Positions 1 through 55,792 of a stretch of 55,792 nucleotides of DNA are shown in pieces. Numbering within the stretch: the stretch's first letter is position 1; each line of letters starts with the position of its first letter. Made by a program: the position numbers and the translations under genes. The notes under the pieces are model-generated. The model was not told the origin of the DNA, searched no databases, and saw only the letters and a program-made list of their open reading frames with translations. The DNA comes from a virus (lineage: Duplodnaviria; Caudoviricetes). The stretch lies in the IMG/VR virus record IMGVR_UViG_3300045885_000606, positions 1 through 55,792 of that record; one strand, 5' to 3'.

Positions 1-9
1 GATACTGGG

Positions 10-135
10 CTGCCTTTTCCCCCTGTGACGCGCTCCTGGCAGCCCAGTATCTGGTCACCAACCTCAAGCGTATGCGCCTCCGTCCAGCGTAAATCTGACG
101 TAAGGATGCGGGACGAGGGGTCAACACATTCCCAT
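10..135. repeat. Terminal direct repeat (circular assembly overlap), identical to 55667-55792
   Basis: 126 bp identical at both ends, and the terminase/intein reading frame continues across the join. Bases 1-14 are instead the reverse complement of 38-51. Confidence 0.95.
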
Positions 136-1481
136 CCATAGAGAACAGGTTGTCCTGCTTTAATCCGGTCAGGCGCCGTCCAGCGGTGCAGGTTTGGATA
201 GGCATACTGATCGCGCAGGTAGACGATGATTTCTCTCCCGCCTCCGCCGCCTGAGGCCTGCACCTCTGGCGCCAGGAGCGCGTCGTTGTAGGCGCGTCCA
301 AGGAGCGCCAGGTCTTTGGCAAAGACGTGCGGCGGCGCGGCTTCATCGTATTCGGCGACCTGCTCAAGCGTCCCCATGTCTAAGACCTCCGCTGCCGAGC
401 GCGAGTGTTCTCCCGATTGATCCTGAATCCCCATCGAGCTATCGGCGCCAATCACATACTCTCTCCCGGGAAGCGGTGGACGAAACACCCGGAGTGGTCC
501 TCGTACGTCGTCCAGGAAACGCACCCTGCCCCGCGCTTCCACCAGTCTGCCTCTGCGCCCCACTTCGATCATCGGCTCAATCCACACCAGATCGGCCTGC
601 CTGAAAAAGGGGAGCCCCGACATAATAAACGCCATCTCTGGCGTGGATGGGTACTCCTGATTAAACTTCTCAATATCGCCCTGGCAGCGGTCGGCAATGA
701 CCCGGCGGCGCCAGCGGATTTGCCCCCAGGTGAGGGCAAGATCGGCCATGAGCGCTTCTTCATCGCTGTCGAGATCGTCTAAGGGAGCGAGGAGCCTGGA
801 GGTATACTGCGGAAAGGTGTGCCAGGGGAGAAAGACGGGCAGAAACGAGGAATCCCCCGCCACCGCGGCCATCCACTCGTCGTGAAACATGGCCCCGGTA
901 TCGACGATGCCGTTGGCGGTCGACTCATCCACTTCCAGAAAAAAGCTCTCTTCGTCTTGCGGCAAACACTGCCGGATGGCGAGGAGCGCGGAGGCCTGCT
1001 TCCAGAAGGCCAGCTCCGAGGCGTGCAAACAGGTGAGGTCTGCGCTCCTCGCCGCTTCCGGCGTCCCCGCGGTCGCCAGCTCCAGGGTCGAGTGCCTGAA
1101 GCTAATCGCCCGGCGCTTAATGTCTGCGACACCTTCTAAGGGCGAAGAGCGCACAAAGCGCTCGCTCATCTGCCAGATGCGCTCGGCTGGCTGTTTTAAG
1201 TGCGCCACGACCAGCGCCTGCGTATAGTCTTGAAAGACACATATGGCAGTTAAGAGCGCTTCGGTAAAGGTAGAGACGCCTTCCCGGCGGGCTTTTAAGA
1301 TAATCATCTGGATGGGGAGGTTGGCATCAATCCGTGGGGCCACGACCTGCCAGAGCTGCTCCTGCGCCGCGTTAAAGCGCAAGGGCACAATGGAGCGCTC
1401 CGGCGTTCTCACCGGCAGCCGCTCCATTAAACGCCGATAGAGCGTCGAGCGCCTGAGTGGCTCCTGCGCCTCAGCCAGCAT
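10..1481 (-). CDS. terL: Terminase large subunit, 5' part (continues across the contig join to 54634)
   Basis: Not in the ORF track because it runs off the end. Translated manually from ATG 1481: MLAEAQEPL...IILKARREGVST (Walker A-like), LHASELAFW (Walker B), ESTANG, QEYP, YVIGAD (nuclease Asp), ...LYGWE, then the intein CVDP. About 834 aa precursor, about 575 aa after splicing. Confidence 0.92.
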
Positions 1482-2283
1482 ACGGGTTCCCTGTCGCCTG
1501 CTGCGAGCGGCGTATGGCGTCTTCCACGGTTTTCGCCATCTCATCCGTCACAATCCAGGTTGTGCCTGCCGCAGGCGACGAGGGAAACACCTCCTTGGGC
1601 ACCGCCTGCATCTGTTCCGCGAGCTGCTTCTGGTGCTGGGCCTGCCACCTGGCCATATCCTGCACCTGCAGATGCAGGGCGGCAATCGCATCGGTCAGTT
1701 GCACCAGCGCCTGCGTAGGCGGCATGGAGATGGGGGCGCCCCCGCCCGGCTCCCTCACCCCCTGCCGGAGACGCTGCACCTCGCTACGCAAGGCTTGAAC
1801 CAGCTCGACTGCGGCCGGAACAAGCTGCGCCACCTGCTCCACCTTCACCCCGCACGACGTAAGACAGGTGTGGAGGGGTGTCAGCATCTCCGAAACCGCC
1901 TTCGTTACCTGCTCCCGCTCCGCCTGAAGTGTACGCTCCATCTGCGCGAGCCTGTCTCTCAGCGGACCCACCTCCGCCTGCAAGGCCGATTCCGCCGCGA
2001 GCGCCCGCCTGAGCGCCCCGTCCGTCCCCCCGTGCGGGTCTGCACCAAACCCGTTCACTGCGGCCTCTGGAGGGATGGCCCGCTCCGGCACCGGGACCTG
2101 CCACTCCACCCCCAGGACCGGCTGCTGCACCGGCTGCACGCCCTGTGGCGGCAGCCCCCCGCCTTGTAAGCCTGAAAACGACGCCGTCCCGTACCCACAA
2201 TCCCCACACTCTTGCCTCCCCGAATGCCACACCGCCCGACAATGCGGACACTGCCACGGCACCAGGGGCATGTTCGTACTCAT
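1471..2283 (-). CDS. Hypothetical protein, N-terminal zinc ribbon plus coiled coil
   Basis: CPHC...CGDC motif, heptad-rich middle, overlaps the terL start. Confidence 0.65.
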   Translation of the reverse strand: MSTNMPLVPWQCPHCRAVWHSGRQECGDCGYGTASFSGLQGGGLPPQGVQPVQQPVLGVEWQVPVPERAIPPEAAVNGFGADPHGGTDGALRRALAAESALQAEVGPLRDRLAQMERTLQAEREQVTKAVSEMLTPLHTCLTSCGVKVEQVAQLVPAAVELVQALRSEVQRLRQGVREPGGGAPISMPPTQALVQLTDAIAALHLQVQDMARWQAQHQKQLAEQMQAVPKEVFPSSPAAGTTWIVTDEMAKTVEDAIRRSQQATGNPYAG

Positions 2284-2564
2284 TCCTTCCTCCTCCTCTC
2301 AGGCTCCGGCGCCATATAGCGCATCCCACCCCTCACAAAGGCGGCCCAGGCCTGGGCAAACGCCGCAAGACGCCAGGGATCCCCCCATCCTCCAAGGATC
2401 AGGACCCCCATCCCCGGCATGAGGCGAAACACCTCCACCACGACCACCCGCCTGGCTATCCAGCGCGACCTCACCCTGATACTCCTCAGAGCGCTCCTCT
2501 CTAAGCACGCCCGCGCCCTGGCGTATGTCACCACATCCACAAGGCAGCGCTGCGCTGGCCACAT
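2280..2564 (-). CDS. Hypothetical protein
   Basis: Fills the gap between neighbours with tight or overlapping start/stop codons. Confidence 0.45.
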   Translation of the reverse strand: MWPAQRCLVDVVTYARARACLERSALRSIRVRSRWIARRVVVVEVFRLMPGMGVLILGGWGDPWRLAAFAQAWAAFVRGGMRYMAPEPERRRKE

Positions 2565-2567
2565 GGC

Positions 2568-3197
2568 TTACGGTCCCTCCAACCGGTAGGTGACCACCAC
2601 CCGCGCCCGACCCACCGCGTCAAAGAGCCCCCCTACCGCCGTTAAGAACACACTCCGCGCCAGCGGATAGAGCAGCGTCCCTGGCGCCAGATTGAAATCC
2701 CCCTGCTCCGTCGCGTGCCCCTGTGTCAAAGGAATGTTCGCCCCCCACACGTCCTGTACCGCCCCGTCTCCCACGTCATACCCCGTCATGAGACCTGTCG
2801 ACCCAAACCCAATCTCGTTCGTGACGTACACCCCGACGTCCTTCGCCCCCTCAGGAATCGCCCCTACAACCTCAATCACCCCCGCCCCATTCACCGTGTC
2901 CACATACAACGGACCATTCCTTAAGACGCCACCCACCCCTACCTGCTCATTGCGCAGTACCTCCATCTCATACCCACTCTTCGTGGGATAAATGTCGTAG
3001 AGACCATCCTCCGCGTAAAACTCCAACGACCCAAACGTCGGATTATTCGTAAACGGATTGGGTAGCGGCATCGTCCCGTCCAGGTCCGACCATAAACTCC
3101 CTAACTCCGTACTCCCCGCCCGACGCACTAATATCTGCACCCCTGGCAGCGCATTCCCTCCAAACTGCACCACATTCCGGTATTTCCCCAGTGCCAC
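2568..3197 (-). CDS. Virion structural protein (N-terminus resembles tailspike head-binding/adaptor domains)
   Basis: GTG start at 3197 after a GAGGAG RBS. Contains PLPNPFT...GSLEFYAEDGLYDI and is beta-rich. Confidence 0.6.
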   Translation of the reverse strand: MALGKYRNVVQFGGNALPGVQILVRRAGSTELGSLWSDLDGTMPLPNPFTNNPTFGSLEFYAEDGLYDIYPTKSGYEMEVLRNEQVGVGGVLRNGPLYVDTVNGAGVIEVVGAIPEGAKDVGVYVTNEIGFGSTGLMTGYDVGDGAVQDVWGANIPLTQGHATEQGDFNLAPGTLLYPLARSVFLTAVGGLFDAVGRARVVVTYRLEGP

Positions 3198-3348
3198 GGC
3201 GACTCTCCTCCTCGTTCCTGAGTAGGTCAAAAAATCCCTGTGGTGGCGATATCGGGTCGCATTTTTCCACGCGGCCACCCCCCACCGGGCTTGACCCCGC
3301 CTGGTGCTGTCGCACACAGTCAGCTCCATGGGACCGCTGGCCCGCGCC

Positions 3349-3876
3349 CTAGCCTGAGAGATCGTTCGCGTCGGGCTGTGCCCACAGGAACTCCGCCTCC
3401 GCCGCCGCCCGCTCCTCGTCGTCTGGCGGTAGCGCCAGCACCTCAGCACCGCCGATGATGTCGTCCATCCATGCTTGATACGCTGCCAGACGCCTGAGCT
3501 GCTCGGCCCCTCCGCCCGGCCGATTCACCACCATGCGGATTTTCAGCACCGTGGCCGCGTGACTCATCAGCGTTTGTAAGCGCAACTGCGTCTGCTTGCC
3601 CGCCAGATCCTCCCAGTAGTCCAGGCACAGCCGTGACCACGCCTGCCACAGCGCCTCACTCGCAATGTCCCCGCCCTGACGCTCCAACTCTTTCGCCAGC
3701 GCATCGGCCAGCGGCCGCCCCGCCCGCGCCGTCGGCACCCAGGAAGGGTCCTGATCCCCTGCCCCGTGCCGCCTGCGCTCCTCCGCCCGCTCCCGCCACA
3801 GCGCCTGGCGTGCCCTGAGCTGCGCCATGCGCCCCTCGCGCCGTGCCTCCTCGTAACCCCCACTCTCGTCACTCAT
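3349..3876 (-). CDS. Helical protein, first gene of the late operon; possible terminase small subunit
   Basis: ATG 3876 after a GGAGG RBS; ~175 aa, helical. The function is inferred from position only. Confidence 0.4.
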   Translation of the reverse strand: MSDESGGYEEARREGRMAQLRARQALWRERAEERRRHGAGDQDPSWVPTARAGRPLADALAKELERQGGDIASEALWQAWSRLCLDYWEDLAGKQTQLRLQTLMSHAATVLKIRMVVNRPGGGAEQLRRLAAYQAWMDDIIGGAEVLALPPDDEERAAAEAEFLWAQPDANDLSG

Positions 3877-5029
3877 AGCCCACCTCCCACCATCTAGTCT
3901 CGCACACGCGCCCTCTGGGCACAACCCCCCGCTCTCCGCACTGCGGACGAATTGTACGCGATCTACTTGCTGAGCACACCCCGAAGCTTTCCCGTACAGA
4001 ACCAAGACTTCTATAAGCACGCCCGAGGGAGAGAGGAGGGGGAAACCTTAGGAAGGGGGTGGTGAGAGTACCTTCCACCAATAAGATCTTCTGAGGTATT
4101 ACGGGGGGAAATCGGTACTCGCTGTTCGCGGTGAGTGGTGTGCGTGAGTAAGGTGGTGTTCACTGCGTTCACAGAGCAGCGCTGAGAAGTAAGGGCTCAC
4201 TCGTTGTTGCCATCCGGCGGGGCGTGTCAAAAGTTCGTGTTACGTGCGGCCAGGGCCCCGCAGAGAGGAAGGTGTACCACATATGGGCAGTTGGAGTGCA
4301 GCGGGCACTTCCAGGGGACACGGCGAGGCCGCCCCCTGGACCCACAACGCTTGATCCCTCCACCGCGTCTTTCTGGCGCCTAAGGTGTGGGGCGGTACGC
4401 AAAGTGGCAATAAGTCACATGGTACGAACAAAGCGCCAACACATGGCACTCCATACTGTCGTGAAGCCACAACCAGACAGGAGCGAGCAAACCGACGTGA
4501 GATCACCGAACGGTAGTCTGTAAGGAACCGAGCCGACTAGAACATGCAGCTAGGTTCTAGAAGCGAGTGCAGCGAGCGTGAGCTTTCTGGCCTTTTTGAC
4601 TTATATCTTAGTAGTTCAGTGAGCAGGTCGCGCCGAATTTGTGCGCTCGCCATGGCCGCTGCCTCACTGAAAAATCCCGCCTTGTCTACGCCCATAGGTT
4701 CTAATAGTCAGCGTCTCACTGGACTATTGACATGATAAGCATGGCTGATACTGGAACGTGAGTCCATAAGTTGGCAGAGAACTATTTTCAGTGGCCCCAC
4801 AAGTCATTGATATGTGGTGCGTTACAGTACCAATAAATCACCACTTACCATATATTTACTATATACATGACACCAGTATAGGCGTATGATGGGGCTACAA
4901 TCTGATATGGTGATCTAACATGGAGGATAAAGGAGGATAGTAGAACAGTATAGGATGCACCATAAGGGAGTTATGACCCTGGCCGTGCTTAGCAACTGGC
5001 AAGCACGGTGGACCCACTGACAACCCAAG

Positions 5030-5495
5030 TTCTGGCACGCGGTCACACGCCGAGCCGTACCCTAACCTGGAATACTTGAGTGTAGTCTGGTTTGCGCTGG
5101 GAATGCAGTGCAGGCTATAGGCGCAGTCGAAACAGGGGAGAGGCACACACAGGGTAAGGCGATCATTCCGTAAGATACCTGGACTGGTACATAGCGAACC
5201 TCTAAGCACCGGATAAGGCGCGGTGGAGCGTTGAGGCTACGGGAAGGAGGAACGCAGGAGGAAGGAGCGACGTAGCACGCTAAGGTTGGTACCGCTACAC
5301 AACTCATGCCTGGATCATGGTAAGGAGAGCCCTCACAACTCTGGAGAGCGCCATGACCCTCATGCATGGAGAGCGCACCTTGCACTGTGACGACGCGCCA
5401 CTGCAAGCCACAGCCCCATGCTACCACCCAGACATGAGACGGCAACCCGGCAAGTGCAATGCTTGCCAGTGGTCGTAGGGTATTGGTAGCCCTAC
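5030..5495 (+). ncRNA. Candidate structured RNA or leader upstream of the early genes
   Basis: No convincing ORF. Nested complementary segments: gtaccctaacct/aggttggtac, ctcatgcctgg/ccagacatgag, tcatgg/ccatga, ggcaag/cttgcc, gtaggg/ccctac. Confidence 0.4.
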
Positions 5496-6326
5496 ATGAT
5501 TAGTCACCTCGAAACCACGAAAGGCAAGACCATGCAACACGCCCACGGTTCACACAGTACTCTCATGGAGTCACGGCAGGGTACGCACATGCCAGACTAC
5601 GACCCTATCGCCATCCTCAACCCGCACATGGCCAGACTGCCCTGGCACGTAGACCACACCGTACCCACCTCAGCCAGACCAGTAGCCGAGCCGACCGTAC
5701 CCACGCTACCAAAGCGTGGAGAGTGGAAACGGAATCACGCCAGACGCTATAGCACGCCCCTGGACGTGACCAGCAACACGCCGCTTGGCAATCGCTATGC
5801 CTTTGGGGTGTATGGCCGTGATGGAGGAATACAGAAGTATCGACGCTGGCTTTTCCAGCGCATCCAGGAACGCCACGTAGGAGTGATGGCGCAACTCAAA
5901 CGCATCACACCCGCAAGTACCTTGATGTGTACCTGTCGGGAAAACGAGCGCTGCCACGCTGATGTCATCATACGCGCATGGTCCTGGTTGGTGAGTACTG
6001 GTGTTATCCCCAAGACCTGGACCGACGCACACAAGCCAGCCCCCACTTCCACCCTCTCCACCAACTACGCCAACTCCTCCTTGATCCTGCGTAGGGGAGA
6101 GACGCCAGAGGCAGAGCCCGAAGTACCACCCGTACCAGTACGGTATACACAAGAGCCAGAGGCAGAGCCAGTAGCCCCACCGAAGAAAGCCAGAGCGAAG
6201 CGGCCAGCCTCAAAGCCACGTCGGACGAGAGCGCAGAAAGAACTTGCCTGGATCACCGCAGCCTTGAAGAAAGCCACCGTAGCACCTGATAAAGCGCAGT
6301 GGAGCTTCGTACACGCCAGTATCTAA
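5496..6326 (+). CDS. DUF4326-like protein with Pro/Lys-rich C-terminal tail
   Basis: TPLGNRY...IQKYRRWL...LMCTC...RCHADVI matches the DUF4326 pattern. The true start may be 5532 or 5589. Confidence 0.7.
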   Translation: MISHLETTKGKTMQHAHGSHSTLMESRQGTHMPDYDPIAILNPHMARLPWHVDHTVPTSARPVAEPTVPTLPKRGEWKRNHARRYSTPLDVTSNTPLGNRYAFGVYGRDGGIQKYRRWLFQRIQERHVGVMAQLKRITPASTLMCTCRENERCHADVIIRAWSWLVSTGVIPKTWTDAHKPAPTSTLSTNYANSSLILRRGETPEAEPEVPPVPVRYTQEPEAEPVAPPKKARAKRPASKPRRTRAQKELAWITAALKKATVAPDKAQWSFVHASI

Positions 6327-6720
6327 CCACACCTCACAACCTGGATTGTTGGGACAAGCACCAACAATCTAGTTTGTGGTGTCAAACTTTTGACAGTGAG
6401 GGTACAAAATTTTTTCCCAAGCCCCTTTTTTTCTGCTGAGCTGCACGGTGGTTGACGCTCATCTGCCGGCGTGAGCACAGTGTATGTGCGCTCGCTCCAG
6501 GTACCGTCAAGCAACCGTGCATCCATATGCGGGAGAACGTGGCAGCGTGTTCGTCACCTGCCTAAGGTCCCGCGAAACCCATCCCTGCTCGCCCCTGCCC
6601 ACAAGCCCGGCTGGGGGAGGGAGGGGGCCGGTCCGCCGCTGCGCGAAGCGCCAGCGGCCAGATGGTGGCACACGCCACCTGTCTTTGGCGATCAGGCGAA
6701 AACGACTGGAGCAAAGTCTG

Positions 6721-7071
6721 ATGACCCTTGAAGAGATCAGGTCCCGGTATCCCAACCCGGTGAGTGCGACAAGCCCGGAGGCAAAAACAGATGCCTGCGC
6801 CTATTGCGTAGGTGGAGCGTTCATGATGACATACGGCTACGCGAGGATGAACAGTGCCAATTTCCCCCCATCTGAGGACCTCGCAGACGCGCTTATGGCG
6901 GCGAACCCGTGCCTCATAGTGGTCAACCCGGAGACAGATGTACCGCTGGCGTTTGAATACGCACAGGCGCTCATTGAAGCAAACGACGAGGGCCAGGTCC
7001 ACATCGCCTGGAGCGTCCTTGAGCTGGCACTCTCGTATAGGGCAACACTGGGAGAGGAGAAGATCAGGTAG
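6721..7071 (+). CDS. Hypothetical protein
   Basis: ATG 6721 after GGAG; contains a YCVGGA motif. Confidence 0.6.
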   Translation: MTLEEIRSRYPNPVSATSPEAKTDACAYCVGGAFMMTYGYARMNSANFPPSEDLADALMAANPCLIVVNPETDVPLAFEYAQALIEANDEGQVHIAWSVLELALSYRATLGEEKIR

Positions 7072-7183
7072 CGAGGTGGTGAAAAGAGAAACGCCGCCAG
7101 GCTTGCGGGCTAGCACATCCCACCTGGCGGCAAAGGAGATGACCCCCCCAAGGGTCGGTCTACCCACAGAAAGGATAGCACAG

Positions 7184-8089
7184 ATGATCAGCCACGAACA
7201 AGCACGGACCGCACTGATCTACGGATTCCAGGCCCAACTCCAGGCCGCGATCGAGAAAGAGGGCCAGGCTGAGGCCTACGGTGAGCGGGTGAAGAAAGCC
7301 GCCACGCTGGCCCTCTCCGGCGCGGTATCGCAGATGAATACGGAGGTATACCTCGTGCAGGGCAGTGCGCCCGAGCCCTATCAAGTCAACGGCGCCTGCC
7401 AGTGCATTGACTACCGGCGCTACTGCGAAGGAAAGACCGAGTGTGCCCCGAAGGGCATTTGTAAGCACCGCCTGGCCGTGTGGCTGGTGCGGAAAACGGA
7501 GGCCCATATGGCGAAGACGGCTCATAGTCATCTGTACACCTGCGGGCACGCACAGGGTCGTGTGCTGTGCTACGCCGAGCCCTGTGAGGAGAAAGATCTC
7601 CGCTGTGAGGCGTGCTACGCCCGCGCCGGCCAGGACGCCCAGGTGATGGCAACACCAGAGCCGGAGGAGGAACTCGTGGATGTGACCAGGGAAACGCAGC
7701 TCCAGGAGGTGGAGGAAGAAGAGGAGCGGGAGGAACTCGCCGAGACGGAGGAAGAAGCTCCCTGCCCACTCAATTACACCGCGGCCTCTGAAGCCGGGAT
7801 GTACGAGCGCTACGTGCCCGAGCCGGTGCTAGAGCCGCAGGAGCCTGAGGGGTGGGGACCACTCCCCGAAGCGCCCACGTCGGTCTACTTGAAACTGCGC
7901 TTACCTGGTGGGCATGAGCTGTCCTGGACCATGCGGTCGATGCGCGAAGGTGGCGCCGGCGATCAGGAAATCCTGGCTCGCATGCCGGTGGTGCTGGAGG
8001 GATTGCAGAAACTGGCCGAGCGCAGCCAGACCAAAGGCCGCTGGCTGGCTCGCCTCTCGACCCTGTTTGCATGGACGAGAGAAGACTAA
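7184..8089 (+). CDS. SWIM zinc-finger protein with acidic linker
   Basis: YQVNGACQCIDY...CKHRLAV (CxC...CxH). Confidence 0.75.
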   Translation: MISHEQARTALIYGFQAQLQAAIEKEGQAEAYGERVKKAATLALSGAVSQMNTEVYLVQGSAPEPYQVNGACQCIDYRRYCEGKTECAPKGICKHRLAVWLVRKTEAHMAKTAHSHLYTCGHAQGRVLCYAEPCEEKDLRCEACYARAGQDAQVMATPEPEEELVDVTRETQLQEVEEEEEREELAETEEEAPCPLNYTAASEAGMYERYVPEPVLEPQEPEGWGPLPEAPTSVYLKLRLPGGHELSWTMRSMREGGAGDQEILARMPVVLEGLQKLAERSQTKGRWLARLSTLFAWTRED

Positions 8090-8458
8090 TCATCAACCGA
8101 GGGGGCGACACGCCCCCTCCCGCAAGGAGCGTCAGCGTGGATCGACGTCAACCGTATACCGTCAAAGTGCAGGTGCAATGGCGCAACGCTGGTCAGTGTA
8201 GTTGGGATGATCATCCAACCGAGATGAGTGTGGCATCCCGGAAGGTCACCGAGATTATCGCCGCCGATGGCACGAGCATCCTCATCCACACCAGTGAGCC
8301 CATGTATTGGGCGCCGCCACAACCAGAGCACGAAGAGGAATAAAGCTCAATCGCCTGGAGAGGGGCACTCTCCAGGCCCAAGGGGTCCGTGACAGATGGC
8401 AGTCACGCTGAGGATGGCGGCAGCTTCCGCCGAAACCCCCCACGGGAAGGAGAAGCAC

Positions 8459-8701
8459 ATGGCAGACGACACCCCCAAGAAGCGCTGGAGTATCCGCCTC
8501 TATTACACCTACGTCGACGAGTACGTTGTCACGGCCGAAACGATCGAGGAAGCCTACGAGATGGTCGATGATCCGAAGGCCCACCCGGATACCGTCGCAC
8601 TCGTAAACGAGAACGAGTACGTCGACTTCGATTCAGCCTGCGGTAACGAGCTGGCTGAGGACGGATCGTACATCGACGACGTGACCGAACTTGCCTCCTA
8701 G
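8459..8701 (+). CDS. Small acidic hypothetical protein
   Basis: ATG 8459 after an AAGGAG RBS. Confidence 0.6.
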   Translation: MADDTPKKRWSIRLYYTYVDEYVVTAETIEEAYEMVDDPKAHPDTVALVNENEYVDFDSACGNELAEDGSYIDDVTELAS

Positions 8702-8904
8702 AACGTGACAGTACGTGTCACGTATCCACTCCCAGGCGCGTGTGCTCACAGCACATATGATGCGCCCTCTCGTTTACTTCACCCTATCACCAGCCTCAGC
8801 CCAAGGAAGGAGGAGGGAGGGCTGAGCACGCTTCCGATAAGGAAGATTATGTCAATTCTCCTGGACCTGTGCGTCGTATCATTACTGTAGCTTATGGAGA
8901 CCCC

Positions 8905-9234
8905 ATGACGAAGACCGAACGTATCGCCGAGCTCAACGACCTGTGCCGCCAGGCCCCCGGTCTCTGTGGCCGGTGGGTGATGACCCCTGGTATTACCACC
9001 CTCCCCCCCGCGCTGCAGTCTCGGATTCGTGAGCGTGTGGAAACGTACAGCGACTTCACGGGGGACAACAACCCGTGGGGTGAAAGGGACTTTGGTGACT
9101 TCGAGGAAGGAGGTGTGAGCATCTTCTGGAAGATTGAGTATTGCGACCTGGACTACGAGTTGCACAGCGAGGATCCCAGTAATCCCCGCGTGACGCGCCG
9201 CGTCTTAACCATCATGCTCAAGGAGGAATACTGA
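8905..9234 (+). CDS. DUF3768-family protein
   Basis: IAELND...FTGDNNPWGERDFG...FWKIEY...DPS...TRRVLTIML pattern. Confidence 0.85.
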   Translation: MTKTERIAELNDLCRQAPGLCGRWVMTPGITTLPPALQSRIRERVETYSDFTGDNNPWGERDFGDFEEGGVSIFWKIEYCDLDYELHSEDPSNPRVTRRVLTIMLKEEY

Positions 9235-9746
9235 TGGTAGCAATGCTACTCAAAGGCTGGTGTCAGGACCGCTTTGACGCCTTCGATGATCCCATCCTCC
9301 TCATAGGTTTCACCGTGGAAAGCTGTGACTATCTGCTGGAGCTTATAGCCACAGTCCGCACCATGCACGGTGCGAAGTATCTGAACTACCTGTACAGCCT
9401 CACCCTGTGGGATTATCAAGCGAGCTGGCTTTCGCAATCGCACCTCCTGGCGCACATTGAGGCAGACTCGGGCACAGAGGAGCGCTACATGGATGCCGAA
9501 GACTTCTTCACCCGACTATCTGAGGAGAGCATCATTGAGGTCGACTTCGCCAGGTATCCCTTCCAGTTCCTGCCCGAAGGAGAGGAGCTGATGCCGGTCG
9601 AAACCTGCCAGCTTGTGGTAACACGGGAGCATGTGCGGTGGAAGTGCAACTTGAAGCATGCCTCTGTCCCTATGCACAGCGTCGAACTGAGTGCCGAGTG
9701 GCTGACCGACCTGCGTAACCGCCTGAAAAGAGACGCCAATGTCTAA
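9234..9746 (+). CDS. Hypothetical protein
   Basis: Translationally coupled to the upstream gene (TGATG). Confidence 0.6.
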   Translation: MVAMLLKGWCQDRFDAFDDPILLIGFTVESCDYLLELIATVRTMHGAKYLNYLYSLTLWDYQASWLSQSHLLAHIEADSGTEERYMDAEDFFTRLSEESIIEVDFARYPFQFLPEGEELMPVETCQLVVTREHVRWKCNLKHASVPMHSVELSAEWLTDLRNRLKRDANV

Positions 9747-9987
9747 GTGGAGTGTGCTGTTACTGTATCCGGATTACCTGAGGAGTGATGATCCGGCTGA
9801 GACGTTTTATACCAGTGTGGAAGCCAAGACGGTGCGCCATGCCGTTCGCCGCGCCGCCATTGAGTGTATCGTCAGCAATATGTGGGCAGGGACTGAGGAG
9901 AACCCAAGCCCGGTTATGGCACTCAGCGACTTTCGCCCGCTCCTTGTGATTGAGGGCGAGCATAACGATCGTGCATGGGAGGCATAA
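9739..9987 (+). CDS. Hypothetical protein
   Basis: Overlaps the upstream stop; WSVLLLYPDY N-terminus. Confidence 0.6.
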   Translation: MSKWSVLLLYPDYLRSDDPAETFYTSVEAKTVRHAVRRAAIECIVSNMWAGTEENPSPVMALSDFRPLLVIEGEHNDRAWEA

Positions 9988-9988
9988 G

Positions 9989-10204
9989 ATGCAAGCATGT
10001 CCGCAGTGTGGTCACACCCTCTTCAGAGTCGGCCGCTACGTCACCATCTGGCAGACGCTGGTGGTTGAAATCGTGGATGGTAATAGGAAATACACCGAGG
10101 TGGAGGAGGAACTCCACGACATCCTTGATGCTGACGATTTCAGTGGCGCCGCCGAGTACATGGAGTGCGGAAAAGAGGTGAGACTCGAAGACCTGTGGCT
10201 CTAG
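9989..10204 (+). CDS. Small protein with N-terminal CPQC motif
   Basis: ATG 9989 after GGAGG. Confidence 0.5.
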   Translation: MQACPQCGHTLFRVGRYVTIWQTLVVEIVDGNRKYTEVEEELHDILDADDFSGAAEYMECGKEVRLEDLWL

Positions 10205-10311
10205 TCCCTCAAAGCGTGCGTTGCCCCGGTACCTGAGGAGTGCGCCTCGGATACCGGGGCTGCGTGCGCGTCACATGGCAGTCACCTTCCAACACACGAA
10301 AGGATACCAGT

Positions 10312-11589
10312 ATGACGATCCCACTGACAAGTCCCGATCCGCAGATTCAGGAAAAGCTCGACACCAACCCAGCCCTGGTGGAGGCGCTCGAAGCCTACAT
10401 GGCCGATGCCAGGTGGGTGACGAGGAGGGTCATGGCCGGGGTGTGGACGAGGTTCCTGCAGAGCGACTGGGGCCGGCCGTTTGGTCCTTCAGCCCTGGAT
10501 GAGGATGACATCCGGCCCGTGCTGGACACCACGCCCGTGGTGGTGACACTGCCTGCGCCGGAGGTGGTGCCCGCCCCTGCCCCAGTGGTCCACACGAATG
10601 GGCATACGCCCAAGGCCTCGCCGAGCCAGGCTGATCTCTTTGAACTCTTAGCCCGTGGCGTGCGGGATCACCTGCCCCCGCAGGACGTGACGCTCGATGA
10701 AGGGAAGGTGCAGGGACTCATCGATAAGGCCCTCCTGACCAGGAGCCAGGTGGTGAAAGTCCTGCACCAGTTGCAGGTGAAGCGCCAGGAGGAGGTCCTG
10801 GCTGATGTCGAACTGGAAGGTGAGCTGCCCTACTGGTTTGATCGGGTGTATAAGACCGCCCTCTGCCGGGTGCATCAGCTCCTGGTAGGTCCTCGCGGGT
10901 GTGGCAAAACCCTCACGGCCCAGCTCCTGGCACAGGCTCTCTCGCTCCCGCTCTACACCATCTCGCTCTCCCAGGGGGTGGACGAGGGCGTGCTTCAGGG
11001 CTGGCTCCTCCCGGTCGATGAGCACATGAAGTTTTCCTACGTGCGCTCGAAATTCGTTAGGGCCTACGAGGAGGGCGGCGTGGTGCTGCTCGATGAGTTA
11101 GACGCGGCAGATAACAATGTGCTGATGATCGTGCACGCTGCGCTGGCCAATGGGCTGTGGGATATCCCGCTTCGGGGCGAAGGCGCCCCACCGCTCGTGC
11201 GCCACGACAACTTCATCGTCATCGCTGCCGCTAATACCCACGGGCACGGCGCCGACCGGGTGTACGTGGGGAGGCAGCAGCTTGACGGGGCGACCCTCGA
11301 TCGCTTCGCCATGGGCAGGCTCGAGGTGGACTACGACGAGGAGATGGAGCGCCGCGCCTACCGCTCTGTCCACGCAGAGATTGGACAACGCCTCCGCGCT
11401 CGGTGCAGGGCACAGCAGGGCTGGACCCGCGATGTGTCGACCAGAAACATTGCCGATGCAGTAAAGCTCTCGGCGCAGTTCAGTCCCGAGGAAGCATGGT
11501 TCGGGTACTTCGCCGACTGGAAGGACGGGGACCTGAGCAAGGTGGGCGTGGTGCGTGATCGCAAGCGCATGCGCGTGGTGGTGGAGTAA
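10312..11589 (+). CDS. MoxR/CbbQ/CobS-like AAA+ ATPase
   Basis: Walker A GPRGCGKT, Walker B VLLDELDAAD, IAAANT, and QLDGATLDRF. Confidence 0.9.
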   Translation: MTIPLTSPDPQIQEKLDTNPALVEALEAYMADARWVTRRVMAGVWTRFLQSDWGRPFGPSALDEDDIRPVLDTTPVVVTLPAPEVVPAPAPVVHTNGHTPKASPSQADLFELLARGVRDHLPPQDVTLDEGKVQGLIDKALLTRSQVVKVLHQLQVKRQEEVLADVELEGELPYWFDRVYKTALCRVHQLLVGPRGCGKTLTAQLLAQALSLPLYTISLSQGVDEGVLQGWLLPVDEHMKFSYVRSKFVRAYEEGGVVLLDELDAADNNVLMIVHAALANGLWDIPLRGEGAPPLVRHDNFIVIAAANTHGHGADRVYVGRQQLDGATLDRFAMGRLEVDYDEEMERRAYRSVHAEIGQRLRARCRAQQGWTRDVSTRNIADAVKLSAQFSPEEAWFGYFADWKDGDLSKVGVVRDRKRMRVVVE

Positions 11590-11641
11590 GACACCGCTGG
11601 GGGTGGAGGTCCACCCCCGTACAACCGAGAAGGAACCCCCC

Positions 11642-11854
11642 ATGTGTCACAAGGTGAAGCCCGGAGACCTGGTCCTCTGGAAGCGTGACGGCACCATTGG
11701 GCACTACCTCGCCCGGGTGGTGCGCGTGCGCTGTCAGGGACCACGGCCCATCCGGATTCAGATTCTCGATCACGAGTGGTGGCCGGGATCGACGCTCAAA
11801 GACCAGTGTCGCTCGGTGCGCGTCGGCAGTATCAAACCTATCCAGCAGATCTAA
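11642..11854 (+). CDS. Small hypothetical protein (KOW/SH3-like start VKPGDLV)
   Basis: ATG after the AAGGAACCCCCC RBS motif. Confidence 0.5.
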   Translation: MCHKVKPGDLVLWKRDGTIGHYLARVVRVRCQGPRPIRIQILDHEWWPGSTLKDQCRSVRVGSIKPIQQI

Positions 11855-11871
11855 CAAGGAGACCCCCCCCC

Positions 11872-12774
11872 ATGGAAAACATCCAGATTCCTGGTGTGCC
11901 TGCCGATGTCGCACACTTTGAAAGTCTGAGCGTGCTGCTCGACGCCGTGGAAGCGACGGGAGAGAACGGCGTCTACCGTGCCATCCCCAGAGCGCGTGAA
12001 CATGACAGCATCGTCCTGACAAACCTTGACTTTTATGGCCCACCCCTGTACAGGTTCGTCGACATGTGCCGCAGTGGGCAGGGCTTTGAGCGGGAGTTGC
12101 ACACCATCAGTACCATGGTAGATGATCTGGTGGCGAAACTCCCCCCACTTCCCACCATCCAGCGCGTCCGCCAGCACGGTGCACAGGGAAGCACACTCCG
12201 TGTCCACTCGGTTCTGCGCGGAGATTTGCAGCACGCCTGGACCAGGACCGAGCGGCTCTCTCGCCTGAGTACGCGGCCGATTATGACCATCATCGTCGAT
12301 GCCAGTTTCCTGGCAGACCGAGGTGAGCAGGATCTGTTCTGGTCCGCGGCGGCAACTCTGGCCCTCACCCAGATACTGGAGCAGGCCGGCCGGCGCGTGG
12401 CCCTCATCGCCTGCGAAGCCTCGCATCAAGCGGTGGGATACCATATCAACCGTGACCTCACGCGTATCACCACCACCATCCTCAAAGACTATAGCGATCC
12501 CTGGAACATTCAGGACGTTATCTGTACCACGAATCTCGCCTTCTTCAGGCGGCTGTGCTTTCGCTTGAGAGAAGCGTCACCGCTGGGTGTGCAGCCAGGC
12601 TACGGGTATACCTGCCCGAAGCCAACCAAGGACCGTATCTACCGCACACTGGCAGACGTCTACGGCTGGCCCGAGCTGCTGCGCGGAGCTGACCCCAACA
12701 GTGACGGGGTGAATTCAGAGATGCGGGCCTTTCTCTGGATAGCGCAGACCCTCAAGGCCCTGGGTGCCGAGTAA
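11872..12774 (+). CDS. VWA/CobT-like partner of the AAA+ ATPase
   Basis: IIVDAS (degenerate MIDAS), LEQAGRRV, AFFRRLCF; lies next to the MoxR-type ATPase. Confidence 0.65.
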   Translation: MENIQIPGVPADVAHFESLSVLLDAVEATGENGVYRAIPRAREHDSIVLTNLDFYGPPLYRFVDMCRSGQGFERELHTISTMVDDLVAKLPPLPTIQRVRQHGAQGSTLRVHSVLRGDLQHAWTRTERLSRLSTRPIMTIIVDASFLADRGEQDLFWSAAATLALTQILEQAGRRVALIACEASHQAVGYHINRDLTRITTTILKDYSDPWNIQDVICTTNLAFFRRLCFRLREASPLGVQPGYGYTCPKPTKDRIYRTLADVYGWPELLRGADPNSDGVNSEMRAFLWIAQTLKALGAE

Positions 12775-12835
12775 TCACGAGTGGACATAGGGCGTGTGCA
12801 CCTATGTCCACGCTCACAACCTGAAAGGAGACCCC

Positions 12836-13666
12836 ATGCAACCGAAGCTCGTGAAGATTGAAATCCCGAAGAAGACCCTGGCCACCAGGAAGGCCGTTGG
12901 TGACTGGCTGAAGATCCTGGGGAAAGAGGGACTGCTCGGCTCGCAGCGCTGCACCAGTGATGCCTTGCGCGTGGCCCTCACCTACACGCTCAGGGACTGG
13001 CAGCGCTGGACCACGGAGGAGGGCAGTGTGTGCAAGGCCATGGCGTCCTCCCCCACCAAGCAGCAGGGCGTCATTACCGACATCGACATCCAGGAGCGGA
13101 CGCCCGAAGGGGCGAAGTACCGCACCCGGATTTGCCGGCTCTCCTGCCAGGAGGACGGCATCCCCAAACGTGAATACGGGGAGGTCCCCGAGCGCTTCCG
13201 GCCACTCTACGATCAGCTCGGCCCGGAGCAACTGGTGTGGCTGGGAGAAACCCATCTCTTCGATCAGGACCTGCGCGATCTATGCGAAGCCCTGATCGGA
13301 GATGCGGCCGATAACATCTGGCCAGGGGTGTGGCTGTGCCTTGACGAGGCGCCTGGCCTGAATCATATCGCCCACCTGGGACTCCTGGTCACCAAGGGCC
13401 AGGTGACGGTGAAGACCCTGACGCTGGAATTCTCCGAAGCCAACCGCCTGCTCCTCGCCGAGGAGCTGGCCGCCGAGTACGCCAAAACCCTGGAGCACTT
13501 GACAAAGCGCCTGGGGTATCCTAAACCTACTATAGAAGCGATTGAGGCTGACTATCTCACCCTGTGCGAACGTATCATGAAGGCACAGGAAACGCTCGGG
13601 GTAGAGATTCCCATCCTTGAGCAGCAGTGTATGTTTGAAGAACTCCTGGCCACAACCGAAGCCTAG
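12836..13666 (+). CDS. Hypothetical protein
   Basis: AAAGGAG RBS; 276 aa ORF. Confidence 0.65.
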   Translation: MQPKLVKIEIPKKTLATRKAVGDWLKILGKEGLLGSQRCTSDALRVALTYTLRDWQRWTTEEGSVCKAMASSPTKQQGVITDIDIQERTPEGAKYRTRICRLSCQEDGIPKREYGEVPERFRPLYDQLGPEQLVWLGETHLFDQDLRDLCEALIGDAADNIWPGVWLCLDEAPGLNHIAHLGLLVTKGQVTVKTLTLEFSEANRLLLAEELAAEYAKTLEHLTKRLGYPKPTIEAIEADYLTLCERIMKAQETLGVEIPILEQQCMFEELLATTEA

Positions 13667-13706
13667 CACCAGAGGGGGCGAAAGCCCCCCAGAAGGAGCC
13701 CCCCCC

Positions 13707-13811
13707 ATGGAGATACTGATTGGTCTTGTTGCGCTGTTTCTCTACTATATTGCGCTCCCAGTCGCCTGTGTCATGATCCTCCTAGTAGTCCTGTTTTCTC
13801 TGGATGGATAA
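13707..13811 (+). CDS. Small membrane peptide
   Basis: AAGGAG RBS; 34 aa, almost entirely hydrophobic. Confidence 0.5.
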   Translation: MEILIGLVALFLYYIALPVACVMILLVVLFSLDG

Positions 13812-14034
13812 GGAGACCCCTGTGGAACTGCATTGCTTCAGAGCGATCCAGAAACTGGACACCATGAGCGAGCCGGTGTCCAGGGCAGAGAACCGTTTTC
13901 TGCTCACCCTGAAACGCTCCGGCCTGGCCCACGTCAGCCCGGATGATAAACTTGAACTGGCCAGGATGGTGGAAGACTACCTGGGCGATCACCACCTGGC
14001 CGCCGAACTCTTAGGGCAGCAAGCACTGCTCTAA
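13804..14034 (+). CDS. Hypothetical protein
   Basis: ORF overlapping the upstream stop. Confidence 0.5.
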   Translation: MDKETPVELHCFRAIQKLDTMSEPVSRAENRFLLTLKRSGLAHVSPDDKLELARMVEDYLGDHHLAAELLGQQALL

Positions 14035-14121
14035 GACCAGCATGGCAGTAGAACGTGACACCTACTGTCATGTATAACGATGTGTCACAAGGTTCACTCT
14101 AGCACAGACGGAGACCCCCCA

Positions 14122-14520
14122 ATGGCGATCACACTCCTTATGGGACATGTGTCCCCAGACACCGCCCACGTAACCGAAGACTACCCCTACTCCTTTCACC
14201 TGCGCTGCCAAAGGCGGGAGTGGCTGGAGTATCGCCCGAAGTTTGGCTACCGCCTCTGCACCCAGACTACCAATCCGAAAAAGGGCGACCGCTGGAACGC
14301 TCCCAAGTACAGTACGTATAGCTATCTGGCGGTCATGTACCTGGATGAGCAGGGCCATGTGCAGCAGGCAACGCTGCACCTCTACCGCAGTGTGGCTGAG
14401 GTGGAAGCCTTCGAGCGTGACTACGGTGCGGCGCTCGATCCGGTGCGTGAGCTGCCGCTCCTCCGCGCCATGCTGTCCTATGCGAGAGCCCAGGAAGCGA
14501 AACGCGCCAGCCAGGCCTAA
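14122..14520 (+). CDS. Hypothetical protein
   Basis: GGAG RBS; DYPYSF...WNAPKYSTY motifs. Confidence 0.65.
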   Translation: MAITLLMGHVSPDTAHVTEDYPYSFHLRCQRREWLEYRPKFGYRLCTQTTNPKKGDRWNAPKYSTYSYLAVMYLDEQGHVQQATLHLYRSVAEVEAFERDYGAALDPVRELPLLRAMLSYARAQEAKRASQA

Positions 14521-14563
14521 CACCTACCCGGGGGAGGGAACTCCCCCACCCAAGGAGACCCCC

Positions 14564-15001
14564 ATGGACTTCCGCGTCTTCAAAGGCCAGGACACCAGGC
14601 AGGTAGACGGACATACCTGCAAGGCGGCAGAGCCCGAAAGCTGGTATTACGAGCCACGGGATTATCCCGGAGACGTCCTCTATAGCCCGGCCTTCCCCAC
14701 CTGGGAGGAGGCAGTAGCGGCTGGTGAGGCGGAATTTTGTACGGCGGAGAGTCTGCGCCTGGATTCCCGCATTGACTACGAGCTGGCACGGTTGGGCTGG
14801 AGCTGCGACACGGCCCCCGAGGGCTCGAGTACGCTCGATGCCTGGAACACCGAAACCGAGGGCGTGATAGCGCTGTTCGATGAGCAGGAAACAACGCTGT
14901 GCTACGGCGAGCCACTCCTCGAAACGCTCCGGACCCTGAAGCCAGGCGTCAGTTGGAATGACCTGTGGGATGCGATCATCCCGCATGTGGTCGAATCCTA
15001 A
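14564..15001 (+). CDS. Hypothetical protein
   Basis: ATG after the AAGGAGACCCCC RBS motif. Confidence 0.65.
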   Translation: MDFRVFKGQDTRQVDGHTCKAAEPESWYYEPRDYPGDVLYSPAFPTWEEAVAAGEAEFCTAESLRLDSRIDYELARLGWSCDTAPEGSSTLDAWNTETEGVIALFDEQETTLCYGEPLLETLRTLKPGVSWNDLWDAIIPHVVES

Positions 15002-15047
15002 CCACCCACCCGGGGGCTCCGGCCCCCCACCCAAGGAGACCCCTCCC

Positions 15048-15425
15048 ATGTACACGATTGACCCTGCAGGGCCCTGGAATTTGTACACCGTGACCATCCC
15101 CACTGGCGCCACGGTGCATGGCACCATCGCCCGCGAAGATGGCTTTACCGGCGCCCTGATCCAGATGCACACGGGCATCTACACGCAGATGAATGCCGGC
15201 GTCATGCGGAGCCTGGAGCAGCGCCAGGTGCAGCGCGCCCTCAGAGACGCCGTGCGCCATCCCCTCGCCTTCACGAGGAGGGAGGTGCGCGTGCTCCTCG
15301 ATGCGCTCAATGCCCACCTCGCCGGTGATCCCACCGAAGGCGATCTGTGCTGGACTGAGGCGCAGTGTGAAACCGCGGCGCGGGTCCGCCTCATGCTGAT
15401 TACCTACCTGCAACGAGAGGAGTAG
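15048..15425 (+). CDS. Hypothetical protein
   Basis: ATG after the AAGGAGACCCC RBS motif. Confidence 0.65.
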   Translation: MYTIDPAGPWNLYTVTIPTGATVHGTIAREDGFTGALIQMHTGIYTQMNAGVMRSLEQRQVQRALRDAVRHPLAFTRREVRVLLDALNAHLAGDPTEGDLCWTEAQCETAARVRLMLITYLQREE

Positions 15426-15587
15426 ACCAGGACACAAGTGCCTAGCCATCACATTTCCCTGGCTGCATGGCGCGCAGAGGTGTAGAGTACCCAGCACACT
15501 TTAGCGCTGGTTCGAGAGGAGACCTCACGCCGCGGACGGGGGGGTGTGATGGCGTGTCACCCTATGCTGTTGGTGCAGGGCGGTGGC

Positions 15588-15761
15588 TTACACGCGCACC
15601 GCGTCTGCCTTCTCCCGCCGCATCTCCTCCCGGTACCAGACCTTCAGGATGTAGAGAAGCTGCTCATTCAGGCTCCGGCTTTCTTCATGCGCCACATCCC
15701 GCGCCTTGTCGAGGATCTCCTCTGGCAGGCGCAAGGTGATCCGTTGGTAGTCGGCTGCCAT
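15588..15761 (-). CDS. Arc-family ribbon-helix-helix regulator
   Basis: YQRITLRLPEEI...AHEESRSLNEQLLYIL. Confidence 0.8.
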   Translation of the reverse strand: MAADYQRITLRLPEEILDKARDVAHEESRSLNEQLLYILKVWYREEMRREKADAVRV

Positions 15762-15803
15762 AGAGGCAGGTCTGCCCATAGCTGTGCTCCCTCCTTCTCG
15801 TGG

Positions 15804-16004
15804 TTAGACCAGGTGTCCTGTCGTGGTTGCTCCCACACGCTCCTCAGCACGTTGCTTCAGAATTGCCCGCAACAGACGGATGACATGGGTATTGAGTGGT
15901 CGGCCAATCTCTTCCGCCTCAACGCGCAACTCGGTAATCAGATCCTCTGGAAGACGCAACAGAACCTGCTTGTAGTCAGACGCCGGCGTCTTGTGACGTG
16001 CCAT
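15804..16004 (-). CDS. Arc-family ribbon-helix-helix regulator (paralogue)
   Basis: YKQVLLRLPEDL...AEEIGRPLNTHVIRLL; AAAGGAGG RBS. Confidence 0.8.
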   Translation of the reverse strand: MARHKTPASDYKQVLLRLPEDLITELRVEAEEIGRPLNTHVIRLLRAILKQRAEERVGATTTGHLV

Positions 16005-16039
16005 CCATGCTCCTCCTTTCCCCAATGTAGAACACAAGA

Positions 16040-16110
16040 AATAATACTTGATATCAAGCAATATATCGATATAATTATATCGATCAACTTTACCATACTT
16101 TCCACCATGT
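16040..16110. promoter_or_regulatory. Divergent promoter/operator region
   Basis: AT-rich island with palindromes CTTGATATCAAG and ATCGATATAATTATATCGAT, between divergent Arc and HNH genes. Confidence 0.6.
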
Positions 16111-16143
16111 GTGCTACAGAAGAACATTTTTTTGGAGGAGATC

Positions 16144-16659
16144 ATGGCAGACAAACGGAGAGAGCGCCCCCCGGTAAGCGAGTATCAGCAGAAACTGCGC
16201 GACCCACGCTGGCAACGCCGGCGGCTGGAAATCATGGAGCGCGATCAGTGGCGCTGCCAGATCTGCTTCAACGATGGAGAAACGCTTCATGTCCACCATC
16301 GCTACTATGAACAAGAGACCGAGCCCTGGGAGTATATGGATGTAGCTTTAGTGACTCTCTGTGCCACATGTCATGAGAAAGAGACAAACGCACGAAGAGA
16401 AGCCGAAGAGTGGTTATTGCGTTCTCTCTATGATTGTGAATTATTTTCGCATCATCTACTGAGATTAGTCAGTGGATTCATGTATTGGGAACAGGTGCAT
16501 ATGGTCGATGTAATGGTCGATATGCTTGCATGGGCTCTTGGAGAGAAAGAGATTATGGATGAACTTCTGGAAAGATATTTTGATGATCTCAAGGAACGTC
16601 ATCCAGTCAAGTTTGAACAAGGTAAAATGTTTGCACCAAGGCACTGGAGAAAGCCATGA
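16144..16659 (+). CDS. HNH endonuclease family protein
   Basis: DPRWQRRRLEIMERDQWRCQIC...LHVHH...LCATCH. Confidence 0.85.
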   Translation: MADKRRERPPVSEYQQKLRDPRWQRRRLEIMERDQWRCQICFNDGETLHVHHRYYEQETEPWEYMDVALVTLCATCHEKETNARREAEEWLLRSLYDCELFSHHLLRLVSGFMYWEQVHMVDVMVDMLAWALGEKEIMDELLERYFDDLKERHPVKFEQGKMFAPRHWRKP

Positions 16660-16700
16660 GCATAAAGGTCATGCTCTGCTCTAAGAAAGGAGGATATCCT

Positions 16701-17606
16701 ATGCAGGCGCCCAACGATCCTGGAACAAGCAAGCTCCTCATTCATGAAGAACCGCTCCAAGTCTTGCCGAGCTTGGCAGTGGCGTTGGGCGACCTCAACG
16801 AAGCGATTGTCTTACAGCAGCTTCACTACTGGCTTAGGCGCAACGGGCATGAACGTGATGACAGAACGTGGATTTACAACACCTACGAGGACTGGCATAC
16901 CCAGTTTCCCTTCTGGTCCATTTCGACAATCAAACGCACCATCCTCTCCCTGCAGAAGAAAGATCTGGTGCTGACCGCAAATTACAACCACAGCGCCATG
17001 GATAAAACCAAGTGGTACGCCATTAACTATAAGCAACTCAATAACTTGATCACTCCAGAAGTGGGTGATCCCATCGATCGTGTCAACTTGACCCCATCGA
17101 CGGCTCACATTGACCCCATCGATGGCTCAGATTGCTCCCATCTCTTTTCAGAGAATAACTCCAGAGATCTAGAACACTCACTCACTACGTTCGTGAGTAT
17201 GGACGGTGATGATCGCGCAACGATCACATCGTCCCAACTAATAACCACTGTGCAGAGTAATGGACATATCGCGGTAAAGAAAACCCCCAGGAAAAAACCG
17301 GTCACGCCGCTCGCAGAGGATGATTGGCTCCGCGCTGTGCTCCTCGAATATAACGACGTCATTCCCTTTCAGGCGATGAACGATGCCACCTGGTGGATTG
17401 AAGTCTCCAGGCAACTCAAAACCTATTTCAACGCTGACTGGCTACGTGGGCAGTTCAGCGCCATGACCACCTATTTCATTGAACGTCCGCACAAGGAACC
17501 CTCAAAGAACTGGAAAGGTTTTGTCAGACGATGGCTTAATAACGGCAAGGAACATGACCGGAGGTATACCAGTGGGACGCAGCAGATACGACGATACCGA
17601 GACTGA
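16701..17606 (+). CDS. Phage replication initiator (winged-HTH, replisome-organiser type)
   Basis: LNEAIVLQQLHYW...WIYNTYEDW...FPFWSISTIKR...DKTKWYAINY; contains internal iteron-like repeats. Confidence 0.8.
   Translation: MQAPNDPGTSKLLIHEEPLQVLPSLAVALGDLNEAIVLQQLHYWLRRNGHERDDRTWIYNTYEDWHTQFPFWSISTIKRTILSLQKKDLVLTANYNHSAMDKTKWYAINYKQLNNLITPEVGDPIDRVNLTPSTAHIDPIDGSDCSHLFSENNSRDLEHSLTTFVSMDGDDRATITSSQLITTVQSNGHIAVKKTPRKKPVTPLAEDDWLRAVLLEYNDVIPFQAMNDATWWIEVSRQLKTYFNADWLRGQFSAMTTYFIERPHKEPSKNWKGFVRRWLNNGKEHDRRYTSGTQQIRRYRD
17066..17142. repeat. Iteron-like ~22 bp direct repeats (candidate replication origin)
   Basis: tgatcccatcgatcgtgtcaact / tgaccccatcgacggctcacat / tgaccccatcgatggctcagat / tgctcccatc, inside the initiator gene. 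Confidence 0.65.
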
Positions 17607-18108
17607 GGACGTCAAAGCCCCGAAGAAGCCCCCCTCCTGGCGCTGTACCCTGTGCCTGGATGCGGACCCGCAGATCCGCTACACGCACTTGATCGACCTC
17701 GCCATGGACCATACGTTCGAGGCGATCGAAGCCCATCTGTGGGACGCCTTCCGCGCTGGCACGGTGCTCCCTGAGAGCCGCATTCAGGGCTACGTCGCCG
17801 ACCGCGTGGCATGGGTGAAAGATCAGGTGCTCTCCTATAGCGGCATCCCGGATGAGGAGACGGGTGCTCCCATGCCGTGGCACGTTGCCAGAAGGAAGGT
17901 GCACGCCCAGTTCCGTGCGGCCCGTGGTGCCGCGCCACCCCCGCCACCGCCAGTCCCAGAGCCACCGCCTGCGCCAGCACCGCCGCCCACGCCGGAGCCG
18001 CAGACGGACATCCCCGAGCCAGCCTCCCTCGAGGACTGGCACAAGGCGCTCGATGAGATGGTCGGAGTCCTGGCAGACGACTATACCCCTGAAGAGGAGG
18101 ATGACTGA
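17572..18108 (+). CDS. Hypothetical protein (Pro-rich C-terminus), in the helicase-loader position
   Basis: Follows the initiator. The start is uncertain (GTG 17572 after GAGG). Confidence 0.5.
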   Translation: MGRSRYDDTETEDVKAPKKPPSWRCTLCLDADPQIRYTHLIDLAMDHTFEAIEAHLWDAFRAGTVLPESRIQGYVADRVAWVKDQVLSYSGIPDEETGAPMPWHVARRKVHAQFRAARGAAPPPPPPVPEPPPAPAPPPTPEPQTDIPEPASLEDWHKALDEMVGVLADDYTPEEEDD

Positions 18109-18341
18109 TGCCCCAGGCCACGAAGAAACGCTCACCCCCCACGCAGACAGCGCGGCTCTATCGGCGCTGCCCGGCCTGTGATCACGTCCTGGTGGAGGTG
18201 GTGAGCGACGGAGGAGAGCTACTCGAACTCGATACCAGCCTGGCGAGCTGGGTGATCTCCGGCCGCGAGACGGAAACGGGCCACCATGTGGTGGTCCAGG
18301 GCAGGGGCTATCCCCTGCATACGTGCCCCTTAGCGAGGTAA
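18108..18341 (+). CDS. Small Zn-binding hypothetical protein
   Basis: CPAC...HTC; translationally coupled. Confidence 0.55.
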   Translation: MPQATKKRSPPTQTARLYRRCPACDHVLVEVVSDGGELLELDTSLASWVISGRETETGHHVVVQGRGYPLHTCPLAR

Positions 18342-18344
18342 CCC

Positions 18345-19409
18345 ATGGAAACGACCCTGGAAACGACTGACACCCGGAAGCGTGTCAGCACCCTGACGCC
18401 CTTTGAAACCACCCTGATGCATAGTCGGGAGAGTCTCCGCACCATCTTTGATGATCGCAACAAAGCCGATGCGCTCCTGGTAGAGATCGTCAACTGTGCC
18501 AGGAAGACGCCGGCGCTGATGCGCTGCACGCCAGAAAGCATCATCCACGCGGTCGTCCGCCTGGCCTCGCTGGACCTCAACCCGGCCATCCCGGCTGAAG
18601 CGTACCTCGTCCCCTACGGCACCGAGTGTACCCTTATCTACGGGTACGGTGGACTCCGGAAGCTGGTCCTGCGCTCGCCAGATGTGGTCGATGTCTTTGC
18701 CGAGACGGTGCACCAAAACGACGTCTTCCGGCAGGCAGAAACCCCGATCGTGCTGCCCTACCACCAGCTTCCACCGCCGCAAAACGATGGCACGTTTACC
18801 CCCAGGGGCCGTGCCGTGGGCTATTACGCTGCAGCCCTCCTGCGCTCGGGGAACTGGCGCGTCGTGGTGCTCTCCAAAGCGGAAGTCGATGGCCACAGAC
18901 AGCGCTACTCTGCAGCAGCACAGGGGAAATTCTGGGCCGATAACCGCCCTGACCTGGAAGGTCTCACCAACTTTGACAAGATGGCGATGAAGACCTGCCT
19001 GAGAGAGTTGTGCTCCCCACGGAAGCTCTCCATCTCGGCGGAAATTACCCAGGCCCTGGAAGGTGAAGAAGCCATCCTGAGACAGCCGGCCGCGGTGCAC
19101 CAGGGCTACGACCGGGAGACTGGCACCCGCACCCCGCCGCCCTTGAGTGCCCCCAGTGAGGACCTCCTGGCCGATCTGGTCTCCGACCTCGCCGGCGACC
19201 ATGCTACCCTCGAGTCGCACCTTGAGGAGGAGCGCCAGACCCCTGCGCCTCAGCGAGCTCAGAGAGCTGCGAAAGCCAGGGTGGCCCCCAGCGCTCCTTC
19301 GGCGACACCCCCAGCCCCCCCACAGAGGGCAGGGGGTGAGCCGCCCCTGCCGTTTGATCCCTCCGAATCCGCCCGGATGGATGAGGAACTGGCCTCCCAG
19401 AACGCCTGA
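18345..19409 (+). CDS. recT: RecT-family single-strand annealing protein
   Basis: LMRCTPESI...LNP...EAYLVPY...LIYGYGGL...FDKMAMKT. Confidence 0.88.
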   Translation: METTLETTDTRKRVSTLTPFETTLMHSRESLRTIFDDRNKADALLVEIVNCARKTPALMRCTPESIIHAVVRLASLDLNPAIPAEAYLVPYGTECTLIYGYGGLRKLVLRSPDVVDVFAETVHQNDVFRQAETPIVLPYHQLPPPQNDGTFTPRGRAVGYYAAALLRSGNWRVVVLSKAEVDGHRQRYSAAAQGKFWADNRPDLEGLTNFDKMAMKTCLRELCSPRKLSISAEITQALEGEEAILRQPAAVHQGYDRETGTRTPPPLSAPSEDLLADLVSDLAGDHATLESHLEEERQTPAPQRAQRAAKARVAPSAPSATPPAPPQRAGGEPPLPFDPSESARMDEELASQNA

Positions 19410-19490
19410 GTCTGGCAGTGACCGTGGGGCCACGCCTGTGCGGTCACTTCCTCCTTGCAAGAGAGGTGTGCTTATGTTACACAGAGAGAC

Positions 19491-19972
19491 AGAACAGCCG
19501 TTACAAGTGATTGCAACGTGTGAATCGAGCGCAGCCCCTTACCCAGAGGATCCCGGCAATGGCGAGCGCAGCCGGCTATCCAGAGGACCCCGAAGCACAG
19601 GAGCGCAGCCGTGTCATGGAGGACCACGGACAAGAGAGCGCAGCCGTTTGAAGGGAGGATCCCGCGGGAAATGAGCGCAGCCGCAAAGGGAGAGACCCCC
19701 GGAATCCTGGAGCGCAGCCGCTGAGAAGACAATCCCGACGTACCGAGCGCAGCCGGGATATACGAGGACCACGAAAGAGGATAGCGCAGCCGCAATGGTA
19801 GAGAAACCCCAATAGATACGAGCGCAGCCGAATGACAAGAGTATCCCGAGAGGAGAGGAGCGGAGCCGAAAGCCCCGAGAACCCCGATGTGACGGAGCGG
19901 AGCCGTATCGAATGAGCATCCCGTGAAAAGAGCGCAGCCGCTGGACGCGAGAATCCCGCTGTCCATGAGCGC
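19491..19972 (+). repeat. TIGR-like dual-repeat guide RNA array 1 (~13 units of ~37 nt)
   Basis: Edge repeat GAGCG(C/G)AGCC alternates with loop repeat GAGNAYC(C/A)C, separated by unique 7-10 nt (mostly 9 nt) spacers. Example: gagcgcagcc-gtttgaagg-gaggatccc-gcgggaaat. The first unit is degenerate. Confidence 0.9.
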
Positions 19973-19988
19973 CCAGAAGGAGCATCCT

Positions 19989-22130
19989 ATGCCCGTCCCA
20001 GACATTGCCCTGGTTCCCGAGGAGTACATCGACTTTGATCTGACCTTACGCCTGGATCGTGATCTCGCCATCGCGGCCGGGAACTTGACCCCCCTCCAGC
20101 AGCGCTTCCTGGTGGATATGTACTACCAGGTGCAGGAGTCACGCAAGTCTGCCGCCAACCAGCTCCGCTCTGCCAGGGAAGAACCCAACGCCTTTATCAC
20201 CATGCTGGCGGCGTATCTCATGAAGTTAGAGCGCACAATCGTCAGCGCCCTCAACAAGGCCACCGACCAGCGCCCGGTGACGGCGTGGGCGAAGCGGCAG
20301 CACGGGATTGGCCCCGTACTCACGGCGGGCTTTGCGGCGCACATCGACATCCATATCGCCAAAACGCCTAGTGCTATATGGCGCTATGCGGGACTCGACC
20401 CAACCGTCAAGTGGGCCAAGGGGCAAAAAAGACCATGGAATGCGGCCTTGAAGGTCTTGTCGTGGAAATTGGGTGATTGCTTCTGTCTTAAGCCTGATCA
20501 AACCGTAACAACCAGGCGTGGCTATATCCCCATCTGTGAGGTCGTTAGGGGAGATGAAGTTCTTACGCACCATGGGCGCTGGCAGCGAGTAACGGACGTT
20601 CTCGTGCGCGACTATGCTGGCCCACTCGTCCAACTACGGGCGTTTGGACGAGCAAATCAAGGGCCATGGGTGACGTATGGACATCCTGTCTATACCCGTC
20701 AGCGTCCAGTCATCTACTACAGCGAGGGAGAGAGGCAGCGCTGGAAACATGGAGGAAGAGTCCAAGAGCAGCGCTTTGTTCGCGCCGCACAGATGCGTGC
20801 ATTGTACGAAGAAGGCTTGTTACTGAAAGAGATTGCTACTCGCTTTGGCGTCAGCGAAGCCACAGTGTCACGAAACGTACGGTATCTCAATAATGCCTAC
20901 TCTTCTATGCCTGTAGGGTGGATCGACGCCGAAGACATCCAGCGTGGATGGGATATTTATAGCCCGACTATCCCTGCGACGGCGGCCCGTCTCATGCTAG
21001 ACTTCCGCAGTCTTCCCGACTTGCTCCCAGTAGGAGACCACCAGGTGCGCGCACGAGGGAATCGTGCTATTCCTGTTCCAGCCACGGTCGCTGTCACAGA
21101 GCAAGTTGCTCGTCTCATTGGTCTCTATCTGGCAGAAGGGCATGCGGCGTCACATCAGGGACAACTTGGCTGGTCATTCCATCTCAACGAGCGGAGGTAT
21201 CAGGAGGAGGTCAGACAGACTATCGCTGAGGTTTTTGGACTTAACAGCAGTCTCTATGAGTATGTCGCTGGTCACTCTGCCCAGGTCATCGTGGCTTCAA
21301 AGCCACTCGTTATGCTGTTTGCCCACCTCTTTGGCTCGCATGCTCACACCAAACACCTGCCACCCTCCTGGCTCGAAACACTTGGAGACGCTGAGGCCCG
21401 AGCGCTTCTTCGTGGGCTCTATGATGGCGATGGGCATGATTATCACGGCGACAAACCTGGAGAAGTCCTTACAACGGTCTCGAAGACTCTCGCCTATCAG
21501 GTGCATGATCTCGTGAGGCGTCTTGGCATGCTTGCGTCTATCAATGTGGACAAGGAGGTCTATAAAGTCCGCATACAAGGACGAGAGATTACCGCTGAAT
21601 GGACGCCTACCGGCACCTGGCATAGCGTGAAGTCCATCCCAGAAACCTTCTATGCCGGCCCAGTCTACAATCTCGAAGTGGCTAACGACGAAAGTTATGT
21701 CGCAGAAGGGATTGCTGTCCATAACTGTAAGTTCCACAACCACGAGAAGTGCTTTTACGGGCACATCTATGCCGAGCGCAAGCAACTCGAAGTGATGCGC
21801 AACGCCCGGGGAGATTTTGCCGCGTTGGCGAAAGAGACGCTCGAAGTCCGCAAGATCCAGGATAAAGAGACCCGCCTGGTCTACGAGTCCGGGAAGCTCC
21901 CGGCCGGGCGCCTGGAGCTGCGGGCCCGCCGTGTGGCCGTAAAGCTCTTTCTCGCCCACTGGTTCGAGGTCGACTTTACGCATACCTTTGGCGTGCGCCC
22001 GGAGCTGTCGTATATTCTGATGCACGATCCAGAGACGCATACCCACTACATCCCACCGCCCCTGTGGGATCCGCCCGTAGACGTGAAGGCGCCAGCACCT
22101 AAAGCCGAAGACAGTGAGCATCCCGCGTAA
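19989..22130 (+). CDS. tasA: TIGR-associated (TasA-like) IS110/Nop-domain protein, interrupted by an intein
   Basis: ATG 19989 after AGAAGGAG. Coiled coil LVDMYYQVQESRKSAANQLR; GIGPVLTAGFAAHIDI...PSAIWRYAGLDP (IS110 Transposase_20/Nop-like); C-extein FYGHIYAERK...RARRVAVKLFLAHW. About 299 aa spliced, no RuvC or HNH seen, flanked by dual-repeat arrays. Confidence 0.82.
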   Translation: MPVPDIALVPEEYIDFDLTLRLDRDLAIAAGNLTPLQQRFLVDMYYQVQESRKSAANQLRSAREEPNAFITMLAAYLMKLERTIVSALNKATDQRPVTAWAKRQHGIGPVLTAGFAAHIDIHIAKTPSAIWRYAGLDPTVKWAKGQKRPWNAALKVLSWKLGDCFCLKPDQTVTTRRGYIPICEVVRGDEVLTHHGRWQRVTDVLVRDYAGPLVQLRAFGRANQGPWVTYGHPVYTRQRPVIYYSEGERQRWKHGGRVQEQRFVRAAQMRALYEEGLLLKEIATRFGVSEATVSRNVRYLNNAYSSMPVGWIDAEDIQRGWDIYSPTIPATAARLMLDFRSLPDLLPVGDHQVRARGNRAIPVPATVAVTEQVARLIGLYLAEGHAASHQGQLGWSFHLNERRYQEEVRQTIAEVFGLNSSLYEYVAGHSAQVIVASKPLVMLFAHLFGSHAHTKHLPPSWLETLGDAEARALLRGLYDGDGHDYHGDKPGEVLTTVSKTLAYQVHDLVRRLGMLASINVDKEVYKVRIQGREITAEWTPTGTWHSVKSIPETFYAGPVYNLEVANDESYVAEGIAVHNCKFHNHEKCFYGHIYAERKQLEVMRNARGDFAALAKETLEVRKIQDKETRLVYESGKLPAGRLELRARRVAVKLFLAHWFEVDFTHTFGVRPELSYILMHDPETHTHYIPPPLWDPPVDVKAPAPKAEDSEHPA
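20484..21725 (+). mobile_element. Intein (414 aa) with HTH insertion and LAGLIDADG homing endonuclease
   Basis: Begins CLKPDQTVTT, block B VTYGHPVY, ends VYNLEVANDESYVAEGIAVHN|C. LAGLIDADG blocks LIGLYLAEGH and LLRGLYDGDG; HTH LKEIATRFGVSEATVSR. Confidence 0.93.
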
Positions 22131-22472
22131 AGAGAGCGCAGCCGTCATCGCTGATCAACACGTCAAAAGTGAGCGTAGCCGAGTCTGGTGAGCATCACGT
22201 AAAACATGAGCGGAGCCGTATAGGAAGATCACCACGTCAAAGGGGAGCGTAGCCGAGAGCCCAGAGAGTCCAGTTAAACCTGAGCGCAGCCGTAGATAAG
22301 AAGAACCCCGAAGCACAGGAGCGCAGCCGCTGTGTGCTGAGAACCCCGCATGAGAGGAGCGTCAGCCGCTCTCCACGAGCATCCCGTTGGAAGAGAGCGC
22401 AGCCGAAATAGACGAGTATCCCAAAGAGATCGAGCGCAGCCGTCAGGCTGGAGCACCCCGTAACGCCGAAGC
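22101..22472 (+). repeat. TIGR-like dual-repeat guide RNA array 2 (~10 units)
   Basis: Same edge/loop repeats and ~37 nt period. Example: gagcgtagcc-gagtctggt-gagcatcac-gtaaaacat. The first unit overlaps the last codons of the tas gene. Confidence 0.9.
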
Positions 22473-22486
22473 GACGAGGGCACCAG

Positions 22487-22510
22487 GGCGTCACCCTCGA
22501 AGGTGACGCC
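22487..22510. terminator. Hairpin closing the TIGR locus, between convergent units
   Basis: GGCGTCACC-ctcgaa-GGTGACGCC perfect 9 bp stem; no U tract. Confidence 0.5.
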
Positions 22511-22540
22511 GGTCCCACGTCCTGGCAGTGTGCCCTTGAC

Positions 22541-22984
22541 TTAGAGCCTGCCAGACTTTGCAGGAGAGATGCCCCCATGGCGTCCTGCCGGCACGCGCCC
22601 TCCCCTGAGCGCCTGATGCCCTGGCAGAGGGAGACTGAGGTTCGTGAGCGGGCCCCGCGCTTGCACGTCATTAGCAAGCTGCCTGAGGCCTGCGGCCATA
22701 CTCAGGGCTTGAGCCTCAGAGCAGGGCTGTCCCAGGGGCATTCCCTCCTCGGAGCCAAGATAGACAATAATTTCCACACTGACACCCAAAAGGGAGGCAA
22801 GCGTCAGGGCCTTGCCCAGTGAGGGGGAGTTTTCCCCAGACTCAATTTTGGCAATGTTCGTGTGGTCCGCATATCCCGCGGCCAGACCAAGCGGCCGCTG
22901 CGAGAGACCGTGTAATTCCCGCAGACGCTTGAGACCGCGACCAAAATTCTGCCGGATCACGTCGTCTGCATAGAGGGCTAACAT
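22541..22984 (-). CDS. XRE-family HTH repressor (CI-like)
   Basis: FGRGLKRLRELHGLSQRPL...IAKIESGENSPSL. Confidence 0.85.
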   Translation of the reverse strand: MLALYADDVIRQNFGRGLKRLRELHGLSQRPLGLAAGYADHTNIAKIESGENSPSLGKALTLASLLGVSVEIIVYLGSEEGMPLGQPCSEAQALSMAAGLRQLANDVQARGPLTNLSLPLPGHQALRGGRVPAGRHGGISPAKSGRL

Positions 22985-23149
22985 ACCGCATCTCCTTCGT
23001 CAAAGACCATAGGCCCGCACCGATGTGCTATCACCACACATTTTATCGAAGACGCCTGGCAAGTGAAAGCAAAAACTTGTGCTTGATCCACACACCCATG
23101 TGCGCTATGTTATGGGTACAAAATCATCGCACAGGGAGAGGACAGGGCA

Positions 23150-23392
23150 ATGCGGTTGGGGCTGAAAAAGGCCCGTGCCGAGCGAGGACTCACGCAGCAG
23201 GAGCTGGTGTGCGCCTTAAAGGCACGAGCGCCGCATATCAAACTGGTACGCGCCACCATTTCCAAGTACGAGCATGGCGTCTACGATATTCCCGGACGCA
23301 CGCTTGAACTCCTGGCGCAAGTTCTCGATACGCCTATGGATATTCTCTATACCACGACGCCCGGCCTTGGGCGGCAACCCCCCAGGATATGA
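23150..23392 (+). CDS. XRE-family HTH regulator (Cro-like)
   Basis: LKKARAERGLTQQEL...TISKYEHG; divergent from the repressor. Confidence 0.85.
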   Translation: MRLGLKKARAERGLTQQELVCALKARAPHIKLVRATISKYEHGVYDIPGRTLELLAQVLDTPMDILYTTTPGLGRQPPRI

Positions 23393-23634
23393 AGGAAAGG
23401 CCCCCTTTGGCATACATAACGCATCCCCAACTCTTTGAGGAACTCTGCAGCCTGGCCAATGGACTGCAGTCCCTCCTCGACCACACTCCCGAAGGGGCGA
23501 TCCATGATGCCCTCTCTGCCTGCATCCTGCGTCTCGATCAGATTATCGACCACCTGGTCGAAGGCGAGGCCCCGGAGGCTGGGCGAAGGAGCGAAGCATG
23601 CAACGACTCGAAGGGATCATCGTCGCCCTGCTGA
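23389..23634 (+). CDS. Hypothetical protein
   Basis: ATGA coupling to the Cro-like gene. Confidence 0.5.
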   Translation: MKERPPLAYITHPQLFEELCSLANGLQSLLDHTPEGAIHDALSACILRLDQIIDHLVEGEAPEAGRRSEACNDSKGSSSPC

Positions 23635-23706
23635 TGTTTCTCATCTGGCTCTACGCCGTGGGCTGTGTCTGTGCCCGCTTCACTGGAGGAGAGGAGGACG
23701 AATAAC

Positions 23707-24102
23707 GTGGCTGAGGGATCCCTGAGCGGCATCTATCTGCCCATTCTCCGCAACTGGCGCAGACAGGCTGTCCCCATTGAAGAGGTGACCGAGCGCGAAC
23801 TGGAGCGCTACGAAGGCGAGCACCCCGAGATGGGCTGGCACTGGGCGAAAGCCCTGATTGCCCGTCTCAAAGACACCAGGAGCCGGGTGGAGCCGCCTCC
23901 CTCCTACGAGCACTACGTGCGCCTCCTCTCCTGTGTGACGGCGGTCTACAAGAAACGCCTGGCCGGTGATCCCCAGATGAGCTGGGAGGCACTCGATAGC
24001 CTCATGGCGCAGACCCTCGACGCAACCCTGGGGACGGAGCGCTTCCGCGCCTGGTGTGCCCGGGAAGTGACGACCTTAAGGCAGGAGGCGCCGCCATGCT
24101 AA
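23707..24102 (+). CDS. Hypothetical protein
   Basis: GTG after GAGGAGG. Confidence 0.6.
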   Translation: MAEGSLSGIYLPILRNWRRQAVPIEEVTERELERYEGEHPEMGWHWAKALIARLKDTRSRVEPPPSYEHYVRLLSCVTAVYKKRLAGDPQMSWEALDSLMAQTLDATLGTERFRAWCAREVTTLRQEAPPC

Positions 24103-24350
24103 CCGAGCCGTGGCGGATTCTGCGCCATGAAGAGCTGTCCTATCTTCTGTGTCTGGTCTGTAACTCGATCGATCCCGATCCCGACGCGGTGGCCATGAAG
24201 CGCTGCCGCGCCTGTGGTCTCACGCTGCCTGCCCTGCCCCCGGCGTATACCGCCGAGGAACACCGCAGAGAGCGTGCCTTCGCCCTGGCCAGGCGTGGCC
24301 GGGCCATCTACCCGAAAAGGACCCCCCCCAATGATTCACGAACCACGTAG
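24096..24350 (+). CDS. Small zinc-finger protein
   Basis: CLVC...CRAC; AGGAGG RBS. Confidence 0.55.
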   Translation: MLTEPWRILRHEELSYLLCLVCNSIDPDPDAVAMKRCRACGLTLPALPPAYTAEEHRRERAFALARRGRAIYPKRTPPNDSRTT

Positions 24351-24642
24351 TAATGTCACCTTTCTCAGCGATCTGGAGAGTGCCAGGCCCAGTGCCCTCC
24401 TGGCCCATCTCGATCCCGCGCTTCTCGTCGGACACTACGTGAAGCGGGCCTTTGCCGCTCGCCGTACCCAGCGACTCGAACATATGTGGGTATTGGTTGA
24501 GCGGGTGCTTCAAGGAGGAATCCTCGAAGGCGTCCTGGATAACGATCCCGTCCTCGACGTGGGGCTTGCCTGCGGCGACAGCGTCCAGGTACACCCCAGC
24601 ACCATCGAAGCCATCTACAGAGGTCCAGGAGGTGGACGGTGA
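24331..24642 (+). CDS. DUF2314-like protein
   Basis: EHMWV...GVLDNDP...GDSV pattern. Confidence 0.6.
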   Translation: MIHEPRSNVTFLSDLESARPSALLAHLDPALLVGHYVKRAFAARRTQRLEHMWVLVERVLQGGILEGVLDNDPVLDVGLACGDSVQVHPSTIEAIYRGPGGGR

Positions 24643-25676
24643 TCACCACATCACAGGCGCGCAAGTCCGTCAGTCGCCTGCCCAAACCAGGTGTGGCTCC
24701 ACCACAACCTCGGGTGCACCGTGTCCTGCAACTGGTCTCACACGGCATGGCGAGTGAGTTGCTGCGCGAGCACTACCCGAATCAGCGCCCCATCCGGCCG
24801 CATCATGTCCAGTATCTGCGCTATCTGATGCGCGTCGGACATTTTCGCCAGGGCTCCGAAATCCACCTCGCCGAGCTGGGCCAAAAGCGCTGGCTCCTCA
24901 ATGGCTACCATACCCTCACCGCCATTGTCCTGGAGCGCCAGCCGGTCTGGCTCTCGATTACCACCTATCGCTGTACTCAGCCTGACGAAATCTCCAGGCT
25001 CTATGACAGTTTTGACCGCAATTTGCAGCGCTCACTTGCTGATATGTACCACGCCGATCCCCTCCTGGGGGCAGAGGAATGGAGCCGGCGGCAGATTACC
25101 CAGTTAGGAGGCGCCATGCTGCCGCTCGCCCTGGGTTTTCAGTCGGAAGTCTTTGGCCGCAGCATCTACACCCTCATGCTGCGTGATGCCATCTTACGCC
25201 TGACACTCATGCATTCCTGGCTGCCGGAAGCGCGGAATGCCTTTGCCGGTCTCCAGGGCAAGCCCCAGCTTCGCGCCGCCCTCCTCCGCGCTGCAGTCTT
25301 CGCGGTCATCCTCTCCACCTACCGCTATCAGGCCGAGAAAGCACACCAGTTCTGGCCAGAAGTAGCACGCAATTCCGGCCTGAAAGTAGGTCAGCCAGCC
25401 CATCTCCTGGTGCATTTTCTCCTGACGACCACGGCCAGGCAACTGGAACCCACGCTCTATGCCCGCCATGTCGCCGCCTGCTGGAATGCGTATGTGGACG
25501 ATCGGGAGATACACCGGATTGCTGCCCGCACGATGACCCAGCCGATGCTGCTCCTCGGGACCCCCCATAGTGGCGACCGTGTCATGCAATACCTCGATCA
25601 GGCGGGCCAGGTGCATGAGCGACCAGTGCAGCGGGAGATGCCCTTAGAGAAAGTCGAGGATCAAGACGATGTTTAA
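24639..25676 (+). CDS. ParB/Srx-like N-terminal domain protein
   Basis: NQRPIRPHHVQYL...LLNGYHTLTAIV, a variant of the DGQHRL motif. Confidence 0.6.
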   Translation: MITTSQARKSVSRLPKPGVAPPQPRVHRVLQLVSHGMASELLREHYPNQRPIRPHHVQYLRYLMRVGHFRQGSEIHLAELGQKRWLLNGYHTLTAIVLERQPVWLSITTYRCTQPDEISRLYDSFDRNLQRSLADMYHADPLLGAEEWSRRQITQLGGAMLPLALGFQSEVFGRSIYTLMLRDAILRLTLMHSWLPEARNAFAGLQGKPQLRAALLRAAVFAVILSTYRYQAEKAHQFWPEVARNSGLKVGQPAHLLVHFLLTTTARQLEPTLYARHVAACWNAYVDDREIHRIAARTMTQPMLLLGTPHSGDRVMQYLDQAGQVHERPVQREMPLEKVEDQDDV

Positions 25677-26112
25677 TTCGCGGCCGATTCACGATCCTTA
25701 TCTGCAACAGCTCCTCACCGAGATCATGCTGCTCACGCGGCACTATGACTTTGCCGGGGCGCTCCTCCTCGTGTCTCCAGAGGAATCGGCTTTTGGCTAT
25801 CCGCTCTTTACGACCTGGAATGCGGTCGTGGAAGACACGAACCTGCCCGAAGTCCCTGGCCTCCAGTCACTGGGCTTCCGTATCCGTGTGAAGGAAGACG
25901 AACTGGGAGCCGAACGCGCCCACCAGCTTATGCTGGGGACCGCCCACATGCTGTGCCAGATGCAAGACTTTGGCCAGCAAACCCGCATCTGGGCCGGCGA
26001 TCTCCTCCAGATGCTCCGGGATCAGGGAGTACAGATTACCCATACGCCCTTTAACGGCCAGCCCTTGCCGCGTCTCTACAACCAGCAAGGGCGCAGGAGA
26101 GGACGCTCATAG
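25669..26112 (+). CDS. Hypothetical protein
   Basis: Overlapping operon organisation. Confidence 0.6.
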   Translation: MFNSRPIHDPYLQQLLTEIMLLTRHYDFAGALLLVSPEESAFGYPLFTTWNAVVEDTNLPEVPGLQSLGFRIRVKEDELGAERAHQLMLGTAHMLCQMQDFGQQTRIWAGDLLQMLRDQGVQITHTPFNGQPLPRLYNQQGRRRGRS

Positions 26113-26399
26113 TGGCTAAGACTGACGCATCAGTGCCCTGTGCACCCTGCCCGCATTGTGGTACCGTACCCGAAAGCCTGGGCGTGACCATCTGGGGCAC
26201 TGGGCAGCAGACCCTGCCCTACGCCGCCTTTGTGTGTCTGGCCTGTGGTGGGCTGGCGATTCTCTGGCTGGACACGGGACGCCTGGCCGCGCTCGCTCCC
26301 GAGTATGAAGCGCTGCTTGAGGCCCGGGCGCCGGCGCTCTGGGAGCGTGTTGTGGCGGTGCGCTCTCGGCTGGACATGGAGGACGACGATGCCCCCTAG
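26112..26399 (+). CDS. Small zinc-finger protein
   Basis: CPHC...CLAC. Confidence 0.5.
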   Translation: MAKTDASVPCAPCPHCGTVPESLGVTIWGTGQQTLPYAAFVCLACGGLAILWLDTGRLAALAPEYEALLEARAPALWERVVAVRSRLDMEDDDAP

Positions 26400-27720
26400 G
26401 CTCAGATGTTCTACGACGTTGGTCGTATGCCTATGTGTCCTGCTGGCGTGCTCCACAGGGCAGAGCCAAACTTTCTACGTAAACCAGGAAACAGGCAATG
26501 ACACGAACGCCTGCGGCACCGCGCCAAGGGCAAGTATCAACAAGGGGATAGAGTGCCTTCAGCCCGGCAATGAGTTGGTCATTGGGGCTGGCACGTACCG
26601 CGAGCTGCTGGTGTCTGCGGGCGCCAGTGCCCCGGACACCGTCCCCATCCCCAACGGGCTGGAAGGCAAGCCGACCATGCTGCGCGCCGCTCCGGACGCC
26701 CGCGTGTGGCTGCGCCCCGAGCAGACCTACCCAGGTGGTGGCGGTGTCGTGACGCTCACCAGTCAGGCCCGCTGGCTTTCCTTCGAGGGGATCAGTGTGG
26801 ACGGCAACGGTGCCCACACCAATGGCCTGAGCCTGGACGGCGAGCATATCGTGTATACGCGGGCTGAAGTGCTCGGTGGGAAGTCGCAGGGTGTTTCCAG
26901 CATCTACGGTGCCTATCACACGCTGTCGCAGCTCCTGGTCCACCACAACGGTTTTGACGACAAATCGCATGGCTTCTATGTCTGCGGCCAGAACAAGACC
27001 ATCGAGTACAACGTGGTGCATAGTCATGCGGGGTACGGCATCCAGGTAAGCTGTGAGAGCGGTGGGGTACGGAATATGGTGGTGCGCTACAACCGGGTGA
27101 CCAACAACGCGCTCAGGGGTATTCAGATGCAGGGGGAGGGACACCGCGTCCATGATAATGTCCTATACCGGAACGGCATAGGAGTCGGGCTGAACGGCTG
27201 CGATATGGATGTGTCCCATAATACGATCGCTTCGTACCTCGAACTCCCCGACAACTGGGCCATCATTACGCAGGGGTGTAGTCAGTTACGGATCAAAAAC
27301 AACTTAATTTTAGACCATCCAGTCCGCTCCTTCGGCACCTCCGGCACACGCTATATCTATTGGGGCACAGGAAGCCGGCCCGTGCTGGAGGGCAATACGT
27401 GTGACGCGACCGGGATGGGGTGTCAGGTTGAGGTGGACGGCTGGCAGACGCTGGTCGCCAACCTGCCAGGAGCCAACCTGCGCCTCATTCCTGGCTCACC
27501 GGCGATTAACGCCGGGACGCCCCTGGGGCTGACGCCCGACATTGCCGGCCTGCCGCGCACCACGCCGGATAGTGGCGCGTATGCGTACCAGGCGAGTACG
27601 CCAGAGCCCCCGGACCCGACACCGCCCACGCTGCCCGAGGTGGCGCGGTGTGCGTTCACGCGGAATGGCGCAGTCTTAGCACAGTGGCTGTGCGAGAACC
27701 CTGCACAGAGGAGACGCTAA
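26389..27720 (+). CDS. Exported or lipoprotein right-handed beta-helix protein (pectin-lyase-like fold)
   Basis: Hydrophobic N-terminus with LLAC; FYVN...GND...SINKGI; PbH1-type repeats; C-terminal LIPGSPAINAG...PDSGAY. Confidence 0.75.
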   Translation: MPPRLRCSTTLVVCLCVLLACSTGQSQTFYVNQETGNDTNACGTAPRASINKGIECLQPGNELVIGAGTYRELLVSAGASAPDTVPIPNGLEGKPTMLRAAPDARVWLRPEQTYPGGGGVVTLTSQARWLSFEGISVDGNGAHTNGLSLDGEHIVYTRAEVLGGKSQGVSSIYGAYHTLSQLLVHHNGFDDKSHGFYVCGQNKTIEYNVVHSHAGYGIQVSCESGGVRNMVVRYNRVTNNALRGIQMQGEGHRVHDNVLYRNGIGVGLNGCDMDVSHNTIASYLELPDNWAIITQGCSQLRIKNNLILDHPVRSFGTSGTRYIYWGTGSRPVLEGNTCDATGMGCQVEVDGWQTLVANLPGANLRLIPGSPAINAGTPLGLTPDIAGLPRTTPDSGAYAYQASTPEPPDPTPPTLPEVARCAFTRNGAVLAQWLCENPAQRRR

Positions 27721-27724
27721 TACG

Positions 27725-28624
27725 ATGTCAGCACGCGATCTCACCCTCGAAGGCCACCAGCAATACGACCGCATTGAACTGGCTCTCATTGCGCTGCTCA
27801 ACCGGGAAAGACGCAAGCCCAATGCCTACACCATGTTTAAGGAGCATTGGCCTGACTTTCATCGCAGCGACATGAAGCATGTGGCCCGCGATCGCTGGCA
27901 GGGCCTCAAGCTTACCCCCCCCGCTGCTGAACCCATCCTCATCAACTGGGGAGGAGATACCGAAGCACTCTATCCCAGAGATCCAGAGATGCTCACCATG
28001 CCGGTGTCGTTCCTCCTCGGGACGCAGTGTGCTGTGGCAACCTATATGGGTGATCTGGAAAACGATTGTATTCTGCGTTGGAATGTCTACTGGCAACTCC
28101 ACAGGGTCCCAAAGCCATTTCGCTGTGTGGCCAACCGCACCGATATCTATGCCTGTGAGTTCCGGGATATCAGCCTCAGTGGAAAAGAACTCCTGCAATA
28201 CTCGCTCCATGGCTGGCAGCGTACCCACAATAAGTACGTGCCCATTCTTGCCCCAGGGGAATCGGTCCAGGCAGGGTACGGCCTCACCGTCGAGGAACGC
28301 AATATGACCCTCCTCGACAAAAACAAAATGGTCATCCACGCATCCATTGTCGAATATGCGCGGAGTCACTGGCGGGTGCGGATTGAAGAGGGCGCTGCGC
28401 TGTGGATTGCCACTGATGGCAAGGGCATCAAAGCCCTGGCGTCTCTCAGAGACGCGCCCCTTACCGACACAGGCAGACGTCGGCCGCTCCTCCACTGGGT
28501 GAAAGAGCATCTGCGCCGCACGCCAGGGGACAATGAGGTAACCACCGTGCGCGAACATCTCCGCGGTATCAGTACGTTTGCTCTTGATACGATGAAGATT
28601 ACTATCCACGAGCCGCATAAATGA
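27725..28624 (+). CDS. Hypothetical phage protein
   Basis: 299 aa; C-terminal HWVKEHLR...VREHLRG. Confidence 0.65.
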   Translation: MSARDLTLEGHQQYDRIELALIALLNRERRKPNAYTMFKEHWPDFHRSDMKHVARDRWQGLKLTPPAAEPILINWGGDTEALYPRDPEMLTMPVSFLLGTQCAVATYMGDLENDCILRWNVYWQLHRVPKPFRCVANRTDIYACEFRDISLSGKELLQYSLHGWQRTHNKYVPILAPGESVQAGYGLTVEERNMTLLDKNKMVIHASIVEYARSHWRVRIEEGAALWIATDGKGIKALASLRDAPLTDTGRRRPLLHWVKEHLRRTPGDNEVTTVREHLRGISTFALDTMKITIHEPHK

Positions 28625-29061
28625 TCGACCCACCCTGGCTTTTGAAAGCACGAGCTGAGGGCCGTGTGCGTGACGAGTGGGACGGAGGTGTGGGGCGGGA
28701 CGGGACACTCCGTCAGCCGGACGCGCTCACGCCGGCGCCTCTAAGCGCCCCTTCGCCCTTTCGCTCGAAGTTGGAAGCCCGCTTTGCCACCGAGTGCCTG
28801 GAGGTGTGGCAGCGGGAGGGGCATATTACCCAGTGGTGGCACGAACCGTTCAAGCTCCGGCTGGCTCACAAAACCTTCTATAGCCCGGACTTCCTGCTGC
28901 GCTACCCGGATGGACGCCTGGTGGTCGTAGAAACCAAGGGCTTTCGCCGTGATGATGCCATGGTCAAACTCAAAGTGGCGGCCCGGCTCTTTCCCTGCTT
29001 CCAGTTTGTGCTGGTCACCCGCACCAGGGGGCGCTGGATCAGCACGCCAGTGCCCAACTAA
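28621..29061 (+). CDS. PD-(D/E)XK nuclease (DUF1064-like)
   Basis: FRSKLEARF...YSPDF...VVETKGF. Confidence 0.8.
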   Translation: MIDPPWLLKARAEGRVRDEWDGGVGRDGTLRQPDALTPAPLSAPSPFRSKLEARFATECLEVWQREGHITQWWHEPFKLRLAHKTFYSPDFLLRYPDGRLVVVETKGFRRDDAMVKLKVAARLFPCFQFVLVTRTRGRWISTPVPN

Positions 29062-31163
29062 TTCCCGACGCAGCGAAACATCACTTGATCCGTGCCTGTG
29101 CCGTTAAACGTCACACTGGAGCCGCTGTTGCGTACCACCTGTACGGGGTTTGTGCCGCTGGAAGAGTTGGCCGTGCAGATATACGACGCATTGCTGGTAT
29201 AGACGGCCGCTCCTGTGAGGGTCAGGGTCAGCGTCCCTGCTGCCAGAGTGACCGAGCCTGCGACCTCTCTGGCGGGGGCACCGATCGCCCCTGTAGCCGT
29301 ATAGAGGAGTGTCTTGGCCGCACTCACGCCCAGCTCATAGCACACGGTGGTGTTATCACACCGAAATTGGACGGGCTCCACAGCGGTGCGCAAGAGAAAG
29401 TTCTGGCCCGTCAGGGTCTTAATGTTGGCCGAGTTGGCAATGGTCGTATTGCTATCGGCACCCCGCACCGTGAACATGAGCCCTGGCGCCACATTGTCAA
29501 AGGCAGTAATGGTCGTCGGACTCGTATTGCCGGTGATAAAGGTCATCGTCGGGCAGTCTGCCACGCTGGGAGTGGGATCCCCATTGGCAAACACGCAGAC
29601 CGAATCAGGAGGGTAGTTCCCATGCATATAGTTATTCAGCGCCGCACTATTCACGAGGAGCATATTCGTCGAGCCGGTGCTGCGATTATTGACCAGGGTA
29701 TTCTGCTCCGCGCCAGAGCCACCGAGGACGAGACAATTATCCGTATCACTGCAACTATTGTCCGCAATAATTGAATAGGTCGAGCTCGTCAGGGTGATGC
29801 CGGATTTGGTCCCGCTCGTGCCCCCAGCAATGGCAATCCTATTGCCAATAATCCGGGTCCAGTTATTCCCGAACCCGCCAGCATCCAGGTGAATCCCGGT
29901 AAAATCGCTGGTCGAGCCCCCAAACTTATAAATCAACATATTGGTAATGACACATTCGGTGCGATTGCGCAGGCGAATCCCGGCGGCAAACGCATTAATA
30001 TGCCCGTTTTGAATGGCACAGCCCGGCTCGGCAGCCACGGTGTTGAAGAGAATCCCCACTTCCACCGAGACCATCAGCATATCGGTAATAACCGGCCCCT
30101 CGACCGTGCCACCAACATCGATGCCAATCGCGGCATGATAGATGTGGAGCTGGCTCATCTGCACATCGATGGAGTTGCCAAGCAAGTGTATGCCACGGGT
30201 CATCGTAAAGACCGACCCGGTCGGGGGGAGACCCAGGTACGTATAGTTGTGGATCTTGGCACCCCAGATATTGGTGAGTTCGAGGCCCTTGTCCCAGTAG
30301 TGCGTCCCCCCTGTCAGGGGAATGCATTCGGTATCGTGAATGGACGCGAGCGAGGAGGACGAAGACGCGACGTTGGGTGTCAGCAGCGCCGTGACACAGG
30401 TGCCCCCACTGGCAGCGCCGGTCACGAGCGAGAGGCCCTGGAGGGTCAGCGGCTTCAGGATGGAATCCGTGGTAAAGCTCAGGCCGCCAGGGTCTGTGTC
30501 CCAAATGAGTTGCGACACTTTCCGTCCAGCGCCAAGGATGGTCAGCGCTTTCCCTGTGCTGGTCAGCACCGCGTTCACATGAAACTGCCCCGGCGGGATA
30601 TAGACCGCCTCATAGGCCATGAGGACGGTTTGGATCGCAGTGGTATTTTGGGCGGCTGAACATCCCTGACAGGCTCCGTAATGGGTAATGTCGGCCATGG
30701 TGGTGCGCACAGGCGCTACAGCGGTAATGACACTCCCCGTCACGGTTGCCTGTGCGAGCGTTTGACATCCTACAGGATCAGCCGGCCTAGTGGCTGTCTG
30801 CCGGTACACGTAGTGCGTCCCAGTCTGCCGTGTCCAATCGGTGACAGGACTACTCGTGTCGCGGCACACTGCCAACCAGTGCGTACCGTTCGTATTGGCG
30901 AGTGTCACCGACGCGGCACTCTGCGTCACGTAGTAGAGTTCGCCGTCTGCGCCGCGTACATAGGCTTTACACAGGAATGGGTTCGTCGCCACCCCACTCA
31001 CCGGCGCCGTGGGGAGACACCCCTCCACCACATAGGGGCTCATCGCATCGCCCCACCAGAAGTTTTGCTCAAGCTGCGACGTACTGCCGTGGGTATTGGC
31101 GGCGTAGGCCGGAGCCACGACAAGACCGAGAAGCACCCAGAGCACCCAGAGCACCCAGAGCAT
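29058..31163 (-). CDS. Tailspike-like beta-helix protein 2, with signal peptide
   Basis: ITHYGA...TTAIQ...VYIPPGQF (pectate_lyase_3-like start). N-terminal ~130 aa homologous to 31176-33179. Confidence 0.75.
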   Translation of the reverse strand: MLWVLWVLWVLLGLVVAPAYAANTHGSTSQLEQNFWWGDAMSPYVVEGCLPTAPVSGVATNPFLCKAYVRGADGELYYVTQSAASVTLANTNGTHWLAVCRDTSSPVTDWTRQTGTHYVYRQTATRPADPVGCQTLAQATVTGSVITAVAPVRTTMADITHYGACQGCSAAQNTTAIQTVLMAYEAVYIPPGQFHVNAVLTSTGKALTILGAGRKVSQLIWDTDPGGLSFTTDSILKPLTLQGLSLVTGAASGGTCVTALLTPNVASSSSSLASIHDTECIPLTGGTHYWDKGLELTNIWGAKIHNYTYLGLPPTGSVFTMTRGIHLLGNSIDVQMSQLHIYHAAIGIDVGGTVEGPVITDMLMVSVEVGILFNTVAAEPGCAIQNGHINAFAAGIRLRNRTECVITNMLIYKFGGSTSDFTGIHLDAGGFGNNWTRIIGNRIAIAGGTSGTKSGITLTSSTYSIIADNSCSDTDNCLVLGGSGAEQNTLVNNRSTGSTNMLLVNSAALNNYMHGNYPPDSVCVFANGDPTPSVADCPTMTFITGNTSPTTITAFDNVAPGLMFTVRGADSNTTIANSANIKTLTGQNFLLRTAVEPVQFRCDNTTVCYELGVSAAKTLLYTATGAIGAPAREVAGSVTLAAGTLTLTLTGAAVYTSNASYICTANSSSGTNPVQVVRNSGSSVTFNGTGTDQVMFRCVGN
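31132..31160. repeat. 9 bp tandem repeat (AGCACCCAG x3) encoding LWVLWVLWV
   Basis: Read directly from the sequence. Confidence 0.85.
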
Positions 31164-31175
31164 AGATTCTCCCCT

Positions 31176-33179
31176 CTAGTACCAGAAGCGTAGAAACACC
31201 ACGCCAATCGACCCCGCGCTATTAAAATTGACATGCCCCCACACCGGCGCGGCGCCTCCCAGGGGTGCGCCCCAGACTTCTATAGCGCGTGTGCCACCAA
31301 TTTCATCGACCGTCGCAATCAGGGCGTAATCCCACGGCTCGGTCGTTTTGCCTACGGTCCCATAGGGCAACACTTCAAGTCGCCATAAGCCCGCGCCTGA
31401 GGCAAAGGTCACGGTCACATTGAGTACCTGGCCCAGACCACCGCCCGAGGCAAAGGTGAGCGGCAGCGCCGGCCCTTGTACCCTGGTCGCCGTAAACACC
31501 TGCGGCGTCCCCCCGGAAAATTGCAGCCGGTACACACTCGACTCCGTCACCATACTGGTCGAACTCCCGGTCCGGTAGTCGCCTACTCCAGAGGCGTTGT
31601 TGTCGGTAAAAATCTGATTGACCGCCGCAGGTTCCGCCGCGTAGGTGGAGACAAAGGAGTGAAAGGGCAGCGTATCCTTGTTCACATTGTTCTGCGTCAC
31701 CGTGAGTTGCGACGTGGCCCGTGTCCGCACCAGGGCCACGAGCGCTGTGGCGACGACCTTATTGGCGATGAGGGTATTGCCCACGATGGTGGTATCATCG
31801 CAGGCATCGAGTTCCATGAGATATTGCTGCGTGGCATTGGAGCCCACCAGGGTATTGCCGGTAAAGGTCGTGACCACCCCGTAGATACACTTGAATTGAT
31901 AGGCGATATTGCCCTGAAAGACATTGCCAAAGAACCTCGCCTTGTCCGCCGCCGTCCCCCCGTTGACGACCACGGCCAACCCCAGATCACTGGGCAAAAT
32001 CGTCGTCGCAGAGCCACTGACCACTCGCCCCGTATTGCCTTGCACCAGATTGTGCTTGATCTCGCCCACACCGGCATCCAGTTCCAAATCAATGAAGTCC
32101 CCGACCGTATTGAAGAGAATCTGGTTCTGATTCCCCCAGACGATGGCGATGCCCTGGCGGTTGGGGTGCACGTCTTGGATATCGCAGTACTCGATGCGGT
32201 TGCGATGGGAGCCGGCGAGACGCTCGGTATCGTAGCCAATGGTGATGCCGTCGCCGGAGACATCGTAAATTTCTACCTGGCTCACCACGTTGTTATCCGA
32301 ACCCCAGATCATAATCCCCGGCGCAAATTCGTTGGCCACCTGACTGGCGCGGTTGCCATCAATGGAGAGGTCGCGGACCTGGGCTCCGGTGACCGCCCCT
32401 TTACTCTGCCCGCCTTTGGACGTATCCCCAGCATCGCCGATGCGAATGACGGGCCGGTGCGTGTCGGTATGCGCCGTATGGGAGAGAATCGTGCGCCCAC
32501 GTCCAGCCCCCTGCAGCGTCACCTGATCGTCCATGTGCAGCGTATCCACCACGCAGGTGCCCCGCGGCAACAGGACGGTCCCGCCCCCAGCGGCTTTTTG
32601 CCGGTCAATCAAGTACTGGATGATGTGGCTCTCCACCTGGACGCCATCGCAGCGCACCCCAGCGGTCGAGGCATGAATAATGGTCCCGCCTGTCTGCCGT
32701 TCAAGGGACAGCGCCAGAGTCTGAGCCACCGGGAACGCCACGGTAATGGAGGAACTGGCCACCTGCGCCTGCGCCAGCACGAGACACCCGGTAGGCGTCG
32801 TGGGTTCACTGACACTCTGCCGGTGCACATAGTGTGTCCCCTGCTGCCTCGTCCATCCACTCACCACACTCGTCTGATCCCGGCACACCCCAAGCCAGTG
32901 CGTCCCGGCCACATTCGGGAGCGTGAGTGCCGCCGCCGGTTGCGTCACGTAGAGAAGCTCGCCACTGGTGCCGAGCACATAGGCATCACAGGCAAAGGCC
33001 GCAAAGGCAACCCCTGACGCCGGCACCACGGGCAAGCAGCCTCGCACCACATAGGGTCTCGTCGCATCTGCCCAGTACATTTGCTGCTCGGTGTTGGGAT
33101 TGCCGTGGGTGTTGGCCGCCTGCGCCACACCAGGCATGAGCAGCAGGAGCACGAAGAGGAGGAAGAGTCGCATCGTCAC
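31176..33179 (-). CDS. Tailspike-like beta-helix protein 1, with signal peptide
   Basis: GVRCDG...GGGTVLLPRG...LQGAGRGRTIL...IDGNR (pectate_lyase_3-like). Confidence 0.8.
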   Translation of the reverse strand: MTMRLFLLFVLLLLMPGVAQAANTHGNPNTEQQMYWADATRPYVVRGCLPVVPASGVAFAAFACDAYVLGTSGELLYVTQPAAALTLPNVAGTHWLGVCRDQTSVVSGWTRQQGTHYVHRQSVSEPTTPTGCLVLAQAQVASSSITVAFPVAQTLALSLERQTGGTIIHASTAGVRCDGVQVESHIIQYLIDRQKAAGGGTVLLPRGTCVVDTLHMDDQVTLQGAGRGRTILSHTAHTDTHRPVIRIGDAGDTSKGGQSKGAVTGAQVRDLSIDGNRASQVANEFAPGIMIWGSDNNVVSQVEIYDVSGDGITIGYDTERLAGSHRNRIEYCDIQDVHPNRQGIAIVWGNQNQILFNTVGDFIDLELDAGVGEIKHNLVQGNTGRVVSGSATTILPSDLGLAVVVNGGTAADKARFFGNVFQGNIAYQFKCIYGVVTTFTGNTLVGSNATQQYLMELDACDDTTIVGNTLIANKVVATALVALVRTRATSQLTVTQNNVNKDTLPFHSFVSTYAAEPAAVNQIFTDNNASGVGDYRTGSSTSMVTESSVYRLQFSGGTPQVFTATRVQGPALPLTFASGGGLGQVLNVTVTFASGAGLWRLEVLPYGTVGKTTEPWDYALIATVDEIGGTRAIEVWGAPLGGAAPVWGHVNFNSAGSIGVVFLRFWY

Positions 33180-33191
33180 GTCTCCTTAGCC

Positions 33192-36100
33192 TTAGCGTGC
33201 AGGGGTAGGGGCAGGAAGCCCCGGAGGCGGGGTCACCTTGAGTTGCCTGCCGGAACTGAGCACATCCCCTGCCAGAATGCCGGTGAGGAGGCCCATAATC
33301 TCCCCGGCCATCGGACTCTCCGCCGGGGTATGGAGCGCATGCGCAATGGCCCGTGTCGCCTGCGGGTGCGAGAGCAGCCAGGAGAGCGTGCCTCCACCAA
33401 GGCCAACGAGGCCTACTCCCGCCGCGGCCTGCGTGGGGCCAAAGGCATACATCCCGGCAAAGGCGATCCCCCAGGGCGTTATCCGCGCCAGGGCCCCGCC
33501 GCGGCCTGGTCGATCCTCTAAGGCTTTGACCGTCGCCGCCAGATGCCGCAGTTCCCGCTCGCCGTCTTGTCCAAGCATCATGGTCGTAAAGTGCTTGTCC
33601 TTATCCAGATAGGCCATCATGTGCGCCCCGTCGAGGAGGCCAGACTTCTGGTCAGTGCGAAAGAAGCCCTGCGCCAACCAGTCACTTTCCGCCACCCGCC
33701 AGAGGTTCGGGTCTACCGCCGTGACGCGAGCTTTGAAGTTCCCCAACTCCCCGACATCGGCAGCCCTGGGCGCTTTGGACAGCGCGTGCGCTACATCGAC
33801 CTGCGTGATCAGGCGGTCCAGCTCTCCTGCGGGAAAGAGCGCCTGCCTGAAGGCTGGTTGCGCCCGTAACTCATTCATCCTGGTATAGAGACCATTGAGG
33901 TCGACGCGGCCTTCGGCGTGAAAGTAGGGTGCAAGTTCCCGCGTGAACCAGTCTTCCTGGACGGCGCGTTTGAGGGCCGGATCTTTGACCTCATTCATGA
34001 GCTGGGTGAGCCGGGTCGGATCCATCTCCCTGGCCGATTGTTGCAGGGCGTCGGCCTGGCCCAGACGTGCGCGTAACACCTGCAGTTCCCCACCAGGAAA
34101 GAGGATGTCTCGTTCGGCAGGGGGAATCTCACCCAGGCGAGCCGCGAGCTTCCCGGCCTGGGTGAGGTTGGTGGCCACGTCCTGGGTCCCGGCCAGGACC
34201 TTGGAGAGACGATCGCTCCTGACCGCCGCCATGAGGGCGGGATCACCAATCACCCTGGCGAGTTCCCGCAGCTCCCCGGGATCGGACACGGTGAGGGCCC
34301 GCTGCATAGCCGTGGCTTTATCCAGCGCGGTTTTCAGTGGGGTCAGATCGCGGCCAGCAAAGGCGTCACTCTGGGTGGCTTTGGTAAGGGCATGAATCGT
34401 GCGCTCCAGCATCTCTGGTCTGAGCGCTCCCGTCACCGGGTCCTGCGCGGCGCGGATCTGGCGCGTGAGCCACATGGGTCCCACCTGCCGCCAGGCCTCG
34501 GCTGGCGCCACACTGCGGAGCATGGCCGTATCGCCGGGACGCTCGTTCATAACGATGCGTGTCAGGAAGTCATCCGGGCTCATACTGGTCACATCCTGCA
34601 TGAGGGGCGAGTTCCACACCCGGGCCGCATCGGCGTAGAGCGCATCGGCCGCCCGCCAGGACTGATAGAGCCCGGTGGGTCCACTCCCCAGCTTGTTGGC
34701 CGTTTCCCCCATCGAGTTTTTGAGATATTCGCTATATTCCTCCCCCCGCTCGGCCATGCGGTTGCCGATGTTGGAGCCCTCATGACGCTTGAGAATCCCT
34801 GCCTGTGAGCGCAAGGCCTGCGCCTGGTCAAAGGAGACATAGCGCGGTTGCCTGACCAGCGCAGCCAGCCAGGCAATGTCGGGATCGAGCGTTTCCCCGC
34901 GTCTGGGCACCGGCACGCCTTGCTCCAGAGAGACCAGGGGGACTTTGGAGCCCCGGCCATAGATGGCGAGGTCGGCCAGGGCTTTATCCTGCACCCATTT
35001 GAGATCGACCATCTTGCCGTGCAGGAGTTCTTCTAAGGGCTTCATCATCTGATTCACCCGCGGCATAATCCGGTCTTGCAGATCTTTGGCACCCGCCGTC
35101 GTGGTCATGAGCTGGCCTGTCACCGGGTCTGGTCCCAGCTTTTCCGTAATCGCCTGCGCCACATCCAGGCGCAAGGCGTGCATCTGGCTATAGAGGTCTT
35201 CCACGGTGTTGAACGTCACCTTGTCAGGAAGCAGCTTGAGGGCGCGAATCTGGTTAAAGACATTGTGATAGACCGAATCGGTGCTGGCATTCCCCAGCAT
35301 GGGCAGGGTAATATTGCGGACCTGCTGGACCTTGGCAATATCCATGGGCGTTTGCTGCATGCGGCTATAGAGATGCTGATAGACCTGGTTGAGCCTGGCT
35401 TTGGCGTTATCAAGCGACCTGTGAACGCCACTGAGCAGGGTCTTGGGGACTTCGGCGAGGACGTGATCTTCGAGAAACACCTGCTCTTCTCTGGGCGAGA
35501 ACGCCGGCAAGCCCTGCGAGGCACGGTACTGCTTGGCGGTCCTGAGGGCCTGCTGGGCGGACGCAGGAAACATCCCCACGTTGAAGGCCTCGACCTCGCC
35601 TCCGAGCCGCCGCACCTGCGGGATCGTCTCCCCACCGGGAGCCTGCACGCCAAAATCCCGCATCGCCTCATCCACCAGGCGGGTGGTTTCCTGGCCCACT
35701 CTTCCGCCGTGGGGCGTCATGCCCCAGGGATCGACCTCCTGGCGCACCAGGCTCCAGCCCGTAGGCGGAGCAGAGCCGCTCGGCATCGAGGATTCGAGCA
35801 TGCGGAGGTCGTGTTCCAGGGCCTGCTGCGCTACGTCGTAGCGGCTTCGGATACCTCGGCTCACAATAGGGGCGTTTTGCAGGTGATACTCGGTCGAGCG
35901 CAGACTCTTTGATCCCGTCTGAAAGCCCAGGGGGAGGACCACATCCGGGTAGTTTTTCGCCATATAGTCGAGAATCTCTTTGCGGGCAGGCTCGGGGACC
36001 AGGGCATTGCCAATAGAGCGCAGTGCGGCCGGAAGCACGGTCCCTCCGAGTAGCTCACCCGTTCCCCCAAAAAGCGCTTCCATGAGCGGATCGCTGTAGC

Positions 36101-36686
36101 GCTTGGGGTCTGGATCAAAGTAGTTGGCCATATAGGCGCCCGTGCCAGATCCTACCGCCCCCGTCAGCAGCATGCGCATCGGACCAAGGAAGGGATCCAT
36201 GAACGCTCTCAAGCGTGACATCTGGGTCATCTGGTACGCACTCGGAGGGATGCGGCCTTTGACCCCCACAGAGACCAGCATGGGAAAGACATACTGCCAG
36301 GTAAACCGCATGCGCTTGCGGTTTTCGTCTACGCGAGCCTGTTCCGCCTCCGTCAGAGAAATCCCCATCTGCGCCTTCTTCCTGGCCAGATTGTAGAGAG
36401 ACACGGCTTCCAACCAGTTGAGGGGATTGAGGGCGTCAGGCGCTGCCTCGGCAGCATCCTTGAGCATCTCGTAGCTGGTTTCGATATCCGTCATCATGGG
36501 GAAGCCTTGCCGGACGGACTCCTCCACCGACCGCACGCCACGCCGCAGCGGATTCTCTGGCCCGAAGGTGGAGGTATACCAGGACGGGAGCCCACTGGGC
36601 GCTTGAGGCGCAGGGGGTGCCACAATCTCGGCGTCGAGACTTTCCGGATCGACAATCTCGGCATCCAGGCTCTCAGGATCAGCCAT
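33192..36686 (-). CDS. Large internal virion/ejection-like protein
   Basis: ~1164 aa, helical and Ala/Gly-rich, podovirus ejection-protein position. The N-terminus has a duplicated DPESLDAEIV. Confidence 0.6.
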   Translation of the reverse strand: MADPESLDAEIVDPESLDAEIVAPPAPQAPSGLPSWYTSTFGPENPLRRGVRSVEESVRQGFPMMTDIETSYEMLKDAAEAAPDALNPLNWLEAVSLYNLARKKAQMGISLTEAEQARVDENRKRMRFTWQYVFPMLVSVGVKGRIPPSAYQMTQMSRLRAFMDPFLGPMRMLLTGAVGSGTGAYMANYFDPDPKRYSDPLMEALFGGTGELLGGTVLPAALRSIGNALVPEPARKEILDYMAKNYPDVVLPLGFQTGSKSLRSTEYHLQNAPIVSRGIRSRYDVAQQALEHDLRMLESSMPSGSAPPTGWSLVRQEVDPWGMTPHGGRVGQETTRLVDEAMRDFGVQAPGGETIPQVRRLGGEVEAFNVGMFPASAQQALRTAKQYRASQGLPAFSPREEQVFLEDHVLAEVPKTLLSGVHRSLDNAKARLNQVYQHLYSRMQQTPMDIAKVQQVRNITLPMLGNASTDSVYHNVFNQIRALKLLPDKVTFNTVEDLYSQMHALRLDVAQAITEKLGPDPVTGQLMTTTAGAKDLQDRIMPRVNQMMKPLEELLHGKMVDLKWVQDKALADLAIYGRGSKVPLVSLEQGVPVPRRGETLDPDIAWLAALVRQPRYVSFDQAQALRSQAGILKRHEGSNIGNRMAERGEEYSEYLKNSMGETANKLGSGPTGLYQSWRAADALYADAARVWNSPLMQDVTSMSPDDFLTRIVMNERPGDTAMLRSVAPAEAWRQVGPMWLTRQIRAAQDPVTGALRPEMLERTIHALTKATQSDAFAGRDLTPLKTALDKATAMQRALTVSDPGELRELARVIGDPALMAAVRSDRLSKVLAGTQDVATNLTQAGKLAARLGEIPPAERDILFPGGELQVLRARLGQADALQQSAREMDPTRLTQLMNEVKDPALKRAVQEDWFTRELAPYFHAEGRVDLNGLYTRMNELRAQPAFRQALFPAGELDRLITQVDVAHALSKAPRAADVGELGNFKARVTAVDPNLWRVAESDWLAQGFFRTDQKSGLLDGAHMMAYLDKDKHFTTMMLGQDGERELRHLAATVKALEDRPGRGGALARITPWGIAFAGMYAFGPTQAAAGVGLVGLGGGTLSWLLSHPQATRAIAHALHTPAESPMAGEIMGLLTGILAGDVLSSGRQLKVTPPPGLPAPTPAR

Positions 36687-36783
36687 CAAAATTCCCTTTG
36701 GGTATCCCGCCGTTCAGGGCGGGAGTGAAAAAGGGTTGCCCGCCAGGGCAACAGTTCTGCTGCGGCAGCATGCCGCATACCAC

Positions 36784-36813
36784 TTGCATAGGTTACAAAA
36801 TACCGGGTACACT
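36784..36813 (+). promoter_or_regulatory. Sigma70-like promoter copy 1 (antisense to the late genes)
   Basis: TTGCAT-18 nt-TACACT; boxA-like GCTCTTTCACAAC at 36886-36898. Confidence 0.5.
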
Positions 36814-36946
36814 TGGAACAATACGGCATCGCATCGTCAGGAATAGCTGGTGTCCAGCGCCGTACACGATGCACCAAGGTGCGCGGCTCTTTCACAACTT
36901 CAGCTTCGCCGGGTTCCAGAGCGTAGGGCTCTGGGTAAAAGTTGAA

Positions 36947-37479
36947 CCGACGAATGAGCAGAACGCGCGGCAACCCCCTGGCTTTAGCCATGGGGAAGGA
37001 TAGCGCGTTGGTCCGCAGGACCAATTCCTGCTGCGGCAGCATGCCGCATACAGTGTTGCATAGGGCACAAAATAACAGGTACAATCTCTGTAGTTCTTTG
37101 AAACTCAGCATAGGGCGTTGTCGCAGGAAGTCTGCGACGTAAAATGTTGAACGCCAGAGGATCAGATGCTTAATCTGCTGCCGGACTCGTTGCGTCAGCC
37201 GCATCGGATGTATTGCCCCTCCGTATCGTGCCAGGAGCGAGAGCCGTCTAGGCAGCCCTGGTGTGGGTATGCAGGTGATCATCTGTGTCAACACCCCGAA
37301 TTGACCCGTATCGTTGTGCTTCCACAGGCAACGTCGCGAGGGAAGCGGGACGGTAAGTGCTGGACAGGTGCTCCGGGTGTGGGAGCAACACCAGAGCCAG
37401 CACGGGGCCGGAATGGCCCACGAGATGTACCGCGAGGTACAGTCTGGAATCCCCTGGCTTTAGCCATGGGGAGGTTCAA
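36947..37479 (+). mobile_element. Non-autonomous IS200/IS605-type element carrying a structured RNA (no tnpA or tnpB)
   Basis: Subterminal hairpin CCCCTGGCTTTAGCCATGGGG at both ends (36975-36995 and 37451-37471). Right end GAGGTTCAA; TTGAA precedes the inferred left end. No transposase ORF; the left boundary is approximate. Confidence 0.65.
37056..37085 (+). promoter_or_regulatory. Sigma70-like promoter copy 2
   Basis: TTGCAT-18 nt-TACAAT; boxA-like GTTCTTTGAAAC at 37093-37104. Confidence 0.55.
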
Positions 37480-37645
37480 AGAAACCGGACTGTGGGGCAT
37501 GCTTCACAGTCGTGCGCAAGGTGACAGGGCGCTTAAGCAGGGAAAGCATCAGGGCTCCTCTCTGGTGGTCGGTAACTGCAACCGCACGTTTCAGCACGTG
37601 TCTTCGATGTTCGAAGCATCGGCCTTCAGGCCGGTGAGGATGTCA

Positions 37646-40399
37646 TCACTCATCCTTTATGATATAGTTCGGCTTAAGACCGAGCTGACGAATGATCTCT
37701 TCCCGAGTGATCGTAGGATATTTCTCCTTCGACTTCTTCCAGGTTTCGTCAATGATGGCCTTCGTCACCACTTTCTTCCCGGCGTCTGCCGCGCCTTGGG
37801 CCGGCGCTGGCGCGGTGGTCGTCTGCCCTCTGGGTGGCTGCGCCAGGGGCTGGGGCAGGGTACGAGGGGGGGACGGTTTGCCGACAATCTCGTCCCAGGG
37901 TTTGAGCGCCGCCATGTCGTCGGTGCGGTAGTCAAAGACCGTGTTTTCAGGCCGGTAGCCCTGGTTCTTGCTGGTCTCGGCAAACTGCGCTGCGTGGCGC
38001 ACAAAGCCCTTGTTCTGCGCGACGGCGAGTCGCCTGGCAATGTTGATGTACTCGTTGTAGATATTATCGGGGAGGACCTGGCCGCTCCTCAGCCAGATGC
38101 CCCAGCGTGCCACCTGCTCGCGCAAGTTCCCCCCGTGGGAAAAGAGTTCATGCTCTTCATTGCGGACACCGGTGCGGTCATCGAGGAGCTTGGCAAACGT
38201 GTAAATGAGGGCCTCGTCGCCAGCGACGGAGCGGTTGGGCAGCTCACTCACGGTTTTAATCTTGGCCCAGGCAGACATGACCTCCTGGTAGCCCTTGTTC
38301 GCCGGCATGTCATTCCACTCTTTGAGGCGCTGGAACTCCCCTTCACTCAGCACCTTGTTCAGTTCGAGATACTGCTGCTGATAGGCCAGGGCGAGACGTT
38401 GCTCGGAGAGTGCCAGTTCGGCGTCGGCACGGCGACTGCGCTCATCCATCTCCTGCAGATCGCGGGCGTGTCGCTCGGTCTTTTGCGCCGCAGCTTGGAC
38501 CGCCAGGTCGTGCTCTTTTTGGTGGCGCTTCTCGACCTCCTCTTTGATTGCGGCCTCACGTCTGGCCCGCTCGGCGGCTTCCCCCGCCCAGCCATGCCGC
38601 TCGCCCTTGCGTTCCTGTTCTGTTCTGCCCCACTGCTGGCGTTCTTCAGCCCTCGTCGCCGCTTTCTCCTCGCGTTCCGCCTTCTCCACCTTGAGTTGCG
38701 AGGGCGGAAATCGTGTCGACCCTGGCGGCAGCGCCTCGCCTGGCTTCGCATCAGGGGGCGTCTCGCCTGCTGGCAGTGGCGGGAGGGGTGGTTGCAGCAT
38801 AGGATCGCGCTCTCGATTCTCGACCTGGTAGCGGTAGCTTGCCTCGTCCTCAGGCAGCGGCATGAGAATCGTTGGGGCTCCTGCTGCTGGCGTCGTCGGT
38901 GAGGCTTCTGGCACCAGCGGCGCCATAGGATCCCTGGGTGCTGGGGCTGGCGCTGGCGCTGGGGCTGGCGCGGTGCCCTGAAGATGCTGTCCACGCAAGT
39001 TCGATTCATCCATGGCTGCCCGCGTGGCGGCTTCGACCGAATCATAAGACGGGATCGTCTCCCCTTTCTTCACGCGGGCGAGGGCGTGGGCCACGGCTTT
39101 TTGGATTTGTCCTGGCGTGGGTTTCTCGCCCCTGAGGAGTCGATCGACACCAATTTGCCCATTGACCAGCAGCGGGATATTCGTATGCCTGGCGCTATTC
39201 AAGCGTGGATCACTTACGGTCGTAAGCATGACCGTGGCGGTTTGCCCATTAGGCATCTTCTGTGGCCCTAAATACCCCTCCGCCGGAGCCCCAGAAGGAA
39301 AGGTCGGTGTCGCCGGTGCGGGTGCCTGCTCGGAGACAGGGGTCCCAGAGGGCGCTGGCGCTGGCGCTGCGGGAGGTGGAGGGGCTGCAGATGCTGGCGA
39401 CGGGGTGGGCTGTGCCTGAGGTGCGGGTGTCTCTCCCTTCGTGCGGCCATGGGTCAAATCCCAGGCCAGCTGCATGGAGCGGAGCGTATCCGTGCCTTCG
39501 GCGCCTGGTACCGTTTTGTAGGCATCGATCATGGCTTTTGACGCCTCTGGCCCCACCATCAGAAATTCCAGCATGTACTGCCGGGTAAACTCGTCTATGG
39601 GGGGCTGTCCAGTCACCCGTGGCGGCGCCTTCATCCCGGAAGGGGGAGCGGCCGGCGCAGGCGGACTGGGTGGGACGGGATAGCCCTCTGGCCTGGTTGC
39701 ACCTGGCTGGCCTGAGAGACCCACCCCTCCAGGCAGTGGCGCCTGCACACCCTCGACAGTAACGCCCTTGTCGCGGAGAATCTGTTGGTATTCCCCCTGC
39801 AAGCTCACCAGTTGTTGCTGGTAATACGCCATGTTCATCTCATGCACGGCCCGAATCGTGGTATTTTGCTGGTCAATATCGGTGATCGCCTTCATCCGGG
39901 CGATATTCGCCTGAATCTGGTCGATTTGCGCTTTCACGTAGGGTTCCCGCACATCAGCCGCCCTTTTCCGCTCGGCAATGGTGGCTTTGCGAAACTCATC
40001 TTGCGACGTGGCGCTAAACATCGGCGCCTGCATGCGCGAGAGTTCGGACCTTGCCACCTCCTGGACCTGAGGATCAGGGTTTTTGAGCATCGTAACCAGG
40101 TGATTCATTTTCTCGACAGCCGCTACCTGCTTGGCATGCTCTGGCCGCGCATCAAACTCGTAGCGCCTGGTTTGAGGATTGTAGAACCACGCTCCCCAGG
40201 GCGAGATAATGGGCTTATACGGTTGCTCCACGTCCCGCCGGAGTTTCTCCACGCCGAGCTGGGCTTTCTCCACTTCGAGGGGGATGAGTTCCTGCTGGGC
40301 GCGGACTTTGGGGAGGTTCAAGACCGCATCGGAATAGGCCCGGCCCATCTCCCCCAGCGCAGGACCGATGACGTCGGCAATGCCAGCAAAGGAGACCAT
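37646..40399 (-). CDS. Large internal virion/ejection-like protein with Pro-rich linkers and coiled coils
   Basis: ATG 40399 after GGAGG; composition and position. Confidence 0.6.
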   Translation of the reverse strand: MVSFAGIADVIGPALGEMGRAYSDAVLNLPKVRAQQELIPLEVEKAQLGVEKLRRDVEQPYKPIISPWGAWFYNPQTRRYEFDARPEHAKQVAAVEKMNHLVTMLKNPDPQVQEVARSELSRMQAPMFSATSQDEFRKATIAERKRAADVREPYVKAQIDQIQANIARMKAITDIDQQNTTIRAVHEMNMAYYQQQLVSLQGEYQQILRDKGVTVEGVQAPLPGGVGLSGQPGATRPEGYPVPPSPPAPAAPPSGMKAPPRVTGQPPIDEFTRQYMLEFLMVGPEASKAMIDAYKTVPGAEGTDTLRSMQLAWDLTHGRTKGETPAPQAQPTPSPASAAPPPPAAPAPAPSGTPVSEQAPAPATPTFPSGAPAEGYLGPQKMPNGQTATVMLTTVSDPRLNSARHTNIPLLVNGQIGVDRLLRGEKPTPGQIQKAVAHALARVKKGETIPSYDSVEAATRAAMDESNLRGQHLQGTAPAPAPAPAPAPRDPMAPLVPEASPTTPAAGAPTILMPLPEDEASYRYQVENRERDPMLQPPLPPLPAGETPPDAKPGEALPPGSTRFPPSQLKVEKAEREEKAATRAEERQQWGRTEQERKGERHGWAGEAAERARREAAIKEEVEKRHQKEHDLAVQAAAQKTERHARDLQEMDERSRRADAELALSEQRLALAYQQQYLELNKVLSEGEFQRLKEWNDMPANKGYQEVMSAWAKIKTVSELPNRSVAGDEALIYTFAKLLDDRTGVRNEEHELFSHGGNLREQVARWGIWLRSGQVLPDNIYNEYINIARRLAVAQNKGFVRHAAQFAETSKNQGYRPENTVFDYRTDDMAALKPWDEIVGKPSPPRTLPQPLAQPPRGQTTTAPAPAQGAADAGKKVVTKAIIDETWKKSKEKYPTITREEIIRQLGLKPNYIIKDE

Positions 40400-40400
40400 G

Positions 40401-42134
40401 TTAAATGCCTCCAAAATTCTCGTAGTCAAAGAACGACGGGTTCAGCCAATCCGCGGTATAATCGCCGGTGAGTTCTGGGAGGGCCCGGTCCCCATAGAGA
40501 TCCCGTAAGGTCTGGACGGCCGCTTGCGCTTGCTCAGGAGAGCTAGACGGCTGCGTATTTCCCAGCCCCAGAAGCGTCACGATGTTCCCCAACTGACTCC
40601 CCAGGTTTTTGAGCGTGTCGCCTGAGAGCCCCTGACCGTAGGGGTTGTATGTCGGCACACTGCTTGACCCCGGCGCTTGCGGGAAGGCCTGCCCTGCAGA
40701 GGCAGGCGGCGTGGGATTCGCCGTGTAGGGCCCTGTATAGCCTCCTAGAGCGGCTTGTTGTGTCCCCACGTAATTTTGTATGGATTGCTGCCTGAGGCCA
40801 GGCATGAGCCTGGCAAAGGCCTCTGCGGTGGCACGGTTGGCAGCCCCGCCGTCCGACTGGCCACGCATGGCCAGATCGTGCTGCACGGCCCGGGCGATGT
40901 CCGACATGGTGGCCTCGGTGAGCGGCTGGTAGAGGGCGTTCGCCCCGGCAATGACCTGCGCCGGATCGGCCAGGCGTCCACCGATGGCCTGCCGGGCAGC
41001 CCGGGCCGCGTCGGTTTCCAGGTTTTGCTGGATGTCAGTGGACGCCACGCGCTCGTTATAGCCCTGGAGTTGCTGGTTGTAGAGACTCGCCAGAGCCAGC
41101 AGTTGCTGGTAGAGCGCTTGCTGCTGGTTGTAGGCCTGCCCCTTCTGGCCATAGATATCTTCGGACACCCCTTGCCCTTGAATCCCAGAATAGAGCGACA
41201 GGCCGCTTGAGCCGAGTAAGGCGATCAGCGCCGGCAGAAGCTGGGCCCAGTTGACGTTGTCCATCGTTCCTCCTCCGGCACTCCCGCCGTATCCTGTGCT
41301 GCCTCCTGGCTGGTCAATGGCACTCCCCACGGTCCCGCCGGTCACACTCCCCACGGTGGAGAGCCCGGGAATCCCCGTCGCGGCACCGAGCAGTCCGCCC
41401 ACCACGCTCCCGACATTCCCTCCCGATTGATCCTGCGACAGGGAGTAGAGGCTATTGGCTGCAGAGAGCGCCTGTGTCGCCTGTCCGACCGTGATGCCGG
41501 TGCCGGGAATGAGCGTGTTGCTCACGGCTGCCAGGCCGGTATACGGGGCAGGGGTCGCGGCAATGGGCGCAATCCCTGCCGCTGGCGCACCCAGAGCTGC
41601 GCTTTCTCCAGTCGCCAGGGCGATGGGTCCCAGTTCGGCTGGCAGAGGCGAGGCCACCGCACCAGCTCCGCCCAGGGCCGGTGCGGCAAACCCCCCAAAT
41701 GCCCCTGCCAGACCGGTCGCCGCACCCAGCGCCAGGCCTGCCGTCACAAACTCGTTGGAGAGGAGAGATCCCAGCCCCCAGCCATCGCCGGCATTGTCCC
41801 CGTAGCGTCCGCCTGCCACGGGGATACCAGCAGCGGACCGCTTGAGGAACATCGCCAGATCACGGGTATAGACCGCATCACCGTAGGGGAGATCCTGCGG
41901 CAGGGGGACGATCTCGCCAGAGGACCACGCCAGTTGCTGGGCCCGGTCCAGCAAGTCCAGACGGGCAGGGCGCTGCTCTATCGCCGTGGGGTCAATGTTA
42001 TACTCCGCATCACCGGAGCCCTCCGTAAACTTGAGCCCAGGATAACTCTCGTAGACCGTGTTCGGATCGCCCAGGGTACTCTCGTGACCATAGTAGAAAT
42101 TATACTGTGGCTCATACGGGGTAGCATAGGGCAT
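40401..42134 (-). CDS. Internal virion/DNA-transfer (pilot)-like protein
   Basis: Gly/Ala-rich hydrophobic segments and a Gln-rich coil; follows the tail stabilisation gene. Confidence 0.6.
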   Translation of the reverse strand: MPYATPYEPQYNFYYGHESTLGDPNTVYESYPGLKFTEGSGDAEYNIDPTAIEQRPARLDLLDRAQQLAWSSGEIVPLPQDLPYGDAVYTRDLAMFLKRSAAGIPVAGGRYGDNAGDGWGLGSLLSNEFVTAGLALGAATGLAGAFGGFAAPALGGAGAVASPLPAELGPIALATGESAALGAPAAGIAPIAATPAPYTGLAAVSNTLIPGTGITVGQATQALSAANSLYSLSQDQSGGNVGSVVGGLLGAATGIPGLSTVGSVTGGTVGSAIDQPGGSTGYGGSAGGGTMDNVNWAQLLPALIALLGSSGLSLYSGIQGQGVSEDIYGQKGQAYNQQQALYQQLLALASLYNQQLQGYNERVASTDIQQNLETDAARAARQAIGGRLADPAQVIAGANALYQPLTEATMSDIARAVQHDLAMRGQSDGGAANRATAEAFARLMPGLRQQSIQNYVGTQQAALGGYTGPYTANPTPPASAGQAFPQAPGSSSVPTYNPYGQGLSGDTLKNLGSQLGNIVTLLGLGNTQPSSSPEQAQAAVQTLRDLYGDRALPELTGDYTADWLNPSFFDYENFGGI

Positions 42135-42136
42135 GG

Positions 42137-43696
42137 TTACACCCTCACAGGACGAGACAGCGGTTTCGGTCGTACCTGGTGAGAGAGGCCGCGAATCATG
42201 AGACCGCCAGCGCCGCTATACTCGCTGTAGAGGACCTCGCCGGTGAGGCCGATCTCGAACACCGCGTCGGCTTCGGCAAAGGCCGGGAGCAGCGAGCCCG
42301 GGACCGCCGTGGCTGCCACGCTCACCTTGCTCTGCTTCGTGAACGGATGTCTCGAGGGCTGCGTGCCAAACACAAAGGAGCCCTGAATGACCTGGTTCGC
42401 CGCGATGTTAAAGAGTTTCATGAGGATGCGCTGCACGTAGAAGGGGCGCAGTTGCGGCCCCATGGGGGGCATACGCACGCTCCAGGGCTGCGGGACGCCG
42501 TCATCGTTTCTATCCCCGCCAAAGATGCGCTGCACTCTGCCGCCGCCGTATTCCCCGGCAAAGGGCTGCGGCTGGCCTTCCTCGTCAATGAGCGTTTCAA
42601 TCGTCGTAAAGGGCACGGGAAACTCACAGATGGTCCAGGCGCGGCGGTGCAGATCAAAGACAAACATGCGGGTTAAGGACCCCAGGGGCTCCACCGGACA
42701 GGCACAGAGATAGAGCGGCGGATTATGCACCTGCGCCGCCATAGAGCGGTGGATCATCGACCAGGTGAGGCCGGCAATGTCCCACCGCCTGAAGATATAG
42801 GGACGGATTTTTTCGGAGATGAGGATGTCCCCGGTTCCCGAAAAGAGCGCAAAGCCCCTATGGGTCAGACGCAGGAGTCCCTGAAAGCCGTTGCCGGTCA
42901 CAAACTCGATCGAGCGTCCAGCGACACAGCCCATGTTGGTTTTGACCCGGTCAAACGTTGGCGCGTTGCCGCCGCCAAACGCTCCTGCCACCTGATAGGT
43001 GGCGAAGTTCTTAAAGGCGACGAGAATGTCCATGGGGGTAATCCCCACTTCGGACACGGTGAAGACCGCCAGGCCGGTGCCCACCGAGCCATCATCCTGA
43101 GAGAGAAAGAGCTGGTTGGAGGTGGGCCAGGAGTTCGGATTTTCGACGTCACTTTGTCTGAGCGACGAGGGCCCATCGTAGGTGGAAGAGACCGGCGCCG
43201 TATTCCAGACCCACAGGGCATTTTTGTGCACCACCATCCACTGCGCCCCAGGTGGAATGTCCGTGCCTGAAAGGCGCGTCATCGTCACCCCATCGGTTTC
43301 CCAGGGGATTTCGTAGCCCGCGGCAATGTAGGCGCGGTTCATCCAGGGGACGATGTGCGGGGTCTCATACGGCGTATCAAAGGTCCCGAGCAGCGTCCAG
43401 GGCACCGTCCCTCGGCGATAGAGGCGCTGCTGACCCGTATCCATGCGGCAGATGGCCAGATCGACCCTGGTCCCATCTGTCTGCGTGAAACCGCCCAGTG
43501 CCACAATCTGGATGGTCCCGGCTGGCGCGGTATCGACCGTCATGGCGCCGTCCCGCACACACAGCGAACCCTCTTCATCGAGGATAAAGTTGGTGGCACG
43601 CAGCACCTCGTTCTTTTCCACCTTCCAGGGCGAGGCAATAGCGTTCACGCCCCCGGAGTAATCCATGGTGTCGAGCGGCCGCAGGTCTCTAGCCAT
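42137..43696 (-). CDS. Tail tubular B / packaged-DNA stabilisation (nozzle)-like protein
   Basis: DYSGGVN N-terminus, beta-propeller-like, SDVENPNSW, GCVAGRSI; position. Confidence 0.7.
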   Translation of the reverse strand: MARDLRPLDTMDYSGGVNAIASPWKVEKNEVLRATNFILDEEGSLCVRDGAMTVDTAPAGTIQIVALGGFTQTDGTRVDLAICRMDTGQQRLYRRGTVPWTLLGTFDTPYETPHIVPWMNRAYIAAGYEIPWETDGVTMTRLSGTDIPPGAQWMVVHKNALWVWNTAPVSSTYDGPSSLRQSDVENPNSWPTSNQLFLSQDDGSVGTGLAVFTVSEVGITPMDILVAFKNFATYQVAGAFGGGNAPTFDRVKTNMGCVAGRSIEFVTGNGFQGLLRLTHRGFALFSGTGDILISEKIRPYIFRRWDIAGLTWSMIHRSMAAQVHNPPLYLCACPVEPLGSLTRMFVFDLHRRAWTICEFPVPFTTIETLIDEEGQPQPFAGEYGGGRVQRIFGGDRNDDGVPQPWSVRMPPMGPQLRPFYVQRILMKLFNIAANQVIQGSFVFGTQPSRHPFTKQSKVSVAATAVPGSLLPAFAEADAVFEIGLTGEVLYSEYSGAGGLMIRGLSHQVRPKPLSRPVRV

Positions 43697-43898
43697 GCTC
43701 CACGTCCTCCTCCATATCCTCTGGCGGCTTCTCCTCTCTGGGCTTCTCTACTCCCTCAGCACTAATCGCCTTCACCATGGGCGCACGTAGCGTCTTTTCG
43801 CCCTCAGAGTCGGGCTCTGGTGGTCCCTCGCCAGCGTCAAACTGGGCCACCAATTTCTTGAGGAGCGCCATCACTTCGTCTGGCAGATCAACCCACAT
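43689..43898 (-). CDS. Small acidic protein
   Basis: AAAGGA RBS; overlaps the next gene. Confidence 0.5.
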   Translation of the reverse strand: MWVDLPDEVMALLKKLVAQFDAGEGPPEPDSEGEKTLRAPMVKAISAEGVEKPREEKPPEDMEEDVEHG

Positions 43899-43992
43899 GC
43901 CGGATCCTTTCTCCTTTCAGGACAGGTTGTACACAAACCCCCCGATTCGTGTACATCCTGTCCTGAAACTGGCCCCTAAGGACCAGATAGAT

Positions 43993-44997
43993 CTAAGGGA
44001 CTATTGTTCCCCACGGCCCAATCGGGTAGAGGGGGCCCCCATTGGGATAGACGCCGTACATCGCCACCTGCGCGGTTCCGTCCTGGAGGTCGGACTGCAG
44101 CACGCTATCGACGAGTATCCGCTCACATTCTTGCCAGAAGCGGGTCATGAGGGCGCCCTCCGCCTGATCGTCTTGCTCGGCGCCTTTCACCTGGGCCCTG
44201 GCATAGGTGCGGATCGGCACCAGCCAGGCCGGTGGGACTTCGACCACGGAGGTCGGCGCCGTCAGCGTCGAGGGAATGCGCTTGCCCTTCACCCACAGGG
44301 AACAGGAGACCGCAGTGGCATAGGCAAAGTGCGCTTCCGCCAGCGTCCCGCCACAGCCCCGCCGAGAGATCGCCAGGGTGTTGCCCTCGACCTGCTGGTA
44401 CTGCATAAGTTCGCCATCAATTCGCACCCAGCCAAACGGGAGAAAGCCCTCTGTAGAGGTGAGGGGGAGCCGGTCAGTGCGCGGACCGATATCTTCCGCG
44501 AGCGTTGTGCGCGGATCGGAGCGCTCGGGGTTTGGCCAGTAGCTCACTTCGAGCGACCCCACCCGCCTATGCGTCCCGTAGGTAAGGGGCTGGCCCACTG
44601 CCTGCGCCGGGTAGATGGTATATTGCTGCGGAAAAGGGAAGCACTGACGCTGGTAGGCATAGACGGCCAGTATCTGGTGCCAGCGTATATCCAGGGTGTA
44701 GACCGGTTGGCCCATGACTGCCGAGGTCGCAAACCAGTCTTCGACGCGCCAGTTGGTGTATTTGACCAGTTCGGTCATGCCGTCCGAGAGCCAGTCTAAG
44801 AGCGTGGCGTTGGAAAAGCGAAAGCCGTCGTGCTCGCAACTGACCGGATCATCCTGGAGGCCGGTCACTGGATCCATGGTTGGATCAGGGATCATCGCCC
44901 GCAGTTGCTTGAGGAGTTGGCAGGCTTGAATCTCCTGCACGAAGGGGGCTTCCACGGCCAGGATGGCATCCGGGGTAAGGAGAGCTGGTACAGCCAC
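43993..44997 (-). CDS. Head-tail adaptor / tail tubular A-like protein
   Basis: FSNATLLDWLSDG...YWPNP...EVPPAW; position. Confidence 0.6.
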   Translation of the reverse strand: MAVPALLTPDAILAVEAPFVQEIQACQLLKQLRAMIPDPTMDPVTGLQDDPVSCEHDGFRFSNATLLDWLSDGMTELVKYTNWRVEDWFATSAVMGQPVYTLDIRWHQILAVYAYQRQCFPFPQQYTIYPAQAVGQPLTYGTHRRVGSLEVSYWPNPERSDPRTTLAEDIGPRTDRLPLTSTEGFLPFGWVRIDGELMQYQQVEGNTLAISRRGCGGTLAEAHFAYATAVSCSLWVKGKRIPSTLTAPTSVVEVPPAWLVPIRTYARAQVKGAEQDDQAEGALMTRFWQECERILVDSVLQSDLQDGTAQVAMYGVYPNGGPLYPIGPWGTIVP

Positions 44998-45010
44998 GAG
45001 AGCACCTTTC

Positions 45011-45241
45011 TCAGGGGCATGGCAGCCGCTGTCCCAGCGCTTCCGTACATTTGAGGAGGCGCTCGACCAGATCGCGGGTCGTCTGCTGCTGCGCTCGCCA
45101 TTCGCCCACCACGTAGTAAATAATCAGCGCTCCCAGAACCAGGAGCGCCAGCGACAGGACCGGGCCTCCGCGCTCTAAGATCGGCATGAGCTGCCCGAGC
45201 GTCCGCGTCAGACGGTTTTCCGGGCCATTAGCGTCCGGCAC
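45011..45241 (-). CDS. Single-TM membrane protein (holin-like candidate)
   Basis: GTG 45241 after GAGGAGG; hydrophobic VLSLALLVLGALIIYYVV followed by a coil. Confidence 0.45.
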   Translation of the reverse strand: MPDANGPENRLTRTLGQLMPILERGGPVLSLALLVLGALIIYYVVGEWRAQQQTTRDLVERLLKCTEALGQRLPCP

Positions 45242-45917
45242 GAAGTACCACCTCCTCACTCGGGGTCCAGCCTGGTCGGTAGTCCTCGTCGGTAATGCCC
45301 CTGGGCATGAGGTGGATCGTTTCCACACAGGGCGTGGCATAGACCGGGATGCCGACTTCCCGGCAGCGCAGAAAGAAGCTCATGTCCTCACCGTAGCGCC
45401 CCCGGTGCTCAAATGGTTCTTCACCCGGCAAGGCCTCCTCAAGATGGGCAAACACACTGCCGTGGATGAGGAGACAGCCCCCTCCGGCCGCACCCACCTG
45501 AAAGACCTCTGCCGCGGGATCGTATTCGAGGAGCGGCACAAAACCCTGCTCCTCGTCTCGCCAGACCCACAGCATGGGATGGTGCGGAAGCACTTTGTGG
45601 CGGTAGATCCCGGTGAGGACCGGGACCTGGTAGCGCTCCATGAGATGCACCATTTTGGCCAGGACATCGGGTTCAAAAGTGTGATCGGTATCGGTCATCC
45701 AGAGCCACTCGCCTCGCATCTCTTTGACCAGGAAATTCCTGGCGCCAGCATGGAGCGAAAACGTGGCGCGGGTATAATGAATCGATGCGTCACTCTCCAC
45801 CAGGTAGCGCGAGGTATAGTCCCGCATCGCTCCCCAGGCCCAGCAAAAGGCCTCAGGCACCCCCCACACGCCGCCCAGATAGGCGGCGGTCCCTTTGACA
45901 TGCTGCCATGCGATCAT
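45228..45917 (-). CDS. GT-A fold (family 2-like) glycosyltransferase
   Basis: ARNFLV...WLWMTDTDH (DxD)...GGGCLLI...GEDMSF. Confidence 0.85.
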   Translation of the reverse strand: MIAWQHVKGTAAYLGGVWGVPEAFCWAWGAMRDYTSRYLVESDASIHYTRATFSLHAGARNFLVKEMRGEWLWMTDTDHTFEPDVLAKMVHLMERYQVPVLTGIYRHKVLPHHPMLWVWRDEEQGFVPLLEYDPAAEVFQVGAAGGGCLLIHGSVFAHLEEALPGEEPFEHRGRYGEDMSFFLRCREVGIPVYATPCVETIHLMPRGITDEDYRPGWTPSEEVVLRAGR

Positions 45918-46447
45918 GAGCCCTCCGCACGTCTGGCCAAAATAAAGTAGCCTTCTGGCACAAACCCGTAGTCGACCGTCTGCCACAGCACAATGTCCCA
46001 CCCTGTCACCGCAAGGAGGTCCAGGAGCCCAGATGCGGTGACGACACTGTTGTGGTAAAGCCCGGGATAGTCGGGAAGGCGCTCGCCCGGATCCTCCACA
46101 AAGCGCTCGTCACAGGGGACCGTCAGACACAGCCAGGGCGCCACGCGGTGGGCTTCTCTGAGGGAAACCCGCTGCCCGCCCTCGTCCAGGTGTTCAAGAA
46201 TGTCTCCCAACACCACCATCTCGCCGTCATCATCAGCAATCGGCCAGGGCTTGCGGCAATCAAAGCGGAGCTGGGGGACAAGCTGGGTGTGGAGGAGCGG
46301 ATCATAGGCCAGCAGATCGCAGTTCCACACCCGTGCGCCAAACGTGGCTCTGAGCGAGGCCGGATCGGTGCTCGCCCCGACGTTAAAGACCAGGCCGGTT
46401 GTTCGTTGGACACAGGAGCGCTGAAAGTCAAAACGCAGTGTGGTCAC
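45914..46447 (-). CDS. Class I SAM-dependent methyltransferase-like protein
   Basis: VFNVGAS...VLGDILEHL...LREAHRV...LTVP. Confidence 0.75.
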   Translation of the reverse strand: MTTLRFDFQRSCVQRTTGLVFNVGASTDPASLRATFGARVWNCDLLAYDPLLHTQLVPQLRFDCRKPWPIADDDGEMVVLGDILEHLDEGGQRVSLREAHRVAPWLCLTVPCDERFVEDPGERLPDYPGLYHNSVVTASGLLDLLAVTGWDIVLWQTVDYGFVPEGYFILARRAEGS

Positions 46448-47520
46448 GGTCGCTCCTCGGCCCAGGCCTCGTACTGATCGACCACCCCTTCCCAGTCAAA
46501 GCGCTTCCTGGCTTCCTGCATCATCTTGAGCCGTGTCTCTTCCAGCTCGTCTGCATGCTCCAGGAGATAGAGTGCCGCGTGGGCGTAGTGCCTGAGCGTC
46601 AGTTGATCGCGCTCGCCGTCACCCTCAATGCCCACGCCCGCAAGGAGCTGCTCGCCGGTCGCCCACTGCGGGTTGACAATGGGTATGGCCCCTAAGGCCT
46701 GCGCTTCCATGAGGGCAATGTGCCCGGTTTCAAGGAAGTTGGTGGGATGGACGTAGAGCGCACTGTGCAGCCACTCACGGTAGAGCGCCGTCTGCCCCAG
46801 GCGGCCGTGCAGGGTAATCCCGTCAGCGTGCAGCCTGGCATGCAGGATGCGGATCATTTCCCGCACGCGAGCGTTTGGGACCTTGTGCATGTTGTCAAAG
46901 CCGTAAAAAACATGCAGCTCGGCTTTGCGCTCGTAAAACCGGATGGTGCGAAAGACCTCCAGAAGTCCCAGGAGTCCGCGGTCCGGAGAAGAAGCGTACA
47001 TGAGCCGGTGCGGGTTTCTCTGGATAGGCGCTCTGAGGAGCTGCTCCACAAGGTCAGCGCGCAGGCCATTCCTGGACTGCACAATTTTTGGGGCAAAGGT
47101 GGGGTGGCGGTGCTTGAGAAACTGCACATGCGCGCTGCAGAGCCCGATCACCCGCTCAATCTTGGGCTCCCAGTCCTCCTCCCAGGTCTGCGGGTGGTCG
47201 GCATCTTGCATGACGCACCACAGGCGCTGGCCACCCGCGGGTCCTTCAAGGCTGCCGGCGAGTTCTAAGCCGCGCACCAGGACCCAGATGCCGGGCGCAT
47301 GCCACTCCAGCTCTTCCAGAGGGCGCCAGAAGACGCCCTTGTAGACCCGTGGCACCCCTTCGTAGAGCGGTGCGTAGGAAAAGACCTCGTGGCCACGCGC
47401 TGCCAGCCGCCAGGCCATCTCGCAGTGCATGGTTTCCGAGCCCCCAATCCCCGGATCGTCCGGCGAGGTTGGCCCCCACGCCTCAAAATGGCGCGGTGAA
47501 ACGATATGGAACGTCGCCAT
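46444..47520 (-). CDS. GT-B fold (family 4-like) glycosyltransferase
   Basis: GIGGSE...LAARGHEV...YASSPDRGL...ETGHIALMEAQALG. Confidence 0.88.
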   Translation of the reverse strand: MATFHIVSPRHFEAWGPTSPDDPGIGGSETMHCEMAWRLAARGHEVFSYAPLYEGVPRVYKGVFWRPLEELEWHAPGIWVLVRGLELAGSLEGPAGGQRLWCVMQDADHPQTWEEDWEPKIERVIGLCSAHVQFLKHRHPTFAPKIVQSRNGLRADLVEQLLRAPIQRNPHRLMYASSPDRGLLGLLEVFRTIRFYERKAELHVFYGFDNMHKVPNARVREMIRILHARLHADGITLHGRLGQTALYREWLHSALYVHPTNFLETGHIALMEAQALGAIPIVNPQWATGEQLLAGVGIEGDGERDQLTLRHYAHAALYLLEHADELEETRLKMMQEARKRFDWEGVVDQYEAWAEERP

Positions 47521-47525
47521 GGTGC

Positions 47526-47966
47526 TCAGGCTCCCGGCGTAAAGTCCACCAGCGCATCATAGGTCACATCATCGGTGCCACTCTTGGTGAGCGCAATCCG
47601 CCCAAAGGTGTAGCTCAGCGCATCCGGTACCACACCGGAGAGGATCATCGTCTGGTCACGCCCCGTCCGTCCCGACACCGCCTGGGCAATGGTGCGGAGC
47701 TGCGAGGTAAAGCCAGAATCGTAGGCCACTTGCAACTCATACGTCGGCCCGACAGTGCCCGAACCTGACACCCAGCCCTTTTGCCGGATGACGGCCCGGC
47801 CAAACATGATGCCCGTCGGGGCCTGCATGACCGGCGTCGTAGTGACGTTTTGATCCGCCAGCTCGAAATGAAAGCCCAGCGTCGGGGGCTGGACACTCCC
47901 CGTGCCTATGCCCACCTGAAACGGCCCCAGTTTTGCTTTGGTCCAATCACCCAGACTAAAAGCCAT
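47526..47966 (-). CDS. Virion protein downstream of the capsid gene (decoration/cement candidate)
   Basis: AGGAGG RBS; beta-rich 146 aa; position. Confidence 0.55.
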   Translation of the reverse strand: MAFSLGDWTKAKLGPFQVGIGTGSVQPPTLGFHFELADQNVTTTPVMQAPTGIMFGRAVIRQKGWVSGSGTVGPTYELQVAYDSGFTSQLRTIAQAVSGRTGRDQTMILSGVVPDALSYTFGRIALTKSGTDDVTYDALVDFTPGA

Positions 47967-47997
47967 GGCGCTCCTCCTTGTCTATACGAGAATGCAG

Positions 47998-49294
47998 TTA
48001 TGCGTTATTGATGCCGTACACCCGCTGATGGTGTCTCAGCGACAAGAACTGGAGCTGCCAGAGCAGATAAATCCTTGATATAGCTACAAACTGGTATGTG
48101 GGCTGAATGAACGGATCTATTCTGAAGTGCATATTGGGGTGGAATATAGGCCTAATATACTTCTCTGTGTAGAATTGCATCTCCCCAGCCGGAACGAACT
48201 GATCATGGAGAACTACAGCGCGGTTGAACATCAGGTTGCGGAAGCCGCCGCGGGTGGTTTCCTCGTCTTCGATGAAGCGCTGGTTATTGACCAGGGTGCC
48301 CCAGTAGGCGTTCCAGCCCGCTTGCGTGGTGGTAATGAGCGTCGGCTCTTCGTTGCCGAATGAGCAGCGCCCGTATTCCTGCTGCATGCCGGCGGTCGTG
48401 ACCAGAGACGCACCAGCCGATTGCCAGATGGTATCGGCATCGGCATCGGTGGGCCCATTGCCGCCGCCACAGCGCCACACAAAGCCCGTCGAGGCGTTGT
48501 TCTGGATGGTGATCCCGGCATAGGTGCCTGAGGCGGCCAGCGCCAGGGGCACGCCGTCGACGTCGATGGCGGTATTTTGCGGCGCGGTCCGCTGAATGGC
48601 GCGGTTGAGCTTCATGAGCATCGAGCCAAAGGAGATTTCTTCTTTGACCCGGACCAGGTTGACCACGCCGGGAGGCCCCTGGTTCAAGACCGCGTCGATC
48701 ACGGGAATGGCGATCAATTGTTGGTACGCACGCCCATAAGTTCTGTTATCCCTAAGGCTCTTTATCCTTAGGTTCTGCATATTACTATGCAGCTCCGACT
48801 ATCTCTTCACCCATACGTCAGGGTGCCCGGCACTCGTGGAGGGCTTATTCTTTCGTCACCCTCTAGTCTGTACGCCTTCCGTCCCCCTGGGCCTCACGGC
48901 TTACATGGACGGCTTGGCTCGGGATTGTCCCCAGCATGACCTGGTAGGAGTTTCCCCGAATTCACCGGGTTTCACATGCCAGGTTTCCCTGGCAAGGCAG
49001 CAGCGGTGTTTACTGCAACTCTGCCGGTTGAGCACTGTCTGTCACGTCAGTGCTCAACATCTGCGTACCCCAAAAAGCCCCACCAGTTAGTTCTTCTTGA
49101 TTTACTACTGTCCAGACAATTGCCCCACCATGAAAACGCCGACCCAGACGCGTCAACCTCCATAACAGCGGTGAAGGGCGGAACACCGCGTCGACCAGTT
49201 GTGGCTGAAAGTACTTAGTGGTAACACCGTTAGCCGTATTGACAAGTGTAATAGGCGGTTGTGATAGCTGGCTACCTATACCCCCTGCTGCCAT
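47998..49294 (-). CDS. Major capsid protein, two exons: 49294-49012 and 48734-47998 (339 aa spliced)
   Basis: Joining gives ...SAQPAELQ-W-RAYQQLIAIPVIDAVLNQG... in frame (1020 nt). Contains LVDAVFRPSPLL and GGFRNLMFN; follows the scaffold-like gene. Confidence 0.85.
48735..49011 (-). ncRNA. Group I self-splicing intron (277 nt, no ORF)
   Basis: On the minus strand the 5' exon ends in U, paired in P1 (GCAGU/GCUGC with U.G). P/Q GAAUUCGGGGAAA...AAUCCCGAGCCAAGC, R GUACAGACUAGA, S GAAGAGAUAGUCGG, terminal G. Confidence 0.92.
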
Positions 49295-49312
49295 AGTGTG
49301 GCCCTTTCAGTC

Positions 49313-50083
49313 TTATGCAGCCGCCATAGGCTGATAGAACATCTTGAGGATATCCTGGTCTTGGAGTGCCGCGACTTCGGCTTCGTCGATGGTTTTAAAG
49401 CCTGGTGCTGGCACCTGCATGGTGTGCGGCGGACCGTAGGGGGCGTAGGGGACTTGCGGGTTCTGTAGCTGCAACTCCTGGCGTGCTCGCTCCAGGGTTG
49501 CCGCTTCCGTTTCTGCTCTGACCCGCGCCATATCGGCCTCGTAGTTCATGGCGCGGGAGGCTAAGACCGGATCGTTAATGTGATGTTCCTGGCGGAACCG
49601 GTTTAAGGCGTCCAGGTCCAAGGCCGGGTTGGACTGCTTCATCTGGCCCAGCATGATGAGCTGGGGCAGGGCCTGCCACATCTGACCATTCTGCGTGGCG
49701 AGCTTTTTCAGTTCGTCGATGGCCCGGGCGTTTTCACTCGCCACCCGCATCGCCTCGACGCTTTGCTGGTAGATGGGGTTTAAGAGTTCATCGCCAGAGT
49801 AATCGATCGGGGGCTTGCCTCCTGGCTGCTGCGTCTGCGTCTGTGGCTGCGGGTGCTGCGGCAGAGCCTGAAGCATCTGCGCCAGGTGGCCTTCCAGGAC
49901 ACGCTTCTCATCGGCATAGACCCCGGCCCGCTGGCGCCAGGAGTCGACTTCTGCTTTGGGCACAAAGGCCTGCCGCAAATCGCCCAGCCGCACCACACCC
50001 TGGCCATTCCCCAGATCGAGCTGCATGGTGTCTGGGAATCGGGCACTATCACGGATTACATCATTCCAGTTTGGATCAGCCAT
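49313..50083 (-). CDS. Capsid scaffolding-like protein
   Basis: Helical, Gln-rich, immediately upstream of the capsid gene. Confidence 0.6.
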   Translation of the reverse strand: MADPNWNDVIRDSARFPDTMQLDLGNGQGVVRLGDLRQAFVPKAEVDSWRQRAGVYADEKRVLEGHLAQMLQALPQHPQPQTQTQQPGGKPPIDYSGDELLNPIYQQSVEAMRVASENARAIDELKKLATQNGQMWQALPQLIMLGQMKQSNPALDLDALNRFRQEHHINDPVLASRAMNYEADMARVRAETEAATLERARQELQLQNPQVPYAPYGPPHTMQVPAPGFKTIDEAEVAALQDQDILKMFYQPMAAA

Positions 50084-50097
50084 AGATTATCTTCCTT

Positions 50098-50541
50098 CTA
50101 GGCTGCCATGGCCATGCCGCCACCACCCATGGGGAAGCCACTGGTGGGCATCCCTGGCGCGGGAGGCTGGAGCATATCGACGGGCATGCCGCCTAAGGTA
50201 TCCATGGCTTGATCGACGTCCAGGAGTGCGGCAGAGCATTCCTTGGCTGCCTGGGGCGAGCGCTGGTAGCAGCCGTTTAAGGCCACACCAATCACTTCCC
50301 GGGCAATCTTTAAGGCCGCCATTTCTTTATAGGGCGAGGGCATGCGGGAGAGGGTCAGAATAATCGTCCCCACATCCGGGGTTGGCGGAGGCGGGGGCAT
50401 CATCCCTGGAAGACCCATGGGGGGCGCCATACCGGGAGGCGGACCCCCAGGCAGGGGGCCAGCCCCTGCGCCCGGAGGTCCACCCGGACCACGCGCCATG
50501 GCTTGTTGCAGCAGCATTGCCAGCGGTGGCAGGGTTGCCAT
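50098..50541 (-). CDS. Pro/Gly-rich hypothetical head-module protein
   Basis: Coupled ORF. Confidence 0.55.
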   Translation of the reverse strand: MATLPPLAMLLQQAMARGPGGPPGAGAGPLPGGPPPGMAPPMGLPGMMPPPPPTPDVGTIILTLSRMPSPYKEMAALKIAREVIGVALNGCYQRSPQAAKECSAALLDVDQAMDTLGGMPVDMLQPPAPGMPTSGFPMGGGGMAMAA

Positions 50542-50744
50542 TACCCCTTTCCTCCATCGGGAAAGGTGGCTTTCCAGTCGTTCACCATGTCGCCCGACCC
50601 GGTGGACATGGGCTTACACTGGCTCGTCCCATTGGGAGAAAGCACCCCCAGAGGATCGGCCGGCTCGCCGCAGGTCCACGAATCGATTTTGGCGTGCTGG
50701 ACACCCGGCTCCCATAGCGGTGTTACAAATGTCACGTCTGCCAT
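50541..50744 (-). CDS. Small hypothetical protein
   Basis: ATG 50744 after TAAGGAG. Confidence 0.55.
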   Translation of the reverse strand: MADVTFVTPLWEPGVQHAKIDSWTCGEPADPLGVLSPNGTSQCKPMSTGSGDMVNDWKATFPDGGKG

Positions 50745-50912
50745 AGCGTTCTCCTTACATGCGCCGACCACCACGCGACGATTTCCGCATCCGTCTGCCA
50801 CGACTCTGTGTATACCTCTCAGGTCCACACATAGACCACTCCTTGCCAGGGAAAGTGAGGGGTAATGAAACGCATCAGGTGGAGTATGGAGCAGCAAGGG
50901 ACTGACAGTCTA

Positions 50913-50978
50913 TTGACAGTATGCAGAAAGTGCTAGTAAGCTAGGACAAAATCGCAAAAAAGTACTAGTAAGCTAGTA
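50913..50978 (+). promoter_or_regulatory. Promoter/operator with repeated AGT(G/A)CTAGTAAGCTAG
   Basis: TTGACA at 50913 and two 16 nt near-identical repeats upstream of a small RHH-like gene. Confidence 0.6.
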
Positions 50979-50994
50979 AATGGAGGGGGTGGGT

Positions 50995-51165
50995 ATGCGA
51001 AGAGGCGATATGGTGCAGGTCAATGCCACCATACCCAGGGAGTTAAAGGTGAGATTGTTTGTACTCCTCACCAGCAGGAACACGAAGTTTACGCAGTGGC
51101 TGCTTCAGCAGGTCCTCAAAGAAGTGCGGGAGCACGAAGGACGCGCTCCTGTACCTATGAAATAA
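50995..51165 (+). CDS. Small ribbon-helix-helix-like regulator (antisense to the late operon)
   Basis: VQVNATIPRELKVRL alternating beta-strand plus helix pattern. Confidence 0.6.
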   Translation: MRRGDMVQVNATIPRELKVRLFVLLTSRNTKFTQWLLQQVLKEVREHEGRAPVPMK

Positions 51166-51171
51166 GGCGCT

Positions 51172-51390
51172 CTACTCCTGCGAGCGCTGACCTATGAGAG
51201 ACGTTTCGATCTGGCGCTTGAGCGTATCCTTGAGCGTTTGTGTGCCTTCTTTCTCCAGCGCATGCATAGTCTCTTTGGAGACATGGAAAGAGACCCCCTC
51301 ACTTCCCTGTCCCCCTTCGACAAGGTAGCCGGTCGAGCCATCTTTCCCACGTACTTCCCGTATGCTGGTAATTTCTGGGTCTTTACTCAC
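51172..51390 (-). CDS. Hypothetical protein
   Basis: Coupled to the portal stop codon. Confidence 0.55.
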   Translation of the reverse strand: MSKDPEITSIREVRGKDGSTGYLVEGGQGSEGVSFHVSKETMHALEKEGTQTLKDTLKRQIETSLIGQRSQE

Positions 51391-53135
51391 CTTCCCCTCC
51401 TGCTTCCGCGCTGGGCTTCGGCGGCTTGCGCTGCCATCCTGAGCGCTTCCTGGTTATGGCCCGCGATCGTTTCCCCATTAGGAAATTCCAAAATGTCATA
51501 GAGATCTTTGTCCGATGCCATGCGACCAATGCGGGCCAGCATGACCGCCAGACGCTTGACCATGGTTTTCGACTGAATGGCAAACGACGTCGGATCGACG
51601 TGCGCCGCGTACTCCTCCCAGTGCCTGAGGGGTTCCCAGATAACCGGCTTCCACTGCTGGCCCTGCATATAGGGGAGGACCCGGGTGTGGGTGTAGAACT
51701 GCCCCATACGGGCGAGGACCTTCGAGACCAGGCGAGAGACCGCCTTGTAGAGGTAGCGGGCGCGGAGGCGGGTTAAGCCCATGGCCTGGGTAATCTCGGT
51801 TTCCGTCAGCTCTGCAGAGACATTGCCTCTCCCCTGCACACCTTCCCGGGTGGGTTGGTGGCCCAAAAGTTCGCGCATGTACGAGCGGTACCGGGCTCCT
51901 GAAAGGACAAGATCAGGGGGGAGCGGCGGCGGCCTGACGATTTCCACCGTCGAGCCCGGGCGTTTTAAGATGACTTGCCCGGGAATGTCGGCAAACGTCC
52001 GGCTGTCGATCCCGGAATTGGCGTCTGCCAGCACCAGGCCCTTTTGCAGCCGGAGCATGTTTTCTAAGGTGAGCGATTCAGCCTTATCGGCCGCACGCTG
52101 AAGTTCTAAGAGTTCTGCCACCAGGGAGCGCTTGGGCCAGAAGCGGTGGACTGGAGGTTGGAGCAGGGTTTGGATGAGATCAAAGCCGTCCCCGTAGGGC
52201 ATCTGCGCGTCATAGAGGACCACATCAGCGGTGCACTGGACCAGGCGTCCCTGAGGGTATTTGTAGCGCACCCCGCGCCGGAGCTGCCGGATGCCCTCGT
52301 TGTTAAAGTGCTCGTAGGGATAGGCCTCGAGGGTGGTGTCTTTACACCTGAGGGAATAGACCGACACCCGCGTATCCATGCCGCCTGAGGGGATGGGCGA
52401 GGAGATGGGGTAGAGCGGCGTCAAAATCCCCAGGCCTGAGGGCCTCCCTGGAGAGGTCATAAAGGGTTGGAGGTCCTGGGGCTGCGCCACATCAGGGCGC
52501 ACCCGGTGCCCATGGTCTGGCCACTTCTGGCGCACCTCGTTGACATCCATGACATCGAGCGTTACGACGTAGCGCCAGTCCTCATCCGACGTGGCAAAGG
52601 GATCGGGAAAGACGGTCTGCGGCGCCCTGGCCCTTACCACAATTTCTCCCTGACCGCCAGCGAGGAGCGGGTCCCAGGGCACTTCAAAAAAGCCGCACGG
52701 CCAGATGGCTGCGTCAGCGCACACATCGAGAATGGTGAGGTCGACAAAGTAGCGCTGCCAGAAGGCCTGGATGGCACGCTCCACCCCGTCGTCACGCTCC
52801 GCCGTGCGCGGGTTGGCGGTGACGTAGACGGTGGGGGAATTATCGGTCAGGTCAGAGAGTTCGGAGAGGATGAGGCGCTTCATCTCGTTAATCTGCATAG
52901 GAGACTTATAGGAGGGGAGTGCTTCAGGCCAGTACGAACCCCAGTACCCTGAGGCCCAATCGTCCCATTCTGTCTGGGTAATGCATTTGTTTCTCGCTGT
53001 TAGTGCATCTAAGTACAACCCCTGGACCCATTGGCACAGGAGCTGCTCGCCTTGCCTTTGGCCGCCTGGCGTCGTCTCTGGTTCGGGAACGTGCGTGCCG
53101 TTGGTAGTGGGCATCCTGAGGACCTGGGTCGCCAC
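51387..53135 (-). CDS. Portal protein (P22-like)
   Basis: 582 aa; INEMKR..., VFPDPFA, LLELQR, IPGQVI; position after terL. Confidence 0.8.
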   Translation of the reverse strand: MATQVLRMPTTNGTHVPEPETTPGGQRQGEQLLCQWVQGLYLDALTARNKCITQTEWDDWASGYWGSYWPEALPSYKSPMQINEMKRLILSELSDLTDNSPTVYVTANPRTAERDDGVERAIQAFWQRYFVDLTILDVCADAAIWPCGFFEVPWDPLLAGGQGEIVVRARAPQTVFPDPFATSDEDWRYVVTLDVMDVNEVRQKWPDHGHRVRPDVAQPQDLQPFMTSPGRPSGLGILTPLYPISSPIPSGGMDTRVSVYSLRCKDTTLEAYPYEHFNNEGIRQLRRGVRYKYPQGRLVQCTADVVLYDAQMPYGDGFDLIQTLLQPPVHRFWPKRSLVAELLELQRAADKAESLTLENMLRLQKGLVLADANSGIDSRTFADIPGQVILKRPGSTVEIVRPPPLPPDLVLSGARYRSYMRELLGHQPTREGVQGRGNVSAELTETEITQAMGLTRLRARYLYKAVSRLVSKVLARMGQFYTHTRVLPYMQGQQWKPVIWEPLRHWEEYAAHVDPTSFAIQSKTMVKRLAVMLARIGRMASDKDLYDILEFPNGETIAGHNQEALRMAAQAAEAQRGSRRGR

Positions 53136-53138
53136 GAG

Positions 53139-53291
53139 CTAGCTCCTTTGCTTCCCGCGTGTGGCCGTGCGGGTCTTTTTGGCACGCTGCACGGCTGGCT
53201 GTCCCATCTCGTCGTCTTCATGCTGCGCCAGGCGTTTCCCCAGGCGCGTCATTTTTTTGGCATCTTTCTTGGCCTGGGCATCAGAAATCAC
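53139..53291 (-). CDS. Small basic protein (50 aa)
   Basis: GTG after AAAAGGAG; below the ORF-track cut-off, translated manually (MISDAQAKKDAKK...). Confidence 0.45.
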   Translation of the reverse strand: MISDAQAKKDAKKMTRLGKRLAQHEDDEMGQPAVQRAKKTRTATRGKQRS

Positions 53292-53527
53292 GACCGACTC
53301 CTTTTGCGAGCATTTTTGCGTGCTGTCCGCCGCCCCGCCTTCAGCATGCCGGTGGCGAAGGAGGCTTGCTTCTTGGCCTTAGCGCCGTAGTCCCCGCGCT
53401 TCGCCGCGGCCATCTTGGAGGCAGGGATACGCTCACCCTCGGGGGTGTTGGTACTGCGGTGCAGGCCGCCCTTGGAGAAGGAGATGGGCTTCTTGCCTTT
53501 GCCGCGAATCGTGGTGGTTTCAGCCAT
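53288..53527 (-). CDS. Small very basic protein
   Basis: AAGGAG RBS; KGGLH...PEGERIPASKM; Lys/Arg-rich. Confidence 0.7.
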   Translation of the reverse strand: MAETTTIRGKGKKPISFSKGGLHRSTNTPEGERIPASKMAAAKRGDYGAKAKKQASFATGMLKAGRRTARKNARKRSRS

Positions 53528-53539
53528 AGGTCTCTCCTT

Positions 53540-53594
53540 ATGTACCGCGAGGTACAGTCTGGAATCCCCTGGCTTTAGCCATGGGGAGGTTCAA
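53540..53594 (+). mobile_element. Isolated IS200/IS605-type right-end fragment
   Basis: 55 bp identical to 37425-37479. Confidence 0.75.
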
Positions 53595-53617
53595 TCGCTC
53601 CAGTGCCGTACTCATGC

Positions 53618-54256
53618 TCATGTTGCTCCCTGCATGAAGAACTGGTAGGGGTCTTCACCGCCGGCGATGGGGTAGGGGCGATCGGTCCCCACCATGGGAT
53701 TGGACATTTGCGACTGACCGTAGACTTGCTTGTAGGCGAGGGCACAGGCGTTGGAGCAGACGAGATGCACGGCACCGGCTTTGCCGGCATCGCCTAAGAT
53801 TTGCCGCATAGTAATGGGCCGGTCGTTGACCATGACCCACTCATGAGCGCTCCCACAGTGCATACAAATCCAGTGATTCTGGTTGTGCGGGCCGCAGCGG
53901 GCGCAGTGGCAGGAGGAATCCGGGCGCAGAGGCGCACGCTGCATGCCGGGGACAATGAGGGAGCCATCCTGGCGCTGCTGAATGAGGCCTCCCGCCACAA
54001 AGGTTTGGAGAAGCTGGGCAAGCTCAAGCGTCTGCTTCAGGGGATCAAAGGCCGCTTTCTCCTCTGCCTTCACCAGGCCAGCGGTTTGCCCGGGTGGAGG
54101 GGGTTCTTCCTCTTCGCCTACGGGCTCGGCCTCCGGGTCCATGGGGATATCCCCTTCCTCAGGTGGATCAGGCGTTTCAGTCCCGGGCTCACCAGAGAGT
54201 GGGCCTGGCCGAAGCAGCGCGGCCTGCGAGAGATCACGAATGCGTGGTTGTGCCAT
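53618..54256 (-). CDS. Cys-rich zinc-binding hypothetical protein
   Basis: CHCARC...CMHC...CSNAC. Confidence 0.6.
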   Translation of the reverse strand: MAQPRIRDLSQAALLRPGPLSGEPGTETPDPPEEGDIPMDPEAEPVGEEEEPPPPGQTAGLVKAEEKAAFDPLKQTLELAQLLQTFVAGGLIQQRQDGSLIVPGMQRAPLRPDSSCHCARCGPHNQNHWICMHCGSAHEWVMVNDRPITMRQILGDAGKAGAVHLVCSNACALAYKQVYGQSQMSNPMVGTDRPYPIAGGEDPYQFFMQGAT

Positions 54257-54491
54257 CACGTTTTCCCCTGAACGTGGCAGTTCCCGGGCCAAACCCCCCA
54301 AAGTGGCTGCCTCGCACAGCCGGGGTCCCTGAGCCAGGCGTGCCACCGGTTTTGTCTTTGGTCACATGGCGGTAGGTGCCACAGGTCGGACACTCAAAAT
54401 CGTGCCCGGTCGGGCGCTCGGTCATGAGACGCATAACCACCCGGCCACGGCCGTGCTCGTCGCACATCGGACAAACCACCGTCACAGCCAT
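54234..54491 (-). CDS. Small zinc-ribbon protein
   Basis: CPMC...FECPTC. Confidence 0.55.
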   Translation of the reverse strand: MAVTVVCPMCDEHGRGRVVMRLMTERPTGHDFECPTCGTYRHVTKDKTGGTPGSGTPAVRGSHFGGFGPGTATFRGKRDGTTTHS

Positions 54492-54633
54492 CGCACCATC
54501 CTTTGGTGAGTAAGAGCACAGTATGTCCGAGCCAGGGGGGGGATGGGAAACAGGGTAGCGCGAAGCGCGGTGTGAGTCAATCACATGCGCGGCGGCCATG
54601 GCCAGACGGGTCTGGGGGAATGCGTGTCTCGCC

Positions 54634-55792
54634 TTACCACTGGAGGAACTCCGTGGGATAGGTGAGCGGTTGAGTGCCGTAGGCCAGGAGGAGATCGGAG
54701 AGCACAGTACGGTCCCTATCCTCCGGATCCGGCGTGTGGTCAAGCCCAGCCTGGGCCCACGGGAAGGCCGGCGCCGCGTGGAGAGGGACGCCACGTTTGA
54801 CCACGTAGTTTTCCGAGCGCGACATGAGCGCAATACCGAAGGCAAAGAGGAGATCATCGTGGCCAGCCAGGGCTTCGAGCTTCCCCGAATCCGATTCCCC
54901 AAAGGTCCGGAGCTGGCGCACCAGAGCCCGGGAGTGGAGAGCCACACGCTTTTCTAAGATCACTTCCTGAATGCGGGCCAGCATCCGTGGGCGGGTGCGC
55001 ACATTGGTATTATGGCCGACCAGGCCATCAGCAATGAGCGTATGGTCTGGATCAGTCGTCAGACCAATCACCTCGCCATCTGGCAGAGGGATGATGCTGT
55101 CGACTGGCATACGCTCAAACGACCTGAGGGTCAAGTATCCAGCCTCGGCAAACGCCGCAAAGCGCCTGAGAAGCCGTGTCGGACGGAGTGAACCGAGTGC
55201 GCGCAGCACTTCCACCACACGCAGCACGCCGGTGGTCTGTATGGTCTGCTCCTGCGGACGGTCTTTATGCCGCATCCACTTGAAGATGGCGTCAAAGCCA
55301 CATTTCCCCCAGAGATCGGCAATCTCATCGGCGAGGAGTCCTTCGACCTGCGTTATAAGCAGTTGATAGCCGCCACGATCCCCGCCCCTGGAGAGATGGC
55401 CTTCACCATCAAGAAACGCAGAGAGTCTTCCGGCTTCATAGGTGCGCAGGCTCTCCCACATCGGCAGATACCTGAGCAGATCACCTTGCCTGAGCCGTGA
55501 GGCTTCCATCCACTGCCATCCCACATCTTTGCGGCTCTGCCTGAACACCAAAAAAGGATGGTTGGTACTCACACAGGTCGTCTCGCCATTGGCAAGCACC
55601 ACCTTGCACCTCGGGGCAGGAAAGACCTGACGGCTCTTAATCGTCTGTATCCGTACATGGATCGCACTGCCTTTTCCCCCTGTGACGCGCTCCTGGCAGC
55701 CCAGTATCTGGTCACCAACCTCAAGCGTATGCGCCTCCGTCCAGCGTAAATCTGACGTAAGGATGCGGGACGAGGGGTCAACACATTCCCAT
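54634..55792 (-). CDS. terL: Terminase large subunit, 3' part (intein plus C-terminal nuclease portion)
   Basis: After the intein: TNVRTRP...QLRTF...GHDDLLFAFGIAL (terminase nuclease HDD motif). Confidence 0.9.
   Translation of the reverse strand, partial: WECVDPSSRILTSDLRWTEAHTLEVGDQILGCQERVTGGKGSAIHVRIQTIKSRQVFPAPRCKVVLANGETTCVSTNHPFLVFRQSRKDVGWQWMEASRLRQGDLLRYLPMWESLRTYEAGRLSAFLDGEGHLSRGGDRGGYQLLITQVEGLLADEIADLWGKCGFDAIFKWMRHKDRPQEQTIQTTGVLRVVEVLRALGSLRPTRLLRRFAAFAEAGYLTLRSFERMPVDSIIPLPDGEVIGLTTDPDHTLIADGLVGHNTNVRTRPRMLARIQEVILEKRVALHSRALVRQLRTFGESDSGKLEALAGHDDLLFAFGIALMSRSENYVVKRGVPLHAAPAFPWAQAGLDHTPDPEDRDRTVLSDLLLAYGTQPLTYPTEFLQW
55009..55785 (-). mobile_element. Intein (259 aa) in the terminase nuclease domain
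   Basis: GWE|CVDPSSRILT...VSTNHPFLV...LSAFLDGEGHL...HTLIADGLVGHN|T. Confidence 0.92.

Follow-up and report, generated by a model that had tools for sequence, protein, structure and literature searches.

TIGR-Tas systems were described in 2025 by Faure et al. (PMC12045711). Dual-repeat TIGR-TasA loci such as that of Flavonifractor plautii (FpTasA) are phage-borne, and the end of their arrays is marked by a hairpin behind a truncated edge repeat. A 2026 preprint (10.64898/2026.09.09.750476) reports that TasA is an RNA-guided repressor, and describes nuclease-free RNA-guided binding and repression for MbTasA and catalytically dead TasR proteins. The kind of system considered here is therefore already known, as TIGR-Tas is published and represented by a curated family model, and repression by TasA is reported in a preprint. 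Other described relatives are SpTasH of Salicola phage CGphi29 (PDB 21kl, 9w03 and others) and TaTasR (9MTY, the TasR structure from Faure et al.), and a distantly homologous RNA-binding core is found in the IS110/IS621 bridge-RNA recombinases and in archaeal Nop5 box C/D RNPs.

The locus analysed here is located on a soil phage genome (IMGVR_UViG_3300045885_000606), the 55,792 nt of which are referred to as the window. Along the + strand, an upstream TIGR array, a single tasA open reading frame and a downstream TIGR array follow each other. We consider it highly probable (roughly 0.87) that the locus belongs to the dual-repeat TIGR-Tas systems, in their nuclease-free TasA form, and works as the RNA-guided DNA-binding system proposed below. 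As a TIGR-TasA locus it is ordinary, one more among thousands of known loci; its sole unusual feature, and its new part, is an intein in tasA. An earlier note on this DNA spoke of a 'spliced protein' and so implied an intein, which it did not analyse.

Repeat arrays

The upstream array (19527..19966, + strand) comprises 12 complete units of 35-38 nt, each consisting of the edge repeat GAGCGCAGCC(G), spacer A, the loop repeat GAGNAYCCC(G) and spacer B; its 12 edge repeats start in phase at 19527-19930, at a spacing of 35-38. A degenerate 13th unit (19967..19988, +), read from the sequence as a truncated edge repeat GAGCGC and the loop-like GAGCATCC, overlaps the Shine-Dalgarno-like AAGGAG which precedes the tasA start codon. 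On the other side of the gene, a partial unit (22107..22133, +; likewise read by eye) with the loop repeat GAGCATCCCG and a spacer resides within the last tasA codons and the stop, and the downstream array therefore begins within coding sequence. Edge-repeat search and unit parsing yielded nine complete units there (22134..22468, +), with edge-repeat starts at 22134-22432, including the unit at 22357, whose edge repeat carries one inserted base. The loop repeats of the first four downstream units are deviant and end in CAC or CCA. The array closes with a truncated edge-like AAGCG (22469) and a G+C-rich hairpin (22465..22526, +) of -37.4 kcal/mol (z -4.49), equalled by none of 200 shuffles and lacking a T-run, which is a candidate transcript end. 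In both the truncated edge repeat and the hairpin, the array end resembles that described for FpTasA.

Counting edge repeats with at most one substitution, or one inserted base in one unit, gave 21 complete units with a period of 35-38 nt (mode 37), consisting of an edge repeat of 10-11 nt, spacer A of 8-10 nt, a loop repeat of 9 nt and spacer B of 7-10 nt. No series of edge repeats occurs elsewhere in the window, where just scattered single matches were found at up to two mismatches. The period of about 37 nt and the order of repeats and spacers given in the earlier note were recovered by the unit parse. Its figure of about 23 units is approached if the two partial units and the truncated end are added to the 21 complete ones, and its spacers of about 9 nt agree with the parsed 7-10 nt. 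Since G follows 39 of the 42 repeats, however, the truly variable part is mostly 8 nt and the repeats are better read as ending in CCG. The edge repeats are identical in 14 of 21 units; of the 21 repeats of each kind, an initial GAG is present in 20 edge and 17 loop repeats, and a final CC in all edge repeats and in 15 loop repeats, leaving six loop repeats without it. In TIGR arrays, box D (UG in those of TasR) opens each repeat and box C (CCA) closes it; here, the base after CC is mostly G. In PlTasA, the box C adenine has been reported to engage in stacking (10.64898/2026.08.11.744272), and as the CCG repeats lack it, repeat recognition at this locus may differ from that in PlTasA. Compared with the published description of FpTasA-type loci, the unit is one nucleotide longer (37 instead of 36 nt), with an additional base, variably C, G or T, at the centre of the edge repeat, and CCG replaces CCA as the repeat end.

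Similar arrays accompany the gene family. Of 80 related viral loci, 74 have a periodic array of at least four units beside the tasA homologue, with spacers differing from locus to locus. Most of these arrays have units of 36 nt that read GAGCGAGCCA + 8 + GAGNGYRCCA + 8; the repeats mostly end in CCA, and in CCG in a few loci (L061, L066, L068 and L002).

Short repeats at regular spacing with variable sequence between them might also be taken for CRISPR or for a minisatellite without meaning. That probability appears negligible to us: spacers of about 8 nt separate two different, alternating repeats of 9-11 nt, whereas CRISPR repeats measure 25-36 nt (PMC12045711), and the same layout recurs next to a homologous gene in the related loci with other spacers each time. 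Moreover, an Rfam scan named no family across the arrays, and no Cas family was present in 30 scanned ORFs (chosen from 157 ORFs of at least 100 aa and one 80-aa ORF), in line with the earlier statement that this is not CRISPR. TIGR arrays are composed of two distinct repeats of 8-12 nt in alternation and two spacers of about 8-9 nt, with a period of about 36 nt; this layout is displayed by all 21 units, and the arrays directly adjoin the tas gene on either side, on the same strand. Tandem Repeats Finder detected the arrays partially, because the spacers vary between units.

The tasA gene and its product

The tasA precursor ORF (19989..22130, +) encodes 713 aa plus stop in an intact frame; its ATG at 19989 is backed by the N-terminus of the relative P0001 and by a 713-aa database gene call (P0121), and an identical 713-aa protein is called on nine contigs. 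Alignments and modeling place coiled-coil helices, a GIGP helix-hairpin-helix-like motif at residue 106 and W159 in the N-extein (residues 1-165; 19989..20483, +), and alignments place the +1 cysteine C580, K581, the remainder of the Nop domain, Y675 and H684 in the C-extein (residues 580-713; 21726..22127, +). The AIWRYAGLDP motif was also found, so that a gene with both motifs indeed lies between the arrays. Without the intein the product measures exactly 299 aa, matching the size of about 299 aa estimated before.

The NCBIfam model NF052498.1 (TIGR_Tas_endo, 'TIGR-Tas system RNA-guided endonuclease') matches the protein in two stretches flanking the insert at 147.8 bits (cut-off 100; E 4.3e-43). 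Similarly, sequence comparison with the PDB retrieved TasH (21kl_A, E 2.2e-7) and TasR (9mty_A, E 5.5e-7), the latter aligned over residues 45-165 and, separately, 640-700. When 25 intein-free relatives were combined into a profile, it reached 9mty at 6.5e-30, TasH at 2.2e-19, IS621 at 5.6e-5 and ISCro4 at 4.8e-4. The closest intein-free relative, P0001, shares 70% and 64% identity with the two exteins, and its AF2 model (pLDDT 88.1) served as a proxy for the fold: TasH or TasR chains accounted for each of the best 10 PDB matches (E 1.6e-7 to 3.2e-6), and IS621 and ISCro4 followed at ranks 12-15. By profile comparison and by this proxy fold, the tasA product is placed in the Tas clade of Nop-domain proteins. 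Together with the dual-repeat layout as described in PMC12045711, this bears out the TIGR-Tas identity put forward in the earlier note, which had named HMM and structure comparison as the way to check it.

Pfam and NCBIfam scans identified no RuvC, HNH or IS110 DEDD domain in the protein. Ahead of the aligned core lie 44 residues, and its first residue (45) is equivalent to residue 121 of TasR and to about residues 101-120 of TasH; this leaves no space for an RuvC or HNH domain, and the protein is therefore of the TasA type, as previously suggested. The Nop core aligns with SpTasH and TaTasR, and counterparts of their Tyr/His dyad and aromatic-basic unwinding pair are kept, but in contrast to both proteins an N-terminal HNH/RuvC domain is absent and DNA cleavage would not be expected. 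In SpTasH, Y289 and H296 form the dyad that processes pre-tigRNA (PMC13421893). Y675 and H684 align with these residues, in a loop two residues longer than that of SpTasH, suggesting that the tasA product retains the C-terminal Tyr/His loop of the dual-repeat type. The function proposed here is that of MbTasA and the dead TasR repressors; these, however, are associated with stem-loop arrays and are without the Tyr/His loop, whereas the present locus has dual-repeat arrays and keeps it.

The relationship to IS110 raises the question of whether the gene might encode an RNA-guided transposase of the IS110 family, intact or as a remnant, with bridge-RNA-like repeats. Relatives carry 'transposase' labels in PHROGs and Pfam, both exteins match phrog_4285 ('transposase'), PF02371 (Transposase_20) yields a weak match (E 0.016 for the GTG-start 735-aa ORF, 0.0029 for the N-extein), and the family profile extends to IS621. 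We regard this reading as extremely improbable, since the DEDD/RuvC-like N-terminal domain, named in the earlier note as a feature that would speak for IS110, is absent, with just 44 residues preceding the core, and since P0001 scores 16 bits on NF033542 (transpos_IS110; cut-off 140) and yet passes the TIGR-Tas model. Furthermore, 21 tandem guide units represent the TIGR layout as opposed to a single bridge RNA. Unlike IS110/IS621 and Nop5, the locus has no DEDD domain, no transposon and no partner methylase, and its guides reside in tandem arrays.

An intein within helix alpha-4

The intein, which FpTasA-type genes do not share, spans residues 166-579 (414 aa; 20484..21725, +), as delimited by Pfam, NCBIfam, a check of the splicing residues and fold. 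It possesses Cys1 (C166), the block B motif TYGH (229-232) and the C-terminal H578-N579, followed by C580 as +1 cysteine, and two LAGLIDADG motifs with the acidic residues E383 and D481. Pfam LAGLIDADG_3 (PF14528) scores 49.5 bits on it (cut-off 22.5) and TIGR01443 (intein_Cterm) 30.8 bits on residues 558-580 (cut-off 15.6). Its GC content is 54.3%, compared to 60.0% in the exteins. The model of the precursor (pLDDT 83.3) has the intein endonucleases PI-PkoII, TliVMA and PI-SceI as best folds (E 2.4e-15 and weaker), and homologues that lack the intein align colinearly through the junction, without insert or gap. The insert is thus a class 1 intein, with a HINT fold and a LAGLIDADG endonuclease domain as judged from sequence and model, and both splicing and homing are predicted. 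It resembles PI-PkoII (2cw7), TliVMA/PhoVMA (7qsu, 7qst) and PI-SceI (1vde) in its HINT and two-motif LAGLIDADG parts, Cys1, TxxH, HN and Cys+1, and differs from them by its Tas effector host and by an additional HTH insertion (Pfam HTH_23 and others) at precursor residues 267-299, numbered 289-321 in the GTG-start ORF. A start of the intein at S158 was considered and rejected, as it would remove the family-invariant residues W159-F165 from the product; with the start at C166, the product is colinear with every intein-free relative and the intein aligns to its relatives from residue 1.

In TasH, W203 and K211 form an aromatic-basic pair at the unwinding junction (10.64898/2026.08.11.744272). 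These residues align with W159 and K581, and the intein splits helix alpha-4 between the two counterparts of the SpTasH DNA-unwinding pair. Accordingly, residues 152-167 of the P0001 model form a helix (block-mean pLDDT 93-97); residues 153-164 of the precursor model are non-helical with a pLDDT below 50. Because the intein breaks alpha-4 between W159 and K581, the unspliced precursor should fail to open target DNA. It might further be speculated that the precursor loads guides but stays inert until splicing, and that redox- or stress-responsive splicing times TasA repression during infection or lysogeny. A response of this kind is conceivable because both splicing nucleophiles are cysteines, although we consider this scenario rather unlikely.

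The interruption of a functionally central helix may also indicate a decaying locus, in which tasA has been inactivated by the intein or by a loss of splicing, leaving the arrays as relics without guide function. The deviant loop repeats of the first four downstream units, the inserted base in one edge repeat and the lack of a guide target in the phage's own 55.8 kb and in 113 related loci (see below) would fit this explanation. It is nevertheless improbable in our view: the frame of 713 codons is intact, the full set of canonical splicing residues is retained, the exteins are 64-70% identical to the intein-free relative with a gapless junction, the same protein is called on nine contigs, and two thirds of the edge repeats (14 of 21) are identical.

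Across the Tas family, inteins occur at no fewer than four sites, all of which are in conserved motifs. In 17 homologous Tas inteins the insertion site is located 8 codons upstream of that used here, and the present intein is sister to one of these 17 (support 100/99). As its sister sits 8 codons upstream, the intein has, according to this phylogenetic placement, moved its insertion site by 8 codons within one helix. The word 'intein' is absent from the main texts of the core TIGR-Tas papers and a further preprint, and a full-text literature search returned general reviews only.

Transcription, genomic context and targets

Contigs from three soil metatranscriptome libraries (X19-X21) cover parts of the arrays, tasA, the intein and neighbouring genes, with DNA carry-over as a possible source. 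One X20 contig (20431-20581) crosses the junction of N-extein and intein, and the RNA-library contigs contain no joints, hence no sign of removal of the insert at the RNA level. As these are assembled contigs, gaps in cover (e.g. 22233-22574) are uninformative and transcript ends are not visible. A scan for sigma-70-like promoters between RecT and the array (19410-19527) yielded none, by a consensus which may not be that of the host.

A blastn search of 19400-22600 against 50,697 phage records gave no match. Scanning viral contigs with the single N-extein retrieved no relatives; the alignment-based scan recovered them. When seven neighbouring proteins (RecT, cI-like, Cro-like and four ORFs) were compared by tblastn to the 113 related loci, no match at E <= 1e-5 was obtained. 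Since none of the seven neighbouring genes is common to any of these loci, the cassette of tasA and arrays moves, as far as gene content indicates, independently of its surroundings. With regard to tasParB, Pfam recognized no ParB-like domain in 20 ORFs scanned as two sets of 10, in each of which 3 had any family match.

Targets were sought with the 21 spacer pairs in two geometries (spacer A followed by reverse-complemented B, or reverse-complemented A followed by B), allowing 0-2 nt between the two and with the arrays masked in the own genome. The adjacency of spacer A and reverse-complemented spacer B, for which the earlier note had suggested searching, led to no target: the own 55.8 kb contained no guide match at 0-1 mismatch and, at two mismatches, 5 matches compared to 7.2 expected from 105 mismatched spacer pairings scaled to 21; the 113 related loci (733,767 nt) contained no perfect match and four with one mismatch, which corresponds to decoy level. 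These numbers bear on the idea that TasA and its guides control the phage's own genome, such as lysogeny or late genes, rather than foreign DNA. A divergent pair of HTH_3 genes (cI/Cro-like; 22541-23392) adjoins the locus, and TasA proteins are capable of transcriptional repression according to preprint 10.64898/2026.09.09.750476. However, own-genome matches are no better than decoys in either geometry, and none of the seven neighbouring genes, the cI/Cro-like pair included, is shared with the related loci, and we thus hold self-regulation to be very improbable.

Proposed mechanism and implications

For the TasA-type locus favoured here, we infer the following course of events from knowledge of the family. 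Both arrays and tasA would be transcribed from the + strand, and the 713-aa precursor would excise the 414-aa intein to yield the 299-aa TasA. TasA would then dimerise via its N-terminal coiled coil, its Nop domain would bind the repeats, and the Y675/H684 dyad would cut the precursor RNA within each edge repeat, producing tigRNAs of about 37 nt. The two spacers of each tigRNA, about 8 nt each, would pair with neighbouring DNA segments, one on each of the opposite strands, and the complex would block transcription or replication of the target, which may be a rival mobile element or a gene of the host. Blocking rather than cutting is proposed because TasA is without a nuclease domain, and the earlier guess of binding or repression agrees in this respect with what preprint 10.64898/2026.09.09.750476 reports.

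The 37-nt unit, the variable base in the middle of the edge repeat and the replacement of the box C CCA by CCG suggest that variation in guide architecture is tolerated, which bears on guide-design rules and on array finders that rely on motifs. If the precursor is inactive, intein-bearing Tas proteins would be natural splice-dependent switches at a functionally critical helix. Finally, sister inteins 8 codons apart offer a direct test of how a homing endonuclease and a splicing domain adapt to a new site, making this locus a tractable natural case for how inteins colonise new sites.

A TasA protein interrupted by an intein

TIGR-Tas systems have already been published, with solved structures and a curated NCBI model, and the locus in the window is a further TIGR-TasA member. 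The kind of system is known, and the unusual part of the locus is its intein. The word 'intein' does not occur in the text available from PMC12045711, 10.64898/2026.09.09.750476 and 10.64898/2026.08.11.744272, and in a literature search exclusive of supplementary tables and TIGRSafari no mention of native Tas inteins was found, combinations of 'intein' with 'tigRNA' or 'TIGR-Tas' yielding, as judged by listing, general reviews only.

The tasA precursor ORF is located on the plus strand at positions 19989-22130 and encodes 713 aa; the same protein has been called on nine contigs in a public protein collection. The precursor passes the NCBIfam equivalog NF052498.1 ('TIGR-Tas system RNA-guided endonuclease') with 147.8 bits at a cut-off of 100 (E 4.3e-43), the match being split in two by the intein. 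Sequence searches of the PDB matched TasH (21kl_A and seven further entries; E 2.2e-7), and the match to 9mty_A (E 5.5e-7), which belongs to the TasR-tigRNA-DNA structure described by Faure et al. (PMC12045711), also comes in two parts, residues 45-165 and 640-700, which align with chain residues 121-244 and 271-327. A profile of 25 intein-free relatives retrieved 9mty at 6.5e-30 and TasH at 2.2e-19, followed by IS621 (5.6e-5) and ISCro4 (4.8e-4). As a stand-in for spliced TasA in structure prediction we used the closest intein-free relative, P0001 (284 aa; 70% identity to the N-extein, 64% to the C-extein). Every one of the ten best PDB matches of its AF2 model (pLDDT 88.1, pTM 0.84) is a TasH or TasR chain (target-normalised TM-scores 0.56-0.71), and IS621 and ISCro4 come next. 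The aligned core begins after just 44 residues. The counterpart N-terminal regions of TasR and TasH contain their RuvC and HNH domains, and no nuclease domain was found in the precursor with Pfam or NCBIfam. The predicted protein has the TasA architecture as defined by Faure et al. (PMC12045711). The nuclease-less Nop/Tas protein that an earlier note had read from the sequence is thus borne out by family model, by sequence matches and, for P0001, by fold, and its estimate of about 299 aa for the spliced product agrees with the exactly 299 aa that remain upon removal of the intein.

In SpTasH, the HNH-type Tas of Salicola phage CGphi29, processing of the pre-tigRNA has been attributed to the catalytic residues Y289 and H296 (PMC13421893). 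These align to Y675 and H684 of the window protein, the latter of which is nearly invariant in the family alignment. According to 10.64898/2026.09.09.750476, the Y/H loop is kept in dual-repeat Tas proteins and missing in stem-loop types, and its presence is consistent with the dual-repeat arrays found here. In PHROGs, both exteins (19989-20483 and 21726-22127) are assigned to phrog_4285, 'transposase' (integration and excision), and in several public sources relatives go by the name 'Transposase IS116/IS110/IS902 family', indicating that automatic phage annotation mislabels TasA genes as transposases.

The intein and its position in the predicted unwinding helix

On sequence and modelled structure, residues 166-579 are an intein. 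Cys1 (C166), block B (T229..H232), the terminal H578-N579 and the +1 cysteine (C580) are all present, as are the LAGLIDADG acidic residues E383 and D481. The insert matches Pfam LAGLIDADG_3 with 49.5 bits (cut-off 22.5) and NCBIfam intein_Cterm with 30.8 bits (cut-off 15.6), Pfam matches to Intein_splicing and Hint_2 being sub-threshold, and among PDB sequences it matches PI-PkoII (E 1e-7). In the precursor model (pLDDT 83.3), the insert matches the intein endonucleases PI-PkoII, TliVMA, PhoVMA, PI-SceI and PI-PfuI (E 2.4e-15 to 3.4e-7). Its G+C content is 54.3%, that of the exteins 60.0% and that of the contig 60.3%.

A conserved aromatic-basic pair on helix alpha-4, W203 and K211 in SpTasH, has been placed at the DNA-unwinding junction (10.64898/2026.08.11.744272). 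W203 aligns to the family-invariant W159 and K211 to the nearly invariant K581, so that the intein, located between F165 and C580, lies inside the eight-residue span from W159 to K581. In the P0001 model residues 152-167 are helical with block-mean pLDDT values of 93-97, whereas residues 153-164 of the precursor model are non-helical with pLDDT below 50. From this difference between the models we infer that the unspliced precursor would be unable to form the unwinding helix.

The closest relatives of the window intein are almost all hosted by Tas proteins. Of the 22 rows compared, the window protein among them, 17 have both junctions at what we term site b (...LKxL / C...HN / C(W/F/Y/A)K.G..F...). 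As to further rows, P0305 has the site-b C-junction only, P0303 has a site-b-like C-junction with an unrelated N-side, the junctions of P0304 could not be parsed, and the host of the P0310 intein is a portal protein. In the window protein alone the intein lies eight codons downstream of that position, at site c (...LKVLSWKLGDCF / C...HN / CKFHNH...), and the multiple alignment likewise places it there. Over its whole length the window intein shares 56% identity with the P0122 intein (235/416 positions, E 8e-152), and the two are sisters with a support of 100/99 in a maximum-likelihood tree of 19 intein segments, from which the mini-intein P0170 as well as P0304 and P0305 were left out. The remaining rows of the tree are 15 other Tas-flanked inteins, all at site b, P0303, and the portal-hosted P0310, a long-branched outlier which sets the midpoint root. 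These sequences are most simply read as the result of a shift from site b to site c in the lineage of the window intein. The site-b residue is usually Cys; it is Ser in the window protein and Gln or Arg in the closest intein-free relatives, and a native Cys at site c is found in P0002 and P0006.

Inteins that are apparently unrelated occupy further sites in relatives: in P0127 and P0129 the insertion directly precedes GIGP, and in P0157 it falls between VKRF. and SHYW of the C-terminal helix. The intein sites in the Tas family, b, c and two or more others, were counted as four, all in conserved motifs. The endonuclease part is reduced or lost in P0170 and in the shorter inteins of P0301, P0306 and P0308. 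Inteins are rare among the predicted Tas proteins: an insertion after the RPWN motif is present in none of the 65 parsable viral loci (of 80), and of five proteins fetched from 150 listed representatives, four (P0122, P0157, P0170 and P0204) bear an intein.

Guide arrays

The edge repeat GAGCGCAGCC occurs in 12 copies at 19527-19930, upstream of tasA, and in nine at 22134-22432, downstream of it, spaced by 35-38 nt. As G is the next base after 39 of the 42 repeats, the real repeats are GAGCG-N-AGCCG at the edge and GAGNAYCCCG in the loop, which leaves variable spacers that mostly have 8 nt. The sixth base of the edge repeat, which is the extra base relative to the GAGCGAGCCA of the related loci, varies in the 20 ten-nt copies (C in 15, G in three, T in two), and the 11-nt edge repeat of unit D7 has TC at this position. 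The AAGGAG before the tasA start codon overlaps with a degenerate 13th unit (19967-19988), and the last codons of the gene lie in a partial unit (22107-22133). The last downstream unit is followed by a truncated edge-like AAGCG and then by a strong hairpin (-37.4 kcal/mol, z -4.49), with none of 200 shuffles folding as well.

A tandem duplication of 74 nt is made up of downstream units 1-2 and 3-4 (22134-22294; TRF: period 74, 2.2 copies, 75% matches); in it, spacer B is identical at 7 of 9 positions and spacer A has diverged. In addition, upstream unit 2 (19564-19600) and downstream unit 5 (22282-22318) share an identical spacer B, GAAGCACAG. These two observations suggest that new units may arise via duplication and divergence or by recombination between the arrays. 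Located 9 nt upstream of the first edge repeat, at 19499-19518, is an imperfect inverted repeat, CGTTACAAGTGATTGCAACG. Our scan listed it only as a minus-strand terminator-like site; its role could be that of an operator or of a signal for processing.

Related loci

The Tas-homologue family is large. Among 1083 candidates, 914 shorter proteins were found at E <= 0.001; at the same threshold, 50%-identity clusters gave 1782 representatives. We confirmed 457 loci on viral contigs, 80 of which were fetched; 33 loci lie in genome contigs, including those of Acidobacteriota (Solibacteraceae, Bryobacterales, Acidobacteriaceae), Alphaproteobacteria and Chloroflexota. Of the 80 viral loci, 74 have a periodic array of at least four units adjoining the homologue. 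Units are usually 36 nt long (GAGCGAGCCA + 8 + GAGNGYRCCA + 8), with spacers that differ in every locus. A minority (e.g. loci L002, L018, L061, L066 and L068) has periods of 34-38 nt and CCG endings, so that the window, with its 37-nt unit and its CCG ending, stays within the family range. Five relatives (P0123, P0128, P0148, P0152 and P0150) carry non-intein insertions of 60-130 aa between the GLDPT..W and RPWN motifs, which is roughly where wedge or insertion regions have been described in other Tas clades.

The phage and its second self-splicing element

The single contig of 55,792 nt is also the entire 'genome' on record, and all sequencing runs containing the locus are labelled soil metagenome. 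Judged by its genes for the large terminase, portal, tail fibre, major head and RecT-like proteins and by a cI/Cro-like pair, the window is a phage and probably a temperate one; the scanned ORFs yielded no integrase. RecT (18345-19409) is the left neighbour of the TIGR-Tas feature. To the right, the cI-like gene (22541-22984, minus strand; HTH_3) is convergent with the cassette, and the Cro-like gene (23150-23392, plus strand; HTH_3) is its divergent partner. A position directly beside such a pair is typical for prophage-expressed genes. None of the seven neighbour genes recurs in any of the 113 related loci, indicating that the array-tas-array cassette is a self-contained module in varied surroundings. 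In DNA run X14, which contains 96% of the sampled words, contigs have loose ends at 19176 and 22422, and a separate 1559-nt contig matches 22422-22448 only, a hint that a relative whose flanks or array differ is also present.

In the structural module, at 48775-49060 on the minus strand, a group I catalytic intron was detected, the full length of the Rfam model RF00028 being matched with 65.5 bits (gathering score 50, E 2e-14). Downstream of the intron, the minus-strand ORF at 47998-48780 matches major head protein families over their C-terminal two-thirds (phrog_9953, E 7e-10), and an ORF from near 49293 stops at about 49011, within the region matched by Rfam. It is therefore probable that the intron splits the major capsid gene, and the phage is predicted to carry two kinds of self-splicing elements, an intein and a group I intron.

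Transcription, targets and proposed mechanism

In three soil metatranscriptome libraries, assembled contigs were found for parts of the upstream array, of tasA and of its intein, and for the beginning of the downstream array; one (20431-20581) spans the junction of N-extein and intein, another (22052-22219) the end of tasA and the first downstream units. No joints were reported in these contigs over the locus; they cover neighbouring genes too, and DNA carry-over is possible. Matches of spacer pairs above decoy level were found neither in the phage's own genome nor in the 113 fetched related loci, so that the targets probably reside in other replicons.

By analogy to the mechanism described by Faure et al. 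2025 (PMC12045711), and to the TasA repression shown in a 2026 preprint (10.64898/2026.09.09.750476), we propose five steps for the window locus: the arrays and tasA would be transcribed, the intein would be spliced from the precursor, the transcripts would undergo Y/H-dependent processing into tigRNAs of about 37 nt, target DNA would be recognized on both strands, and the target would be repressed without cleavage.

Follow-up and report, generated by a model that had tools for sequence, protein, structure and literature searches.

A LAGLIDADG intein in the Nop domain of a phage TasA protein, probably relocated from a neighbouring insertion site

The tasA gene of a temperate-looking soil phage, whose complete 55.8-kb genome is the stretch of DNA analysed here (the window), probably encodes a 713-aa TasA precursor from which a class-1 LAGLIDADG intein with a helix-turn-helix (HTH) module is spliced out, and which received this intein at its present site (site A) by relocation from a neighbouring one (site B). 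To our knowledge, the usual hosts of inteins are replication, repair and packaging genes, and RNA-guided effectors are not among them. As judged from database sequences, Tas inteins are not unique to the window, and the window copy is alone at site A among those seen.

Results

The host gene

The ORF at positions 19923-22130 would yield 735 aa from a GTG codon, with the intein at residues 188-601. The true start of tasA is most likely not GTG 19923 but ATG 19989, which was preferred because AAGGAG stands 7 nt upstream and because two proteins, P0121 (the database gene call for the window gene) and P0001 (the closest homologue, which is intein-free), both begin MPVPD. From this ATG, the tasA ORF (19989-22130, plus strand) encodes 713 aa and its 2,139-nt frame is open throughout. 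The precursor divides into 165 + 414 + 134 aa, with a predicted spliced product of 299 aa; an earlier, sequence-only reading of this DNA had arrived at the same lengths for the spliced (299 aa) and excised (414 aa) products.

The N-extein contains a coiled-coil region, a GIGPV helix-hairpin-helix motif and KGQKRPWN...LKVLSWKLGDCF. After about 38 residues, it matches the NCBIfam profile NF052498 at profile positions 2-146 (E 1.1e-34, 120.3 bits against a cut-off of 100), and the C-extein matches the same profile at positions 151-213 (E 1.6e-8). The precursor in total scores 147.6 bits (cut-off 100), and the match to this profile of 215 positions is broken only between 146 and 151. The Nop domain is of the Tas type, with NF052498 above its cut-off and with P0001 matching TasR and TasH structures. 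No nuclease family was matched by the exteins at E values up to 1 among Pfam and NCBIfam profiles, which is an absence of match only. Because a nuclease domain was not detected, and HNH and RuvC domains are what separates TasH and TasR, the gene was classed as tasA; by this profile evidence, the host is a solo-Nop TIGR-associated protein, TasA. The features of the locus are collected in Table 1.

Table 1. Positions of tasA, its intein and the flanking TIGR arrays in the window.
Feature	Position	Strand	Evidence
Upstream dual-repeat TIGR array, 12 units of 35-38 nt	19527..19972	+	Repeat layout
Shine-Dalgarno AAGGAG (19977-19982) and tasA ATG (19989-19991)	19977..19991	+	P0121 and P0001 start MPVPD
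N-extein of TasA, 165 aa	19989..20483	+	NF052498 (TIGR_Tas_endo) match; 760 homologues
Intein, 414 aa, class-1 type: Cys1, Thr64-x-x-His67, His413-Asn414	20484..21725	+	Profiles, alignment, model
HTH module, intein residues 92-132	20757..20879	+	Sub-threshold HTH families; model helices
LAGLIDADG motif 1 (VARLIGLYLAEGH), acidic Glu218	21105..21143	+	Glu in 29/33, Asp in 4/33 sequences
LAGLIDADG motif 2 (RALLRGLYDGDG), acidic Asp316	21399..21434	+	Asp in 32/33 sequences
Intein blocks F and G (YAGPVYNLEVANDESYVAEGIAVHN)	21645..21725	+	TIGR01443; conservation among relatives
+1 Cys codon TGT	21726..21728	+	Sequence; intein-free homologue alignment
C-extein of TasA, 134 aa, and stop codon	21726..22130	+	NF052498 match; aligned to homologues
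Downstream dual-repeat TIGR array, about 10 units	22097..22468	+	Repeat layout

The intein

The insert reads CLKPDQ...IAVHN, and its DNA junctions (marked here and below by a hyphen) are TTC-TGT at 20483/20484 and AAC-TGT at 21725/21726. Alignment with intein-free homologues, which the sequence-only reading had proposed as a check, confirmed the site: the gap is exactly 414 residues in 15/15 of them, and the exteins join without a gap. The same reading had described a complete homing-endonuclease intein, and every element that it listed is present. Absent from homologues, the insert has the block A Cys, T-x-x-H, His-Asn, +1 Cys and two acidic LAGLIDADG motifs of a class-1 intein. Among 33 aligned sequences C1, H67, H413 and N414 are invariant, an acidic residue (E/D) occupies position 218 in all 33, and T64 and D316 are each conserved in 32. 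The block-F residue is His in 23/33 sequences and Glu in the window and in 5/32 relatives.

The Pfam family LAGLIDADG_3 matched the intein in two stretches (E 1e-13), and TIGR01443, a model of the intein C-terminal region, scored 27.7 bits against a cut-off of 15.6 (37 bits on 21660-21728); Pfam Hint_2, Intein_splicing and intein N-terminal models all remained below their cut-offs for the window intein. An AlphaFold model of the intein had a pLDDT of 93.1 and a pTM of 0.86, and its top Foldseek matches were TliVMA (7qsu), PI-PkoII and PI-SceI. As modelled, the insert is a HINT splicing fold split by a two-motif LAGLIDADG endonuclease. TliVMA/PhoVMA (7qsu, 7qst, 7qss), PI-PkoII (2cw7), PI-SceI (1vde) and PI-PfuI (1dq3) share this architecture and match the window model with Foldseek E values from 2.5e-18 (7qsu) to 4.5e-10 and query-normalised TM-scores of 0.49-0.64, while sequence identity to the window intein is only 10-15%; PI-PkoII was also matched by the window endonuclease domain in a phmmer comparison (2.5e-8). 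Solved LAGLIDADG inteins reside in ATPase or polymerase hosts, whereas the window intein resides in an RNA-guided Nop host and has a three-helix HTH after block B.

This HTH module, which follows block B and precedes the endonuclease domain, had been noted as an extra element in the sequence-only reading. It is borne out by about 15 HTH families on intein residues 100-139, all of them sub-threshold (the best, HTH_23, at 23.2 bits against a cut-off of 24.6), and by three helices in the predicted model (92-109, 114-121 and 125-132). Of the 61 HTH columns (intein residues 80-140), 23/32 aligned relatives fill 49 or more; the other nine, eight of which are 356-364 aa long, fill no more than 15 and keep their splice blocks. 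Profile, alignment, fold and catalytic residues thus agree that the Nop domain is split at WKLGDCF-CKFHN, as the earlier reading had it, and we infer that the window intein undergoes protein splicing and homing.

Related inteins in other Tas proteins

At least 37 other Tas protein clusters contain related inteins, and wherever the junctions could be read they were LK(T/V)L-CWK, which we refer to as site B. Two further Tas inteins, unrelated to that of the window, occupy two other sites. In a search of 1.84 billion representatives with the intein, the 14 best matches were all Tas proteins, and Tas proteins also made up 29 of the best 150. Within these 29, site B was found at 25/25 readable N-junctions and at 27/27 readable C-junctions, and it was found again in 6 + 2 more Tas proteins from other searches. 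When seven intein-bearing Tas proteins were scanned with the NCBIfam profile, the N-extein match ended at profile position 139 in six site-B proteins versus 146 in the window. These sequences indicate that there is a Tas-specific intein clade, whose members are scattered over the extein tree. The proposal of the sequence-only reading that tas genes form a pool for homing is supported by this distribution and by the number of clusters involved.

Like the window, the site-B Tas proteins (P0196, P0199, P0148; IMG/VR loci L011-L014) have an intein of the same clade in a host that scores above the NF052498 cut-off. The blocks VYNLEV..D.SY....VHN-C are common to both, and the HTH module is present in most site-B inteins; the intein of P0196 is 57% identical to that of the window over 407 columns. 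The position differs: in LK(T/V)L-CWKxGxSF, site-B inteins separate the L from the conserved Cys, and the window intein follows WKLGDCF, at a site with V or M as the native +1 residue. Two points of the sequence-only reading are corrected here: extein conservation does not account for the +1 Cys, and none of the related inteins shares the insertion site of the window copy.

A Pfam scan of six longer hosts with site-B inteins detected no nuclease domain, which is weak evidence that these hosts are TasA-like. Since Tandem Repeats Finder found no 36-nt arrays at the site-B loci L011 and L012, it is only the NF052498 match that associates site-B hosts with arrays. A search for the contig that carries P0196 returned only the unrelated L002 (26% identity) from metagenome contigs and nothing from viral contigs. 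In INPHARED phages, tblastn gave weak intein-only matches in five records (best 24.7% identity) and none to Tas, and no close relatives with the N-extein were found in IMG/VR.

The insertion site

Of the 40 Tas clusters found to bear an intein, only that of the window has it at GDCF-CKF (site A), 8 residues or 24 nt downstream of site B. In 119 intein-free homologues, V, M, K, L, T or A occupies the site-A +1 position, with Cys in 0/119, and Cys occupies the site-B +1 position in 107/119; the closest intein-free kin of the window have Q, R or A at the latter position. Site A has no precedent among Tas inteins, and a non-native Cys at +1 and Phe at -1 could both affect the efficiency of splicing there. 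In TaTasR (PDB 9mty), site A corresponds to the bond between F244 and I245, and Cys237 is the site-B +1 position. 'Insertion 1' of TaTasR is given as Q247-T249 in the Methods of a preprint (10.64898/2026.09.09.750476). Site A therefore lies two to three residues before it, in the Nop C-terminal domain, within the helix between the wedge and insertion 1; this helix, broken by the intein, is continuous in all 119 intein-free homologues.

In the intein tree, the window intein and the site-B intein of P0196 are sisters (support 100/100) inside an 8-row clade (97/99), the other seven members of which are all at site B. The two hosts also share one 6-member extein subclade. Because the site-A intein is nested inside a site-B clade, we read its position as the result of relocation: the phylogeny suggests that it stems from the site-B lineage and moved 8 codons downstream, bringing its own +1 Cys. 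It would then be a rare example of relocation to a new site.

Both intein junctions are bridged, with 0 differences, by DNA contigs from two further runs, and the identical sequence occurs in 18 DNA runs (at least 94% of sampled words in each). No joint of an intein-less allele of the phage was present in contigs of four runs, although contigs can miss such a form, and database and contig searches found no second site-A allele; recent mobility was therefore not inferred. The GC3 of the intein is 0.53 versus 0.76 and 0.75 outside it. This step was rejected as a sign of recent acquisition, because it has the same direction in 4/4 site-B loci.

TIGR arrays and phage context

Dual-repeat TIGR arrays lie on both sides of tasA. 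Each unit consists of an edge repeat (GAGCGCAGCCG), an approximately 8-nt spacer A, a loop repeat (GAGnAnCCCG) and an approximately 8-nt spacer B, in this order. The upstream array is closed by a partial edge repeat, and in the downstream array the first unit, whose edge repeat is degenerate, overlaps the 3' end of tasA; regular repeats are kept in both. With units of 35-38 nt, both arrays fit the definition of TIGR in the main text of Faure et al. (2025; PMC12045711), in which two repeats of 8-12 nt alternate and the spacers between them measure roughly 9 nt. The neighbours of tasA are a RecT gene (18345-19409) and a gene for an HTH (cI-like) repressor on the minus strand (22541-22984).

Self-targeting was searched for with spacer A joined to the reverse complement of spacer B, in either order, with a gap of 0-4 and at most 2 mismatches. 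The 22 parsed tigRNA units gave 8 matches outside the arrays, which is within the range of 0-8 in 20 shuffled-spacer controls. In the 19000-23000 region, no Rfam matches were found at E values up to 0.1. Promoter-like sites numbered 2 versus 1.3 +/- 1.2 in shuffled sequence, and terminator-like sites 7 versus 2.6 +/- 1.6 in shuffles, none of the latter being at an array end on the plus strand. Contigs from RNA libraries cover 19310-19840, reaching into the upstream array, and tasA only in parts; these may be of DNA origin.

Discussion

According to the reading that we favour, Cys166 of the TasA precursor would attack the Phe165-Cys166 bond after translation, the N-extein would then be handed to Cys580, Asn579 would cyclise, and a peptide bond would join the exteins. 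The predicted product is a 299-aa TasA with the junction ...WKLGDCF-CKFHNH..., which should be able to bind guides of 36 nt encoded by the TIGR arrays on either side. The effector would then need splicing for its activity, as the sequence-only reading had supposed. The freed 414-aa endonuclease may cut intein-less tasA alleles, leading to copying of the intein.

Several properties of the insert could instead mark a splicing-dead relic, with TasA trapped as a 713-aa precursor through the move to a foreign site or through subsequent drift, tasA inactivated and the arrays orphaned: its site is unique among the 40 clusters, the Cys at +1 is not native there, and block F has Glu in place of His. 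In a model of the precursor, moreover, pLDDT falls below 50 at residues 152-163, directly before the N-junction; this was rejected as a sign of misfolding, since site-B rows place the WKxGxSF segment after the intein and the low values may be an alignment effect. We consider a relic unlikely, because the 2,139-nt frame has remained open, all splicing and endonuclease catalytic residues are intact and match the clade consensus, both arrays have regular repeats, and the identical sequence recurs in 18 DNA runs. That the insert has been domesticated as a retained domain, lending a LAGLIDADG nuclease to TasA as in the guide-binding protein fused to a nuclease on which the sequence-only reading speculated, would suit a protein that has no nuclease of its own and an insert in which both LAGLIDADG acidic residues are intact. 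For a retained domain, however, Cys1, TxxH, His-Asn and the +1 Cys would be dispensable, and most of these are invariant or nearly so in the alignment; the insert also breaks a helix that is conserved in homologues, and the nine relatives with few HTH columns keep their splice blocks, as a mobile intein would. This explanation is highly improbable.

Redox trapping is possible in inteins that have Cys at both positions 1 and +1, and in the window protein Cys(-2), Cys1 and Cys+1 (Cys164, Cys166 and Cys580) form a cluster legible in the sequence. Splicing might then be conditional, and the phage might have turned the relocated intein into a post-translational switch that controls repression or interference guided by TasA, the precursor being inert until the redox state, the temperature or the binding of the HTH or endonuclease module to DNA permits splicing. 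The location of tasA between the RecT gene and the cI-like repressor gene could be cited in favour, as could the report that TasA acts as an RNA-guided transcriptional repressor (preprint 10.64898/2026.09.09.750476). Cys(-2), however, is also found in the intein-free P0001 and hence is not intein-specific, and the scattered distribution of the inteins on the extein tree is consistent with selfish spread; we regard both conditional splicing and co-option as improbable. Were the intein co-opted, it would time RNA-guided repression or interference in the lysis-lysogeny decision and would place an RNA-guided system under natural conditional control.

The sequence-only reading knew of no precedent for an intein in a Tas protein. 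With respect to the literature this holds, for we found no papers describing Tas inteins, and among the papers searched the two terms occurred together only in two reviews; with respect to sequence databases it does not, given the clade and the two unrelated inteins described above. The word 'intein' is absent from the main text of PMC12045711 and of preprint 10.64898/2026.09.09.750476, the supplementary tables of which could list such Tas proteins.

The published TasA, as presented in the main text of PMC12045711, resembles that of the window in being a nuclease-free, phage-borne Nop protein with up- and downstream dual-repeat arrays of 5-15 units and ~9-nt spacers; the difference is that the Nop C-terminal domain of the window protein is split by 414 residues. 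The Nop cores of TaTasR (9mty) and SpTasH (21kl and others) can be aligned as well (P0001 matches 9mty with E 9.3e-10 and TasH with E 1.2e-9), but these proteins, unlike that of the window, have RuvC or HNH domains and are without an intein.

The finding leaves existing knowledge of how inteins or Tas proteins work unchanged. The Tas intein clade and the two unrelated Tas inteins indicate that phage tasA genes are an exchanging pool, sufficiently large and conserved for homing to persist, and a pool of this size bears on the abundance and importance of TIGR-Tas systems in phages. On the practical side, a compact natural TasA that is predicted to depend on splicing, together with orthogonal Tas-adapted inteins, offers candidate switches for TIGR-Tas tools. 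The apparent relocation bears directly on the long-standing problem of how inteins come to occupy new sites and is an unusually clean case, with sister inteins 24 nt apart in sister genes and a derived site that has no native nucleophile. Ectopic movement of inteins is expected to be very rare and has been inferred from well-supported non-allelic groupings (Goodwin, Butler and Poulter 2006, PMC1635734). The same phylogenetic argument for movement applies to the window; the cases described there concern different genes without flanking similarity, whereas here the two sites lie close together in the same gene family.

TasA and the Position of the Insert

An ORF scan revealed a single long open frame on the plus strand (Table), which matched the NCBIfam TIGR-Tas model NF052498 ("TIGR-Tas system RNA-guided endonuclease") with 147.6 bits (cut-off 100). 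The match was interrupted by a 414-codon insert, which starts with CLKPDQ at residue 188 of the frame and ends with IAVHN at residue 601; the flanking N- and C-exteins cover positions 2-146 and 151-213 of the 215-position model, respectively. Translation gave the same insert coordinates and length as a sequence-only reading of the window. A search with the N-extein returned 760 proteins of 102-328 aa. In the alignment to intein-free homologues, which that reading had proposed as a check, each of the best 15 lacked exactly those 414 residues and ran on through W(K/R)xGxxF↓(M/V/K)K (↓, junction), the gap closing exactly at the insertion site. The junctions read TTC↓TGT and CAT AAC↓TGT at the DNA level. 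An assembly artefact at this point is ruled out, since both junctions are bridged with zero differences by contigs from two further DNA runs, not flagged as source.

The start of tasA is almost certainly the ATG at 19989. The sequence AAGGAG lies seven bases 5' of it, and the N-terminus MPVPD is common to the public gene call P0121 (713 aa) and to the intein-free P0001, the closest homologue. The GTG at 19923 falls within the last unit of the upstream repeat array. With the ATG start, the precursor is therefore 165 + 414 + 134 = 713 aa long, and the predicted spliced product would be 299 aa.

No nuclease domain was detected in the exteins by Pfam and NCBIfam, and the protein is therefore a solo-Nop TasA under the naming scheme of Faure et al. 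2025 (PMC12045711). Among solved structures, P0001 was aligned by phmmer to TaTasR (9mty, 9.3e-10) and to TasH chains (1.2e-9). In the alignment to TaTasR, the insertion point falls between F244 and I245, at the end of the helix after the wedge and two to three residues before insertion 1 (loop Q247-T249 according to the Methods of the TIGRFinder preprint, 10.64898/2026.09.09.750476). The insert therefore breaks up the Nop domain in its C-terminal, guide-binding portion, and it is reasonable to infer that the unspliced precursor is inactive. Model confidence was low at precursor residues 152-163, which may be an alignment effect.

Arrays of 35-38-nt units flank tasA on both sides. Each unit consists of an 11-nt edge repeat (GAGCGCAGCCG) and a 10-nt loop repeat (GAGnAnCCCG), each followed by a spacer of about 8 nt, the same dual-repeat layout as in the TIGR systems described in PMC12045711. 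The two arrays have one half-unit in common, made up of the loop repeat end, spacer B (AAGCACAG) and the edge repeat that follows, which hints at a duplication or recombination between them. The window comprises an entire virus record of IMG/VR with a completeness rating of 100%, and also encodes a DnaD-like initiator, RecT, a cI-like repressor, a tail fibre, and a portal; a long Pro-rich tract (PPPPPPVPEPPPAPAPPPTPEP) is found in an ORF upstream of recT. The sequencing runs listed for the stretch number 24, all with a soil metagenome label; 18 of them are DNA runs with at least 94% of sampled words.

Coordinates of features in the window
Feature	Position	Strand	Remark
Long open frame	19923-22130	+	
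Intein	20484-21725	+	
Upstream TIGR array	19527-19966		12 units
Downstream TIGR array	22097-22468		about 10 units
Half-unit shared by arrays	19583-19611 and 22301-22329		93% over 29 nt
Direct repeat within intein	21126-21145 and 21696-21715		20 nt, 80% identity
ORF with Pro-rich tract	17479-18108	+	
Terminase large subunit frames	3-1544 and 54634-55791	-	
Sub-threshold LAGLIDADG_3 match	55267-55440		18.4 bits
Identical record ends	55667-55792 and 10-135		126 nt
Metatranscriptome contig, upstream array	19310-19840		
Metatranscriptome contig, N-junction	20431-20581		
Metatranscriptome contig, intein interior			
Metatranscriptome contig, C-extein	21751-21901		

The Insert Is a Canonical Intein

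The insert had been read as a complete intein with an extra HTH, and both parts of this call were borne out: C1, the His-Asn end, the +1 Cys, and two LAGLIDADG blocks are all present, while the HTH is backed by sub-threshold scores of many Pfam HTH families and by three helices (residues 92-132) in a structural model. Pfam LAGLIDADG_3 was matched in two stretches (E 1e-13), Intein_splicing and Hint_2 scored below threshold, and, in NCBIfam, the intein C-terminal region TIGR01443 exceeded its cut-off and several intein-containing proteins were matched in their endonuclease parts. The AlphaFold2 model of the insert, computed from a 33-sequence alignment (mean pLDDT 93.1, pTM 0.86), combines beta-rich ends with an alpha/beta core that spans roughly residues 200-365. 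Its top Foldseek matches in the PDB were intein homing endonucleases, i.e., TliVMA (7qsu, 2.5e-18), PI-PkoII (2cw7, 3.3e-18; also recovered by sequence search, 2.5e-8), PhoVMA, PI-SceI, and PI-PfuI.

Across the 33 aligned inteins, C1, H67, H413, and N414 are invariant, and T64 is found in all rows but one; of the two LAGLIDADG acidic residues, the first is always E or D and the second is D in 32 rows. At one semi-conserved block-F position the window has Glu versus His in 23 rows; five of the 32 relatives share this Glu. Of the 61 HTH columns, 49 or more are filled in 23 relatives, and 15 or fewer in the other nine, eight of which belong to a shorter, 356-364-aa group. Judged from this alignment, the HTH module is a trait of the intein lineage and no peculiarity of the window's copy. 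We conclude that the insert is a canonical kind of intein in a new kind of host, for which splicing and homing are predicted. A direct repeat within the intein, which pairs YLAEGHA (LAGLIDADG motif 1) with YVAEGIA (block G), is probably due to chance.

Two metatranscriptome libraries yielded contigs that match the locus over parts of its length with zero differences. As libraries of this kind may include DNA, they only hint at expression of the locus. In the contig across the N-junction this junction is unspliced, which is expected of an intein and not of an intron.

Related Inteins Occupy a Site Eight Residues Upstream

When the intein was run by HMMER against the full set of 1.84 billion representatives, there were 6,824 matches at E ≤0.001, including 62 at E ≤1e-30. 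Tas proteins, recognized by BLAST with the window exteins, accounted for 29 of the best 150 matches, including all 14 best. All readable junctions in these 29 (25 N- and 27 C-junctions) conformed to LK(T/V)L↓C...HN↓C(W/F/A)KxGxSF, hereafter site B, which is 8 residues upstream of the window's own insertion point, GDCF↓CKF (site A). With six clusters from a word-index search, and with P0148 and P0145, there are 37 site-B clusters in all, and the window is the only site-A case seen. In a check of seven intein-bearing proteins, the N-terminal match to NF052498 ended at position 139 in six site-B proteins versus 146 in the window; these profile ends independently confirm site B. Four of the best 80 IMG/VR loci from a search with the intein alignment are Tas genes, all with site B. 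Two other Tas proteins carry inteins that look unrelated, and neither is among the best 150 relatives of the window's intein: that of P0177, at about profile position 73, immediately precedes the helix-hairpin-helix motif GIGPV, and that of P0127 lies within VKxF(F/L)↓SH (VKxFF↓SHYW; about 206), ends in Asn, and has a +1 Ser. Outside Tas proteins, the next-nearest relatives are hosted by glycosyltransferases, phage portal proteins, and a DNA methylase. One site-B protein, P0199, is annotated at JGI as "LAGLIDADG-like domain/Transposase IS116/IS110/IS902 family".

In a maximum likelihood tree of 30 Tas and three non-Tas inteins (bootstrap not fully settled), the window was paired with the site-B protein P0196 (57% identity) at 100/100, within an eight-member clade (97/99) in which every other protein is also site B; a quick tree agreed. 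The site-B +1 residue is Cys in 107 of 119 intein-free homologues. At site A, the corresponding residue is V (63), M (46), or else K, L, T, or A, and Cys in none of the 119; the +1 Cys of the window is thus no conserved nucleophile of the extein but a substitution associated with the intein. The intein-free P0001 is the sister of the window in the extein tree (97), and both belong with P0196 and three more intein-free proteins to a six-member clade (99), the intein-free members of which have Q, R, A, or R at the site-B Cys position. The simplest reading would be a relocation by 8 codons, from site B to the nucleophile-free site A: an intein of the site-B lineage may have been re-inserted 24 nt downstream, carrying its own Cys codon along, in a TasA subclade without the usual site-B nucleophile. 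Goodwin et al. 2006 (PMC1635734) argue that ectopic intein moves should occur very rarely, since a cut at an ectopic site lacks the flanking homology needed for its repair.

Mobility, Composition, and Precedent

The intein-free rows of the extein tree were the best matches to the window N-extein (59 of the first 60; truncated P0006 dropped), and the sample is therefore biased toward the window's kin. On this tree, intein presence is patchy (27 of 86 rows), with 16 changes by parsimony, at least five of which are forced by well-supported branches by themselves; shuffled labels gave 23.3 changes on average, and none of 500 shuffles was as low as 16. This distribution fits repeated gain and loss by homing, in line with the earlier suggestion that tas genes are common and conserved enough for it. 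No intein-less allele of the window phage was found among IMG/VR loci and contigs of four sequencing runs.

The GC3 of the intein is 0.53 versus 0.76 and 0.75 in the exteins. It is also lower than in both exteins in all four site-B loci, whose hosts have 36-67% GC (L011-L014; 0.45 versus 0.68/0.73, 0.81 versus 0.92/0.83, 0.48 versus 0.82/0.71, and 0.29 versus 0.46/0.33). A reduced GC3 is thus a mark that the intein lineage bears consistently in its different hosts; it sets the element apart in composition but does not date its arrival.

Faure et al. 2025 use neither "intein" nor "LAGLIDADG" in their main text, and their sole "homing" is in a reference title. Both words are likewise absent from the main text of the TIGRFinder preprint, which catalogues Nop-domain "insertions" with inteins unnamed. 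In open-access main texts, "TIGR-Tas" and "intein" occur together only in gene-editing or gene-therapy reviews (PMC13674456 and PMC12892848), and the TIGR-Tas passages of the former concern kinship with IS110. Among the matches listed for "intein" plus "IS110", no title concerned Nop or IS110 proteins that naturally contain an intein. We rate Tas inteins as undescribed in print as far as open-access main texts go, yet plainly present in databases. The earlier doubt about a precedent holds for the literature; databases contain 37 Tas clusters with site-B inteins. The site shift and the Tas-specific clade are noteworthy to intein specialists and a useful curiosity for TIGR-Tas; no mechanism is overturned.

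A Probable Second Intein

The same phage probably carries a second intein, predicted in the terminase large subunit. The left-hand minus-strand frame (phrog_2, E 2.4e-13) leaves the left end of the record and continues in the frame entering at the right end. Putative junctions are PVLYGWE↓CVDPSS and LVGHN↓TNVRTRP, and, in addition to the sub-threshold LAGLIDADG_3 match, there is weak similarity to an intein-containing radical-SAM model (E 4.4e-5). The last 126 nt of the record recur unchanged near its start (Table), which makes the "linear" record either terminally redundant or circularly permuted, with the terminase gene spanning its ends.

What the first reader, a model, noticed from the sequence alone, without database searches (positions are those of the whole stretch)
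36690..37645. ~950 nt non-coding island: duplicated promoter-boxA-structured RNA module antisense to the late operon
Two diverged copies (~36733-36950 and ~37006-37157) share, in order: a hairpin with compensatory changes (gttgccc/gggcaac vs ttggtcc/ggaccaa), an identical tgcggcagcatgccgca hairpin, TTGCAT-18-TACA(C/A)T, a boxA-like tract, then a variable hairpin followed by GTAAAA(T)GTTGAAC. Structure is conserved while sequence varies, and rrn-type boxA-like signals are present; both point to a long functional ncRNA. More hairpins continue to ~37640.
Basis: partly seen in the sequence, partly recalled or inferred. Interest (0 to 1): 0.7.

Follow-up and report, generated by a model that had tools for sequence, protein, structure and literature searches.

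The report
Nested gene-less TnpB transposon relics
The 950-base gap between two phage late genes is filled by two nested, protein-less leftovers of TnpB-type (IS200/IS605) jumping genes that keep their hairpin ends, their promoter and their guide-RNA tails; this is a known kind of element.

Summary
In detail: two diverged copies of hairpin, identical 24-mer, TTGCAT-18-TACA(C/A)T and a leader hairpin lie where stated.

- **What the module is.** A related phage record (G005) has the same module directly before a tnpB gene. The module is therefore the left end plus tnpB promoter of an IS200/IS605-family element.
- **Extent.** The island (36687-37645) runs from the start codon of one minus-strand gene to the stop codon of the next.
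- **Outer element.** 36687-36958 plus 37480-37645, about 438 nt, with no gene. Its right end is a UUCA hairpin with a sub-threshold Rfam HgcC match.
- **Inner element.** 36959-37479, 521 nt, inserted into the outer one. Its end hairpin flanks tnpA and tnpB in many bacteria. Two copies in another phage contig (L186) show its empty site.
- **What is missing.** The phage has no TnpB and no TnpA. boxA-type antitermination is not supported.
- **Transcription.** Metatranscriptome contigs cover the island; the strand is only hinted at.

Such PATE-like guide-RNA mini-transposons are described, and this scan has met them in phages before. Result: a new member of a known kind, of low to moderate interest.

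The parts
36684..36686 (-). Likely ATG start codon of the downstream late gene Y (ORF 33192-36689, 1165 aa). The element's left end begins at the next base.
   Evidence: the ORF listing takes the TTG at 36689 as the start. The ATG at 36686 has AAAGGGA 7 nt upstream on the minus strand; this reading is by eye.
36687..36734 (+). Left end (LE) of the outer element: an outer stem (36695-36699 with 36730-36734) encloses a hairpin (36705-36711 with 36718-36724) whose loop is G-UUCA-G. On the minus strand the outer stem contains the Shine-Dalgarno sequence of gene Y.
   Evidence: Fold, (z -4.0 for 36687-36783). Same architecture before tnpB in L185 and in L179, L182 and L186.
36735..36752 (+). Hairpin 1 of module A (7 bp, loop GCCA). 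On the minus strand it is followed by a T-rich run and scores as terminator-like.
36761..36777 (+). 7-3-7 palindrome of module A, inside the 24-mer that is identical in module B.
   Evidence: A related palindrome stands at the same place in L185 and L179.
36784..36813 (+). Promoter-like 30-mer A (TTGCAT, 18 nt, TACACT), the homologue of the tnpB promoter of the intact element.
   Evidence: In L185 a variant of this 30-mer ends 6 nt before the tnpB ATG. The consensus promoter scan did not call it.
36814..36958 (+). Leader of the outer element: boxA-like tract 36886-36897, hairpin 36915-36933 (loop GUAG), then GTAAAAGTTGAAC at 36934-36946. It ends at the insertion point of the inner element.
   Evidence: 67-69% identical to two leaders in L186 that run on without the insert.
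36959..37479 (+). Inner gene-less IS200/IS605 element (521 nt): LE, second promoter module, conserved interior, guide-RNA-like scaffold and right end (RE).
   Evidence: Boundaries come from the empty-site homologues in L186 and from LE/RE matches to bacterial tnpA/tnpB elements.
36976..36996 (+). LE hairpin of the inner element (21-mer with a bulged T), within an outer stem 36963-37009.
   Evidence: LE-type context is followed by Y1_Tnp in 4 of 4 bacterial loci tested.
37008..37024 (+). Hairpin 1 of module B (7 bp, loop GCA).
   Evidence: Compensatory variants in an RNA-library contig.
37032..37048 (+). Palindrome of module B, identical to that of module A.
37056..37085 (+). Promoter-like 30-mer B (TTGCAT, 18 nt, TACAAT).
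37095..37155 (+). Conserved 61-nt leader unit of module B: boxA-like tract, hairpin 37120-37138, then GTAAAATGTTGAAC at 37139-37152.
   Evidence: Two RNA-library contigs match only 37095-37155 and differ on both sides.
37336..37479 (+). Guide-RNA (omegaRNA)-like scaffold and RE of the inner element. RE hairpin 37452-37472; the element ends at 37479.
   Evidence: A 34-35-nt exact match to the ends of TnpB elements. Two upstream hairpins covary with 4 TnpB-linked ends, 6 of 25 pairs. z -3.65. A contig variant starts to match at 37336.
37480..37645 (+). 3' part of the outer element: guide-RNA-like region with the sub-threshold HgcC match (37552-37659), RE hairpin 37618-37635 (loop UUCA), and element end at about 37645.
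   Evidence: (40.8 bits against a gathering score of 50, E 1.3e-7). The position of the end is inferred to within about 3 nt.
37646..37648 (-). Stop codon (TGA) of the upstream late gene X (ORF 37646-40429, 927 aa), abutting the right end.
53540..53594 (+). Solitary 55-nt copy of the inner element's RE (two hairpins plus end) in another late-gene junction. It lies 12 nt from the start codon of a small minus-strand gene.

Best explanation
The island is transposon debris, not a phage-built regulator.

**Origin.** An IS200/IS605-family element of the TnpB-only (IS1341-like) type sits exactly between the stop codon of late gene X and the start codon of late gene Y. It has lost tnpB. It keeps:
- its left end (nested hairpins);
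- two small hairpins;
- the tnpB promoter;
- a leader;
- a guide-RNA-like 3' region that ends in a UUCA hairpin.

A second gene-less element of a sister family later inserted into that leader. Its end hairpin flanks tnpA and tnpB in many bacteria, and it brought its own left end, promoter module and guide-RNA scaffold. That insertion is why the module appears twice.

**How it works (inferred).**
- The hairpins on the plus strand are the single-strand DNA sites of a Y1 transposase, which is not encoded here. Any movement therefore needs TnpA in trans.
- The two promoters would fire rightwards, antisense to the late operon. They would give RNAs that end in scaffold plus a guide copied from the flank (from 37480 for the inner element, from 37646 for the outer).
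- With a TnpB supplied in trans, for example by a co-infecting relative like G005, these RNAs could cut element-free alleles and favour copying of the element.
- Late mRNA must read through the island on the minus strand. The left end supplies a Shine-Dalgarno sequence for gene Y.

**Shown:** homology, the nesting, the intact relative, the absence of TnpB and TnpA, and presence in RNA libraries.

**Inferred:** promoter activity, guide function, use of the Shine-Dalgarno sequence. I put the identity at about 0.9, and any present guide-RNA activity at about 0.3.
For: **1. An intact relative.** In L185 (record G005) the order is: LE hairpin with a GUUCA loop inside an outer stem, a small hairpin, a TGCGGC-N3-GCCGCA palindrome, a variant of the 30-mer, an ATG 6 nt later, then a 375-aa ORF. 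That ORF carries OrfB_IS605 (78.9 bits) and Cas12f1-like_TNB (63.9 bits). After it comes a UUUA hairpin plus an end motif.

**2. The inner hairpin is a transposon end.**
- Copies within one genome diverge right after the end motif.
- ORFs upstream of RE-type copies are TnpB in 6 of 8 tested.
- ORFs after LE-type copies are Y1_Tnp in 4 of 4 tested, and TnpB in 1 further locus.
- The window matches these ends exactly over 34-35 nt.
- The two hairpins before the end covary with 4 TnpB-linked ends.

**3. Empty site of the inner element.** Two leaders in L186 read straight from the sequence left of 36959 into the sequence right of 37479.

**4. Related modules.** Modules in 5 further viral contigs and 2 metagenome contigs are bounded by LE and RE hairpins that resemble each other within an element. 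They lie next to non-homologous genes.

**5. The outer right end.** It gives a full-length HgcC alignment. HgcC is reported to hold the RE-like UUCA tetraloop of IS1341-type elements (PMC4615843; abstract and passages read).

**6. No transposon protein here.** The window has no match to PF07282, PF01385 or PF01797 at E up to 10. tblastn with 13 TnpB proteins gave only chance-level scattered matches and none in the island below E 0.4.

**7. RNA libraries.** Contigs of 4 metatranscriptome runs (3 studies) cover 36665-37536 in pieces. One is a 135-nt insert, 37084-37218, with sequencing adapters on both sides. Their order implies plus-strand RNA if the library is of the usual stranded kind.
Against: - No Rfam family reaches its gathering score in the island. 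HgcC scores 40.8 against 50, and weaker at the relatives' ends (27.1 and 21.7 bits). In L182 the match falls on the left-end hairpin, not the right end.
- The sigma-70 consensus scan did not call either 30-mer; its first hexamer matches only 3 of 6 positions.
- The outer 3' region and both leaders fold no better than shuffles.
- The outer LE and RE hairpins of the window resemble each other only loosely.
- The exact outer boundaries rest on analogy. No empty X/Y junction was found: searches for relatives of gene Y found none.
- The RNA evidence is from assembled contigs. These cannot give strand or level and may include DNA. The insert that starts at 37084 lies inside the presumed -10, so it cannot start at that promoter.
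- The minus-strand 202-aa frame is open in 4 other contigs. 3 of 5 differences in one variant are synonymous in that frame.
Confidence: 0.85

Rival explanations
1. Domesticated cassette. The elements began as transposon relics but now serve the phage. The plus-strand promoters make antisense RNA against the 3' end of gene X. The left-end hairpin that pairs with gene Y's Shine-Dalgarno sequence tunes its translation.
For: - The left end abuts the start codon of an opposite-strand gene in 6 of 8 elements examined, and in each of those 6 it offers a purine-rich Shine-Dalgarno-like stretch (read by eye).
- The outer stem pairs that stretch with a pyrimidine run.
- The island is held at 0.93-0.99 of sampled words in 18 soil DNA runs, of which 8 may be the source sample.
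- RNA-library contigs cover it.
Against: - The same architecture stands before tnpB in G005, where no opposite-strand gene abuts it.
- The modules sit beside unrelated genes in different phages, as mobile DNA does.
- Adjacency to a start codon may only reflect the target motif plus survival of harmless insertions.
- No test of expression or of any effect was possible.
Confidence: 0.1
2. One reading: one long functional plus-strand ncRNA, made by tandem duplication and read through by a boxA/Nus-type antitermination complex.
For: - Two promoter-like sites, each followed by a tract that resembles the rrn boxA as I recall it, and by hairpins.
- Contigs from RNA libraries span 37127-37480 and 37068-37256.
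Against: - The boxA-like tracts lie about 73 and 9 nt from the -10 element. They are not conserved in place or sequence in the other modules.
- The two copies are accounted for by a nested insertion with a demonstrable empty site.
- The hairpins match transposon ends.
Confidence: 0.04
3. The minus-strand ORF 36686-37294 (202 aa), or a shorter form of it, encodes a real small protein that explains the conservation of 37069-37290.
For: - 4 non-self proteins match at E 1e-20 to 1.3e-15.
- In one contig variant, 3 of 5 base changes are synonymous in this frame.
Against: - No Pfam or PHROG family matches.
- GC by codon position is 0.60/0.47/0.58, against 0.67/0.46/0.74 for the neighbouring gene.
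- The matches cover only 26-54% of the ORF and start and stop at different places.
- The conserved stretches include the translated 30-mer promoter and the transposon hairpin.
- The frame runs across LE hairpins and promoters that are non-coding in the intact element.
- A 1-nt deletion at 37160 occurs in one contig.
Confidence: 0.03

Closest known systems
PATEs / PATE-like non-autonomous IS200/IS605 elements that encode omegaRNAs (haloarchaea; Geobacillus stearothermophilus)
   Same: - No protein gene; LE and RE subterminal hairpins on one strand; a guide-RNA-like 3' part ending at the RE; dependence on TnpA and TnpB in trans.
- The bioRxiv paper 10.1101/2023.03.14.532601 (passages read) states that PATEs often encode omegaRNAs that must be acted on in trans by TnpB from other elements.
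- PMC4615843 (abstract and passages read) reports a transcribed PATE-derived RNA and fused LE-RE forms. L131 and L151 hold such a fused 51-nt form.
   Different: - Located in a phage late operon, exactly between a stop and a start codon.
- Two elements nested one in the other.
- Each keeps a conserved 30-nt promoter-like motif that is the tnpB promoter in the intact relative.
- The left end offers a Shine-Dalgarno sequence to the neighbouring gene.
Intact TnpB-only (IS1341-type) IS200/IS605 element of the related phage record G005 (L185 about 517-1812)
   Same: The same order: LE hairpin in an outer stem, small hairpin, palindrome, 30-mer, then a right end with a tetraloop hairpin and an end motif.
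   Different: G005 has a 375-aa tnpB. The window has none, and no remnant of one was detectable. The hairpin sequences differ.
Rfam HgcC family (RF00062)
   Same: Full-length alignment of 37552-37659 to the model, including the 3' UUCA hairpin and the purine-rich tail.
   Different: The score of 40.8 is below the gathering score of 50. HgcC was defined in archaea (stated in PMC4615843). Not a member by Rfam's rule.
Earlier notes of this scan on gene-less TnpB guide-RNA mini-transposons in phages (e1-5771376, e1-5665173, e1-5665137, e1-5356712)
   Same: Protein-less IS200/IS605 derivative in a phage gene gap, with hairpin ends, a promoter and a guide-RNA scaffold, and with TnpB absent from the record.
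   Different: Those are single elements of 210-345 nt in other genomes. Here there are two nested elements (about 438 and 521 nt) plus a solitary 55-nt end. I did not check those notes.

Membership tests
IS200/IS605-family transposon, gene-less (PATE-like) derivative | Subterminal imperfect hairpins at both ends, on the same strand | tested here: met
   - Inner element: 36976-36996 and 37452-37472, the same 21-mer.
- Outer element: 36705-36724 and 37618-37635.
- Both contexts match the LE- and RE-type contexts of bacterial and phage elements.
IS200/IS605-family transposon, gene-less (PATE-like) derivative | Discrete insertion with a recognisable empty site and no target duplication | tested here: met
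   - Inner element: two homologous leaders in L186 run across the junction without the 521 nt, and no duplicated flank is seen.
- Outer element: no empty site was found. Its position between stop and start codon is inferred.
IS200/IS605-family transposon, gene-less (PATE-like) derivative | Conserved short motif 5' of the left end (target / TAM) | tested here: inconclusive
   - Outer type: the left end follows CAT in 6 of 8 elements.
- Inner type: it follows AATGAG in the window and in L131/L151.
- Boundaries were read by eye.
IS200/IS605-family transposon, gene-less (PATE-like) derivative | Relatives with the same ends carry tnpA (Y1) and/or tnpB | tested here: met
   TnpB in 6 of 8 and 2 of 2 ORFs tested; Y1_Tnp in 4 of 4.
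IS200/IS605-family transposon, gene-less (PATE-like) derivative | Absence of transposase and nuclease genes in the element itself | tested here: met
   No PF07282, PF01385 or PF01797 match in the whole window at E up to 10, and no tblastn match above chance level.
TnpB omegaRNA (functional guide RNA) | Transcript that ends in a scaffold plus a guide of about 16-20 nt and is bound and used by a TnpB | not testable with these tools
   Scaffold homology only. The RNA contigs give neither ends nor strand. The putative guides have no second match in the window beyond one 4-mismatch hit.
Rfam HgcC (RF00062) | Score at or above the gathering threshold of 50 bits | tested here: not met
   40.8 bits. 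Not listed in the gathering-mode scan.
HEARO / IscB omegaRNA (RF02033) | Match to the Rfam model | tested here: not met
   No HEARO match at E up to 10 in 36500-37800. The model did ring in a control locus, L039.
rrn/lambda-type boxA (Nus) antitermination site | boxA at a conserved place downstream of the promoter, conserved among homologues | tested here: not met
   The tracts lie about 73 and 9 nt from the -10. There is no conserved counterpart in the other modules. The consensus itself is recalled, not taken from a tool.

The most novel reading that the evidence does not exclude
These phage-borne, TnpB-less elements may be working guide-only drive elements.

- Their conserved promoters would make omegaRNAs whose guides match the element-free X/Y junction (outer) and the element-free leader (inner).
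- During co-infection with a TnpB-carrying relative such as G005, or in a host with matching TnpB, the empty alleles would be cut and converted.
- The left end would have evolved to land on start codons and to carry a replacement Shine-Dalgarno sequence, so that tightly packed late operons can be colonised without harm.
Probability: 0.15. Interest if true: 0.65.

Novelty: new member of a known kind. Interest (0 to 1): 0.3.

Why it matters
The result explains a puzzling structured non-coding island as mobile-element debris and removes a false lead (boxA antitermination, long regulatory RNA).

It has modest wider value:
- It documents nested PATE-like guide-RNA elements in a soil phage lineage, together with an intact TnpB-bearing relative. 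That pairing gives a natural system for testing whether orphan omegaRNAs use TnpB in trans.
- It shows that such elements can sit precisely between a stop and a start codon while supplying a ribosome-binding site.
- It links sub-threshold HgcC hits to IS200/IS605 right ends, which is useful for annotation.

Tried and rejected
**Searches that found nothing or only chance matches**
- blastn of the island against the phage collection: no match.
- Relatives of gene Y in viral contigs: none.
- The 17-mer and 20-mer palindrome patterns in viral and genome collections: only chance hits in coding or unrelated DNA.
- A 26-mer specific to the phage's right end: 0 hits in the genome and viral collections.
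- The 30-mer in bacterial genomes: 0 hits.
- The metagenome scan gave 2 true contigs (one sequence) and 1 chance hit, L183.
- ARAGORN: no tRNA or tmRNA.
- Relatives of the translated 37069-37294 in viral contigs: none.

**Ideas dropped**
- A protein-binding operator reading of the palindrome. The relatives keep a hairpin but change spacing and sequence.
- A phage-RNA-polymerase promoter reading of the 30-mer. There are only 2 copies in the genome.
- The 735-aa ORF at 19923-22130 as a hidden RNA-guided nuclease. It has intein, LAGLIDADG and HTH domains.
- A tnpB pseudogene inside the island.

**RNA contigs.** Parts of the island without cover (37554-37610) and depth differences between runs are not evidence of anything.

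**Not done**
- A covariance model of the right-end regions was not built, because the shared 34-mer would make its hits circular.
- Supplementary files of the two papers were not available; they may hold the HgcC and PATE alignments.

Full report
**Setting**

The window is a complete IMG/VR phage record of 55,792 bp. Its first and last 126 bases are identical. Genes from about 29 to 55.6 kb lie on the minus strand. They include a portal (51387-53135), a major head protein gene interrupted by a group I intron (Rfam, 65.5 bits, 48775-49060), and tail-fibre-like genes. The finding lies between minus-strand ORFs 33192-36689 (1165 aa) and 37646-40429 (927 aa).

**Check of the observation**

All the listed features are present.
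- The two copies align with 72% column identity.
- They share an identical 24-mer.
- They share a 30-nt promoter-like motif found nowhere else in the window, with 0.00 expected by chance.
- Hairpin 1 differs by paired changes.
- The left-end blocks and 37336-37479 fold more stably than shuffles (z -4.0, -3.3, -3.65). The leaders and 37500-37645 do not.

**First lead: a transposon-end hairpin**

A 55-nt stretch, 37425-37479, recurs exactly at 53540-53594. Its core 21-mer also stands at 36976-36996.
- That 21-mer occurs in at least 120 stretches of very diverse bacterial genomes and in 41 viral stretches.
- In RE-type contexts, copies within one genome diverge right after a short end motif. The upstream ORF is a TnpB in 6 of 8 tested.
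- In LE-type contexts (outer stem around the hairpin), the downstream ORF is a Y1 transposase in 4 of 4 tested, and TnpB in one more.
- The window's copy at 37452-37472 is RE-type, with a 34-35-nt exact match to TnpB element ends. Two preceding hairpins covary with 4 TnpB-linked ends, 6 of 25 pairs.
- The copy at 36976-36996 is LE-type.

**Second lead: the module is a left end plus the tnpB promoter**

The 30-mer pattern found 5 viral contigs and 2 metagenome contigs, and no bacterial genome.

One of these phages, G005, encodes a TnpB. In L185 the sequence reads: LE hairpin (GUUCA loop) in an outer stem, a small hairpin, a TGCGGC-N3-GCCGCA palindrome, a variant of the 30-mer, an ATG 6 nt later, a 375-aa tnpB, then a UUUA hairpin with an end motif.

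In the gene-less relatives (L178-L182, L186) the same left part is followed by 170-300 nt of non-coding sequence. This ends in a hairpin that resembles the element's own left hairpin. These elements lie beside non-homologous genes, as mobile DNA does.

**Anatomy of the island**

*Outer element.* It occupies 36687-36958 plus 37480-37645.
- Its left end starts at the base after the likely ATG of gene Y.
- Its right end is a UUCA hairpin at 37618-37635, with the end at about 37645. It abuts the TGA of gene X.
- 37552-37659 aligns full-length to Rfam HgcC at 40.8 bits, below the gathering score of 50.
- Gomes-Filho et al. (PMC4615843; abstract and passages read) report that HgcC holds the RE-like UUCA tetraloop of IS1341-type tnpB elements, and that a PATE-derived RNA is transcribed.

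*Hypothetical empty junction.* Without the island, the minus strand would read stop codon directly followed by ATG, with AAGGA 7 nt upstream. This is my reading and is an inference.

*Inner element.* It occupies 36959-37479. Two leaders in L186 are 67-69% identical to 36786-36958. They continue directly into the homologue of 37480 onwards, which gives the empty site.

*Protein genes.* The phage has no TnpB or TnpA, and no tnpB remnant was detectable in the island.

**Transcription**

Contigs from 4 metatranscriptome runs (3 studies) cover 36665-37536 in pieces, plus parts of both flanking genes. Contigs cannot give strand or level, and the runs were chosen because they hold this stretch.

One 167-nt contig is a 135-nt insert (37084-37218) with sequencing adapters on both sides. 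By my recollection of adapter order, the second mate reads the plus strand. In the usual stranded libraries that means plus-strand RNA. This is a weak hint. Its 5' end lies inside the presumed -10, so it is not a primary end of promoter B.

**Results against my reading**

- The consensus promoter scan did not call the 30-mers.
- No Rfam family reaches threshold.
- The HgcC-like hit in L182 falls on the left-end hairpin.
- The outer boundaries are by analogy.
- The 202-aa minus-strand frame has 4 non-self matches. 3 of 5 differences in one variant are synonymous in it.

The conserved stretches of that frame include the translated promoter and the transposon hairpin, and the ORF ends differ between copies. 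I therefore read it as DNA-level conservation of other copies of the inner element. The conserved interior 37069-37290 remains unexplained.

**The boxA-like tracts**

They lie about 73 and 9 nt from the -10 and have no conserved counterpart in the other modules. I found no support for Nus-type antitermination.

**Comparison and novelty**

Gene-less IS200/IS605 derivatives (PATEs), some encoding omegaRNAs that need TnpB in trans, are described in bioRxiv 10.1101/2023.03.14.532601 (passages read) and in PMC4615843. Notes of this scan report several such mini-elements in phages (not checked by me).

What is particular here:
- the nesting of one element in another;
- the stop-to-start placement, with a Shine-Dalgarno-like stretch supplied by the left end (6 of 8 elements abut a start codon);
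- an intact TnpB-bearing relative.

Verdict: a real feature, largely explained, and a new member of a known kind.

Noticed in passing
window 19486-19972 and 22130-22479: Two arrays of repeats with a 37-nt period and a conserved 11-nt core flank ORF 19923-22130 (735 aa). That ORF has HTH, LAGLIDADG and intein-splicing Pfam hits and a PHROG 'transposase' hit at its N-terminus. This may be iterons around an intein-bearing replication or DNA-binding gene.
   Followed up: partly
window 48775-49060 (-): A group I intron (Rfam RF00028, 65.5 bits) lies between ORFs 47998-48780 and 49313-50083. The first of these matches major head protein families.
   Followed up: no
window 10-135 and 55667-55792: A 126-nt exact direct repeat at the two ends of the record, as expected of a circularly assembled or terminally redundant genome.
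   Followed up: no
window 53540-53594: A solitary 55-nt copy of the inner element's right end stands 12 nt from the start codon of a small, basic minus-strand ORF (start at 53528). There is no left end nearby.
   Followed up: partly
L131 9238-9288 and L151 (same sequence): Distantly related phage contigs hold a 51-nt single-hairpin form. It has the inner element's left arm (44 nt identical to window 36953-36996), fused through one hairpin to the right-end tail. It is like the fused LE-RE forms reported in haloarchaea.
   Followed up: partly
window 37069-37290: The interior of the inner element is conserved in at least 4 other contigs, and the minus-strand frame is open in each. In one RNA-library variant, 3 of 5 changes are synonymous in that frame. 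I found no function for this stretch.
   Followed up: partly
L186 (reverse complement) about 2400-3000 and 3860-4330: One 6.7-kb phage contig carries two gene-less elements of the same family. One combines a left hairpin close to the inner type with a leader of the outer type, so the families recombine.
   Followed up: partly
L179 4385-4387: In a relative, the opposite-strand ORF next to the right end appears to use the complement of the UUCA loop as its stop codon (read by eye).
   Followed up: no
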